Assembly (NCBI GenBank): GCA_036172245.1 | Contig: JAYWIR010000029.1 | Span: 992,001-1,056,000, forward strand | Reading direction: 5' to 3' | Origin: Raillietiella orientalis | Lineage: Eukaryota | DNA length: 64,000 bases | Part shown: positions 1-64,000 of the stretch, piece by piece | How the letters are laid out: every line of letters starts with the position of its first letter | How positions within the stretch are numbered: position 1 is the first letter of the stretch | The notes under the pieces: model-generated | The model's input: only the letters and a program-made list of their open reading frames with translations | Told to the model about the DNA's origin: nothing | Database searches by the model: none | Translations under genes and position numbers: made by a program

Positions 1-4
1 TAGT

Positions 5-24
5 TACTACTACTACTACTACTA
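5..24. repeat. (TAC)n microsatellite
   Basis: tactactactactactacta at the window start. Confidence 0.85.
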
Positions 25-220
25 TCCATACAGTTTTCATTACTAAAGGCTATAGTCGGGACTAATTGGAAACATCCTAGGAACTGCAAAACAAACTGCT
101 TTTTGGATTAGGCATCGCGTAGGACTTCAGCTACTATTTGTGTATCACAGAAGTGGAATTTTTTCTTCTAATTTGGACTGTAATTCCCGGTTTTTATACC
201 TCGTGCAGCTAGAATGAGTT

Positions 221-432
221 TTTGTTGATAAATTTGCAGTCGATTTGCTCGTATTCATTCCATTCAAAAAATCATCCCCGGAATTTGATTTCCGAGAAAA
301 TCTGCTGAAGGATTTTTCGACTTTTTGCTCTGCGTGCGGCGCCCACAGTATCGTGTACAACAGAATCGAATGGAATTCAGATGGGAAAAAAACTTCATGC
401 CGCATCTTCATGTCCTAATTTTTCAAGGCTGA
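221..432 (+). pseudogene. Possible degenerate HUH endonuclease (Helitron/Rep-like) fragment
   Basis: Reads FVDKFAVDLLVFIPF...CGAHSIVYNRIEWNSDGK, then after a 1-nt shift in an A7 run NFMPHLHVLIFQG. This resembles Rep motif II (xxEfQxRGxPHxHxLl). No other Rep motifs were recognised. Confidence 0.25.
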
Positions 433-3400
433 GTGGTGAGTCAGCGATCTTCCTTAAGTAAACAATGAACTTACATGACCTATCTCACTGGAAGAGTCTC
501 AACTATTTAAAATATCTTAGGTCTGGTGCCCATAGCAAATGCAGGTTATGTAGATGTTGAGCAGGTCTTTCACTTCAGTTGTGCTTTCCCAAAGTACGCA
601 CATACTCCAAGGATCTTTGCACGAGTGTGGGTTTCATAAAAATCTGTGATAGGATCGTTCAATGATGTTGATTGGCATTTAAAATGGAGGGATGTCTATT
701 GGAAAAGTTTGAGAGAATACAATATGGACAGAACTACTAACGTAACCATATATTATGAAGTGGTGCAAAGCAAAGCAACCTTCGTGTTCAGGTTTCCATT
801 CAAGTCATCAGTCATCGTCTCAATCTTTCAAGTGTTCTCAGGGCAGTGCCCAAGGCAAAGTCTCAGATGTACAAAACCAGTATGCAATGCCTTCGTGTTT
901 GCAAGCAGTCAACTAGCAGTCTACACTCTGAGACCAATGCATATCACTAAGTAAGGCTATTTAGATTGTTGGTCTGGGTTTTATGAATACTTCGTACTTA
1001 TTTCCAGTACAAATAAATGCCAGTTCTTCAAACCATTGCCCAACACGCTTGAAACGAAAGCATCAAACTGGTTACACATGATCTCAGCTGTTTCCATGGG
1101 TAAATGAAAGGAATGGATACGCGTAGTGTCCAAAAATGAAAAACAAGGGAGATATGGCTTTAATCAGGAAAGACTTTGAGTATGGTCCATTCAAGAAACA
1201 CATCTGCAATGAGAATAATCGTGTGAACTTGTGACGAAAAAACAAATAGGTGGAGGAGGTAGGTTGCTTTAGAGCTATCCAAGGATCTTGAATCAGAATA
1301 GAGTGAGTAGTTTCAGAGTCATTATACACCATGGTTTTACAAAGAAAGGAAGGAAGAAATCATCATTACAAATTCATTCTGCTTTCTTCTTAGAACGAAT
1401 ATACCTGTAACGATTTCTTTCTTACAGGATAACATCTAGAATAAACATATTGTAGAAAAGTTCAGTGATGTTTGAAAAAATTCCTGTAAACCCGTTTCCG
1501 ACATGGAACTGTTTTCAGAGTTAAGCCGCAACCATTTTCCCATAGACCTGGAGAAATTAGTTGGGTTGTTTCATTGCAGAGATTATGACCATTTTTCCCA
1601 ATTCGGTTGAATGACCTTGACGAAAACACATTCTTGAAGATTGTTCGCTAGATGTGCCTTCCTTTTAACACATGTACTACAAAGCGGTGTATGAAATGGA
1701 GACGTCCTTTCTTTAAAATATAGTAGATTAAGTGTAACGTAGAAAGTTTGCGGCTTTAGAGATCTGTGTAGTTTTCTCTCTTCAGATCTTCATGGTGTAT
1801 TTCGTAAGAAGAAATTCGAAATTGAATCAAGATTGCCACTTGGAAGTTGCATTCGTTGAAATCAGGAATGATTGTCTTGTACGGTGATTACGTCGAGAAG
1901 TTGTGTGCTTAAAGTTGTTTAAAATCATTATTATTCACCCATCTATATAGAACACGGAAAATAAGCTGGCAGTTCAAATAGAGTTTGTGTGTTCTCTTTA
2001 GCTCCCCAAAATCATTCGTTTGACTTTCGAAAATCAAAGCAGGTATTTGGCATATGATTGGTTCCTAAATCTTTTTGACGTATCTTATTCGAATTTCAAG
2101 ATGGTAGTTTAATTTTATGCAGCTCTTTAATATTATTGCGCATGAATCTACCTCAGCATCAGTTGGACAGTGAAGACCGTAAGTGCAGAATCTCCAGTTT
2201 TTTTCTTTTCCTTTTTTTTCTTTCTAAGATTAGACTTCTAATTTCAGGTAAGCATTCGGCTTTTCGTTTGATCTTGCTTTTAATCCTCTGAAATTAGTGT
2301 TGGCTTCTTGTGTATCTCTAGCATTTCTATACGTTAGTAATTCTTTTCCAAATTCGACTACAGATACAATATTGTTCGCTTCTTGCTCTAAACAGATTTT
2401 TGATTGATTTCCCACGTTTGTATCAAACTCCATACAGTTAAAAGGATACGATTTTTAGATGTGAACCATTCTTGGAAAAAGTTGCGGATCCTTCCAAAAC
2501 CTTTCTCTATTTCAAGTCTTTTCCATCCAAAGTCAGTTTTCAGTAGGAGATAATCCATAACCAAGGAGACATTTATTGATGATGGAATCTTTTCATTTAG
2601 TTCTTGAACATTCCTTTAGAACTGTCATTTGTTATTCTTCTGGATTGGCCGAATGCTCTGTGTTTCGGTAATATTGATTATAAAAAGAGTTAAGAGCTGA
2701 CATTTTTTTTTTTTGCTTTGTATCAAATGCAAGATTAGAAGCAGCAATGAAACACTTTCAGGACGAGGGACAACATTTGAAGACTGTCTATTATCAGGTT
2801 GTTTTGCTACAGATTAATAACTTGTAGCGGTTGACAATTTCATTGATATTCCAGGATCTTGTACTTGTAATTGAATGAGAATATAGTTCAATTATTCATA
2901 TGATGCTTTCAGAAATGGTGTTTAATTTACAGGAAAGCAGAAAAGAGAGAGGTGGTAAGCATGAATCCTTCTCCCCCCCCTTCTCCCCTCTTTCTCTCTC
3001 TCCTCCAGCTACGAAATTGAACACGCGATAAATAGGCGTTCTACTCATGTACTCGTGCAGTCTAAGTGGATTCGATGTTATTTAACAATTATCTAGAAAC
3101 TACAACATATTAAAGCCGGGAGTCTCGGATTTCACAAAGAACAGCTGAGGAACCAGTTGGCAAACAGCAAAAAATATTGGACAATAAAAATCCGAGGATT
3201 TTGAACGTTTCAAAATTTCTGTGGTAAATTTCTGTAATTCTACACAATACGAGGAAAGTCCCATAAACATATCGAAAAATTAAAGTTTCGGACACGATTT
3301 AGATTCGAACGATAGCTATGTTTTTTCATACCAATTTTGACAGAATGTTTTCTTCGTAATGTGCTTATTTTACTTTCATCAGATTTTCCATCAGTTTGCT

Positions 3401-4918
3401 GATCTTAGTTGTCCAAAGAACATATTCAACGATGCAGCAAATGTTATAGAGCATTTATCACGTGTAGTATATTATAAAACGTGTTACTAGTCGATTCTGA
3501 TCCATCTCTCACAAAGGCTTGTAAATTTGCAGTGAAAAATGAATCACTGGATTAAAGTTTTCAACACGCAATTCAACACAGGCAATCGCATTGAAGTAGA
3601 AAACCAAATTATTAAACTAACATTCTTATGTAGCATGTGTACTCTGGAAATTGTGTTCATGAAAATGTATCTTTAGAATCAAAGAATTTTTTTTTTTTTT
3701 TTTCAAGCATACTGTGAAATTTTATCGGTGATTGTGTTTTTATATCTCTCAATTTCTATTCTGCATTATGTGCTTTTTGTTTTTATTTTTCAAAGTGAGT
3801 TAGCGCTTTTCTTCTCTTCGACCACCTCCAGAAGTTTCCACTGAATCCTGTTCTGTTGCTCGGATACCCGATGTTGCTCTCATTCCATTCCGAAAAGCAG
3901 TTGGTTTCTCCAATCCAAAAAATCAGTTTTCCATCGACAACCGTTTCCGGAAACATGAGATCAATGCTTTCGAAGAACTAATCTCATTTTTCTAGAATAT
4001 CGGTCGGTTACAGCCTTTAAGCATTTTTTCGCAAGCGATGTTCATTCCATCTGTTTCCTTATGTTCAGTACGTCACTGAAATTACGAATTCTTCCCCCCC
4101 CCCCCTTTCTTTGCCTTCCTTCGAGTTCAAATTGACCTTTGCCATAACACAGAATGGATTCGTGTGCTCATGTTGGAAAAGCTTTACTCATTTTGCGAAG
4201 TTTGTGTGTTCGTGGATCAGTAGGGAGTCTGAGTGCCGTTTCCTGTCCATGGGGACTCGAGTTCCCAAAAAATGGATCAGTGGTTCCCCACCGATTGTTA
4301 TTCATGGAACCTAATTCCGTCATAATTTTCAAAGCTGTCTATTTAAACCAAATGATTAGCAAAATGTTGTCGTGCTAGACATTGATTTCTTGGGGAATCA
4401 CTGACTTTCCAGAATGTTAAATGAAGTTTAAACTGAAGCTTTTTGGCTACAGCATAACTAGATCAATAGATGGAATTCGATAAGGTGATTAAAACCCAGA
4501 CTGTCATTGCTTCCCGGTAACTTATGAGCAGCATTTTCACTTCCTATATTAATGATGCTTCCTGACCTACCAGGAGTGCATTCACCTTGTTGCACTTTTG
4601 TTCACGTAATTGGGAATACAAAACGCGGTTTTTTTCAAAGTCTGATAATTTAAGAGTTCGCACGTTTGAAAATTGGATGGTCGGTTTTTATGAGTCATAG
4701 ACTTGTGCTCGCTTTACTTATTGGCTTGACAACGGATTATGTTTGCATTGCGAAATTACAAATTAAACCAAGGAAACAGTAACGTCAACTGCAAACAAAA
4801 AAGACGTAACGAAAGCACTTGCCCAATGTTTGTTACAAAATTTTGATGTTAACCGTTCTGAATAAACATTCAGTTCAACTAATGCATTAACTATTATTTT
4901 GTGCCAGAAAAACTTCCA

Positions 4919-5474
4919 ATGGAATCAACTTCAGGGACATATCTTCCATATTTTGTGGCAGGAGAAGTAGTTAAAGGGTTTGGAAGAGGTTCCAAAGAAC
5001 TAAACATACCGACTGGTAAAATTTTGCATTAAACATGTATAAAACAATAACGCAATTTAGCAAACTTATCTTCGGATACAGTCAAAGAGCTCCCAGAATA
5101 TATGGTTAATGGCATCTACTTTGGCTGGGCAAGTGTGAGTGGGAGTCCTGTTTACAAAATGGTCATGAGCATTGGCAACAACCCATATTACAAAAATGTA
5201 CATCGCACAATGGTATACATAAAGATAAATAATTTGTTGTACAACATAAAATGTATAGGAAAGTCACATCTTGCACACATTTCCTGAGGATTTCTATGGT
5301 GAAGAATTGCGTTTGTGTATAGCTGGTTATATAAGACCTGAGAGGGACTTCGGTAATGTGCAAGAGTTGATTGATACCATCCATGAGGACATTGAATTTG
5401 CAAACAAGCAATTAGAAAATTCAGAATTTGTTAATCTCCAATTTCACCCTTTTTTGTATGAAATAAGCAAATAA
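4919..5474 (+). CDS. RFK: Riboflavin kinase; exons 4919-5015, 5061-5212, 5259-5474
   Basis: Spliced protein MESTSGTYLPYFVAGEVVKGFGRGSKELNIPTAN...GIYFGWA...MVMSIGNNPYY...ESHILHTFPEDFYGEELRLCIAGYIRPERDF. Contains the GFGRGS and PTAN motifs; GT-AG introns of 45 and 46 nt. Confidence 0.95.
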
Positions 5475-5502
5475 TTTGATATAAAAAACAGAATAAAAAA
5501 CT

Positions 5503-6460
5503 TTACTGATTTTTCAGTTCACAATTTTCTTTAACACGATTGGGGATCACAGGAAGAGGAAGGCTTTGCAACAATTCAGTATCCTCAGTAAACAATGGTG
5601 TTGCTGGATTCAGCCAATGATACCATAGCTTTGGTTGCAAGCGATCTTTTACAAGAGTGGACCAATGGTACAGACGACATCTCACAAGGACTTCTTCCTT
5701 TTTATTGATCTAAAAGGAGTAATAATTATTTATTCCTCAAATCCCTGTATTACTTTAACTGTGACAACAAACTCTTTTCCTTGTTTATCTAGATCAGGTC
5801 CTTCTATAGGTTTTTGGGGCAGAGTAATGGCAGAGGCAGGCACCAGGATGCCAGCTTTACGGAAGCAAGTACTTACATGCCATGCTTCCAGCTGCCATGG
5901 GTTATCAGCACTCATGGTGACTGTTAGAATTTGAGTAGCCAATTGCCTCAAAGTCTATCAATATTCATCAATTATTTGGTAAAAGATGTACACTAACCAA
6001 AGGAATATAATGAGAAGTGGGTGCAGATGAATCCTGAGCCTTTGGAATCTTTGCTTTAGAAGACTTATATTCAGCCTGTTGGGTCAAGAGCAACAAACGT
6101 GCTTTATGAGGAGGAAGACTAACAACACTGCCAGCAATACCCACCCCTACATATAACAAATTCATAGTATTCACACTTTTCACTATGTTACCTTCAACTG
6201 TTTTCAGCAACAGCAACTGCAAGGGCTGTTTTTTTGTCACACCAGTATCTATCACTTCATCATACACAAAATCCTTCCAATGATTGGCGTATATTTTAGA
6301 ACCAAGTTTTACCAATGGTTTCCGAAATTTTTTCTTCACCACCACATATGCCATCTAATGCAAATGAGGTTAAGCACAACATGCATCCAAGACTAACACG
6401 AAAGGGATTATAATAACTGCTAGCAATCCTGCCTGAGACAATCAACTGGGTTTTCAGCAT
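5503..6460 (-). CDS. mRpL9: Mitochondrial ribosomal protein L9 (bL9m), about 5 exons with tiny introns
   Basis: MLKTQLIVSGRIASSYYNPFR / MAYVVVKKKFRKPLVKLG...LQLLLLKTVEG / VGIAGSVVSL...NPWQLEAWHVSTCFRKAGILVPASAITLPQKPIEGP...VVTVK / INKKEEVLVRCRLYHWS. The start codon is inferred from splice signals. Confidence 0.88.
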
Positions 6461-6461
6461 T

Positions 6462-6499
6462 CTGAAAAGCTGCTAAAGCTGCAAGATAACAACTTTAAT
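6462..6499 (-). promoter_or_regulatory. Candidate DPP9 polyA signal (ATTAAA, 6499-6494) and 3' splice acceptor (TTTTCAG, 6468-6462) one base before the mRpL9 ATG
   Basis: Minus strand reads ttttcATTAAAgttgttatcttgcagctttagcagcTTTTCAGaATG. Confidence 0.5.
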
Positions 6500-6559
6500 G
6501 AAAACTTTCTGTGGAAGATGTCAATGGTTCAAGCCAGCAGCTACCATTGATATCTTAGT

Positions 6560-9500
6560 TTATTCTGGAAGCAAATGCTGTAAAGCCCAAAGTAGAAAGA
6601 TACTGAAGTGAGCATTAGCATCCTGATAATGAAGCGCATGTCTTTCAGCAGGATACACTTGTAGGTGACAAGGCTTCCCTTCAGCAACAAGTGTGTTCAC
6701 TAGATGCTGACTATGAACAAAATGTACATTGTCATCTTGCAGACCATGAACCACAAACAGCCGTCCTTCTTCATCAGGAAACTGTGAAACGTGTGTCAAT
6801 ACTGAGCTTGCTTTGTAGGCTTCCTGGTTGTTATCTATCAAATCCATATACCGCTCAGTATATGCAGTGTCATATAGATGCCAGCTAGTAACAGGAGCAC
6901 AAGCTATGGCAACATGAAACACATCTGGAAATTGAGCTAAGGCCATCAGACTAAGATAGCCACCATATGACCAGCCATATATGGCCACACGGCTCAAGTC
7001 AATGCAACCAGTAGCACAAGAAAGCCACTGTAACACTTCCACATGATCTTGCACTTCCACTCTACCTAAGCAATTCTTGAGATGACTTTCAAAAAGGAGA
7101 CCACGTCCAGAGGAACCACGGCAGTCCACTTGTACAACACAAAAACCCTGGCTTGCCAAAAGATGGCACTGTCCATGTCGATACCCCTATGTCAAATCTG
7201 CATTTGAAAATGTGAAAAAATCACTCACCTTAAAGGAATTTGTGACAAGTTGTACCCGTGGACCTCCATAAATATTGAGTACAACAGGACAGTTTCCTTT
7301 GACATAATCAGGTGGCTCAAAAAAAAGTCCATGCACTTTATCTCCACTAGAAAGAGGACACTCAAACAAAGTGGGTGGTTTGAAAGAATTAAGTAGGAAC
7401 TCGCTTTGCTGAACCACCCATAAAAGCTGTACTTGCACTGCATCTACAGTATTCTTGCTATGCACACAAATGGCATACAGTCTACATGCTGGTGTTGTTT
7501 CTAAATTGCTATGCACTGTAGCAAACAATTGGCACTTCTACTACAGCATGAAGATATCTGATTTTGAATATCTTACGCTCACCTTATCCATATGCACATA
7601 ATGAGAGTAACCTGGCTCTGTGAGTCGACGTAGATGACAGGGTTGCTGCAATGCTACAACATATAAATGTTCCTCAAGAGGAGTATCATGAAGGGCTTGG
7701 AAGAACACCAAATCTGCTTCCTGGTGATACCATACTGGACGATTAACTACTTCCCATTCACCAGATGTGAGCATTGTCTTTTTCTCTACATGCTTTCCAT
7801 CACCTGGAAAGCAACAGTTAGAAATAATCAGAAAGCAAAGAGCATGAGACCTGTGCCAGAGCCCACATGAACAAGGTCACAGGTCACATGATAAAGGTGA
7901 CGCCATCCACTTTCCTGACTGCTCCAAACAAACGAAATTCTGTGTGAATCAGTGGAAGGGAGAAAATGAATGATATTAGAAATCTACAAACACTATGGAT
8001 TTTCTAGAAGTGTTGTAGCTTACATTCACCCAAATGTTACAAGTCTGTGTAATGAGCGTATATACCATAGGAACATGTGGTTTTAAATTTTCTTCTCCAT
8101 TGTGACTTATTTCATTATCACAAAATGGAACTGGAGAAAATGCATCCAAAGGAAATAATACTAGTTGTAAATATTGTTGTCGTCTGTCAATAAGCTGAGC
8201 CCAAATACTGCAAAAGATGGTAAATCAATAATTTATGTACTCACTATTGACCACATGGAGTCCATCCAACGCGCACAAGATATTCCATCCACGGATACAT
8301 ATCATAGAGAGATTGTTTCAACTGTAAATGAATGACCTGCATTGATCCACTAATTAATTTTAACTGTGCTATTTTGAGTTTAACCCTGGCATTAGGAGTA
8401 CCAGTCCTTGGATATCTGCAAAAAATATACTCACTATTTCTAGTTTTGAAATTTTACCTGTATTCCTCCATAAATTCTTGATTTAATGAAGTCCCAAACT
8501 TATGCAAATTCACTTGTGACTCATCATATTCTTCATACAAAATATAATAAATGGAGCACGAATTACTTGAATTTGGTGCTGAATTTGCTGAAGGGCAGGG
8601 TTGCCACCAGAAGCCTTCATAACGATCAAATTCTTCTTGAATGACAAAAGGTGGTATTCCTGCACTACAGGTATCTTGAGATGGTTTTTCAGATCCTCTG
8701 CAATGAGTAATCCTTATTTCTACTCCTACATAAAAACGTAACAATTAACATGTGATCAGATTTACAAGATTTCATTCTAAAAATTAAATATTTTACCTGA
8801 CCACCAAACCCAAATATCAAACTGGTGAACAAATGCAATCAAGTCAGAATTTGCAGGACAGATAGACGGAATAAAGCGTGAGTGGGTAGTTTTTGTAGGC
8901 AGCTCCTGGATCTCCAATCTTTCCTACAAACAATATGGGTACTTCAATTGCCACAAATGGCATGGGTGTCTGTAATAGCAAAATTGAGATAATCTCTCTC
9001 AACATGTAGTGATAAATTCCTCAATCGGATGGCCAAAATTCATATCAGTTTAACAAGATACATTTCATAACACAAATTGCTCTAGGAATTAAGAGGTACA
9101 TTAAATTAATTCAATTAATCTGAAGCTCTTTTAAAAGTTCTTAACTCAACAAAGCTGCACCTTATCAAAATCTGCCATTATTTAGAAACCATTTATACAT
9201 AAATACAATTGCACATCAGTTACAATTAAAGATAGCTTAAATGTTCGAGAAAAAGCTTTTTGGTCTGTATTATGTTCTGCATTTGAAACCACTTTTAAAG
9301 CAAACAATACATAAATAATATTAGCGTTTAACAAATTCTGCACCTTTGTCATAAAACTTCAAGACACATGATGCAGAAGCTTAGAAGTTAATTTTCAATT
9401 TCATTACCTTGAACATGCAAAATTCTGAAAAAAAAATACTGATATCACTGAAGCATTAAAAGAAAATATTCATGCTGCTTAAAGGCTTGACAAGTGGCTC

Positions 9501-12500
9501 CATGAGTATGACTAGCACCAGAAACATCATACTAATTGATTTCATTGAATGTTTTACCATTATACAAGGATGACAAATAATACTTTACTTTGTCATAGTA
9601 ACAGTTATTTGAGATAGAATATAAATTTGAATATGAGTATTCAAAGCAAAATAACTATTTTTTCACAAATGAAAACAATGAAACAGATGCATGCTTAGCA
9701 GAAGCATAACAGAGTCTATTATGCTTTACACATATGGAACATCAAAAACCAAAACAATACTATAATAAACAATCTCAAGGGATTCACTATTGGATTTATT
9801 TATCAATCGATCACTACAAAATATCTAAAATTTAAAAACTCGCAATACAAGTGTGACATAGTTCCCATCCAGACTTTAAGAAACCAAGGTTTTATGTTAG
9901 TGTATCAAAACTCACTAACAGAAAAACATGTTCAGCCAAGAATTAAATCAATGAAAGTATCCAGATGAACTTGCAAATGGACATAACAGGTATTCATCTA
10001 AAGCTTATGATTTGACCACTGCTCTACTTATACCTAAAGATTATGAAAGTGTATACATTAAATGTGATGCTCTGTTTCAATTAAGTATTGATAACAAAAA
10101 TGTTATTACCAATATGCATAAATGTTATTACCAATATATCATAAAGTATGCAGCATATACATTATATGAAGCTTTTACATGACATATGCACAATCCACAA
10201 AACTACAACACAGGAATACTATATAAGACATAAATTTTAAGGATGAAACAAGTGGATGATACCTTTGGAGTAATGGTTTCCAAGACATTTTATATTACCA
10301 AGTAGCTTCTCTTTATTTTAATATTAATCTTCTATTCATTCTCGGATCTTTAAGTTGGTTTTTCTAATTGTTATATTTAGTATTTTTTTTCCTTTAAGAC
10401 ATCACTTTATTAAATGTAACATAAATTTTTAACTAACTTTTTCTATTGCTGCAAGTAATGTGATGACTTATTCTTGTTCATGTTTCTAAAACTTTTTATA
10501 TGTAAATCTATCAATTCATTTTTTACATCCAAAAACAGGTATTTGAAACTAGGTTCTTCCAATTATACATTTTTTCTCTTGGAAATGCTTCTCATTTTGA
10601 TAGTCAATTAGTGGGAAGAGCCAACAGTCATAGTCAAAAATATTTATTAAGATACAACCATGCATCAGTCCATGTATACATTCATACAGTGAGACAATCA
10701 ATAAAACACAAGAAAAACAAGTACTGTGATCTCGGAAGAATAATTCAATCTACAAATTGAGAATTATGTTTGAAGATCAGATGCAGTTAACCACAAGATT
10801 CGTAACAGTGCTAAAGTTTTTGAAGATGTCCTGAAATATAGCTATCAAAATGCTTTATCACACAAACCAAAATATGCAAAAGTCAGACGAAATTCTGCAA
10901 GGCCATTTTAAATCATCACATGAATGAAAGAATCATGAACCAAAAACCTTCAAATAATTAAACTTTTATTGTACCTAATGTGTATTGAAAATTACACATT
11001 AGGTACAATGCTAAATAAGTACAATTATTAAGAGTATGTTTATTAAAATATCAAGTATGGAGGTGTATTCTAAACAAAGATACAAAATTTATGACTTAAG
11101 TTAAATGGAAAGCATTAATCCTAACAACAATAATAAAGCAACTTCACATAAAAGTTATTTCTGAATGTATCAGTAATATTTATATGAATGTGAAGAAAAA
11201 GTAAAATTTGCATTACGAATTTCAGAATGCTTTGAACAAAAATGAAAATCCACTTGAAACCAGCATAACTTGGAATAAATCCCAGCTATTGGAAGAAATA
11301 ATAGCAATTTTCTTAAGTAATGGCACTAGACAAAGAAGAAAAATCCAGGTTCCTAAAAAAGAGTAAAAGTCCCATGAACAAAATTCCAAATACGGACAAT
11401 TTCAGTAATAAAAGGGTTCAAACTGGAAAAAAAAAATCAGTAAGCTGCTGCATAAATAAAAGAACAAATGAATAACCTTCAAAATATAAGTGTGAAAGAG
11501 AAATTAAGATCCCATGTTACAAAGCATAAAGTTTTCCTAATTTCATTCACAGAAAACTCAGCAACATGCTAAGTCATACAGTTGTGAGTATTCAATGCTG
11601 ATGGACATACAGAAATGTGTGAACATAAAAGCTGCAGAAAATTTCGAAGTGTATAAAAGTGTAACTCAGGGACAAGAAATTAGCTAAACAATCCTCATAT
11701 GTGATCCATAATTTATCTAACACATCTGGATGCTATTTACTATATTTAATATGTGCCTATGTGATGCCTATGCAACGAGATATATTTTTAAATGTGGTAT
11801 ATCTCAATCATTCATATTATATTCATGAATTCGAAATTCATGAATTCATGAAACGTCATTCAACAGTGACATGCTGACCTTGAGACTATTAGTGCTTTCT
11901 TGGAAGCATCCACATAATTACATGCAATATGACTAACAATTAACAATCCAGTAAGGTACAATACAAAAACTTGAGAATTTGAAATTCAAAATTGGAATGC
12001 AAAAATACTTTCTAAATACAAAAATGCCCATCATGAGCAGCATTTTTCCAACTGATTTTATAAAGTATTTAATATTTACTATTACTACTGCATACAGCTT
12101 CATGTAATTTCAGATGTTCATATCCAAGTTTACAATACAGGATAATGATCATATCACTACAACCCTGTTATAAAGAAGCCAAGATACAAATTATGCACAA
12201 TAATATGAAAGGCATTTGATACAAAACTAAGCACAATTAATAAATTGGGACACTTTCTAAATGATACACCCAAAAAGAAATACAAACACTCAAGCATTAT
12301 TGTTTTCAAATTCTCCTTTGGAGAAAAAAATCTTCTAGCCACTGAATTTCTAGTTCTAAATTACTTTAACTTAGTAAATATGAGTATTAATAACTAATAT
12401 ATCATTAACCAAAATTCAGATTTAATAACACATATACGATATTAATGATGCATTTACCTTGTCAAAGCCATAGAACAAATTTCCACCAACAGGAAAAACA

Positions 12501-12910
12501 AATAATCTATTGCTTTCATGTAGCTGAAAAGTGGACAAGTTCCAATATACTGAACGTTTTCTTTCATAAAGGTATATTTCATCAAAATGCAGTTTCAATT
12601 GTGACTGTGAAACAATATGAGAAAAATCTGTGGCATGACATGGACGACAGCTCAATCTTTCTTTATCTTCATCCACAATATCATAGCGATAGAGTGCAGT
12701 ATCATTTCCTTTTTCAGAAGTAAGGATATACACTCTTGTTGATTTATCTGGCAAACAAGAGAAACCAAAGCATGTAAATGATGGCACAATTAATTTTGCC
12801 AGTTTTTTTTCCACATTTTTAACTGAATCTTTTAAGGAATTCCAATGTCTTTTTTTCAATACAATCTCCTCTGGTGATGACAGGCAATCTGACAATTCAC
12901 TTGTGAACAT
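6560..12910 (-). CDS. DPP9: Dipeptidyl peptidase 8/9-like (S9B), multi-exon; first coding intron about 8924-12457
   Basis: Catalytic motifs GWSYGG, DDNVHF and YPAERH; also YDTAYTERYM, IYGGPRVQLV, IQEEFDRYEGFWWQP, YPRTGTPNA, ICPANSDLIAFV and LTSGEWEV. Confidence 0.95.
10968..11009. repeat. Perfect 17-bp inverted repeat with 8-nt spacer in DPP9 intron 1
   Basis: attgtacctaatgtgta ttgaaaat tacacattaggtacaat. Confidence 0.85.
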
Positions 12911-14420
12911 TTTCTTGCTGTGATGTGAATGATTTTTAAAAAAGCTGCATCACATTTTTATTAACTTTATTGAATTCAATATCAACAGCTCAAAATGGTA
13001 TGCAAACAGTTAATCAGCAGTTACCTTTTTTGAACCTAAAAATAATTTTAAAATGAATTACACTCACACCAAAAATATTTTGGTTAAACATTAGGCAACA
13101 AATATGATTAACTATGTAAAATATTTTCTTCACCTCAACATACCTGACAAACAAATCGTTTAAATTTTAGCACATAATCCAAAAACCTTCAAACATACTT
13201 TATTACATAGTGTAAGATATATGCACAAATACACAAAAACAAACACTAATTAACCTGTTGCTTCTAACCAACTAATAAAACAATTCTTACACAAGAATCC
13301 CTGTTTGGAGACCTTTTCGAAGAAGGATTCACTATCAGTGAGGGCCAAATATTTCAATCAATGCAATATGAATCCGATAGGGGCAGATTTATAATGCATA
13401 ATATAATCCTGTATCATTTTTAAAATGGATATTTTCGTGTATTTGCTTCAAGTAGTAATGATTCTTCCCAAATCCTGTTTTTTTCCAGGTTGGGGAAGAA
13501 TTAAAAAGGAAAACTCACAAATTCAAAGAAAAGCAATAAAGGCATGTGCAATAGCCATTAAAAAATGGTGTAGAACTTCAACTAAAGTATATTTATATAA
13601 AACATCATGAACGGGAAACATTTTTATCAAATCACTAAGTCAGTAACCAATCCAATAATGAAACTATGTAGGAAACTGATAAATGAAGTCGGAAGTGTTT
13701 TTAAGCACTCATTAACTTCATTTGAACAAAAATCACAAATTCCTGATCATTGTATTAATGGCAATGACTAATTTAAATATTTCTGAAATCGAAATAAACC
13801 CCACTGATTTGTCGGTATTTGAATACGAAATACTAGTGTACTTAAAAAATTCAAAGCATGCTAAGTACATGGGGTTGAAGTTTAAGGCAAGGAAAACGGC
13901 TAGCATACGTTACATCGCGACGGAGAAAGACATGAGGCAGCACACAATACTCATAATGCATTTTGCTTTAAAATAATAAAATCGTAAAAATCAGTGTTAT
14001 AAGATCCTTGAGTCATGATAATCCACTTAGTTACAATCAAATGAAACTAAGTTATAAAGCTCTGAATTCAATACTGATAACTTTTTTAGTAGAAGGCAAT
14101 TTCCTTTCTTGGAAAAAGCTAGCAAAACAAAAACCTTGATGAAATTTCCGCCTTAGGTTGCAGAATTGAAATTAATTGCCAGAAAAAGTCCGTTTGTAAA
14201 TGAAGGTGCGAGGAAAAGTTTGAATGCTGTTAAGATCCAAACAGTAAACTTGTGTTAGGTTGCTTCAATTACATGAAGATTGAAAAAAATTATTATTACT
14301 ATAACATAGAAGTCTGAAATGAAATATTGGAAAGTTAGCTTGTTCAGTCAGACTTGTCCGGTGTGGATCTGCATGATGCACTGATGACAAATCCATTCCA
14401 TATTGGTTTAAAGAACCAGG

Positions 14421-17400
14421 ATTCATTGAATTTTGTGAGTCTGCGGTCCGTGGAGTGGTGCTCTGACCCCGTTGACCACGTAGAAAGGAAGGAGTAAAAG
14501 TGTCTTAAAATGCGGCTTACCTGAGCTGGGGCCGAGTGCTCTTGGCGCTAGTCGTCTAGAAAGCTGGCCGACTCGGATTACCTGGCTTGCTTCCCAGCCC
14601 CAGCTTTGTATTCCGCCAGGCATCTGGCTCAGCATTTGCTGAAGACCCCCCCATCATGGCGGAAGGACGCAAGACCTTTTCCGTGACGCAGGACCGCTGC
14701 GTAGTGGTCCATCTCACGGGAATTACCTCCTGCATTCAGAAGAATACGGTGCATACGGAGTTGTGAAAATATGGAACCTTGCACACGCTATGGTCCAAGC
14801 CCAGCCCCTTCGAAGGCTTTGGAAAGCTTTCCAGCGGGCTGGCGGCATTGCGTTCACGGTCCACGAGAACGTTGGTCTTCCCCACGAACTGAAGATCGGC
14901 AACGAGCTGGTAGATCTTTGGTACATGGGGAAGTCCAAGTACCGTGGCCACTGCGATGCTGCGGGACACCTTAAAGAGAAGTGCCCGAACATCCAACGCC
15001 ACGTATGCGGCGAGAAGGGCCACATGCAAAATATGTGCCCTAAACATGCCACCCCGACTCCCCCGCTGGAGCGAGAAAACTCAGGCGAAACGCGCGGCAA
15101 AGAGGGGGAAAAAATTGAGGAGAAAAAAGGTGGGCAACACCAGTAGCCAGAGCCTCAACCTTCCCAGGAAACGTCGGAAAAAGATATTACCGACGATGCT
15201 GGTGACAACGAGCTGGCAGCTGATAAAGTTTAGAAAAAATAAGGTGGAAAAACCTCTTCCGCGAGAAAGTCCGTGTTCGGCGGCTCTTGAACCGGGGGAG
15301 AAATCCTCCTCCCACGTACACACCCCCTCCCTTCCCGCAGCCGCCTACGGAATCCCCTAAGGCGAACCCTCTGTGCAGACGGAGGGAGAACTGCGCACGA
15401 GACGCGCCTGCCGAAGGCGAAGACGCCGCCTTCGAGAAAGAGGCGGTAGAGCTCGTGACAATGCTGCAAAATCCGGAAACCTCGAGAGAAAGACCTTCAG
15501 AGGGCCGGACGCAAGGGAAGGACCGGAGATCGCAGACTCCGATCGCGATGTGAACGCATCTTCCACGGAGACACTCTCCCGGAAGTCTGGACGGAAGTCC
15601 AAGAATTCGAGGAGGCGCATCCCGCCCCGAGGAGAGGGGCATGAACCAGCATTCGAGGGGGAAGCAGGCAGCGTGGAAACGCAGAAATCCCTCGATGGGA
15701 ATCTGCCACTTCCCGATGCTGAGAAGGCAACCCCCATGGTGGTGGACGAGCAGGGGCAACAGGTCGTTGACGCCCCTGCTTGCATCCCACCCGATCAGGT
15801 GTCGGAAGTTACAGCGCCAATTTCCCAGGAGCAACACCTGGGTTCCAGCACATGCCTGAAGTGGTCGGACAATGCTGATTTCCCACTCCTGAGCACAGCT
15901 GGAGTACGCCACTTTATATGAATATTGTCAACAATTCAGAGAGGTCGTCGATCCGAACGAAATTCAGCTGGTTTCGCATCGGTCCCTCGCCGATGCGAAA
16001 CCAGCTGAAGACGGAGATCCACGTGGAGGCTCAATCGGCACCGCTCTCGGTGGAGAGGAAGCACACAGATACGCGCTCTTTCGTAGCTCAACATGAGGTC
16101 TCCACCTTCATGGATATACCCACCGCATCGGAGAGCGAGAGATAGCACCATGGTAGGCTGCTGCTCCACCTCCGATGACGACAACTCCCAAGCGGAGAGA
16201 TCAGTGGAATGGCACTCTGGCCAAACAGGACAGCGAAAGACCCTGGCGAAGTCCAAAAAGAAAAGACAGGCGGCGCCTTCCACATCCTCCCGCTCTCGCC
16301 ACTAGATCATGGTGCAGTTCCTGTCGTCTGTAGGAAAAATCAGGGTTGCATCCTGGAATCTGAATGGATGCAGCCACCCGAAAAGGAGGAGGCAGCAGGG
16401 GTGGCTTCTTATTCAAGAGAGCATCTGCTGCCTTCGGCAAATTCACCAGCCAACCCCGGAAATAGAAAGGGGGCGCAACCAGGAGTCGCGGGGGCAGCTC
16501 TTCGTCAACCAGGCGAATCCTGTCGGAAAGGGGTCGCCATTCTGGTGATCAACAGCCTCTCATCGGACATCCTGGTGAGGGATGTATTCCAAAGTATTCC
16601 AAAGATGGGGAGGCCGCGTCCTGGGACTCCGGATGGCGGGGTACGGAAGCATTCGCCTGTTTGTCGTGAACCTGTACGGACTACTGCTGAAGAAGGAAGT
16701 CTTCGCGAGGGCCCTCGTGCACCTCATCAAGAACAAGATGACGGTGAAGGACGTCCTCATCCTGGTGAGGGACCTCAACATCAGCTTGAACGGCGACCGG
16801 CATCACGGAGTGCGCGCAGCAAACATCCACCATCGGCTGGCAGAGGAGGTCGCCCTCACGTGCACGGGGACGAACCTCACACAAGTCGACTACGTGCTGT
16901 AGTCGGAGAGCCCTGAACAACCACATCCAGGGGATCCGGGAGTTGAATACCGGAATCCCAGACCATCCCCGGCTGAAGCTCCGGATGCAGGCGAAGAATC
17001 CTAGGACGGAACACTCGGAGTCTCGGATGGCACTCATCTTCATGTCCGAATGGCATGCGTGCTAACCCAGTACCAACGCGTCATGGAGACCATAATGTCC
17101 ATGACCACCATCGAGTGCGTGGAAGACCTGAGGCATAAAGTCCACATTTTCAACCATGCAGTTTAGAGGCAGGAGACTACGTGAGGAAATGTACAGGGAG
17201 ATTCACCAGCAACATCCCTACCACTCTGAGTACTGGAAGGAGTATCAGAGACGACAGGATCGCAGGGTCAGGACATTAGACGTCTGGAGGAAAACAAACT
17301 CCAAACCAACAACTTTTACGCCAACCATTACGGCCGAGACTGCCGAACCTTGAATTAGGTGCTGGAAGCTTTCCAGCACCACTACACTGAGCTGTTTAGC

Positions 17401-19430
17401 AGAAGTTTAGACCCGGGAGCTCAGGAATGCATTCTCCGTGAAGAATCGCCTGATCTCCCAAGAAATCAATGAAATGGGTAAGGGCTTCTCCTTGGACGAG
17501 ATCAAGACGATGTTTGAAGCACTGAGCAAGGACGTGGCGGCGGGCCGTGACAGCGTACCTGTCGTACACCATCGGTGGTACCTGCCGCCTACCTACGTCT
17601 GTTCCGACAACTGCTGGGCTGCATCGCCAGGGAACTGACTGCCCTCCTCCTTCCACCGAAGCAAGAGCGGCTACTCACCAAGAGTGGCGGGGACCTCCAC
17701 ACGGCCATTCGGTGTAGACCTATCTCCATCCTGCACTCGGATGTGAAGTGGATGACGAAGATCTGGAACCATGAACTCAGCGATCACTCCCACATAGACG
17801 TGTGCAGTGCCTGACGGACGGAGATATGGGATAACATCAAGTGTACCTAGGCTCTAATCAGATACTGTCGTATCCTAGGAAACAACCTGGTGCTGGACCT
17901 CATCGACACAAGGAAGGCCTTCGGCTCGGTGGACCACGACTTGCTGTCGAAAATCCTTCGCAAGATGGGCTTCCAAGGAAAATTTCTGCAGCACGTGGGA
18001 CGCACCCTCGAAGAAGCGAATTTCTGACTGAGCATCAACGGTCAAACCATCGAAAGCATCAAAATAAAAGGAGTACGACAGGGAGACGCCCTAAACCTCA
18101 TGCTCTCCGTCATCTACATGAAGGCCTTGGAAGCCCTGGTCGCCAACGAGGTCTGACTGAAGGGTATGGCCCTGGAAGAGGTGACCATCACACACCTGGC
18201 CTACGCTGACGATCTAACTTGGTTCGTCATGTCTGATTAACAGGATCAAGGAGAGTTCCTCGACATCCTGCAGACCATGGAGCGTGGACTTGGACTAAAA
18301 GTAAATCCGATCAAATCCTGCCTGCTGGCCTTGGGAGTCCCTGACGTTACCGTCCTTCACTGTTCCACATCGCCGACCGGGCGAAGTATTTAGGAAAACT
18401 CATCGGCGACGAAGACGCGGCAGTCGAAATGTAATGACAGTGCATCTTTGACAAAATGAGGGAAGAAATCCACCTGTACAAGGGGACCATTCTCTCCTTC
18501 AAGGACAAAGACAACCTCGGGAATGGAGCGATTGCACCGAAGTTTCTCTTCGCAGTGTCCATCGTAAAAATGCCAAAGAAGGTAACCAAAGAAGACCATC
18601 CAAACCATCCAGCGAAACTTGGTGCGGAATGAAAGACCAAAAGTGAAGGTAAAGAACCTATGTCGTTTGAGGACGGAAGGAGGCACTGGCATGCGAGAAA
18701 TCGCCAGCGCCGTGAAGCTGCAGGACTGGAAACACCTGATACGTCAGCGAGTGGGACGAACGGCCGTTCGTGTTCCACAGAGCCTATGCAAGGTTGGTCC
18801 AAGGAGGCGACTGGCTGATGTCCGCCATGCCATTTCCAATCCAGGTAATGGAAAGTCATCGACCCCACCTGGTCGAGGTGATGCAAACTCTCGTGAAGAA
18901 ACTGAAATTGAAGATCGTCTCAGAAGTCGAGAACTCTGGCATGAGGAATTCAACATGGTGATTCCGTTATTTATCAACGTCCCATGGGAAACGCAAGCCT
19001 GGCTCTGCAAACACAAGAAACTCTCCATGTTAGCGACTATCCACCAGCGGAGTCATCTACGCGGTGAGTGTCCTCGTATAACTAAGACCCATCGCAAGCA
19101 GGCTGCAAAGATTCCACGCAACAGCAACTGGTGATTCCATTCACTTATTTCTATGATTTAGCTCTAATTTCATGTAGTTATTTTCGTCTTCTGTTCTTCA
19201 GCTTCTATTGCATTTATTTATTCATACACCTCAGCATTGTTCCCGTGCCTCTTGTGGTCTGTATGCTGGCGTATCCCGCATTGTATTTGAAAGGCATTCT
19301 TTTCTATACTGCTTTCCTTACTTTCAAGTCAGCATCTCGGCATGGCCAAGTTCAATTCCAAAGCCAGAAAGACTCTTTGGGTTTCCATGGATATGGAAAG
19401 GAAAGGAAATCTTTTCTTTTTTTGTTTTAC
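14421..19430 (+). mobile_element. Degenerate near-full-length non-LTR retrotransposon, L1/Tx1 clade (ORF1 about 14656-16305; ORF2 APE+RT about 16309-19134; T-rich 3' UTR)
   Basis: ORF1 has decayed CCHC knuckles (GHCDAAGHLKEKC, HVCGEKGHMQNMC). APE motifs: VASWNLNG, LIQE, GVAILV, VVNLYG, VDYVL, PDH. RT motifs: RPISILHSDVK, DTRKAFGSVDH, GVRQGD, HLAYADD, KYLG, then RLRTEGGTG. Many frameshifts and stops; ends are approximate and no TSD was found. Confidence 0.9.
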
Positions 19431-19487
19431 TGACCCTTATTTCTGGAATTATCGAGAAGCACGGATGATAATAAGGTTACATTCCAC

Positions 19488-19830
19488 CTACTCATGAATA
19501 AAACAGTAAATGACACGGGGTGACAAGAGGACTTCAATGAGCGGTTCGCCTGACCTGAGCTCGTGAGCCACTTGTTCCAACGCATAACGACCCCTCCTCG
19601 CTTTTTCTTTCCTACAACCTGCCCCCACCAGTGCGCAAACTCGAAGAGCCTCCCACAGGCAAATGCCGCACACCTACCAAGGATAGAGTGATCTGGACCA
19701 CCGGCTTGTTAAAGCGACTGCGAAATCTCCAGTGAAGCGCGCCCCATGGAAACCGTTCGGACTGCGCCCACGTATCCGGTGGTGTCTGACCGTGCTCCAT
19801 ATTTGTTCGGTGTACGCCATTCGCGTTCCT
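19488..19830 (-). mobile_element. GC-rich fragment, possibly the 3' end of another retroelement ORF in the opposite orientation
   Basis: Composition resembles the adjacent retroelements; translations such as QIWSTV and CLWEALR loosely recall L1 ORF2 C-termini; no diagnostic motif. Confidence 0.2.
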
Positions 19831-19850
19831 ACTGCTTCCTTAGTTATTCA

Positions 19851-22808
19851 TCCGGTTGGTGCAAAAATGACTGCAGTTTTTACATATCGAGTATAAAGAC
19901 GCATACACCAGTTAAAAATTATATTTATTTATCAAAATAAAGACCATTGGTCTGCAAACATCCCCCCAACGGGAAATAAACTTTGCTTATTTCTTACTAC
20001 AAGATAGAATTCTGGAGTCCTGGAATTAACGAATTCATCGAAAGCGCCTTGATCTGACGCTTGATCTCTGATAACCTTCTCTTTCGTAAGAAATTACTGA
20101 AATGCTTTAAAAAATGATAATCTGTCGGAGAGAGGTTCGGAGAACGAGGTGGGTGAGGTGAGGTCTCACAAATAGGTTCATTTCATTTTTTTAAAGTCAT
20201 TTGTGAGACGTGTGGTTGGGCGCTGTCATGAAGAAGAATTGGTCCTCTTCGATCGACTTATGCTGGTCGGAAACGTTGCAGCTTTCCGTGCATTTTTTCG
20301 ATTTCCTGACAATATTTTTCTGCTGCTGTTGTTTCAGCAGGATTTAAGAAGTCGTGGTGAACGATGCTGCTAACCGACCACTTAACAGTGACATCTTAAC
20401 ATCTTTTTCTCATGAAACAAAGAGATTGAGGAAACTGGTTTTGGTGCTCCTCGGTTCCAGCCCCTCTGGTAAACGTTTTCGATTGTAGTAGAGAATCCAC
20501 TTTTCATCACAATGCCATCAAGAAAGAGATCATTTTTTTGTTACGCAAAAGAAGCCCAGAACGGACGTCGTGTCGCCGAATTGCCTGATGTGCTTTTGGC
20601 TCCGAAGTCGCAAACTCAAACGCAGTAAAGGGCCATTCCATCAGATGTGTATCAGATGCGGGTCGTGTTCAATAGTATTCTGTGGACCAAAACGTAAACT
20701 GAAAAAGAAGATGCTCTAACAAAGACCATTTTATTGCCAGACTTTACAACTTACGTAAACAGTTACACCGACAGTTAAATTGTAAAAATATGGCAAGTTT
20801 AACAAGTATAAGTTCAGTTACGTTTTATTCCGCTTTAAGAAGATCATTATAATAGACAATTTGGACTGGCTAAAATTAATATTTTAATCTACGAATCCTT
20901 TTTTAAATTTGATTTTGGTCCCCAAAGCTGACATCTTTTCCTCTGTACTAACATGTCAATATCTGCTCTTTGCTTTATGCAATACGAAGTATTGTGGACA
21001 CAATGGGCAAAAAATACAAATTATCGGGGTAACTTATTACTAACACACTATCGCATTACAATGGCAACGCGCAATCTATTGACATCGTATCACGTGAATT
21101 AAAATGATATTAACGTGACATTTAAATTCCATTAACCGTTGGCAACATTTCATGATAGAAAAATGGTCCAAAGAACTATAGTAGTAAGTTTTGCCTTTTT
21201 TTAGAGCTGACACAAAACAAATGAAAGGATACTTTTTTTTTGTTTTGTCCACTGCAAGATTCGAGAAACATCAATTTTTAGAAAAAAAAAACACCAAGGT
21301 CTCGAGGGCCCGATAGGAAGTCTTTTTTTTTTGGTTCGCTAAGTACTTCAAGAGTCGGTTGCATGCTTGGCGGCGTACGGACTGACTCTAAACACACTGT
21401 TTTGTTTCCGCGCCACTCCGCCTGCGGTAGCCCGCAGGAGGGCGTCTAATTCTTCAAGATAGGGGGCACCCCGGAAGGGGGGGGGTTCGCCCTATGAATC
21501 CAGGAAGGGCTCGGAGTCCGTTCCTCTCACGCTTGGGGAGGGATCCCACCCGGACGGGGAAGATCACATCTCCAACCCTGGTTGTCTCCGAAGGGGAACC
21601 CCGAAGGGAATCTCATTCCTCATTCTCTCCGGAGGGACACACCCTGGGAGGGGGGTGGTCCTCTCCATTTCAACTTCTTGAAGGGAACCCGGAAAGGATC
21701 CGCTTGTAGGAATTTCTTCTCCGGAGGGAACCCGCAAGGGAACCGCTCCTGTTCACTCCTCTGAAGAGAACTCCGAAGGGACGCTTCCGAAACTCAGAAG
21801 GGGCGCTACAGCTTCCCTCAGGGAATCGCTCTCGCTTGCTTCCTTGCACTCTATGAAGAGGCGACGACTCGGAGGGTCCCACCCGCAACAGGGGGGGCCG
21901 CTCCTTTGAACAACTGGAGAGGTACCCGTGAGGGCTCCTGCTCCATCTTGAAACCGGAGGGGTCCCCCAGTGAGGGCGTCCGCTCTCCGTTGCACGACCG
22001 GAGGAGGAACTCCCCCCTCCTTTATTCCTGGGAGGACCCGAAGGTCAATTTCCCATTGTTCCGGCCTTCATCGGGGGCCTCCCGGCTTTATCCACCGCCG
22101 GTGCCACGCCCGAATGATTAGGCCAACCAGCGCCATTGCAGGAGAAACTCTGAACCCAACGACGCAGTGGCGTCAGTTTCTGCCGGAGTGTTCGATCCCA
22201 CGACGCATGGTGCCACGCATAAAGCCGGCGACGTGGACCTCCAGTTTTCAATCCCTGGTTTAGCTCATGCGGCACCCATTTATACACCTTTTTTGTTTTT
22301 CCAATCAGGCCCAAATGTCGTGCAACTGTTGAATGATCACATTGAGTTCTTCTGTTACCTCTCGAGTTGTTTTACGTGGGTCCGCTTCAGTGATGGTCCT
22401 TAAATCATGACTGCCTGTAGCTGAAGGATGTTCACGACTCTCATCACTTTCGAGGCTTTCGTTTCCATCGCGAAATTTTTGGAACCAGTGTTGAGCTGTA
22501 CGTCCACTAATTGATTCTTCGCCAAAAACAAATTCGATATTCCTAGCACTTTTTGTTGCTCTATATCCCAATTTAAACTCTTACAACAAAATTGCACGAA
22601 TTTGCTTTTTTTCCCCACGGCTAATTTAAAAAATTGTATCCAGCAATACTAAAGAATGAAAAGAATAGGCATGAGCCGGAATCAATAGTGCCAATTTCAT
22701 TGCTTACAATGATGTATCACATGACTATAACAAAAGATAACGGTAACTACAAAAATCTGCAGCCCACTTAAAACGATAAAAACCACAATCATTTTTGCAC
22801 CAACCTAA
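19851..22808 (-). mobile_element. Degenerate mariner DNA transposon (Hsmar1/cecropia-like), split by an insertion at about 20591-22254
   Basis: 30-bp TIRs: tccggttggtgcaaaaatgactgcagtttt (19851-19880) and aaaaccacaatcatttttgcaccaacctaa (22779-22808) followed by TA. Transposase motifs on minus: RTAQHWFQKFRDGNESLES, WVPHELNQ | HQAIRR..LLLRN, CDEKWILYYNRKR, LLHDSAQPH, PHPPRSPNLSPTDYH. Confidence 0.93.
21333..22254 (+). ncRNA. Unidentified GC-rich, highly structured putative RNA element (tandem hairpin array plus a 3' multi-stem domain)
   Basis: Continuous run of hairpins with GNRA loops (cccGCAAggg, cccGTGAggg, ccccGGAAgggg); G-U wobbles favour the + strand; a GRAG...GCTYC stem base recurs; no convincing ORF. 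The family was not recognised. Confidence 0.45.
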
Positions 22809-23699
22809 TAATCCTACTAATGTCTATAATATCACCACAGTATCTCCTCGCACTTCCAAACGCTATATCAGTTGTCATTCTGTCTTCCTATCACACGTGT
22901 GCTGTGCTAATATCCTCAAATTGAAGGATATTCCTCAGCAAAACATAATTTGATTTGTTTCTGTGTACGTTTTTTGAAGTGTTCATAAACTTGGCTACTG
23001 ACGGCAGATCACGGTTTATTAAATTACTCGTTCCAAGTTTTCTGCACAACGTAGGACGCAATCATTACTTTTGCAGCCTGTTGCAGGAACAATTTTCTTT
23101 AAAGATGACCAAATTCTAAACTCTAAATTCTACCTCACGAATTACTGACAGTGTATGAGACCCATGAAACTCTTAAAAGTTTAACAAGATGAAGTATTGA
23201 TGGAAGTTAGCGGGAAATGATCGTACCACGCCGATTAATGCTACAGCGAAATAAAAAAAAAAAAAAAAAAAAAAGTTCAAAGTAATAGAACAGCTACAGA
23301 CCTTGTGCAGTTGTTCTATTACATTCATGGTTATTTGGAAAATGTAAATTAAATCCTTTTTTCCTATGAATAGAAGACCAACTCTTCTGACCGTTCATAT
23401 TTCCTTGCAGAAATCACTCCCTGCACAGGCAAATCCAAAAAAATCTAAGGATCTATAGCAAAGCTCTGCATCACCGCGAACTTTGATTTTACCAGATTTC
23501 ACGAATGATTCAGAATTTGCTTCAAACTACATCGTCCACTTTTTTTTTGAACAATAACAAAATTACTTCATGCTTCTGTAAAAGCTACGTTTATAATTCA
23601 GTTCACTACCAAAGTGTAGTTCTTATTCTTTCTCCTTAAGATTTGTTTGTATTATTTATGGCATCCTGTTTTCCCCTTAGTGACTAGTTAATCTGAGTT

Positions 23700-26600
23700 A
23701 TATGGGATGTCCATGCAAGCAGGAAATACCAGGAAAAAGCACAAAGAGTCCAGGGCAACGCTCATCTGCATGCTCGGCTGGTACGAGTGCTATGCATTCT
23801 ATTAACGCGTTGTAGAAACCATCCTCGCCAAGGCAGACATTCACGGAGCTGAAGAGTGGGATCACCCCAAGCATGTTGTCCATCTCTTTACCAACATGCA
23901 ATGTGGCAACAGGAAAATTAGAGAGGAGAGGTACCTGAACGTTCACCAGCACCACCCCTCCCACTCCGCCTACTGGAGCCTACCGGATTAGGCACCTCTA
24001 GAAGAGCCTGAAGAAAAATATCAGGATATATTGGACACACACAGATCTCCATCATATACGAAGACTGAGATTGCTGGATATCGGGGCAAGTGATGGAGGC
24101 CTTTCACCACTGTTACACTGGACCATGCTAATCTTCTCTGTGTCGTTCCAATTTTAGCATATGTACAGGCGAAGCATATACATATATTACACCGGGCTGT
24201 TCCATGCACGCTAACTGGACGATAGGACCCAGAAGCAAATTCTCCGCAGCGTAGGAGAGCTCCTGGGCGCTCAAGAACAAGTTTGAACGAAGATTTCACC
24301 AAAGCAGAGATCACGACAGCCTTCATGCAGCTGCTCATGGACGTGGCAGCGGACCCCGATAGTCTGCCCATCACGCACTATCAGAGTATCTCCCATCAGC
24401 TCATACTCCGGATGCAACAAGAAAGAAAGAAAAGAAATGCAAAGAAAAATAACTGCCTGACTTCTTCCATCGGAAGAGGATGCGATTTTCTCCCGAAGGG
24501 TGGCAATGACTTCCAGTCCATCACCCAGCGGAGTCCCTTAAATCCGATGCGAAATGGATGGTCAAGATTTGGGCCAATAGAACTAGGAATTGCCTCGGGT
24601 TTCTCCCACGCAGGAGTGGGCTGTCGCAGGCAGGCGCGTGTAGAAGAACATAAAGTGTGTCCTAGACCTCCTAGAACACACCAGTATTCTGGGAAACGCC
24701 CAGTTGACCGACACCGAGAAGACTTTTGAGTCGGTTGATCATGCTATGCTGCTCAGAACCCCCAGTATGATGGACTTTCCAGCACGTAAGAGTCTGTCTG
24801 CAAGAAGCGAAATTCATCAGCAAAATCAACGGTATGGCATCACCAGACATCAGAATGAGAAGAATCCGACAGAAAGACGCCCTCAGCTCCATGCTCTTCG
24901 TTCTGTACATGGACTCGGTGTCATAATATGTGACGAGGGCAAGTCGGCTCAAGGGGCTCACCCTGGATCATCACCCATTTGGACTAGGCCGACGACTGCT
25001 CTTTGTCATGGCGAAAGAGCAGGATCAAAAGGCATTTCTGGACACCGTCGAGGCCATAGAAGCCAGTCAATGATTCAGGATTAACTCCCAAGAATCTCAT
25101 CTCACTGCAGTTGCCGTACCGGACATCACCCTCCTGCAATTCCACGAATTCAGGATTGTTGATGACGCCCAATACCAAGGACTCCACATCGGAGAAGCAC
25201 AAGTATCCTTGGCGTTCCAGTGGAAGGATATCCTAGCAAGGATCCGAAAGGAGACAGGTCACTTCCAGGGAGCAAACCTCTCCATACTTCAGAAGGCCAA
25301 CCTCTGGAACGGGGGCACCCACGTTCTTGTTCATAGAGGTCTTCAACACTCTCGGGAAAGGTAGCCGAACACTTGTTCAGGGTTCGAAGGGACCTGCTCT
25401 GGAATGGTAGAAAATTACGCGTGAGGTTGGAGTTTCCATGCCGGACGCATCAGGAGGGAGGCACTAGCATGCACGGAGTGACATATGCAGTCCAACACCA
25501 AGACATGCGGCAACTCACCACGCAAGTAGGCGTACATGTTCCACCGAGCCTACTCGAGTTAGCTCAATGGGATCAATGGTCTGGTGTCCGCTCTGTTAGA
25601 GGCACCGGGACAGTGGACCAGGATCGATGCAATGTGACGTAGGAAGCAAGAACTACTCCATAAAGGAAAGCTGAAAGTAGTCCCAGGAATAGGAAGATGG
25701 AAGAGCAGGGAACTCTTGGCAGTCATCCCGCTTTTCATAAGAGTGCTGTGCCACAGAAAAATGGCTCTAGAGACGACGGCAAACTTTGATCATTCAAGAT
25801 TTCGAGAACTTTGCCAACAGTTGGAATGCGCTCGCAACGCGCGTTCTGTGCTACATGCACCAGCTGTAAAGATACACGACTTACAAGTGCCGCGAACTGT
25901 GGCAGGACTAGGGATCGCAGTGGAAGCGAGTCAGTCCCCGAGACCTGGAAGAACACATCATGCAGCGCACCACCGCTCAGGAAGCCATGGAATCAACGTG
26001 GATAAGATTCGGACGACCAACTTTGAACCCACATGCCATCGGGGCCTTCCTATGGGAGTCCGAACTGCCACACCAGAGAACCAGGACTTCCTCCTGGTGT
26101 TTCATCACTGAGGGATCCCTGCGGCACAAGGCTACGACATTGGGCTGGGAATCCTGGCGACAAAGATTGCCCTATATGCGGGAGCATTGAGGACGATTTA
26201 CACATCTACACTTAAAAAACCCTATCCCCAGATTTCGTCCCATTGAGTGGTCAAGCAGACGACGATCTACAGGACAATCCGGAATCGATCCGAGGACTCT
26301 TCTGTGGACAAGGAGTCGTTCCCCTGTACAGTTCCAGGTTGAGAATCATTTTGGCCTTCTTCGTGAGAAGCATCCTCATGAGAAGGACAAAGCTTCGACG
26401 GGGAGTGCTCCAGAGAAATCCTGATGAGACTCCTGAAGAAAGAGATTGGTATACGAAGCTGTAGCAGGGTGCCGAGCTGCACAATAAGCTACACCCTGCG
26501 GAAGACCCAAGAAGCAGAGCAGCAAGTCCAAGCAAGACACTAAGCATGCCCTCCAGCTGCCTCCCCATTTCCCCCCTCCCTCTCTCCCACCAGTAGCTTA

Positions 26601-26950
26601 TCCTCCACTCTTCTGAACATCGCAAAACATTCTCTGTCTGGTGAAAAACCGGAAATATGGCAAAGTTCATGGTGTTGTAGGGAACAGGACTTTATTCGTA
26701 TTGTTTGTTTGTTTTCTGTTAAAAGAAAGAATGAACTGCGTGTCGGACTGGGGGAAAATGTACTGTGCAAATGCCAAATATGCAAGCTGTAAATACCCAA
26801 TGGAACAATAATTTTTTTCTAACTTGCTCTGATATTTTATTGAATGTCTGTGTATTCGTTCGTTACGTCCGAATCGTTTCCCTAAAGTGCTACGGAATGC
26901 TGAAATGTTGGATAGCAAGGAAGTACCCTTTAAATTATGGATCTAAAATA
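23700..26950 (+). mobile_element. 5'-truncated, heavily degenerate L1/Tx1-clade retrotransposon related to the 14.4-19.4 kb element
   Basis: KSDAKWMVKIWANR, DTEKTFESVDH, HLD*ADD, RTHQEGGT and a C-terminal CPICGSIEDDLHIY knuckle. Nucleotide similarity to element 1, e.g. gttcaccagcaccacccctcccactccgcctactgg versus attcaccagcaacatccctaccactctgagtactgg. Ends are approximate. Confidence 0.85.
24120..24181 (-). pseudogene. U6: 3'-truncated U6 snRNA copy (about the first 62 nt)
   Basis: Reverse complement GTATATGCTTCGCCTGTACATATGCTAAAATTGGAACGACACAGAGAAGATTAGCATGGTCC matches the 5' half of U6, including the ACAGAGA box and AGC triad; the 3' part is absent. Confidence 0.9.
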
Positions 26951-27228
26951 TAGATATATTTAGTGATAGCAAAGTTGTTTGCAAGTGAATTTGATTCATG
27001 CCAGTAAGCGTTTCGTGTTTATATAGGTAGACCAATAAGTAAGTACTCAATACATTAAGTATTCAATTATGGAAAGTTTATTTATGTAGATTCTATTAGT
27101 TTTCATTATTTCATTTTCGTTTCATATTTGTAAATTCCATTTTCAAATACGTTTATTTAAAATGTTTCCAAACCAGGCTAACAGCAAAATGTCTGCGGTT
27201 GTGAGTTGTGTTCCGAGGGAATAAGAAG

Positions 27229-30200
27229 ATGCAAGGAAATAAAAGTTGGGAATTTTGTGGATTGGACGATTGGATTAAAAAACAGTGTATATCGTTAGGT
27301 ATCTATTTTATTTATGTGTTATATGCCGTTTGTTTCTGAAAAACGAAGGAGCTTCAATTTTCTTAAATACAATGTATTGCATTACATCCACCATTTGTTT
27401 AAAAAGAATTCTTGTGTCAAGTTTTGCCAACAGTGCTTATTTTTGAATATTTCTCTATGAGGTGTTCAGATTTTGAATATTGTGTATCAGTTGAATAAAT
27501 AATTAGGTCTGCTATAATTTAAAAGTAATGGAATGTTATTTGTAACTTTTTAGGTATTGTAACACCATCATTAGTTCAGCAACATTGTATTCCTCAAATC
27601 TTAAATGGAAAAGATTGCATTGGATGTGCGAAAACAGGTTCAGGAAAAACATTAGCATTTGCAATACCAATCCTACAAAAATTATATGAAGACCCTTTTG
27701 GAATTTTTGCATTAGTGTTAACTCCTACCAGAGAACTAGCTTTTCAAATTGCTGACCAGTTTCAGCTCTTGGGAAAAGTTGTTGGATTAAAAGTTGCAGT
27801 AATCACAGGTGGCATGGATATGATGATTCAAAGTCAGCAGTTGTCACTAACCCCACATATTGTGATAGCCACACCTGGCAGATTAGTTGATCATCTACAA
27901 AGTTGCAAAACATTTTCTTTGCAAAAAGTGAGATTTTTGGTCTTAGATGAAGCTGATAGATTGTTAGAGGGCCATTTCGATGTTCAGGTAACAGCAAAAC
28001 AAATGTTGTATTTTTTATTCTAAATGTTTAGAAAGTGAAAAATCTTCATTCAATTTCATTTAGAAATTGCTCAAAATAATCGCGTTTTCAAATTGGAAGT
28101 CTTTAGTGTAGGGTATAATACATTAGCAAAGAACTTCACAAAATGAACTAAACTATGGACTTTAGAATATGCTTTGGAAATAGTTGTGTGCAAGTTATTA
28201 TGTGAGTGAAAAAGGTGAATGCATTAAATAGATTCCTTATGTAAAATATAGTACTTTGAGAGGAAATGGATGAATAGTTAGTTGGATTACATGGGAGTTA
28301 AAAAGAAGACTTTTAATTATAAATGTGGATAAAAGGAGAAATGTAACCAGTGACTTGAAGCAGTTTCAAGTCTAAAGATTGAAGCAAATGTTACTGCATG
28401 GTAGTGTTTGTAATGTGTTGCATGAGGTGAAATTTAATGAAATTACGTAATTGCAATTTGGTGAGTGAGCAACATTTTTAAACACTTTAAAATCTTCTAG
28501 AATCAACCAAGTATGAATATGTGTTCAAAGCTAAGTTCTTTCTATGTGAATTGAAGAGTCAATAACAAGTATCAATTTCAATTCCATCCAGTTGGTTGGA
28601 TAAGCTATTGCTTGAAATCATTAAGCTGTTCAGTGATATGCATATTAGGTCATAAATAGAAGAACCCTCGAAACTTAAAATGACCATGCCCTTTATAATG
28701 AATTGAATTAATTTTTATTTGCTGAACAGTATGCAATCCAGAGAACAGCAGTAGTCTTTATATATTCATGAATGACTTCTAGAATAGATTGGTTTTCAAC
28801 ATTAGACTTTTGGAAACTTGTCAGAAGTTTAATTTCACGTAAAGAATCATTGTGGAAAATATAATTTCTTTCATACTTAGAATACAAGTTGAATTGTATT
28901 TTTGCATTTAACATTTACTGTCTTCAGTGTTGTTAGTAAACTCGATAACAATTTTACTCACCTTTAGAAGACAATTTTGGAGATTTTTATTCAAGTAACA
29001 ATGATGCAAAGTTTCTGTTTTTTTGTTGCATACGAAAAAATTTGCTTGTTTAGTTGGATGAATTCTGGTTAGCTGCCAATGTTTGGAAATCATATGACAA
29101 CAGTGAATCCTCAAATTTTGAAGATATACTTAGAAAGTTTACCATGGAAAATAAATGAATGAATGAATAGAATATTCTGTTAGATTGTTAATATTATTTA
29201 GAGAGAGGCAGTTCTAGTAATCTTGATCATTTAAAAAAAATGTGTTTAAGCATTCTGTGGACTATGTTGAAGAATATGCAAAAATATTTCCAGAAACTTA
29301 GTAGTAGGTAATAAACTAAACTCTTGGTCCTAAAATATTGCAACTCTTGTGAACTGTTATTCTCAATGTTTATTGCTATGGGATGATGAATTCCTGTTTC
29401 GATCAACGGAATTATGTCCTGCAATTAAAAACCAGCTGAAGAAGAGTTTAGTGAAAGTGTTGATAGCACATTCTTGCATTCATTCTTGCTTTATTACAGT
29501 TAACGCATCGGAGAATTATTAGAAAAATATGTATGTATTTGTATCAACTGTGAGAACTTTCTTCAATTATCTTTAAATTTCTGGATCTGCTTGAAAACAT
29601 ATAATTTTTAGCAGAGTATTTTGTGGGTTTCATGCCTGGTTAACATTATTCACAGTTTTGAAGATGCTTATATTGAAGAAATTTAAAACTGAGGAAACAC
29701 GATCACGATTACTGTAAAAATAATGTAGCAAAGGACAAAATCCATTTTCAAGTAAATTATAACGATGTTAAAAATCATGTGTCACATTTTTATAATTCTG
29801 AAAAGATAAAAACAGTCAAAAGTGTGTAACCATTAGTTTCCCTGCTAAGTAATGAATTATCTTGTTCACCTTTTTTGTTTTTTTCATTTATTGTTTTCGG
29901 CATGTTTCAGTTCTCTATGTTCAGACAAGCATGTTAACATAATCTTGAAAATTTACTTTTAAACTAGTTGAAGAAATTCATCTTTCATCCTAGCCATCAC
30001 TAACTCTCTCGGCAGCATTTGAAATGCTTTAGTGTATTAGAAAGTAAACAATTCTGAATGTGGTTTAATTATTTTCGTATTGTATTTTTATCCTTGTTTT
30101 TTATACCCAAAGTGCTTTCATTGTAGCTGTCTGTGATCTTTAATTGTTTGCCCACCAGTCGGCAGACACTATTATTCAGTGCCACAATTACTGATCCTTT

Positions 30201-31038
30201 GATACATCTGAAGAAACTTATCGGAAGTGATCCGTTTTATTGGGAAGCAAGTGACACCTCTATTACAGTTCCACAGTTAAATCAGCACTTTGTACTTTGT
30301 CCAGCTGATGTTAAAGATGGGTATTTGGTACATTTGATTCAAGAATTTTATGAGCATGACAACAAAGGTTTGATCATGCTTTTCACAAGCACTTGCAGGT
30401 AATCTTTCATTGAAGAGAATACTTATGAATTTTAGATCAGAAGTTGCCAAGTTCTGTCAATGATGTTAGTAAAGTTAGGATTTCCTTGTGTATTTTTGCA
30501 TTCCATGATTTCTCAAAAAAAACGCCTAGCAGCATTAGCAAAATTCAAATCCCTTCAGGTTTGCATGATGGTTGCAACAGATGTAGCCAGCAGAGGTTTG
30601 TCATGTTACATATATTTCATTACAAGCTTTGTGTCATTTTATACAGGATTAGACATTCCGGCAGTTAATTTGGTACTGAATTACAATGTTCCTAAAGTGC
30701 CCAAAGATTACGTTCATCGAGTTGGAAGAACAGCTAGAGCTGGAAGAAGTGGAACCGCTATTACACTAGTGACACAAAATGATGTTGCTCTGTTACATGC
30801 TATTGAGGAACTGACTGGTACACAGATGAACCCATATTCTGTCAATGAAAAAGAAATCTTGAGAATTCTTACTCAAGTAGCAGTCAGTAGAAGTGAATGT
30901 GAAATTCAGCTGGATTTGGAAAAATTTGATGAAGCAAAAATCATAAATAAAAGAAAAAAAGCAATACTAGAAGGCCAGCATCCAGATAGTGTTCACAGAT
31001 GCAAAAAAAGGTCGAAAAATAAATTACGTCCGAAATAA
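27229..31038 (+). CDS. DDX49: DEAD-box RNA helicase DDX49/Dbp8; exons 27229-27298, 27554-27987, 30127-30398, about 30441-30595, about 30647-31038
   Basis: MQGNKSWEFCGLDDWIKKQCISLG IVTPSLVQQHCIP..DCIGCAKTGSGKT..EDPFGIFALVLTPTRELA; LDEADRLL, LFSAT, ATDVASRGLDIP, YVHRVGRTARAGR, and the DDX49-type C-terminus INKRK. Confidence 0.93.
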
Positions 31039-34000
31039 ATCAAAGCAGTTATTTTTGTTTCTTAAACAGATAGCACGAACAAAAGATTTGCAAAGACTAA
31101 AAGCAACTTTTTTGACTGTAGGAAGCTTATAACACAAAGCATTCTTGTCAACTTTTAACGTATTTTACAGACGAAAACCGTTGCATCCTCGTTGATCTCT
31201 CCATTATCCAGTTTATCATAAGCAAAGTTCATTAGTTATATCGTGTGGAAATACAGTGCGCAATAGTATTTGTGTGTGATCTCATATTTCAAAATCCTAA
31301 GAGTAGCTCAAGCATTGCCAACTTAGTCAAAACTAACAAAGGATTAAAATGTAATACGATTTTGGAATGTAATACCCATGTGCTCATGAGCATGGCTTTA
31401 TTAACGCTATCGCACGTTACTTAGGTAAAAGGAAACCGTTATAGTATTTTTAATCTCTATAATAATACACATCTCTTATTCATCAAGCGTTTGTATTTGT
31501 GTTCTCTCTCGCTGGCGCCAACAATTGTGTTCATCTTGGCTAATTTTGTGAGTATACTGTGTACTAAAGATATGTATCAGAAGCCAACAAACGGGACTGG
31601 GACTTATTTTTCTATCGAGAATATATACCGACTAAAGAAAAACTAACAGTGCCATGGGTTTTCTACATGTGATCTATTCTTGGTGATTATGTTAAGGTAG
31701 TTTTCCATAATCAAACTTGTGAAGACTGAATATTTTAAATGTAATTCCAAAGAATAAAAAGTGATTAAGAATTAAATTCATAAGGAAACTTCGCTAGAGC
31801 CTGAATTAGGAAGGAAAGCTATGTTTCAAACGCGAACATACACAAAAGAAACGAGACCCATTCACAACATCCTGTAAATTATTTATTGTTGCAGAATCAT
31901 TGTCACGTAACTCTTGAGAGAAAAATTCCTCATGCTTATGTTTGTTGCTCTATCTGAAACCTCAGATCCGAACTATTTAGTAAACATAAGCATCACCTGC
32001 TTCTGTTCGTAGTGAATTTTATTTTGGTACATGTTCATGTATCATTTCTGTAGGCCACTCAACGTATCTAAACTCCCTGTTACTTGTGTATACAAACTTG
32101 CAGTCTCCTAACAACTAGAAATATGTTAAATTTTCCAAGGTCAGTCTCGAATCAGACAAGAGCTTTGCTTTTTTCTAGCACAGCAAGGTTTCTAATTCAT
32201 TCTCAACTTAGAATATTTTTCGAAACACCATTCTCCTTAATAATGATTGAACAAATAACGTTTAATGAATTGCTTTTGTCAGTTGCAATTCCTTTGAATG
32301 CTATTTTATTAGGTATTTTCTTCTTGATATTTCATTTGGATGTTCTGTATGAATCTGTTATTGTACACTAGAGAAGTATGAAATTATTTTTAGTTTTACA
32401 CAATAGTGGTGGCAGTATCGAAATTCTGAAACTTCGTTTTCAGTAGAGCGAAATTTGAAACGCTAGAAAGCAGAGAAAATGACTCCAAGTAAGAAGTGTG
32501 CAGAGTCTAGTCCTCGTGATCCGTTTTCAGCAAAAATTTCGTCTTTTAGAGCTGTGAAACACAAGTCAGCCTTCAAACAAAAGGTATCCACTAGCGTTTA
32601 AATGCATTTAAAACAATTTAATGTCAAATTAGCGGGACTAAATATTTTCTCCATTACATCATGCAAGATGCTGCGATATAAATGTGTACATTGGAATTGA
32701 TATTCCTACCATCATGTTTAGATTTTAAACCTTTCCATTTTTCCATGCATGATGTGATGAGTGAACGCTTTTTTACATCCATTGGCAAAATTGTGTCGTA
32801 GAATCTATGAAATATGTATGTATCTTTCACAATTCTATTTTTGTTTGCAAAACAGAAGGCATAAACAAGAAATAAACTTTAAACTTAAATTTTCAAAGGA
32901 AAATATGGTCACCTTTATATTCCTTCTTTAGTGAGTCATTGCAAACAAATTTATGATCTGGTCTGCAGAATCCTTTCAAGTGTACATTAATCCATTTTGG
33001 CATATAACAAAAGAAAAGCCCAAGAAAATCGACAAAATACCCAAGGCGCTATAGTTATTTATAAAGTAGAATTGAAAAATTCTAAGCAGTTGCAGTAATT
33101 CAAGGCCCTCTGATTCGAATTTTTACCAAATTGTGAAAGATGGATGTGATTCAGGATATCTTTTCAGTAATGTTATACCTTTTTTATGATTCATTCGATA
33201 ATTCCGACAAAGTGAGCTTTGCATTGCTAGTTCAATAGGTTTGTTCAGAATGTCTTATCTATAAATAAATATTGCGTATGGTTTTTGAGTTTTTGTAAAT
33301 TCTCCGGAATCAAGTAAGGTAAACTATGATTTAGCAAGGTATTCTTTTTTGATTTAAAATTACATGAAGGTATCTAAATTTGATCACGAATTAGCAAAAA
33401 GAACTGTGGAATATTTAAAGATACATGGAGTGAAAAAACTTTCTAAAATATCCTCTGGTAAGTACATTATTTGTTGAAACAAATATCAACATCCAGTGCT
33501 ACTGGATATTGAAGTTTGCTTCAAGAACCCAATGTTTTCAACTCAGTAGTATCATGTGAAAAACATTGGATTCTGGAAAAAAAAAATAGCAAAAAACAAA
33601 AACTTAGTTCTGCTTTTTAAAGGAGAAGTGGAAGATGAATGGTTAATTTTAACAGCTGTGTAATCATGTATATGCAGGATTTATTCGATAAATATGTTAC
33701 ATATATGTAACATATTCATCTAAATGATGTATTTATTCGTGTTCTTTAGCTTGAATTTGTTTATCTCCAAACTTTGCAATTTCATGCAGGTATTCAGTCT
33801 CTAAAAGTAGGAGGATTCTATTCTATTCATTGTCTTCTAATGTGAGTATCCTTAGATATTTACTGTGAAAACTTCGCCGTTTATTTCATATAGCCACGCC
33901 TTTTCAGCCCTCTATCTGTTAAGGTTGGGACTGTAGGAAAGTGTTGATTCTTCTTAATGTACAAACTATATATTTTATGCCATTATATAATGCTTAGTAT

Positions 34001-37000
34001 TGTATGTATTTGATAGTATGATATAATATTTCAGTTAGTTTTATTTTACAGTAGAATCCTAATTATTCCTTAGCATGTCCTATGTTCTCATCAGAGATCA
34101 TTTATCAAAAAACAATCTGTTGCACAAGTGCTCATTTGTTTCACAGAATGAAATCATGTGAATGAAATCATTTGTTGTCTTTACAGCAGAATGCTCCCTT
34201 ATCATTTTTTGCTGCCATTTGTATTTCATGTATGCAATGATCAAAATCTTTGATAAATTTGAAAAGAAAGTTTTCCAAGTCTGTGAGAACTTTGTATAAT
34301 TTTCAAGATGAACACAGTTATTCATTTAAACCTACATAAAAGAACTTTAAAGTTTTGGAAACCTGAATAAGCCAATAGCATGTATAATATTAATCCATTT
34401 TGTCAAAATCTGAGTCAATTCTGGACAATCATATTATCTTAAAAATACTGATAATTCGAGAAAGTTATTCTTTTAGAATTGGATCAACAGCTCCCATTTT
34501 TGTTTTTTTGCGATAAACTTCTACATTAATTCCCTTTTCTCAACCACTGTTACAGTTAGTCATTTATTCATCAACAGGCCGTATACACCTTGCATATGAG
34601 GAAAATGATGTTTTCCTGTTGGTTAACCTCTTGATTCTGTTTAACAGATATGGAAAAGTTAAACTACTTTTTCGCATACATCCCACATCATTACACCATA
34701 ACACTGAGGAATGATATAACATCAGTAATATCTCTGTAATGAATTCTATTAGCCTTCTTGATGTTTCACCTGTCCAGGATAAACTCTTACTCATCCACTT
34801 TGAAAATCTTTTGAACATATTGCTTCGTTTTGTGTTCAACACGTCGTGTGTTATATGCCTGTTTTGAACCATCTCTCCTCCTACAACCAACTATAGATAC
34901 CAATGGGTAACTTCCCTAAGTGTATCACCCATCATACTTCAGAGATGTTATTTGGGCAATGTTCAGGGATCTGCAAGGTCTACATAGGAGGTCTCCTAGA
35001 ATGAGTTGAAATTAACAGATTCATTAAACTAACGAGAATCCAGTTTCGGTTATTTTCATAACCGTAGTAAAAATGGAATCATTGTTCGTAAGAGTAGATA
35101 GCATTCTATTGTCTCTACATAATGCAATACACGTGTGTTGTACGGGCACTTTTACTTGAGAGACATCTGAACACTTTTTTCGTACGTTGCCAATATATTT
35201 CCATCGCGACTGTCTTTTCTATTCGCTCCACGTTTGCTCTCCGTACTTTCTCTTCGGCTTATGTAACAACCGCTTTCACGGCACTCCTCACCGTCTGCGC
35301 TGTGATTCTTATTATCATCGTGTTTACGTCACCGGGCACTTTCCGAAACTTTTCGGAGGCTCCACTTAAAAGTCTATAACATACCGCTGCAAGCATTCGT
35401 GTAGTTCCACCTCGTACTTTTTGTGCATTATATGTTACTCTTTTTATCCCCGTCAAAATACCAAGCGGAAAATAAGTAGAACCTTTTTCGCGTAGTTCTC
35501 AACCGAACTTGGTCTGAATTTTGGGAAGTTTCTAATTGAAACCGTAAAGCTTCTAATGAATTTGTCTTCGTTAGCATTAAGATCACTAGTCATCTTTACT
35601 CTTTCAGCTCTCCTAGAAGCTTAATATTATTTATGCTTCCCTAACTATGGAAGTACTGTATTCTTCACGTCTCTTTCGTTACCATACCTTTCCTGTCTAG
35701 AACCAGTCAGTACCACCGTCTCCTGTAGGACTGTTCACGAACCGATTGTCATGCCCCCGTGCAGACCCGGATCCTTTTTTTATACGTCCATTTTTAAGGA
35801 CATGCGTTGCTTGTACCTACATGACACAGTCCCCATGACCCTTAGAATCTGCGCAGCACTGATCTACAGTACGTGAGGATATTTTACACGCTGAAATGAT
35901 AGCTACATCGAAAATATTGGCAATGCTTTCGCCAGAAATCGTGTTCCTTTTTCTTTTTTGGAAGCGTTTCCGCCCAAGCGTGACATTGCTCCTTAAAAAC
36001 GGTTACAGATCACGAAAAGATGAATAGTTATTCATTTCTCGATATTATGGTACATTCATTCATTTCAGTCTTTCAGCAAGAATGCCATATTTCCAGAAAG
36101 ATATGGGATGGACTGCTTGTTTTTCTTCTTTACTCCGTTAGGGTGGCAAGCTTTTAGAATTCTGTTTTGCCTACAGCTGTTCTCTGGGCCTTTCTTGTGT
36201 TCCCATGGACAACAAGGATCACCGTGGGAATAACCTCTCGTCCAAAAATATATAACACTTGAAAAGTGGTGCTTGAAAGCCAAAAATCAGTTAAAATCAC
36301 CATCACTGCATGAATTCTCTACTTATGTCCAATGCCACATCTACCTTTCAACTGTAGACAGCAGCGCAATGACCATAGTTGATGAAGTTTTCCTTTTAAC
36401 CCTTCATTGTCTTGAGTGATATTTTGTGCTCTACGAGCTCACCGAACCAAGCAATTGACCAAACTTTCATATTGCTTGCCATCACCTTCTAAGAAATACC
36501 TGGTTCCCTATAATTTTCTTGCACATGGTAGCACTCATTATCATGACGTGACTATTATTATAATTTAATCTCAACTGATACGGTGCAGCACGAATCTGTT
36601 CCGTTCCTAAATCGCCATTTCATGCTTATGCAATTAGGAATGCGAACCCTTCAGTAAATCACTGCACCCTGCAGTGATTCGTACGTTCTCTAGTCCTAGT
36701 TCGTTGATACCCGAGGTCCAACTTTGTTAAATTTCACCTCGATAAAAATAGGGTTCCACCTCCCTCATCTTTTTCGGTCGCAAACTTATGCCTCAGTGCA
36801 TTTTCAGATGTGTCGGCTGTGTTGTCTTGACGACACCATAGAGGTCTGTAATGAATACAGGCTCTTTGACTTTCGTCCCGGGTGACCAGCGAACGAATTC
36901 TTTGAAAATTTAAACTGCGATATGCAAATTTTGAAGAAAAAAGGGGAAAACGAATTTCAGATTGAGTAATCGCTTGCCTCTGCCTCTGGGTTTCATTTTC

Positions 37001-37976
37001 TCTGCCATCCTTGCCCTTGGTTCCACGTTCTACGTGCTGCACTTAAGTCTGCTGCCACAAAATCTGTTAAACCTCAGGGCATAACTGAATATTGAACAGG
37101 GATCTGGTTTAAAGTGGAAATCCTGCAGTGGTTGTAATCATTTTCCCAGTCAGGATGGAACAGTGTTCTGTGTGTCCATTGTGTTCAATTCCAAGTTGAC
37201 GTGCTACCTATCTGCAAGGCTGATAGATGGAACAGTCGTATTTCGTAAGTGCAACACTTTAAAACGAAAGTGCAGTCGCCGTTCGTGTTCTGCACGTTCA
37301 CACCACAAGTGGCACTGAGCGTCACTTGATTTTTCCCGCCCTGTCTCCATACGAGGCGCGTTGATGGATGAAAGCAGCACAGGAGAACTTCTTGTGTTCA
37401 TCTCCGCCGACCCGCAGCGCGGCAGCCGCGAACACCACGTGTTGTTTAAAGTAAAAATAGAAAGTCAACCCTTGGCCAACCCGAACCGGCGCAATCCTTT
37501 CGCTATCTCGTGGATGAAAAGTTGATGTCAGTGCTGTTATGACAGATTCGTGTGCGTACCAGCACACGCACGCGTGTACACGCACATGTACACTTGCTGA
37601 AGCGAAGCCAAAGCGTGCTTCCATCCGCTTTCGATGAGATCGATAACTCGCACGAAGCCGTACACGAGGTGTATCATCCGCCCGGATGTTTTTCCCTAAC
37701 GCACACTTTTTCGACAGAAAAAAAAACCCTGAATACACATGTAGACGAATGAGTATAGTATGTGTATGTGTACAGGGAACGATTGAGGGTTTGCATGGCT
37801 TGGCATTCGCGGCAGAATTTAATTTTAAGTGTATCATCCAGAGGCAGGGAACCGTTAAGGTGTCGTACGCGTGTTACTTTTGACCTCGAGCTGCCGCACT
37901 TCTGCATGAATGGATTTTTTTTTTTTTTTTTTTCCCCACGTAGCGCTCCTAGCGGTTTATTATTTTTTCGTCAACA

Positions 37977-38098
37977 TCTCTCTCTCTCTCTCTCTAGCGG
38001 CTTATTTTTGGTGGTATTTCACGTGCCAGCGGATGGTTCGTCGGTGTCTCCGAGAAAACCATGAGCAAGTGTGTGTGTGTGTGTGTTTCCCCCCCCCC
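37977..38098. repeat. (CT)n, (GT)n and poly-C simple repeats upstream of the rhotekin coding exons
   Basis: tctctctctctctctctct; gtgtgtgtgtgtgtgtgt; C-run. Confidence 0.8.
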
Positions 38099-39327
38099 CT
38101 CACGTACACGTTTGTTTGTCTGAGCTCACTGTTTTCCTTCCGATTCCTCTTTTTTTTGCATTGTGCCAGCAAACATGCTGCAATCGCTGCTTAATTGGAT
38201 ACTTTTTTTTTTTTTTTTTTTTTTTTAACTCAGTTTTGTAAATTAATCGAGGATCTTAGGAAATGAGGTGTTTCGACCATCAGTTTTGCGTGAAGACAAG
38301 CTCAGGCATACGATCCATTCTCTTGCAATCACGTACGGTGATGTACAAGTTTTATTCGAGAACGATTTCTGCGGGAACAGCGAAAGTTCGACTCATTTTC
38401 TACTAAAGTGCAGCATCTTTTTGTTTCCAGTTTTCCGTGTGATACGTTTGCATTTGAAACGCCTGAAACCAAAAGTGTGTTGTGTTAGGAAGCTCCGTGT
38501 CCGAATAATGTAAAATCGGTTTGCGCGCGCCTTCGGAGGAAATTGTAAATTACATATATGCATGCATTGCATTCATCAGTTATTCTTTTATTTAATGGTG
38601 AGTATCTGTGTTGAGCACTCAAGGTAATCTCAATAAAAAGGGTGAGCGTTCTTCTAGTTTTCTCGATCAAGGTGTGCTCCATGAATGCATTCAGCATGTT
38701 TGCATACAAACTGTGCGTATATTTATTGCTAGCTATCAGATGTTCTTAAATTTTATACTCTCTTGTGACGATTTAAGCACAGTTTCCTCTCGAGCATCTT
38801 ACAGCATTCCGTCGAATCGTTCTTTTGTTGTCTCCCAGAACAACGAGAGCATGTTGCCAGGATTCCCACTTCTATTTCTAGTGTGGGTTCCTATCCTCGG
38901 ACTCCATATTTACAAAAGCTGCAGTGGTTGTTTTTTTGTATTATCTCTGGCTGGCAATCTGTCCTCGTAAATTTTCAAACGATCATCTCCAAGCTGAACA
39001 CTGTCATGGCTTTTGCTTTGACCGGGTAAAGGAGTTGCGAATTTCATAATTGGCATTTCTCCAAGGAAGTTTTCTTGATGAATAAAAGAGAAGTCGGTTT
39101 GTTTTGCGCCATGTACTTTTTTGTTTTGTTTTGTTTGGTTTTTCCTCATTATTTCTCACCGCCCTCCCCCCTCCCCCTTCCCAATCAGTATAGGTCGAAA
39201 GTTGTTTTGACTACAATTCTGCATGTGGTGTTTGCATTAGCAATTTCCAAGAATTTGTTATTTAATGTGATGAAAAGTGTTTTTTTTGCGTAACCCTCCA
39301 TTTGATAACCTAAATTACTGTCTATAG

Positions 39328-42300
39328 GATTTACGACAGAAAATTGTTCTGGAAAACAAGCTCCTGAAAGGTGCAGAGAAATTGATAGAAGCCTGTAACC
39401 ATTCGTATCAAACACTAGAAGCGGCCAAACACCTGATTGCATCACGTGAACGTATAATATCGTGTACAGCAGCTTTGCAAAATCAAGGTTCCAAGACTGA
39501 AGACGTGAAAAGGTTAGACATCCCATATGAACGTAGGTGTTGCAATCTTGTTTCGATAATATAGATTCCGAAAACTCAAATTGCGTGTTCAGTGCAGCCT
39601 AAAGCTTAAATCATTTAATGCGTTCCACTCAAGTTTTCAGGTTACTTATCTCCATACTACCGAGTACAGTAATTTCGTTACTTATTTTCACGTGGGATTT
39701 TTTTGAACCCTGCCCTACAACCTTAGTCCTACAACATTTGTGTTGAACAGGGTTCAGCGCAAATGTTGTAAGGACTGATGTTGGACTTTCATATCAAACA
39801 TTTCTATCTAACATTTCATTTCTCTTCTTTCTTTCATATAAACATCCCCCCCCCCCCATCACTATTCTCTGTAGTACGTATTGTAACCGTTAGCAGTAGT
39901 ATATCAAAGTGCGCCATTAGGCGAATATTGAATTCCCATTGAGGTCGTTGGTTTTGCCGAAGTCGTTTAAGGGTAGAAGATGGGTTGGATTGCTAACCGG
40001 AACAAGCGATTCAGTGAATCTGGAAAAAAAGTAAAAAAATGATGTCCAACTTTTGCAGCCTAAGCAACACTGCTGTGTAACAAGAGGAGACTTCAGCAGC
40101 AAATCGCACACAGTTTCGCTTTCGAAGTTGCTATGCATAGGGGGGATACTCTGAGGAATTCAACGGATACAAAGAAAATTAGAGATGTATTGAAATTCTG
40201 AAGTTAGCAGAAACCTAATAGACAGTAACCAAATGAATTGATTACGGTAGTAACATTGAACCTGGAACATACCAGGACGCTTCGCGAGACCTGTTTGGCA
40301 TTCATGCACATCCCGCGTACACTCTGGACAAAGTCATTGGCAATGCTGTACGACAGTTGCAGCATCTTATTCTTGACGAGCTCCCCCTGCAATGTACTGA
40401 GCTGTTTCAGCAAGAGCAACGGAGAGGTGCTACAGGAGGATCTTGTAGTGCCGCATATTATAGGCAGAGTGCTTATAGAAATTTGTTTACTATATTGGAA
40501 TAATTCAGCTTCGAGTGAAGAACGTCGTTAGTTTAGCGAACGAGGTGGTGTACTTTGGATGTCGGAAAGTCGGAGAAATCTTTGCTAAACTGATTCAAAA
40601 ATGACTCCCATCAGCGAAATAGGAAAGAGTGCCAAAGAAACGAGTCGTATTTTTCAGATGAAATGCAAGTTCAGTTGGCTTCGCAAAGGTTACATATGTT
40701 CTTGCCTAAATTAGCGCGCGGAGGGTCCAAAGAGGGAGCAGAATGCAAGTCCGGAATTGAAGCAAACAAATGGAAAGAGAAGAGTCCTGTTCGAAAGTAA
40801 ATCAAGCAGTGGAAATTGCCGACCAAAGTGATCATAAGAAAAAGACCAACTCGGAAGTAAAACACAACGCAAAAACCCTTCGGTTCTTCACGGGGAACTC
40901 TGGAACGGATTGCATGCACGCAAGTCTGCATGTGAGCAGCGTGTTTTTCGTAGTCCTTTTCGGCTAGGAGCTCTTCGTATTTCATTTAATTCATAGTAGT
41001 AGTAGTAGAAAGGAAATTTCTTTCAGATGGTATGTTCGGTGTGAATCCGCACAATTCTGAATAAGTGAAGTATGGAAGATAAGAAACGAAAATTGAAAAC
41101 AGGTGGCATGTTGTGTTTGATCCAGTAAGCTGCCTGGTAGACGAGCCAAGAAAGAAAAAAGTCAGACATAATGGATTAAATATTATAAAATCGGGAATCG
41201 TGATTGCCCATGATGGAAGTAATTCAAACTCGTGGTTTCCGATTGACTCGACTGTCTCGTGGGATATGCAAAAAAAAAAAAAAGGGGGTGCAGAATGCTA
41301 TTTTGGGGGATGCTCTGCAAGAAAAAATTACTGATATTGGAAAACGTGTTTCTAGGAAAATCCTCAGTGTCATCAAAGCATCAGGAGCTAATAAAGGAAA
41401 TGAAATTAACTTGTCTGATGAGCATATATAAAGAACGTTGTGTATAACAGCTTAATAATTTGAAAAGCCGTTTTACTTGAGAAGGCCTGGGTAAACTGCC
41501 AAAAATCATGACAACGAAATTCGTAGCAGATGGGGGATAATCAACAAACCTTCGTGACTTACATATGTGCATTTCGTTTCGTTAAATTACGAATCTAATC
41601 TCCATAACCCATCATTAACAAAGGACAGGATTCGCGAGCTATTTATATAGTCCGCGAATTTTATATTAATAAAAAGGCGAAGAAATAACCACAAAGCATT
41701 TCATTATCATAACTTTTTCTAATAGCTCCCTCCCCCCCTTTTTTTAAATAGCGAGGTTTCCGCATAAGAGTCTATATCTTTCTTAGCACAGCAAAGGTGG
41801 GTCTTTCTGATCTACGGATACCCTTGGCATGGAAAGACACAGATCATTTCAAGAACAAAGGGGACTATCGACGGTTTGCTGTGTTTTGCCTCGTTCGAAT
41901 TGGAACCGATGTCTTTGACACTTGTATGCTGAGTCCTGTTGACCGTTCACTAACTGACCTGACCTTTGATGATGAGATTGTTTTGTAAGTTGCTTATATA
42001 GATCATATATCGGTTGAAAAACGACTTCAAAATGGGATTTGTTATGAACAGGATGAATTTTTAATTGAAGCATACGCATTTTGAATGAACAATTTTCTTT
42101 CAGTGAAAACGTCCTTCCTGATTTTGATATCATAATTGAAGTATACAGCCATAAGTTAGATGACTTGAGCATTGCATCTACATCAAGGAAGCTCAAGCAG
42201 ACCCTTCATAGTTCAATCAGTCGCACAATGGGACGCAAAATAGCAAGTAGCATAAAGACGGAGTTTAACTGTGAAGATAGCTACTATTTTCAAAAAGTGG

Positions 42301-43042
42301 CAACTTCAAAGCTTAAATTAGCAGACAGTAGTAATTTCATAAAACCTCATGATCTAGTCTTAGAAGCATCCCAAGCAGCATTCAGTCAGCTTCCACTGTT
42401 TGGTCATTTTTGTTGTAGACTTTCTGTTGAACCTCAGTGTTACACAAGTGATGTGGTGTCAGGTGTTGCACTTTGCTCCTGGAAACCCAATCAGCAATTA
42501 GAAGAGCACTGGGTGCTATTGCAAAAGGCTTTGGTTCAAATTTGGCAAACTGAACGTTGTTATCGCAACAAGGACATGGCAAAGTATGAATTTCATTTTT
42601 CCCCTGATATGAAAGTCATACCTAATAAAGAACATAAAGAACTGAAACTGGAAAACTTTGATTGCATGTTGTTAGTTAAGTGTTTAGACAGTGAACGTTA
42701 TGAATTCTGGCAACAAAATATTCAAAAACAGTTATCAAATTTTCTTTTATGGCAGCACTGCTTTTTGAATCCTATGAATATTTTACCATCAAAGTTCCAA
42801 GCACATGCCATGTACAGAAGAACTGGCTCATTGTATGAAGATGTTCCCATTAAAGGTAGTTAACATAATTTCAGTTGCATTATCATGAGCTTAGATTGTG
42901 CCTCTCTTTAGCTGAAGGCTCTGCAGTCTTGCAGAATGGAACGTCACTGCTCCTCCATGATGCACCTTGCCACTCAATGAGACTACGCAGTAAATCCATG
43001 TTTTGGTGGTTCCCCAAAAGTCATCGGAAATGTCTTACTTAA
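39328..43042 (+). CDS. RTKN: Rhotekin-like protein (HR1, anillin-homology and PH domains); 5' exon(s) unresolved, candidate ATG at 38033
   Basis: HR1: DLRQKIVLENKLLKGAEKLIEACNHSYQTLEAAKHL. AH: VGLSDLRIPLAWKDTDHFKNKGDYRRFAVFCL, PDFDIIIEVYSH, LPLFGHFCCRL. Also RRTGSLYEDVP. The last exon ends in TAA at 43042. Confidence 0.88.
39718..39783. repeat. Long imperfect foldback (about 30-bp stem, 3-nt loop) in a rhotekin intron
   Basis: caaccttagtcctacaacatttgtgttgaac agg gttcagcgcaaatgttgtaaggactgatgttg. Confidence 0.75.
40249..40473 (+). pseudogene. Isolated fragment of Sin3A C-terminal domain coding sequence in a rhotekin intron
   Basis: Reads SNIEPGTYQDASRDLFGIHAHPAYTLDKVIGNAVRQLQHLILDELPLQCTELFQQEQRRGATGGSC, matching the Sin3 pattern YEDxLRxMFxIHAYxAxTxDKxI...VRQLQH...GATGG. 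Confidence 0.8.
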
Positions 43043-43155
43043 GTTAAATTAAGAAGACACCAACTTTCTTTGAAGAGCATTAATTTTTAAAGTGAACCAT
43101 TCCCTTTATTATTATTTACTTGATAATGAAACATACTTACTATTGCTGCATATCA

Positions 43156-44773
43156 CTATGTTATCTCTGTGTAGTCACTCATGTTCGATATACGACTGTC
43201 TCGCAGGTGAAGCTTTGATACCTCTTGCAGATCTGGATTATCTGAATCCACTTTCTCAAGTTTTTGAGAAACAAGATTGCCAACAGGAGATTTTGAAGTA
43301 AAAACTATTGGTATCTGCGCTAACTTGGGGCATTCCTTCTCGAGAAATCGAATCCATGATAAAAGAGAATCCTGGCTAGAAGTTCCTGTTGCACACATGG
43401 CCAAAATGGTGCCATCTGCCTGTTCATGCACACTCTGCTCCTCAGCATAGAGAGCAGGAACACTTAAAGTAGGATTGAAGTAAGGTGAATAGAGATTTGA
43501 TACATCTTGGGAGGAACAAAATTAGTTTGAACACTCTAGCACATTACAACTGACCATCTAGATTTCTGACAACATCCTGCTTTGAGCATGGTTCTGTTCT
43601 CAAAATAAAGTAAGCCACAGAGGATTTTCGCAGCCAGACCCTAAATGCACCCTCTACATAAATAATTTGTTGAGCACTCAATCGTTGCACTAATTTTTGC
43701 TGAATAGGACTGAAGCTGCTAACAATCCATGTTGGGTCTATGGAATCTTCCAACTCTTCTGCCTAAAAATATATTGATTCTTATGCAGCAGTGCTTCAGT
43801 TACAAATTAATTGAACATATAACTATAACCATCACGTTTGTTATTTACCTTGTATATTTTTAACTGTGCAGTAACATCCACACTACTTAACCGTCTCATT
43901 GCTAACATTACCAATTCTAAAGTATCATCAGGAACTGAAGATGGTAGTCGCCAAGGGGATAAGTTCTTCATTTTTGGCATCCAGTATAGCATTCTCCCAC
44001 ATTTTCTTACAGGATAAGAAAGGTTTCCAAATATATTTTTCAATAACTCCATTACTTCTCTTGTTGGGCAAATACCTTAAAGCATGCATTCTGACAAACG
44101 TACAACTGGTATCAAAATAATAGCTATTACTTGATAGCAAATCACGCAAATAATAAAGTCAAATGATCAACCAATAATCTGTTAACTGTTAAAGGTTCAG
44201 TTATTTGTGGAGCAATCAAATTCCATGGCATAAAAAAATGAAAATGCTTATAACTTACTAGACGCTCTTATAATATGAATTCAAAAAAAAAATGAAATTT
44301 TAGTAATCAGGGAAGGCATGATGCTCACCACTGCTTTCCATTTTTTGAAGGACATCAACAGCACACTGTTGATGCCTAGGAAAGTGCATGAATGCAACCT
44401 GAATCTTATTTTCTGGCACCATCCTGCCCTTTGGAAACAAATTCAGCAATTTGATATAGGTGTCAATATCTTTGTTGACGCCAAATTCATCCATAAATTT
44501 CAGTGCACTATATATAAATTCAACTTGCCCTCTGTAATGCGTATCTTTCTCATGGAAAAATTGAATTGCTAGCCAAAAGTTTTTCTTATTCTTTTCGGGA
44601 GCTGATTCGAAAACGTCTAATGGTAGCAGCTTCCTTTCCTCACTCTTATTTTTAGCAAAATATACAGATGCACTTGTGTATAGGGGTTTGTATTTGTGCT
44701 TAGTTTTAGTTGATGCAAACAAGTAACTGTATGTAATACACTCTCGTGAAAACCGAGCACACTTTCTAAACAT
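43156..44773 (-). CDS. ECSIT: ECSIT (mitochondrial complex I assembly factor / Toll pathway intermediate), 4 exons
   Basis: RGQVEFIYSALKFMDEFGVNKDIDTYIKLLNLFPKG, FMHFPRHQQCAVDVLQKME, RMLYWMPKM, YVEGAFRVWLR, HEQADGTILAMCATGTSSQDSLLSWIRFL. Confidence 0.93.
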
Positions 44774-47700
44774 TATACTTGATCACACGGCATACATAAG
44801 AAACAATTAAAATCGAAAATTAACCCACGTGAGCATTTTTCTATTAATACTTTCGTCTTTTGCATTCTCATCAAATAGTACCAGGCTGACAGCAGCACAT
44901 ACCCAAATGAAATGATAGCGGTTGTCTCATGGCCATATGAATAAAGGGGGTCCCCGTGCACCCACTACGTCCCACATGAATTTCCACACCTGGAAAAAGT
45001 GGAGATCTGCAGATTATGATTTGTGTTTTGCTTTGAGAATAAATTCTACAGTCGTAGGAGCGTTTATTTGTTTTCCTTTTGCTCAAACGTAGAGCTTCAG
45101 GCTACTGTCACTTCTGTTTACTAATAGGGATCGAGTCTGGAAATAGGACTGAAATCACCAAATCTAAATGGGAACCTGAAAAACATGGAAAGTTATAATG
45201 CTTTTTAAATCGTCCACATGCACATGAACGGAAAATTAATTGATTTTAAAAATCGAAAAGTAGATACAAATACTGTGCACAAGATAGCTTGTCATGTACT
45301 CATGTTTATCTAAATTGGAAGAAACTTCAAAGCATCAAAATGCTTCAATTAAGTCGTGGCACCTGAAACTGATTTGTTTACATGACAAATCCACTAAGAG
45401 AACCGTTCAAAAACGGAAAATTTTCAAGCTTGTTGGTCTCTTCAGACAATACGGTATGACAGACATGACAATACACGACACTTTTTGATTAACTGACGTC
45501 CAAAAAATTGAAATTTCAGTATTTATAATAGCGATTATTCTATTACACCGTAATTGTAGCTTATGAACTGACAAAATATGATTTCTGAATTAATGATTTT
45601 AACACGTGATGAATCAGTCCATCCTGTATTGAAAGATATACTTACAGGTCCTATGGAAATAAACCGTTTAAATCTTTTCAAAAGATTACAAGAGTACAAG
45701 AAGCATTCAATTATTAAGTATGTTTTTTTTTTTTTTTTAGAAAAAAAAGAAGCTCGGAATCCCGCTATCCTCATCTCCATAGAACTCAGTTTACAATTCA
45801 AGATACTAACATAATATGATACTTCTGCAGTGAATTGCGATGACGAAGACTAGTTTTAGATTTTAGACGGAACTCAGGTAATACAAGGCCAGCCAAAGAA
45901 TACTTGCAAAGAATATGCAATCGGTAAATCATATCTTGCTAAAAGCAATCAGAAAAGACACTTGAAGGGAAAGATTGCTTCGACAATGAAATTTGGAACG
46001 AATGAATGAATTTCTCATGAAAATTGGAGTATTTCGGCACATTGGAGTAGGGATCGGCCCACTCCGACCTGACGAAGTCAAAGAAAACTTCAAGTATCTC
46101 AGTATTTTCCTATTTTCTCTTACATCAACGGCATACAAAGTTACCCAAAAAATTCCTTTGTTAAACATGAGATGAAATTATCTTCGAAAATTGACAAACT
46201 AGCGATTAGAAATATGGTAAGCTGCATTAGATTATAAATTCTGAAATCCTCTTATTTTTGAAATTTCGAAGATTCGAGTTTTCCCAAACTTGATAAATTA
46301 TCTGTTCGTCATGTGATCAGAAAAGTAGTTCCTGATAAATGAATAACGAATACACGATGCAGGTCAGTAAATTGATAGGGGAAATGCCAAATTTGCGGAA
46401 TCTCAAAACTAAAGAAATTTCATAAACAACAGAATGAGACATTTTTCATGTGAACACTGAGAACACTGAGCTTACAATCTCATACTTGAAATATGTAAAA
46501 ATGAACTGTCTAAATTATGGTGTCAAAATTATATTAAACACGGCGGTTGCTGCTACATGATAAGTTATATTTTTTTTTTATTTATAGGAAAAGCATTTCT
46601 TTCCAAAACTTATCCTGGACAAACCTAAAATCTAAGTGTGCTAATCAGATGTAAATGCAGCCTGCAATACGCTAGGAATGACAAAACTCTAGGTGATTTT
46701 TGTACCGATATAAGTTGCAAGCATGTTAAATCGTTGTGCTTAAGAAAATACACGTTTATTTACAAAAAAATTTGAAACAATTCTTCAATTTCATGAATTA
46801 ATTACTTCATTCTTAGATTATTACGCTAGAGTAATTGAACATGTTTAGTGTATGGACATTCGTTTTATTCTTATGTAAAGGAAGACTTATTCCTAACTTT
46901 TTAAATAATTCTATACAATTTCGAAAAGGCTTGTTATCCTTGCATAAGTTGCAAGCAATCCAAGCCAGAAAGTTTTTTATGTATTCGCCACAGAAAAACA
47001 AAGAAATTATTTAATAATAATGACAGAAGTAGTATTTTACTCTAAAATGGTATATATTTGAAGAAAGCAAGGAAATTTAGGAATTCAAGAAACCAATGGA
47101 AGTTTTATACCCCAAAATTACAGCCATAAATACGCTCAAAATAGTTTAGAAAATGTTAAATGTAGTTATCATAGGAACAAATCAAACAAATATAACATAC
47201 AGAATACTTTAAATTGCTTATTTTTGTTCAAATGGACAAATACTTTGGTGACGCAAGTAGTCCGAAGTAGGTTTTATTTCAGAGGAAAGCCATAAACAAT
47301 ATGTATGAACACAGACTCTTCAATAACGGTATATCTATTTCAAGATACACATCAACGACCGATGAGAAATTCAGTAATTATGAGTCTCGAATGCGACTGA
47401 AAACACAGTGGGAAATCAAGGAGAGCAAATAGTGCAAGGGAAACAACTGACATAGTTGCCAGTGTGATCGATCGGATGGTACCCTCCCTAGCAAAAGATG
47501 GAGCAGTGCTCGGAAAAATGCTGCTCAGGAAAAACTTGATGCAACTCTGCCAAATGTTTTCCTTCCTAACCAAGCAAAGATGAAAAAAATCTTTCCAAGG
47601 TACTGATTATGATAACAGACACCTTTACATGTGCGTTACCTTGGGATCTGGTAGCCTCCTCAGATACAAGGAGAGAGAGTGCCAGTCTTGTATCGAATCT

Positions 47701-49550
47701 GTTGTATGCCTGCTGGTGTACCTTACCGCCTTGGTTTGCAGATTTCAAGGGATCATTGATTGGAAGCTGGATATTGCTAAGGAGTCTGAAATCTCATTAA
47801 GCACAAATCAAGATATCTGCTTCTCACCATCCGTACTTGCATCCATAGAAGAGCTTGTCTACTACATGCGCGTACATGTACGCCTCATTTCTGTGGAGTC
47901 CTGTAAACTATTAATGGAACCTTTTTCGTGTTATTTGTATTACTTTTCTTCATTTATTGCAGACTGAAAAAAACAGGCGATCTTTCTTCGGAGCAGATTC
48001 TCGATAAAGTATGACAAAATATTTCCAGCTCTTTCTTTCTCAAAGGAGCAAAAAGAGAACAAAACTCCATTCCGAGTTCGATTTTTATTGATATAAAGTT
48101 GGTACTAAAGTTCCAGTAACCTTTTCTCCTGATTCCTTCCAACTGAGAGGAGAAAAAAAGTAATTCAACCACCATTTCACAAGTCGTGTACAAAGGAGGG
48201 CTCGTCCTAGGAACATCAGCATGCATAATATCATGTGTGAATGATACAGGCTTCCTTCTCAATAAGATCTCTCCCGTGAGTACCCCCTTTCCCTTCTTCC
48301 CACACCAAAGGAAACTTTCTGGCAAGTTCATTCCGTCTGATCAAATCTTTTTCTAATTATGGAACAGGAATGATCATAATTCCACAGAAGATTCAGAAGA
48401 ATAACGGAATTAATAAACTGTAGAAGAATATGCATGCGAAATGATTCTTGATTAGGATGATCATTTCCGACCCACTGGAGACAGCCGGAGGGATTTTCTG
48501 TAAATCATCTATGTTGGATCAATGTTTTGATGCTTCATACAAACAGAAGGGCAAAAACGAAAGGAAAAAAAACCTCCGGGTGAAATGAAGAATGGCTGAA
48601 ACGAACCACTTGCACTGTTTTCCTCCGCACGTATCATAGTCGTAACAGCAACCTTTCTGCTCGAAGAGTAGAATTCACCTCTACATCTATGGTACTGCAC
48701 TGTGTGGTACTCTTTACCCTCTCACCTTGAGTTTTAATTTCCTGCCATCGAAAGCTCCTTCTGTGTTCTCTCTGGTCCATCGCAATATATCTCACGCTAG
48801 TCTCTAACTACAATAATTTATGCGATGTAAACACATCTCGAGAGGCAGCCGTGAAAAAACAAACAAAGAAGAAAAAAAAAACACCGTGAAAATCAGCAAC
48901 CGTGAATGCTTCTGCATTCGTGAATTCCGATTCAACTCCGGAAACTTCTACCTTGTTTAAAAGAAAGAATGAAGTCGGATTCTCTTTTCTCAGTTTTCTG
49001 TTTCCATGTGCGGTCCAATTAGAACACAATTAGAGCATTTTCATTCGATTTCGATCTTGGAAGCTAGAGAACATGCTTCCCTTCAAAATGACTTCCTTCG
49101 CCAGAAAATTCTCTCTAGCAAGGAACGGTAAGCATTTTCGTTTGTTTGTTTGAAGCAACTGTATAGCACGCATTGCTTGCGCGAACTTTCTGGTCACATA
49201 GCATGGCACTCCCCATATTTCATCGAATCGCGAGTGCGAGTGATTGCATGCACATTGCACGTAAACACTCGGCAAATGGGGTCCATCTTTTGGCCACTCT
49301 TCCACAAGCAAGGAGAAGAAAACAGCGAGAAACGCGCATGCTGCCAACCACTCTTCCTTCAATGCTCTAGATCACTACTGTGACATCACACGCTACGTGC
49401 CGACTCGTTTCAGGACCACGGTAGAATGACCTCTGCCTAGCGAAGAAGTGCCTTTTGGACGGAAATCTCCTACGAATGCTTCAGTATCGTTGCCGGCGTT
49501 AGCGAGAGGGAAATAATTTCCGTTATCCCGAGTGAAGGATTTCGTGTACA

Positions 49551-52500
49551 ATGAAACCTCTGATCATATATTTCGGAATGTGTATAGGAATCAGTTTGTT
49601 GTTTTTCACCGTGTACAACGTGTATAATTACTCTTACCTTTGTGCCGAGCTTGGCAATTCCCAAAGCGCAAAATGTTACCCTCAACACCTAGTTTATAAT
49701 TTCATGCAAGATGATACAACGGCACTATTGGACGCAAGGTAAAGTACTCAGCTTCCCGTTCGTGTATTTGACCTTTCGATTTCTTTACTACAGAGCGCAT
49801 TTTCTCAATTTTCTCCGCAGTGTTCTTTTAACAGCTTAGTAGCCATCATAGCTGTGTTAGGATATATCCCTTCCGGTATTGTTTTAAGTCTTGTAATATT
49901 GGCAGGCACGGTAGATTAATGTGATATAATTTTTGAATAGCTGAGTGTTGTTTCATGGATTCTCTTTCACGAAGCAACATGCATCAGTAGATAATAATCA
50001 TCTGAAAACGCTCTCCTTGCATTCAGTCTCATGAGTGGCTGAACCTGCCGTCTTAAGTCTGTCGGTGTGCCATTACATAAGTGGCTCCAGAGTGCGGGAA
50101 ACGTGCTACCAGTTGAGGAAGCAGAAAGCTCTCTCATGGGAAAGATTGCGTCCATAAAATTAACGAGTGCACGACTACACTAGCACTTTCGCGAATGTTT
50201 CTAACGAACAACAAGAGCTCTTCCGGTAATGGCTCGAAGCAAACGAGTGGACGGAAACCAAGCAAACATGCTTGAAATATTAACTAGTTCTAATCCTTTG
50301 ATCATTTGCTCCGTTGAATAGCTGATGCTTTCATTTATGTATGTATATATATTTTTTTCAACACCAACAAAAGCTTTATTTCAGTGATACCGCAGTCCAT
50401 TTCAATTATTCTATGGAGAGGGATATCTTCTACCCGTGGAAGGAAGACACTCAGTGCTCTCATTATTCTGTCAGGTCAGTCAGCACGAAACTCTTTGCGT
50501 CACAAGTCCTATCTGGCACATCGCACAAGCCCGCTCTAATAACTCTGGTAACGGATGCTGTCACTCTCTGAATGTCATCCATCGTCGGCATCGGAAGCCC
50601 TTGGAAGGTGTTTTCCCTTAGACAAGAACACATGCATGTTTTTTCCAATATGGAAAATGGCAAGCGAACCTGCCTGGTGAACTGAGATACGAACTCATCT
50701 TAATCAGCCATAGAAATGCAGAATGCAACTGATTTAAATGCGCGAAGCAGGTCTTGTGCTTTTCGATAGGCGCACTGATTATTCAATCCAGTTTTTTCGT
50801 TTCGGTGAAGCCATGCTTCTAGAAAGAACAAGCTTTCCATCCATCTTGGAAATACAGTGATCGTTCCGAAGTGAAGAGTCGGAAGCAAAATACAAGGGTT
50901 ACCAATCACAGGTGAATGAAAAAGTGTGCGCAAGGGAACCTATTCTCGTCCATACCAGTCATATGATCACAAAATAAGATTATAATGTCAAGTTCTCACA
51001 TATGACGTTAGGATGATAACTGATCGGTCGAATCGCAGCTTCGGTTGTTAGAGCACAAGCAACACTAAAAGCAAAATGAAAAAAAGAACAAGAGTCGCTT
51101 GTTAGCTTTCTTAAAACAGCATCTTAGACAACCTCGTTTTTACGTAATGACTCTCAAAGACTCCAAGCAGAGCGCGATTGAAAAAAATACCAAACAAAAG
51201 TGTCATTTCCGAGTTGATTTTGGTTTGTTTCCTTCACACGAATACACGTGCAAGTCGATAAGTAATTGCTGAGGAGGCTGGAACCGAATGGGGTGATTTC
51301 CTCAGAGCCGGTTTGTGGAAACACGGGGAAGCGTTTCGGAGCTCATACTCATTCCCGTGTTTTATTCTGAGTACATTAGGGAGTCTCTAGATTCACCTGT
51401 TAAAACAAAACTCAAATATGTGTTGATTCAATTAGTAGAACGCTGAACCGCATTCGACCTGGGTGGAGTGACGTGCGTTCGCCTATGGGCAGTTGCAGTT
51501 CGTTTTTTCTGTGTCACATGCTGGACTCATGGTTGGAACACTTCAGCGTCCTTCGAGTTTTGTACACACGGAGCGGGTAGCAAAGCACCACACTTCCCTG
51601 GAAGAACGTGTACTTAAAATCCGAACTCTTTTCAAGATCTTTCAAAATATCAGAAAGTTCATTCTCTCACCGTATTCTCTCATGCGTGTTGATCGCTAAT
51701 TCTTGCGGATGTGTACCTGATGCAGAAGCTGACGCTTCCTTCATTCTGTCGGAATTGTCGGGACAGTTCCGCAGTCTATCGAATCTATCTTCTAACACAC
51801 AATTGAGGATTGTGGTGTTTATGCTGAAGAGTGAGTCTTGTGTTGTGAATTTGTCCGATTTCCTGGGTTTCCTCAGAGAAGAACTCGTGACATCTTCGCT
51901 CCACATCTCTGCCATTTTCAGCTTTTATTATTCAAGTTGGAACCTACAGAAAGACTTTTCCCAAGTCTCTTGAGAAAGTTCTTTTTGTTTGACTCGAATC
52001 TTAATCGAAAATGCAAAGCCGGTTGCAACTTTAGACTTTACCTCTTTGAAATTTATTTTCTAGGTTTGCTACCGTGCACAGCTTTCGACCCGCACTCCTG
52101 ATCAGCTACCCGGGATCAGGAAATACTTGGCTGAGGTATCTGATCCAGGGTGCAACAGGAGTGTTCACTGGCTCCATTTACGAGGACTACAGCCTTGCCA
52201 GCCAAGGTACTGTGCTCTGCAGAGTTCCGACCTTGCTTTAACCCTTTGGGTGTGGAGCTCATCAGATTTAACCGTTTTGTGTTGACAGCACGCGAGTCGC
52301 AGTTGCCACCTCTGTGAGCGGAATGCTTTTTCGCGTACCGCGTGCTCTATCAGAGGTGCCACCGTTTGACTTTATATAAAGTGCTGATTCAAGTTACTGT
52401 GTTATAATTGTTCGTTTGCACTAAAATATTGCAACAAAATATTTTCATTTTTCCCAAACACATATAATTTATTTAAAAACTAGAATTCCAATAAAATCAA

Positions 52501-55500
52501 TAATTCGTTCGAGTATGGTACAAAATAATTATACGCAGCACAACGATAATATTATGCTATTCTCAGTTTTTCAGAGAGTCACCTCTCTAAAAAGCCGAGA
52601 ATCGTCAGACGATAAAAACACAATTTTGTTTCCTGTCGTTGCTAAGAACGTAAGCGCATGCGTCCGTCTCAAACATGGACAGTGTTCACTCGTGTCGCAA
52701 GTATAAGGTAAAAGCATTTGCCAGACGCATAGATGCGTCCATAGCACTAAAAGGGTTAATTTGCTTTTTGTGTGTGTGGTTTCTTCGTTGTTTCCACTTC
52801 TCACACCTTGAGCGTGATAAATTACGTGGATTCCTGAGGCAGGAACACGTTTCCTTGGTTTCCAGCGAAGGGTGCGAGAGATCACTTGCGTGGCCTTCAG
52901 CTGAAACTGCTGAATACAAAAGTGAGGATCTTCGATTCTTATTCAGAAGAAAGAGATCACGCGCCTGCGATCCCAACCTGCTGAAAGAGACGGAAACACG
53001 TTTCACCACGATTACGAGCATAGAGGAGTAGTTCCTGACTAGGGGTGAATGAGGGCAGCAGCAGCACCGTGCACACTATGTTTACTTGCAGACGCGTTCA
53101 TAGATCGTGCGCATGTCCCCGAAATGTGGACATGGGAGAAGAAACAAGTATTCGCTCCCGCATTCATCCAGCCGTGGGTGCCAGGGGTCATCCCGGTCTA
53201 CCCTCGTCGGAGGAATGGTTTCGAGATCACGATCGAACGTTGGCGCACCTGTGTTAATGCATGTGGATTCCGTACTGTTCTGAAATATGCACGGAACTCT
53301 CCCAGGTTATAAATAGTGTGCATGAACAGGCAGCAAGCATTCTTGAGTTTGGGCACACCGCCGCTCGCCCACGTTTCCTCCTGGTGACATTAGCCGTGGT
53401 TGCCACTGACTACTGATCTGACCTGCGGATGTGTCGCCACCAGGTCGTTCCATACCGATAACCTGGAGGCCTGCTGCCCCTCCCGAATCTACGTTCCCTC
53501 CTTTTTCTTCGCGGACTCCAGCTCGGCGTCGCCGGCGCCACAATGACCGCGCCGGGAGCACCTGTTGCTCGAACGTCTTTTTTTCGTCCATGGGCGTCAC
53601 TCCTCCTCTTTCCTAGGGAACACTCTCCGAAGCTCAATAGGCTGTGGGAGGGAGCACCTCGTCCTCTTGCGGTATCCAATGAGTACGGCTCCGGGTCCGG
53701 GATGTCTCCTGAGCCAGGACGGAAGGGTCTCTCTCCCGCTTCCTTTCTTTCCCCCCCCTTCTTCATCCCCGTCCGACGTGCTCTCACCCACGCCTTCTTG
53801 CCCCCTCTCCGCAGGACGCGCTGCCCCGATCAGACGAGGGGAATCCTCACATTCCCGCGTGCTTGCAGGCTTCAACGGCGAGCTGACGAACTGGTTGGAC
53901 GGAAGCACCATCCTTCAGAAGACCCACGCCATCTCTCCGGAGCAGCACGCCAGGGACGTCCCCATCAACGACACTCGGTGCATATTTCTGTTGCGCAGCC
54001 CCTTCGAGGCCATCATCAGCCAGCACAACTACATGTTCTCCGGGCATCTGGGCTTCGCCTCCGTCATGCATTTCTTGCGCCGAGGTCAGTGCTAGGTGGT
54101 CGTGCTCCTTCCTTCGCTCGCTCCTCTCTGCCCTCCCCTTCCTAAGTGCGGAAGGCTCCCAGGAATAGACGGTACGGGGCTACTGTTGGCCCTTTGACTC
54201 ACGCGATGTGCGCTCCCTTTCTTCCTTTGGGGGGAGATGCTTGCCTCCCGTGATGGATGGATGTCCCTCACTCCCACCCTCTGCTGACCTCGTAGCTGTC
54301 TTCCCCACCCTCTTTCCTCTTCCTTCTACGCTTCCTGAACCCGTTCCCTTGCTTCCGTGGACATTATTCCTCCATTTCCTCCCTTGCGAGGATACGTCAG
54401 TGGATGCGATCTTGGCCCCCAGGGGAGCATCCGTGACCTCTCTTCCTGCCACTTCCACCAGCCTCGTTTTGTCCCCGCGAGCCGGCCCCAGAGAGAGCAA
54501 GGGAGCCCTTGGACAGAGGGATGAGCTCCATCGCGCTCCCACCCGAGAGAGTTCCGGGATGTTGGGAGAATGGGAGAGTAGGGAAAGAGCTCCTCCGTGC
54601 TTCGCGTGCGGTGCTTCGGAAGATGGTGGCGGCAAGATCGCTCCCTGTTCGATGCTCGTACCGACTCCCTGTAGGGAGGTTTTCTGGAGGCACAGGCGAC
54701 TTCTGGAAGGAGGGACGTCGGGAGACGAGGAAGTGGGGTGGGGGAGACCTCTGTCTCCATCTCGACTTCGCCTGGCTGGCTCGCCTTCTCACCTTTTCTT
54801 TCGCCGTCCTCCTCCCCTGAACCGAGGTCAGATGCGCCCTTCTTTCCACCGGGAATCTAGGGGAGCTCCGCTCGCACGTTGGAGAGGCGGCTCCTAAACC
54901 GAAAAGCCTGCTTCCAGGGGAGCCACGTGCTCTCGTCTCGGTGCGATTGCAGGGCTAAGGGTTCCCAGGCTCTGCCTCCGGCGTCACGCGCGGGGAAGTC
55001 TCCTCCCGGCAAGAGAAGCGCGGCCTCGATCTATCGCCCTCCTAGGGCAGCCTTCTCTGCCACGCACGGAACCCCACTACACCTCACCCAATGGCTGTTC
55101 GACGCTCGACTGGGCGGCGTCTGCACAGCACAGCACAGCGCGACGGGTCCATCCGATGCGATGTAGACGATGAGAGAAGATTCACGCGACACAGCAGTAT
55201 TCCAGCTGTTGCTTAAGCATGGTGTGCACTGGTCCGACATCGGAGCGGTCATCGGGTCGACCCCCCCTTTTAATTTGCCCTCCTCGCTGCGGTTCGCTGC
55301 GTGCGTGCGTTGATTCCTTCTTCGCTTCTTCCCTCTCTACCAGCCGATACCATACGAAGTGTTCACTGCTTCACCCCCACTTCCCCTCCCCATCAAGCCA
55401 GGGAACGCGGACGACTTTCTGCGCCGGAGCTTTAAAAAACCACGGCGTGCCATGGACGGCATCAGCGATACCCCGCGAAATGACGCCTTCCAGGGCACTT

Positions 55501-57590
55501 CGGCTCACTTTTCCCCAAGGGACAATGGGGAAGGCGGGAAGAGGGTCCCTGGAAGAACCTGGACAGGTTGGGTACGAGGCCAGGATTTTGATTCCAGACT
55601 GGGAGACTTTCGTCCGGGTCCAGGTGAAGTACTGGCTCGACACCGCGTCACAGTGGCTGCAGGCGATCCCGCGCAAGAACATGTTGGTGATCCATTACGA
55701 GCACATGAAGGAAGATCCCAGTAAGATAATTCTCCAGGTGGTGAGGTTCCTGAAGGTGTCCGTGGAAAAGAGGCGTCTGGAGTGCCTCCAGGTGAGATGA
55801 CTCGAAGCCATCTCTCTGTCGAGAGAGGGACAAGGGGACGCTCCCGCGCTCAATTGCTCCCGTGATGCTGCGCGACTCCGCATCCCCGCGGCAGGCGCAG
55901 TCTCGCGGGATGTCGCGGATCACATCCTTCCTGCTTGAGGCGCGACCACGCAGCCGAGAAGGATGGCCAGCAGGAGGGAAAGCTGTGCTCCAGTCGTCTC
56001 ACTGGCAGGTGGCTTCCGCGGCATCGCCACTATGCATTCTTTCCTGTTTTCGCTTCCCGGGATCGCTGGCTCGTGAGGGAGTCGCTGGGAAGCGCTTCCA
56101 TGGGAAGGAGAGGAAGGGTGAGCTGGTCTGCATTCGCCGCGAAGGCTCGGAACTTGCAGTCCCCAGAGAGAATGCTCCGTGTTATCCTTTGGATGCTCAG
56201 GGTGCCCCGTCCCTTGAACACAGGGAAGAGAGGGATAAAAGGAAGGACAGGAGTGCAGGAGGAGCAAGAGAAAAGGGAGAGTAGGGAGAGTCCGGCATAC
56301 CCTGCCGCTTTCTGGAGTGTGGGCCACCAAGGTCCTGACAGGGTCTCCGGATTCCTGCTCCGAATTCGATATCTCATCTTGAGGGAGTGATCATCGGGTT
56401 GACTGACTCCCAGGTGTTCAGGTACCCGCGGAAAGGTAGCTCTCGAGAACTCATTCTGGTGTCATGCGGCACTTCTTTCTCCCTCAGACCTATCCAAGGG
56501 ATCGTGGGGTCGTGTTCCAAAGCTTCCCATTTCTTCCGCAGCTTGACTTGCTTTTAAAAAGAGGAAACCATCGTTTATTCTTATCCTTCTTCGTTTTCTT
56601 TTTTTTTTTTTAAGGAAGGGGAGGGAGATGATGGAATGGCGGTTTCCTGTCTACGGAACTACCTCGGCTCCATGCTATGGATGCGATCGCTCGACTGACC
56701 ACAGTGTACCGTAGGCACGCTGATCTCTGAGTAGTTCCCTCTTATCTTCCTTCCGCTTCTCCGTGTGGTCTTAAACCCTTCCGGCCCCCTCAGACCCTAG
56801 CCCTTGTCTTCTCTCCGGTGCTTCGCTCTTCTTCTGCTAGCCCTACATCTCTTTGCAGCGGGGGAGGGAAGTCAACCCCAACGGATGGCTCCTTGCTACG
56901 TCAGAAGCGAGATTTTCCTGCTTCTCCAGGATTTGGGGGCCGCTCGGAATTGCTGTTCGCACAAGACGTGGACGCGACGACTCGAGAGCCAGCGGTCGCT
57001 TCGCTTGCTGACTTGCTCCGGGCAGTTCGGAGGTCAAATTCCGCACTTGCAGAGTTGGTTCTGGGGAGCGTTTCCGCTGTTCTCCGTGCACGACCTTCAA
57101 CTCCACGCGCATGTCCTTTTGGGGGTGAAAGGGATGGAAATGCGAGTGGGAAGGATGATGGGGGCACTTGGCTGGCCCTCTCTGCCAAGGTTGACCCGGA
57201 GTTCACCCTCAGGAACACCTCCAGTGGCAGTTCTTCCGACCCAAGCAAGTCTTCCCGCCGGTCGTTTTCTCGCAGAGGTCGCTCATCCTCATAGCGAAGG
57301 TGATAGCCCGCTTGAACGAGAAGCTGAGATCCAAAGGATACCCCTGGATCCCCTACGAGACTTACGATAAGAAATGGGAGGAGAGGAGGACTCACAGGTG
57401 TTCGGTCAACGTGACCGAGGAAGAATGCTACTCCCAGGTGGACGACCTAAACAGCCGCATCATGATCGACTCCGGAATCAACCGGCTGCTTCCGCCGAAG
57501 TACTTCTTCATGAGCAACAGGATGATGATCAACTCCCTGTTCCGGTCCCTTCTGAAAAAGATGAAGGAGAAGAAGAGCACTAAGTCCTGA
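49551..57590 (+). CDS. WSCD-family (sulfotransferase-fold) type II membrane protein; exons about 49551-49738, 50385-50474, 52063-52206, 53869-54084, 55598-55791, 57213-57590
   Basis: N-terminal TM segment ([22 protein letters not shown]); PAPS-binding [71 protein letters not shown] boundaries in consistent phase. Confidence 0.85.
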
Positions 57591-60500
57591 GGGATCGGAG
57601 AGGGAGGAGGATGAAAGAGTATCCAAGGCTTTCGCAGGAAAGTTAGCCAGAGGTGGCTCCGTCCGAGGCGGTCGAGGGAGGAGCAGAGAGGAGGGTCACG
57701 AAAAGCTGTGCCCGCGAACCAGAAAGAGCTCGCCCCGCCGCCGGATGCAGAGAGGGCGCCGGCGGCTTTGCTCCGGAGCAGAGCGCGCATGACTCCTCTC
57801 TTGATCAGAGAGAAATAAAGGAGGTGGTAGAGGAGGAGGAGGTGAGAGATAAGGGAAAGGGCAGAAGGTCCACCCTCCTGCAGTTACCGCATTTTGCTCC
57901 ACGGTCCTCCTACCCCGGAATATGAGCGGACAATGCGGTCGCTCCCTTCCTTTACTCTTTCCTCATCCTTTTTCACCCTTTCCCATTACACCCTGTATTG
58001 CCCTCATTCCTTGCCTCACTTGCCGTCATGTCTGAGCCTCCCTCGATGTTGAATGGATCCACACTCTCCAGCAAGGAAGAACCACATCAGCCTCATTCCG
58101 CCAAGAGCGGAAGGAGCCTCCACGCCACTAATTACCACCAGAACGATAGTCGAGCCACCTACAACTGCATTTATGAAAGAGGTGACCAACTACACCGGAA
58201 CATGCCACGGCTACACTTCCCACCCTCCAGGAAACATGCCCCCCGCAGCAAAAAACAGACGATCGCATCCTGCAATCTGCCACCTACCAATGCCACGATG
58301 GTGCCGTGTCCAAGCGGTTTCATTCCCGCCAACGACGTGGTTTGGATGACTTCTCGAGCAACGAGGCACCACGAAAACCTCTGCAAGAATCCCCCCCCTC
58401 TTCCCTATTCCTCATGCATCTTACGCATTTCCGCGACCCCTGTGTAAGTTGCGTAACCTCTATTAGCGGATTTGTACACTTTGTGCATAACAAAGAAAAT
58501 TGACTTTATGTAGGCGGAAATCCACAAACTCAAATCCACTTCATGTAATTCTTGGTCCACACACATGCCACCTACAAGGATATTCCTGAGAATAATCAGC
58601 AATTGCGATTTTTGAGTACGATGAAAGTTATACCTATACCGCAGATAATCTGTAGAGTGTGATGAGAATAGAATTTCTGGAAAAACACAAGGAGATTTCA
58701 CATATTTTTCCGTTCATGAAGAATCCTTTTGTCAGAGAAGAAGGTTAAGTCTGGATAAACTGGCAAACGCTAAGTACAAAATAAAGACAGTCAGTTTTAA
58801 CACAGTATTAAGCAAGAAATCCTTTGCTTTCACTCTCCAAAGCATTAGATTCAAGTTGGTTTTCGATAACTTCCGTATGGGTTTTGAGGAGTCCAAGATC
58901 CCTTGAAAGCCAAAGAAAAATTAAATAAGAAAGAAAGATTTTCTGACTAATCAGTTTTTTCGAAAATTTTCCTCAACGAGTTACCTTCCGATATTTTTCC
59001 TTTGGGAGTACAGATAAGATCTTTTTAGCACCTCAGTTGCTCTTTCGAAAGTTGAATTTGGATATTTTGGTACTCGGAAACTTCATGCGAAAGCTGACGA
59101 ATTTCGAATTCAAACACTGCATTCACACGAGCTAAAGCTTCCATTTATCTCAATGCCCCTGTTGCAAATTCCTGTTTGAAATTTCCAATTGAAATAGCTC
59201 CATCCTCGCATCCTCGACGAACGCCGTGCTGTGCATCCACATATCAGTTAGCAATTTTGTTCTCTCGGTTATGGTGAAAGCAAACCGCCGTGATGCCACG
59301 CTCCAATCTAAGACATAAACGCTAAAAAAAATTCAAACGCACGTACATCACTTCATTCCGGCATTTTGTTTTTAGTTTAGGAACGCTTGTTTTCTCATCC
59401 TTAAATCCGGAGCCTTTTAGAAACAGGAACAGAATGATCATGGAACCATATTTGAGGCTACGAGTGCCTTTTATTTAAACAGAAATTGTTACTGTAACAA
59501 AATTTATTATTTGTTAGGTTTTTATTTTCATTGCGCTGAACAGGAATTTAGTTCTGCCTGCTTTTATTTGAATAGATTGAACTTTTTATTATGTAAGTTT
59601 TGAGAATAATCGTGGAAAGGATACTCAGACATCGTAAGTCAAGGGTCTGATTAAAATTAACTTCAATAAGAATCCTCAGCGCTAATAAGAGGCATCATGG
59701 AATTCTTTCTATTTGAGTTTCTCTTCATTCTTGATGCTAAGAGTAAACCAAAATTCTAATCAGTTTTGCGACAATTCTCGGTTCAGGGTTATTTTCAAAG
59801 CTAAAATTATAGTTCATTTATTCGCCTTCAGCTTAACCAGGATTATTTTCTAAGTAATAGTTTGTTATTTTCGACATTCCCATCATAGTACTAACGATTA
59901 TTCCAATCATAGATTCCTCTAAATCGCTTCTTCTTATTCAAATTAGAATTATTTCATAGTGTTCATAAATTTTTCTGCTTCTTCTCTGCCAGCGACTGAA
60001 GAATTGCAATTTTATGTCTAGAAACTGGAACTAAAAATTGACTGAACTGTAAAGGCTATTTTGTATTCCTACTGCTTGCTATCATGCATGAATGGATGGA
60101 AAACAAAAAAATAAATCGATTGAACTTTAGAAATTATTACTTCTTTAATTACCTGCTTAACAGTTTTGAGAAGGACTTTTAAATTTGTATATCCATCAGT
60201 GCATAATATTAGTAACCTTAATTTTTTCCTGAATGGATCAAGAGTTCAAGACTTGTCATAGTCGTTTTTAATGCCATTAAGGAGTAGGATAGAAACACTT
60301 AGAGCAGACCACTCCCGAAACAACAAAAATCAAGTAGACAGGAGCCTAGAAACAAGCAAATGCAGCAGATTATGCCAATAAAGCAAACACTTACTGAGCG
60401 ACACGTTTATGATAAATTGCAGATTATCCTATTGGAGAGTAGTAAATTTCATATAATGCAAAGTGCATCTGAGAAAATCATGTTTCAAAAAGCTAAGGAT

Positions 60501-61242
60501 CCATAAAAGGAGAATAAGAAAATAATGATATTGCTATTCATAACCACTCTGCAATAATCAGCCATGAAATTAACTGTCCATAATTCAGGAAGCAACCTAC
60601 ACCATGATTAAAATCCTCAGGTGATAATAGACTGGACTGATGACATTAAGTAGCTTGCAGTTTAATAATACCTAATTGGAATCTTAAAAAGACTACAAAA
60701 ATCATATAATGATTCTGTATTCCATAGAGTTCTTTAAAATGTTGTTTCCAACAGAGACAACAGCTTTTACTTTTTTCGAAAGAAAAGTATAAAGTAGAGT
60801 TAAAATGAGTTCTGTTATTTTTTCATTAACTCGTATTATCACTGGTCCGCATCGGTTTTATGCATCATAATAGGTGATATCATCTATTCTTTTAAAAGTT
60901 ATTCCTAATATGTATTCCTAATATCGAGAAGTAGTTTAAAACTGAAATCTTCACACACAAAGAGGGAACGCAGTGTGCACTCCTTACCTGGGAAACTTTT
61001 ACTTGCGCAATACCTCGCAGAGGAGGGGGAAGAGAAGGGGGGGGGGACATTCTCCTTTCGCGTCCCGCGAATATTGAAAAACGTGAGCCTGCTGTGTGCT
61101 TAACTGTTTTTTATTTAAATTTTCGTCATGGGTAATTTCTCATACTCTCCTACATGACATATACATTTGAACTCACGTTGCATGCAAAAGTCAACGTGCC
61201 CCGAATTCTTTCCTTCGAATTCACCAGTTTAATTGCAAAAAA

Positions 61243-64000
61243 ATGTTGTCTGTGCGAGTTGTGGATATTGATTATTATATGGCAACCCCAAATAAGGAAC
61301 TGGATTTCTGCTATTCTGAATTTCGTGGGTCAGAAGTGCATAAAGTACCAATTCTGAGAATTTTCGGCCCCACTTCAACTGGTATGCTATAGAATAAAGT
61401 TTTGTGTTCTTATCCAGCAGATCGAAAATACTGAGGAGACGACTTTAATTGATCGAAATTGGGATTCACACTTATTGTTTGCGTGGTTGTTCCATTTGTT
61501 TTGTTTTTTCCCTATCCTCCAGAATGTCCTCAAGTAATTTCATAGAGTAGTAGTTTCATAAAAGTGTGATGAAATAAGTATATGACCTGATAAAAAGACA
61601 CATTAGTTGCTGCTACTGGATCATTTATAAATTAGCAAAATTGGGGCTGGGTTGAAGTTTGTCATTGGCCATTATGGTTACTATTTCGTATTTCAGGTCA
61701 AAAGACCTGTCTGCATCTTCATGGAGTATTTCCATACATTTATCTCCCTCAGCATAATGTTCACCTTGCTGGAGATGCAAAATATATTTTAGCCAATGCA
61801 TTAGATAATGCCATAAATGTTTCTAAAGGGAGTGCAACAGCATCTACTCAACATGTTTTCAAGATTTCTTCTGTCTCAGGAATGTAAGAAATTGATAAAT
61901 ACAAGAAATAAGACTGAAGAAATTAAGTCTGGAATGGGGAAGTTAATATGGATTTAAATATTGTTTGATGTATTAGGAAAGCGAGACATCCCTACCCACC
62001 CCCAACTATAACCTAGTCCTGTTTTTAACATGCAACTTTGTATTAATTTCGTTTCGTATTAGTTGAAATTTAGTATCAAAAGTTGTATCAACTTTTAGCT
62101 GATTGTTACTAGAATTCTCAAAAACTTTGTTTTTTAGACCTATTTATGGCTACTATGCAGAAGAATGTATATTCTACAAGATTTATTTTTACAATCCGTC
62201 AATATTAGGCCAGGCAGTAGACTTATTGCAGGTTAGTAAGGTTTAAACCAGGAAAGTGGAAGTAATTCTTTCAAAAGAATGGTTCTGTGCTTGGTCATGC
62301 ATTCCAGCCATTTGAAGCTCATATTTCGTATACAATGCAGTTTTTCTTGGATTATCATATTTATGGAATGAACTTCATTCATCTTTCACAGTGCAAGTTT
62401 CGAAGAAAAAAACTGACATTGGTAAGATATAGACAGTATCTGCTCGGTAGTTATACATATTTCCAATTTGTGATGTTCGTGCAGTCAGGTTGTGAATCCT
62501 CTATGATTTTCAATGGTCGTCCAATTCTTGAAGAAGAACTTATGGCCCCTGATGTGCTTCCTCAGTCAGTTTGTGAGCTGGAAATAGATGCATTATCAGA
62601 ACACATCATAAATTGCAAATCTGATTGTGGAAATTTAGAAGCAGATCCAAAACAGTGGTCTAAAAATCCTGGAATTCAGGCCTTCTGGATGGAAGAGCTG
62701 CAAAGAAGGCATGAAGAAGGAAAAGATTCTCAGTTTACTCCACAGTTGTCTGAAGCTAGAAATGTTGTGTGCTCAGTTCATGAGCAGCAGCATCTTGAAA
62801 TGCTTCATCAAAAGATAGATGAATTAAACACTGGTTTGCCTGATTCCTCAGCTGCAGAAGAGCAAATTTTGTTTGCTTCTCAGATTCCTGTTCAGAAGAG
62901 CTTAGAGATCATATGCCTTCCTGCTAATATGTCTAAACTCAGTTTGTCAGCAAGAGACAACTCCATAGTTTCCTTAAATGAATCTGAGAATGATGCATGT
63001 ATGTTTCTTCTGCAGTTCTTGCCTGAAATCACAAAAAACCTTATATAGTTAATACCCAAGATGAAGAAGTTGTGGAAATGCTGATGAAGTTGTCCCAACA
63101 TCCATTATTGGAAGATTTGGAAGAAAACAGCAGCCTACTTAATCCTGAATATCAATTTGCTGATTTATCTGGAATAGTGGATCAAGAAGATGAAAAGTAA
63201 GCATATCCAAGAAATGTCTTATATGGATGATTTGAAAGTTCGGATGGAGAGGCTGAGCTCAGTTGGCAAGATTCTTGGTGGGAGGATATTGATGTGACTG
63301 AGATCCCCCAGTTGGATGGACAGGATGAAGTTGAGAATTTGGTATGATGATAAATGTAATGAATCCATTGTTGATATTGAATAGATGATTGGGAAGCATC
63401 AACCTCATAATAGGTCCAGGATTCTTTCATCCCACAGTCTTAGATCACGCTCTCAGCATTCTGATTCTACTTCAAGAACAAATCCTTTTGTTAGAGTAAA
63501 CCGTCTTAGTGTGCACCACATTCAAGTTCTGTGTCGGGAGTTGGGATTACGACTTCCTGTGAATTTGCATCACCAACTAAGGGATACAACAACTGTGCCT
63601 CCTGTCTACTCTGATGGGGTGTCTGGAAAATATCAAGATATTCAGAAGTTGGTGGGAAAACCATGCTGAAAGGAACTCTAAACCGAGCCAGCGTTTATTC
63701 ACAGAAAAAAGCTCAGGAAACAAAAGCTGGAACTAGGTATCAGCCCTTAAGTGTCAGTGTACTCAGAAGTCCTGCAAAACAGCGGCGAAAATTATCTGAC
63801 ATCCATAAAAAAGATACAGATTCTACATGGAATAGGTTTTCATCCCCTGATAGTAATCAGAAAGTCGAATCACTGATTCCCTCATGGTTCCAATCTTCCT
63901 TTGAGATGTTAAATGCAGTTGAGGGAGTTTCTAGTCAATCTTCGAGCAGTTGTCTGCCGAAGCCATGCAATTCTGCGTCTTTCTTGGGTAGGCATCAATG
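61243..64000 (+). CDS. REV3L: DNA polymerase zeta catalytic subunit, 5' part (truncated by the window end)
   Basis: Exon 1 (61243-61381) MLSVRVVDIDYYMATP..KVPILRIFGPTST; GQKTCLHLHGVFPYIY; PIYGYY..FYKIYFYNP; FQPFEAHISYTMQFFLDYHIYGMNFI; SVCELEID; NPGIQAFWMEE; IPQLDG. Confidence 0.93.

Follow-up and report, generated by a model that had tools for sequence, protein, structure and literature searches.

The A-repeat of Xist is built from short GC-rich hairpin cores and pyrimidine-rich linkers with a period of ~45–50 nt, and it serves as a multivalent platform for proteins. Coat-protein hairpins of the MS2/PP7 type are small, carry a bulged base and a purine-rich loop, and leave the stem free to vary as long as it stays paired. 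SVA elements combine a VNTR and hexamer repeats with an Alu-like part, a SINE-R part, a poly(A), and target-site duplications; to our knowledge, their units have not been described as covarying hairpins. The homologous regions (“hr”) of baculoviruses and the REP/BIME sequences of bacteria are clusters of ~30-bp imperfect palindromes that work at the DNA level, in single-stranded form where RAYT transposases are involved.

Here, we analyze a tandem array of hairpins in a 64,000-nt stretch of the genome of Raillietiella orientalis (“the window”; all positions count from its first letter). The array is periodic, lacks a recognizable coding frame, and is nested in a mariner transposon. Its units share a common architecture, are paired beyond what their column composition would give, and have stems of their own. 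We tentatively read the array as a remnant of a mobile-element-derived RNA, and we weigh this reading against several alternatives.

Results

A mariner copy split by an insertion

The host element lies on the minus strand between terminal inverted repeats that match over 24 nt at 87.5% identity (19859–19882 against 22777–22800; Table 1). Its right part encodes HTH_48, the helix-turn-helix (HTH) domain of the Mos1 transposase (E = 7.7e-11), and a piece ending in “WVPHELNQ” aligns to Mos1 transposase residues 99–126 of 3hos_A, on the strength of which we place the mariner edge at 22255. In the left part, minus-strand frames read transposase-like, with stops and frameshifts, and two short pieces of it had no Pfam match. 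A Mos1-type HTH and terminal inverted repeats mark the element as a mariner whose frame is broken by stops and shifts; judging from this sequence, the copy is split by an insertion and is now dead. The mariner protein text is continuous across the insertion (HELNQ followed by PKAHQAIRRHDV...), with no mariner residues lost.

The insertion, of ~1.65 kb, shows no target-site duplication (the flanks share 6-mers only), no terminal inverted repeat in a repeat search, and no clear poly(A) at either end. The T-run at ~21322–21333 could represent the tail of an element on the minus strand; it lies within the insertion, however, and the insertion has no flanking duplication. The left junction (20596–20607) shares a 12-nt direct repeat with 21582–21593, at a score of 19 against 11.8 ± 2.0 in shuffles (maximum 21), and an 11–12-nt match between 21573–21583 and 22249–22260 is not significant (score 17 versus 13.0 ± 2.2). 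These junction repeats suggested two nested or tandem related elements, an arrangement that we dropped, as the interiors do not align.

The insertion is compositionally split into an AT-rich left part and a GC-rich block of ~0.9 kb whose core is the hairpin array. Three stop-free frames wholly contained in the left part have no Pfam match at E ≤ 1, and two more cross its right edge. Pfam likewise returned no match at E ≤ 0.1 for the 14 stop-free frames of 52–108 aa in or overlapping the block, and none at E ≤ 0.001 for the frames 21673–22044 (minus strand) and 21765–22118 (plus strand); across the 17 frames in or beside the insertion, none matched at E ≤ 0.1, the best being DUF5978 at E = 0.12. 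Protein searches with two block frames gave nothing at E ≤ 0.01, with near-length candidates only. No second copy of the block occurs within the 64-kb window.

The surroundings are a repeat-rich intergenic stretch, and the Pfam matches in the window are to host-type genes plus one mariner domain. GC-rich neighbors at 14–19 kb and 24–26 kb looked by eye alone like degraded non-LTR reverse transcriptase, a candidate identity that we rejected, with no Pfam match at E ≤ 1; they have no DNA similarity to each other or to the block, and a protein search with them returned nothing.

Table 1. Coordinates of the mariner parts, the insertion, and the hairpins, in positions of the window
Feature	Position	Strand	Evidence and remarks
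Mariner, left (3') part, decayed	19859–20599	−	TIR 19859–19882; identified by reading and inverted repeat
Insertion of ~1.65 kb breaking the mariner reading frame	20600–22254	.	Edges good within a few bases
AT-rich left part of insertion	20600–21332	.	33.6% GC; ends in T-run ~21322–21333
GC-rich block holding the hairpins, no recognizable coding frame	21333–22254	+	59.8% GC; CpG o/e 0.78
Four upstream hairpins	21411–21446, 21462–21498, 21502–21526, 21533–21577	+	Folds −10 to −20 kcal/mol
Module, GAAG type, weak base helix	21591–21617	+	CM R2 30.4 bits
Module, individual 14-bp stem (ACAC/GUGGU insert in the two arms)	21631–21666	+	Fold −23.4 kcal/mol; CM R2 30.5 bits on 21635–21661
Module GAAG...CUU	21680–21706	+	Seed of covariance model
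Most regular module, GGAG-GG-AA-CCC-GCAA-GGG-AA-CC-G-CUCC	21723–21749	+	Model seed; fold −12.4 kcal/mol, 9 bp, GCAA loop
Module, clean GAAG/CUUC base	21763–21787	+	CM R2 28.6 bits; fold
Irregular unit, two small hairpins	21797–21848	+	Folds −8.3 and −8.6 kcal/mol; no CM match at in-region E ≤ 0.06
Module, extended 13-bp stem, GCAACA loop	21871–21904	+	Fold −24.2 kcal/mol; CM R2 19.5 bits
Module, GUGA loop	21916–21944	+	Fold −14.9 kcal/mol; CM R2 29.8 bits
Module, AGUGA loop	21956–21988	+	Fold −14.2 kcal/mol; CM R2 16.2 bits on 21956–21986
Two looser terminal hairpins	22000–22025, 22029–22055	+	Folds −11.2 and −10.8 kcal/mol; no match to covariance model
Non-repeat GC-rich tail	22063–22254	+	Fold z −1.50 (+), −0.39 (−)
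Mariner, right (5') part	22255–22800	−	TIR 22777–22800; HTH_48 on 22305–22580 (−)

A degenerate tandem array

Single-module folds and reading of the plus strand yield ~17 short hairpins from about 21411 to 22085. They extend at both ends beyond the 21590–22055 of the preliminary description, an interval that we keep as the core array. The core has 12 unit starts with a period of ~42 nt (21590, 21631, 21680, 21723, 21763, 21797, 21855, 21871, 21916, 21956, 22000, and 22030); the gaps between them range from 16 to 58 nt and mostly measure 40–49 nt, in line with the recurrence every ~35–55 nt first noted, and all six modules then quoted lie where they had been placed. Each core unit consists of one hairpin and then a C/T-rich linker, with the truncated unit at 21855 as the exception; those at 21797, 22000, and 22030 are likewise truncated or irregular.

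Pairwise identity between units is 50–72%, compared to 44 ± 7% for shuffled units, and a repeat search finds direct-repeat families in the array at spacings of 40–43 or 89–92 nt. The units are thus homologous and head-to-tail, as those of a minisatellite are, in an array so degenerate that it falls below the threshold of TRF: that program calls no tandem repeat between 20164 and 23111, because the units are merely 50–72% identical. Two of the four upstream hairpins fit the module model described below (21461–21493, in-region E = 0.00018; 21503–21524, 0.047), and the repeat search shows 21541–21552 to be 92% identical to 21874–21885.

Loops of the GNRA type occur among the modules as GCAA, GUGA, and GGAA. 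The motif CCC-GNRA-GGG is found six times on the plus strand of the window, all six inside the block, and never on the minus strand. Stems measure 4–16 bp in hairpins of 23–45 nt when both strands are considered, and 7–15 bp on the plus strand.

Shared architecture and compensatory change

A first covariance model (CM) was seeded with two modules only (21723 and 21680) and searched over the whole window. It recovered five further modules at whole-window E-values of 0.011–0.41, all on the plus strand and in the block, and nothing at E < 1 outside the block. The second-round model gave nine modules at E < 0.2, none of them beyond the block.

In the ten CM-aligned modules, 96.5% of 86 pair cells are paired, compared to 84.0 ± 1.8% after shuffling (0 of 500 shuffles as high), and two-sided changes occur at seven of nine pairs versus 2.4 ± 1.1 in shuffles; as the alignment was fitted to the structure, the counts lean toward pairing, and shared double changes can be inherited among units that are paralogues of one array. 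Slid controls were 53–71% paired. MAFFT alignments of the modules (A1–A3) had too poor a register for pair counts, and the CM-fitted alignments were used instead. With these qualifications, pairing is kept via compensatory change, as expected of a structured RNA repeat.

The compensatory change named in the preliminary description, the switch between GGAG/CTCC and GAAG/CTTC bases, is weaker than claimed there, being clean in one module (21763) and partial in 21590, 21680, and 21797. The extra unpaired G said to precede the closing CTYC is retained as a bulged G in nine of the ten aligned modules. Exchanging arms between hairpins also bears out the claim that shape is kept while stem sequences differ. 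Across 15 hairpins, whose arms were delimited from each unit’s own fold, the own 3' arm gives −13.7 kcal/mol versus −9.5 kcal/mol for foreign arms (z −6.0; 0 of 20000 permutations), and the ten CM-defined modules give z −3.8 (2 of 20000 permutations). In modules 21631 and 21871, extra bases are present on both arms and are mutually complementary. On the plus strand, unpaired bases within hairpins are 70% purine, linkers are 69% pyrimidine, and the CM-fitted pairs include five G-U and one A-C.

Stability on the two strands

The preliminary description proposed folding both strands against dinucleotide-shuffled controls, and the outcome is mixed. Local folding of the core array shows a modest excess over the shuffles: on the plus strand, −173.1 versus −154.4 ± 8.6 kcal/mol (z −2.16), and on the minus strand, z −2.47, with 3–4 of 300 shuffles as low as the array on each strand. 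The global fold, on the other hand, does not outperform shuffles (z −0.73 and −1.66), nor does the folding of the flanks at 21333–21590 and 22056–22262. G-U pairs had been said to favor the plus strand; they do so in free folds (12 versus 8), more weakly than claimed and with energies equal between strands. The arm-swap effect is about as strong on the minus strand (z −5.9). As fold energies, G-U counts, and arm-swap scores are all near strand-symmetric, they do not separate RNA from DNA or one strand from the other.

Searches for relatives

A search with all 4227 Rfam models, those for IRE, ribozymes, xrRNA, rRNA, snRNA, and SINE-related RNAs among them, returned no match at E ≤ 1 on 20500–23500, in keeping with the earlier remark that the family was not a recognized one. 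Over the whole window at gathering score, Rfam reports only a U6 snRNA fragment at 24120–24181 on the minus strand; it comprises the 5' 60 nt of U6, retro-copied, at ~2 kb from the block. ARAGORN found no tRNA or tRNA-like gene in the window.

Several familiar classes were considered and set aside. A tRNA-derived SINE would need a tRNA-like head, and there is none: words on the plus strand of the tail (~22160–22205) resemble the consensus of pol III A and B boxes, and they lie near the 3' edge of the block and not at its 5' end. The hairpins of miRNAs have stems of ~22 bp or more and a total length of ~60–70 nt; the stems here are of 4–16 bp in 23–45-nt hairpins, and no Rfam miRNA model matches. 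Helitrons start with a 5' TC, end in a 3' CTRR with a hairpin nearby in subterminal position, and insert between A and T; read in either orientation, the junctions do not give TC and CTRR ends consistently flanked by A and T. Viroid-like and satellite circular RNAs are marked by a rod-like or highly branched global fold, self-cleaving ribozymes, and multimeric copies. Such an RNA, one of the identities offered at the outset, fits poorly, given a global fold no better than shuffles, no ribozyme or Rfam match, and no second copy in the window.

Exact-pattern searches returned 0 matches in viral contigs (IMG/VR) and 0 in metagenome contigs. A translated search with the block frames gave 485 metagenome, 25 viral, and 355 genome-contig pattern matches, none of which was confirmed. 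A blastn search at a distant setting found no match among plasmids and phages. In the literature, our motif strings matched what appears to be unrelated primer and aptamer text, and, going by titles and the opening of abstracts, none of 15 among 166 papers matching a keyword search dealt with such arrays.

Discussion

Origin of the array

The reading that we prefer, while giving it slightly less than an even chance, is that the array is what remains of the hairpin-repeat region of an RNA derived from a mobile element, an RNA that formerly presented one protein-binding hairpin in many copies. Among the identities first offered, the context speaks most for a mobile-element UTR, since the block sits in a foreign insertion that splits a mariner. 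We infer the mobile-element origin of the insertion, action at the RNA level, the plus strand, protein binding, and fossil status. The parent would have been a GC-rich non-autonomous element, or a UTR-like fragment, without a recognizable coding frame, which landed in the mariner. An ancestral unit of ~42 nt with one imperfect hairpin would have been amplified in tandem. From the bottom up, that hairpin would have comprised a 4-bp GRAG/CUYC helix, the bulged G, two to three more pairs, an internal loop of purines, a CCC/GGG helix, and a loop rich in purines, with a C/U-rich linker after it. During the active life of the parent element, its plus-strand transcript (or a single-stranded intermediate) would have shown many like hairpins, and the array may have been a multivalent platform for one protein, e.g., a packaging or RNP-assembly signal. 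Selection would have retained the shape while the stems drifted, leaving the present copy as a fossil. The lack of a target-site duplication, terminal repeats, and a clear poly(A) at the insertion counts against a mobile-element reading, as does the presence of just one copy in the window.

The main rival, which we regard as unlikely, is a decaying minisatellite whose unit happens to be partly palindromic and that has no RNA or protein-binding function. Its hairpin potential would derive from the founder unit and be partly renewed by processes acting on DNA, such as slippage, unequal exchange, and template switching within quasi-palindromes. The strand symmetry of pairing and energies is consistent with this, as is a folding advantage of only z about −2 over shuffles, and clearly homologous units at 50–72% identity may owe much of their common architecture, the bulged G with it, to descent. 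GAAG-type and GGAG-type units also alternate along the array, which suggests a dimeric higher-order repeat; together with the 89–92-nt spacings, this points to duplication of a dimer, and the base switch may therefore reflect a single event. However, pairing exceeds the expectation from column composition (0 of 500 shuffles), unit-specific stems are still complementary down to matched insertions on both arms, and the loops carry a marked purine bias on one strand (70% against 33%). Correction by template switching would also be expected to remove the bulge and internal loop over time, and both are kept.

A bolder possibility, and a rather improbable one, is that the block is, or was until recently, transcribed from the plus strand as an RNA of an undescribed family, with 12–17 copies of one bulged-G hairpin forming a platform for a single RNA-binding protein. 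It would be an invertebrate counterpart of scaffolds like the Xist A-repeat, or the packaging array of a non-autonomous mobile RNA. Constraint would then bear on shape, bulge, and purine loops alone, and the stems could covary freely.

A captured host structured RNA or spacer, such as sub-repeats of an external, internal, or intergenic rDNA spacer, might have been pasted into the mariner break as filler or retro-copy. Filler DNA would be expected to lack target-site duplications, terminal repeats, and a terminal poly(A), as this insertion does. Short GC-rich hairpins in series, with GNRA loops and internal loops rich in A, are a usual feature of rRNA-related sequence, and the U6 fragment 2 kb away indicates that RNA capture occurs in the region. 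We still consider such an origin distinctly unlikely: neither rRNA nor any other Rfam family matches the block at E ≤ 1, Rfam finds no rRNA in the window, and the AT-rich left part of the insertion has no link to rDNA.

It is more doubtful that the array is a living host ncRNA or regulatory element, exapted from the inserted DNA and still under selection as the multivalent decoy or scaffold first proposed. The transposon around the locus is dead and the intergenic stretch around that is rich in repeats, and the units of the array have fallen to 50–72% identity, four of them (21855, 21797, 22000, and 22030) being truncated or irregular. A functional ncRNA would share with the fossil reading all of the structural evidence (covariance model, pairing, bulge, and arm-swap), its hairpin cores and pyrimidine-rich linkers would recall the Xist A-repeat, and the block shows no CpG depletion (o/e 0.78).

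The remnant of a large-DNA-virus “homologous region”, or of a comparable integrated viral repeat, would match the layout of baculovirus hr, in which each tandem repeat contains an imperfect palindrome and the repeats serve as enhancer or origin, and strand-symmetric pairing suits a DNA element. We hold this to be very improbable, as neither pattern nor translated searches of IMG/VR found a relative, the window’s Pfam matches are to host-type genes and one mariner domain, and an hr palindrome is conserved in sequence for a dimeric DNA-binding protein, whereas the stems of the array vary between units. Finally, chance clustering of hairpins in sequence rich in G-runs and C-runs, although GC-rich shuffles fold nearly as well (−154 versus −173 kcal/mol) and global folds do no better than shuffles, is close to refuted and the least credible of all, given CM matches confined to 0.5% of the search space, periodic and homologous units, and covariation above all 500 shuffles.

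If selection did act on the hairpins as RNA, the array would exemplify in nature a multivalent platform for protein binding that travels with a mobile element, and its architecture (4-bp base, bulged G, CCC/GGG top) is clear enough to serve as bait for relatives. As a palindromic minisatellite in decay, it would amount to common repeat debris, which would still show hairpin potential far outlasting sequence identity in a tandem array. As a single copy in the window, the array has no present bearing on a long-standing open question.

Relation to described systems

The modules and the block lie outside all described Rfam families, and the systems introduced above each resemble the array in part. 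Bacterial REP/BIME and baculovirus hr share with it regularly spaced imperfect palindromes and strand-symmetric pairing; they are bacterial or viral, and their palindromes are conserved in sequence, whereas the array is in an animal genome, its stems differ, and our searches among viruses, plasmids, and prokaryotes gave no relative. The VNTR of SVA, with units of ~35–50 bp, is like the array a GC-rich internal tandem repeat that encodes no protein, but the hallmarks of SVA (flanking modules, poly(A), target-site duplication) were not found at this insertion. Hairpins of the MS2/PP7 type, and the nucleocapsid-binding hairpins and dispersed packaging signals of RNA viruses and retroelements, match the array in the repeated bulged hairpin, the purine-rich loop, and the variable stem. 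The array differs from them in that no cognate protein gene lies nearby, the insertion contains no coding sequence of a virus or retroelement, and the loop is not one conserved motif. The Xist A-repeat is alike in its hairpin cores, its pyrimidine-rich linkers, and its period, a likeness of layout for which we claim no sequence similarity. Its cores are near-identical and belong to a conserved, expressed mammalian lncRNA, whereas the units described here are 50–72% identical, pair through stems that differ from one to the next, and sit in a dead transposon.

The array lies in foreign DNA within a dead mariner

The hairpin array, a run of tandem units with its core at 21590-22055 (+) and a period of about 42 nt, sits inside a decayed mariner copy (19859-22800, -) whose frame is broken by many stops and shifts. 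One mariner piece, ending WVPHELNQ, aligns with Mos1 residues 99-126 and stops at 22255, and the protein text picks up again at about 20599 (PKAHQAIRRHDVRSGLLLRN...); the intervening 20600-22254 (about 1.65 kb) is therefore foreign DNA. From left to right, this insertion runs from AT-rich sequence (33.6% GC) through a T-run at about 21322-21333 into the GC-rich block that holds the array. A target-site duplication, a terminal inverted repeat and a terminal poly(A) were all looked for at the insertion and none was found; its frames had no protein-family match in Pfam, and two of them had no homologue in protein searches.

Short direct repeats (TTGKCTCCGAAG and CAA(T)CCCTGGTT) join a single internal site to both junctions: 20596-20607, at the left junction, pairs with 21582-21593, and 21573-21583 with 22249-22260, at the right junction; the left pair, 12 nt long, is borderline. 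The two nested or tandem related pieces at which these repeats hint were rejected, as the interiors do not align. Immediately left of the block, 21282-21332 holds a 13-nt inverted repeat (92%) made of an A-run and a T-run; the 25 nt between them contain adjacent CTCGAG and GGGCCC words. Two tails may have met here, or the arrangement may be due to chance.

Features of the array, its mariner host and the rest of the window
Feature	Position	Strand	Remark
Peptidase S9	6563-7186	-	Pfam; host-type gene
Mariner terminal inverted repeat, 24 nt	19859-19882 and 22777-22800		marks element ends
GC-rich block	21333-22254		59.8% GC, CpG o/e 0.78; array is its core
GRAG-marked unit starts (n=12)	21590, 21631, 21680, 21723, 21763, 21797, 21855, 21871, 21916, 21956, 22000, 22030	+	
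HTH_48 domain, Mos1-type transposase	right of block	-	Pfam, E 7.7e-11
DEAD helicase exons	27529-31035	+	Pfam; host-type gene
Sulfotransferase domain	55174-55797		Pfam; host-type
Anillin, ECSIT	in window		Pfam; host-type genes

Diverged units share a hairpin

Reading 21000-22800, with a regular-expression check, located every module (hairpin unit) quoted in a preliminary description exactly where it had been placed. Unit spacing is 16-58 nt overall, mostly 40-49 nt, with the unit at 21855 truncated, and a repeat search found short direct-repeat families spaced 40-43 or 89-92 nt. Even with a score of 30, Tandem Repeats Finder called no array from 20164 to 23111, because the units have diverged: pairwise identity is 50-72%, versus 44 +/- 7% for shuffled units (shuffle maximum 60%). 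Folded singly, 17 segments each form a hairpin (7-15 bp and -4 to -24 kcal/mol on the + strand); the hairpin run reaches from 21411 to 22085, beyond the range first proposed. In modules 21631 and 21871, each arm has additional bases that are complementary to those of the other arm. A 16-nt inverted match (94%) between 21909-21924, at the start of module 21916, and 22356-22371, in the mariner coding region, is unexpected in a 2-kb region.

A first covariance model (CM), built from modules 21723 and 21680 only with the hand-given structure ((((((..(((....)))..)).)))), was searched against the whole window on both strands with filters off. Its five best non-seed matches (E 0.011-0.41) were all + strand modules lying in the block, outside which no match reached E below 1. 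With the second-round CM, nine modules had E < 0.2, each of them within the block; the best outside match had E 0.51. Among ten CM-aligned modules, standard pairs fill 96.5% of 86 cells, versus 84.0 +/- 1.8% when 3' letters were shuffled within columns (0/500 as high), and two-sided changes occur at 7/9 pairs versus 2.4 +/- 1.1 (0/500), although such alignments, being fitted to the structure, have pair counts that lean towards it. Sliding the partner by 1-3 columns lowered pairing to 53-71%, and a seven-module alignment gave the same picture. In an arm-swap test on 15 hairpins, own arms averaged -13.7 kcal/mol against -9.5 with other units' 3' arms (z -6.0, 0/20000 permutations); ten CM-defined modules split at the midpoint gave z -3.8 (2/20000). 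Clustering, pairing and arm-swap results thus bear out the earlier claim that hairpin structure is kept across units while sequence differs.

Folding energy carries a weaker signal. With a span of 50, the local fold of 21590-22055 reached -173.1 on the + strand, versus -154.4 +/- 8.6 for dinucleotide shuffles (z -2.16, 3/300), and -178.1 versus -154.3 +/- 9.6 on the - strand (z -2.47, 3/300); the wider 21410-22085 gave z -2.07 and -2.43. Local energy is thus only moderately low, and the global fold of 21400-22270 did not beat its shuffles (z -0.73 on +, with 6/20 shuffles as good; z -1.66 on -). The array's flanks showed no unusual folding. Of the modules with the previously noted compensatory switch from GGAG/CTCC to GAAG/CTTC, one (21763) shows it cleanly and three show it in part. 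The switch may reflect one event, since the alternation of GAAG with GGAG units at 89-92 nt suggests that a dimer was duplicated.

Features favouring the + strand

The folding-energy evidence is symmetric between strands; G-U pairs, proposed earlier to favour the + strand, number 12 on + versus 8 on - in free folds. CM-fitted pairs include 5 G-U versus 1 A-C, a count biased by fitting on the + strand. Duplex energies are lower on + than on - in 10/10 modules. Purines make up 70% of the unpaired bases within hairpins on + (33% on -), and pyrimidines 69% of the linkers on +. All six CCC-GNRA-GGG motifs lie on the + strand inside the block, with none on the - strand; the unpaired G described ahead of the closing CUYC is indeed a bulged G in 9/10 aligned modules. 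All of these features favour the + strand, and such features, including purine-rich loops and a bulged G, are typical of protein-binding RNA hairpins, but inheritance from a founder unit could explain them equally well. Our lean towards + strand RNA, rather than the - strand or DNA, as the level at which the hairpins may act is thus no more than tentative.

The rest of the window

The host-type genes that Pfam identified indicate an animal genome. The window's sole RNA gene-like match, at 24120-24181 (-), covers the 5' 60 nt of a U6 snRNA (Rfam RF00026, 51.6 bits, model positions 1-60 of 105). This truncated copy adjoins a GC-rich stretch at 24.2-26.1 kb and may be a U6 pseudogene, either retro-copied or chimeric. 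To the right of the mariner copy, where the sequence is AT-rich, Tandem Repeats Finder called a 26-nt A-run at 23249-23274 (+), perhaps the tail of a further retro-copy. CpG o/e is 0.13 and 0.41 in the DEAD-box helicase exons (27529-28020 and 30436-31035, +) and 0.7-1.0 in repeat-rich stretches, the pattern expected for invertebrate gene-body methylation. In GC-rich islands at 14000-19134 and 52000-58000 (50-60% GC), long stop-free frames are numerous on both strands; the frames tested there had no Pfam match except the sulfotransferase domain.

Discussion

The most economical reading, which we favor tentatively, is a fossil hairpin array. Its source would be mobile-element-derived sequence without a recognisable coding frame, in whose internal tandem repeat one small hairpin was encoded many times over; selection would have preserved the hairpin's shape while the parent element was active, and on + strand RNA the array may have provided a multivalent platform for binding or packaging. 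Of the preliminary interpretation, conserved structure stands and a mobile-element context is plausible, but the viroid or satellite option is not supported.

A palindromic minisatellite that has no function and persists through descent and DNA-level processes is unlikely. The array region had no Rfam family match at E<=1 and no tRNA, and a host spacer or structured RNA, captured and used as filler, seems improbable. The array is a single, degenerate locus in transposon debris, the block having no further copy in the 64-kb window, and we consider a living host lncRNA or regulatory array quite improbable. Searches of viral, metagenome and prokaryotic genome collections, and of plasmids and phages, turned up no relative; a viral hr-like repeat is very doubtful. 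Chance is scarcely credible.

The Xist A-repeat, SVA VNTRs, coat-protein hairpins and baculovirus hr elements offer analogies to the array in architecture only, with no membership implied.
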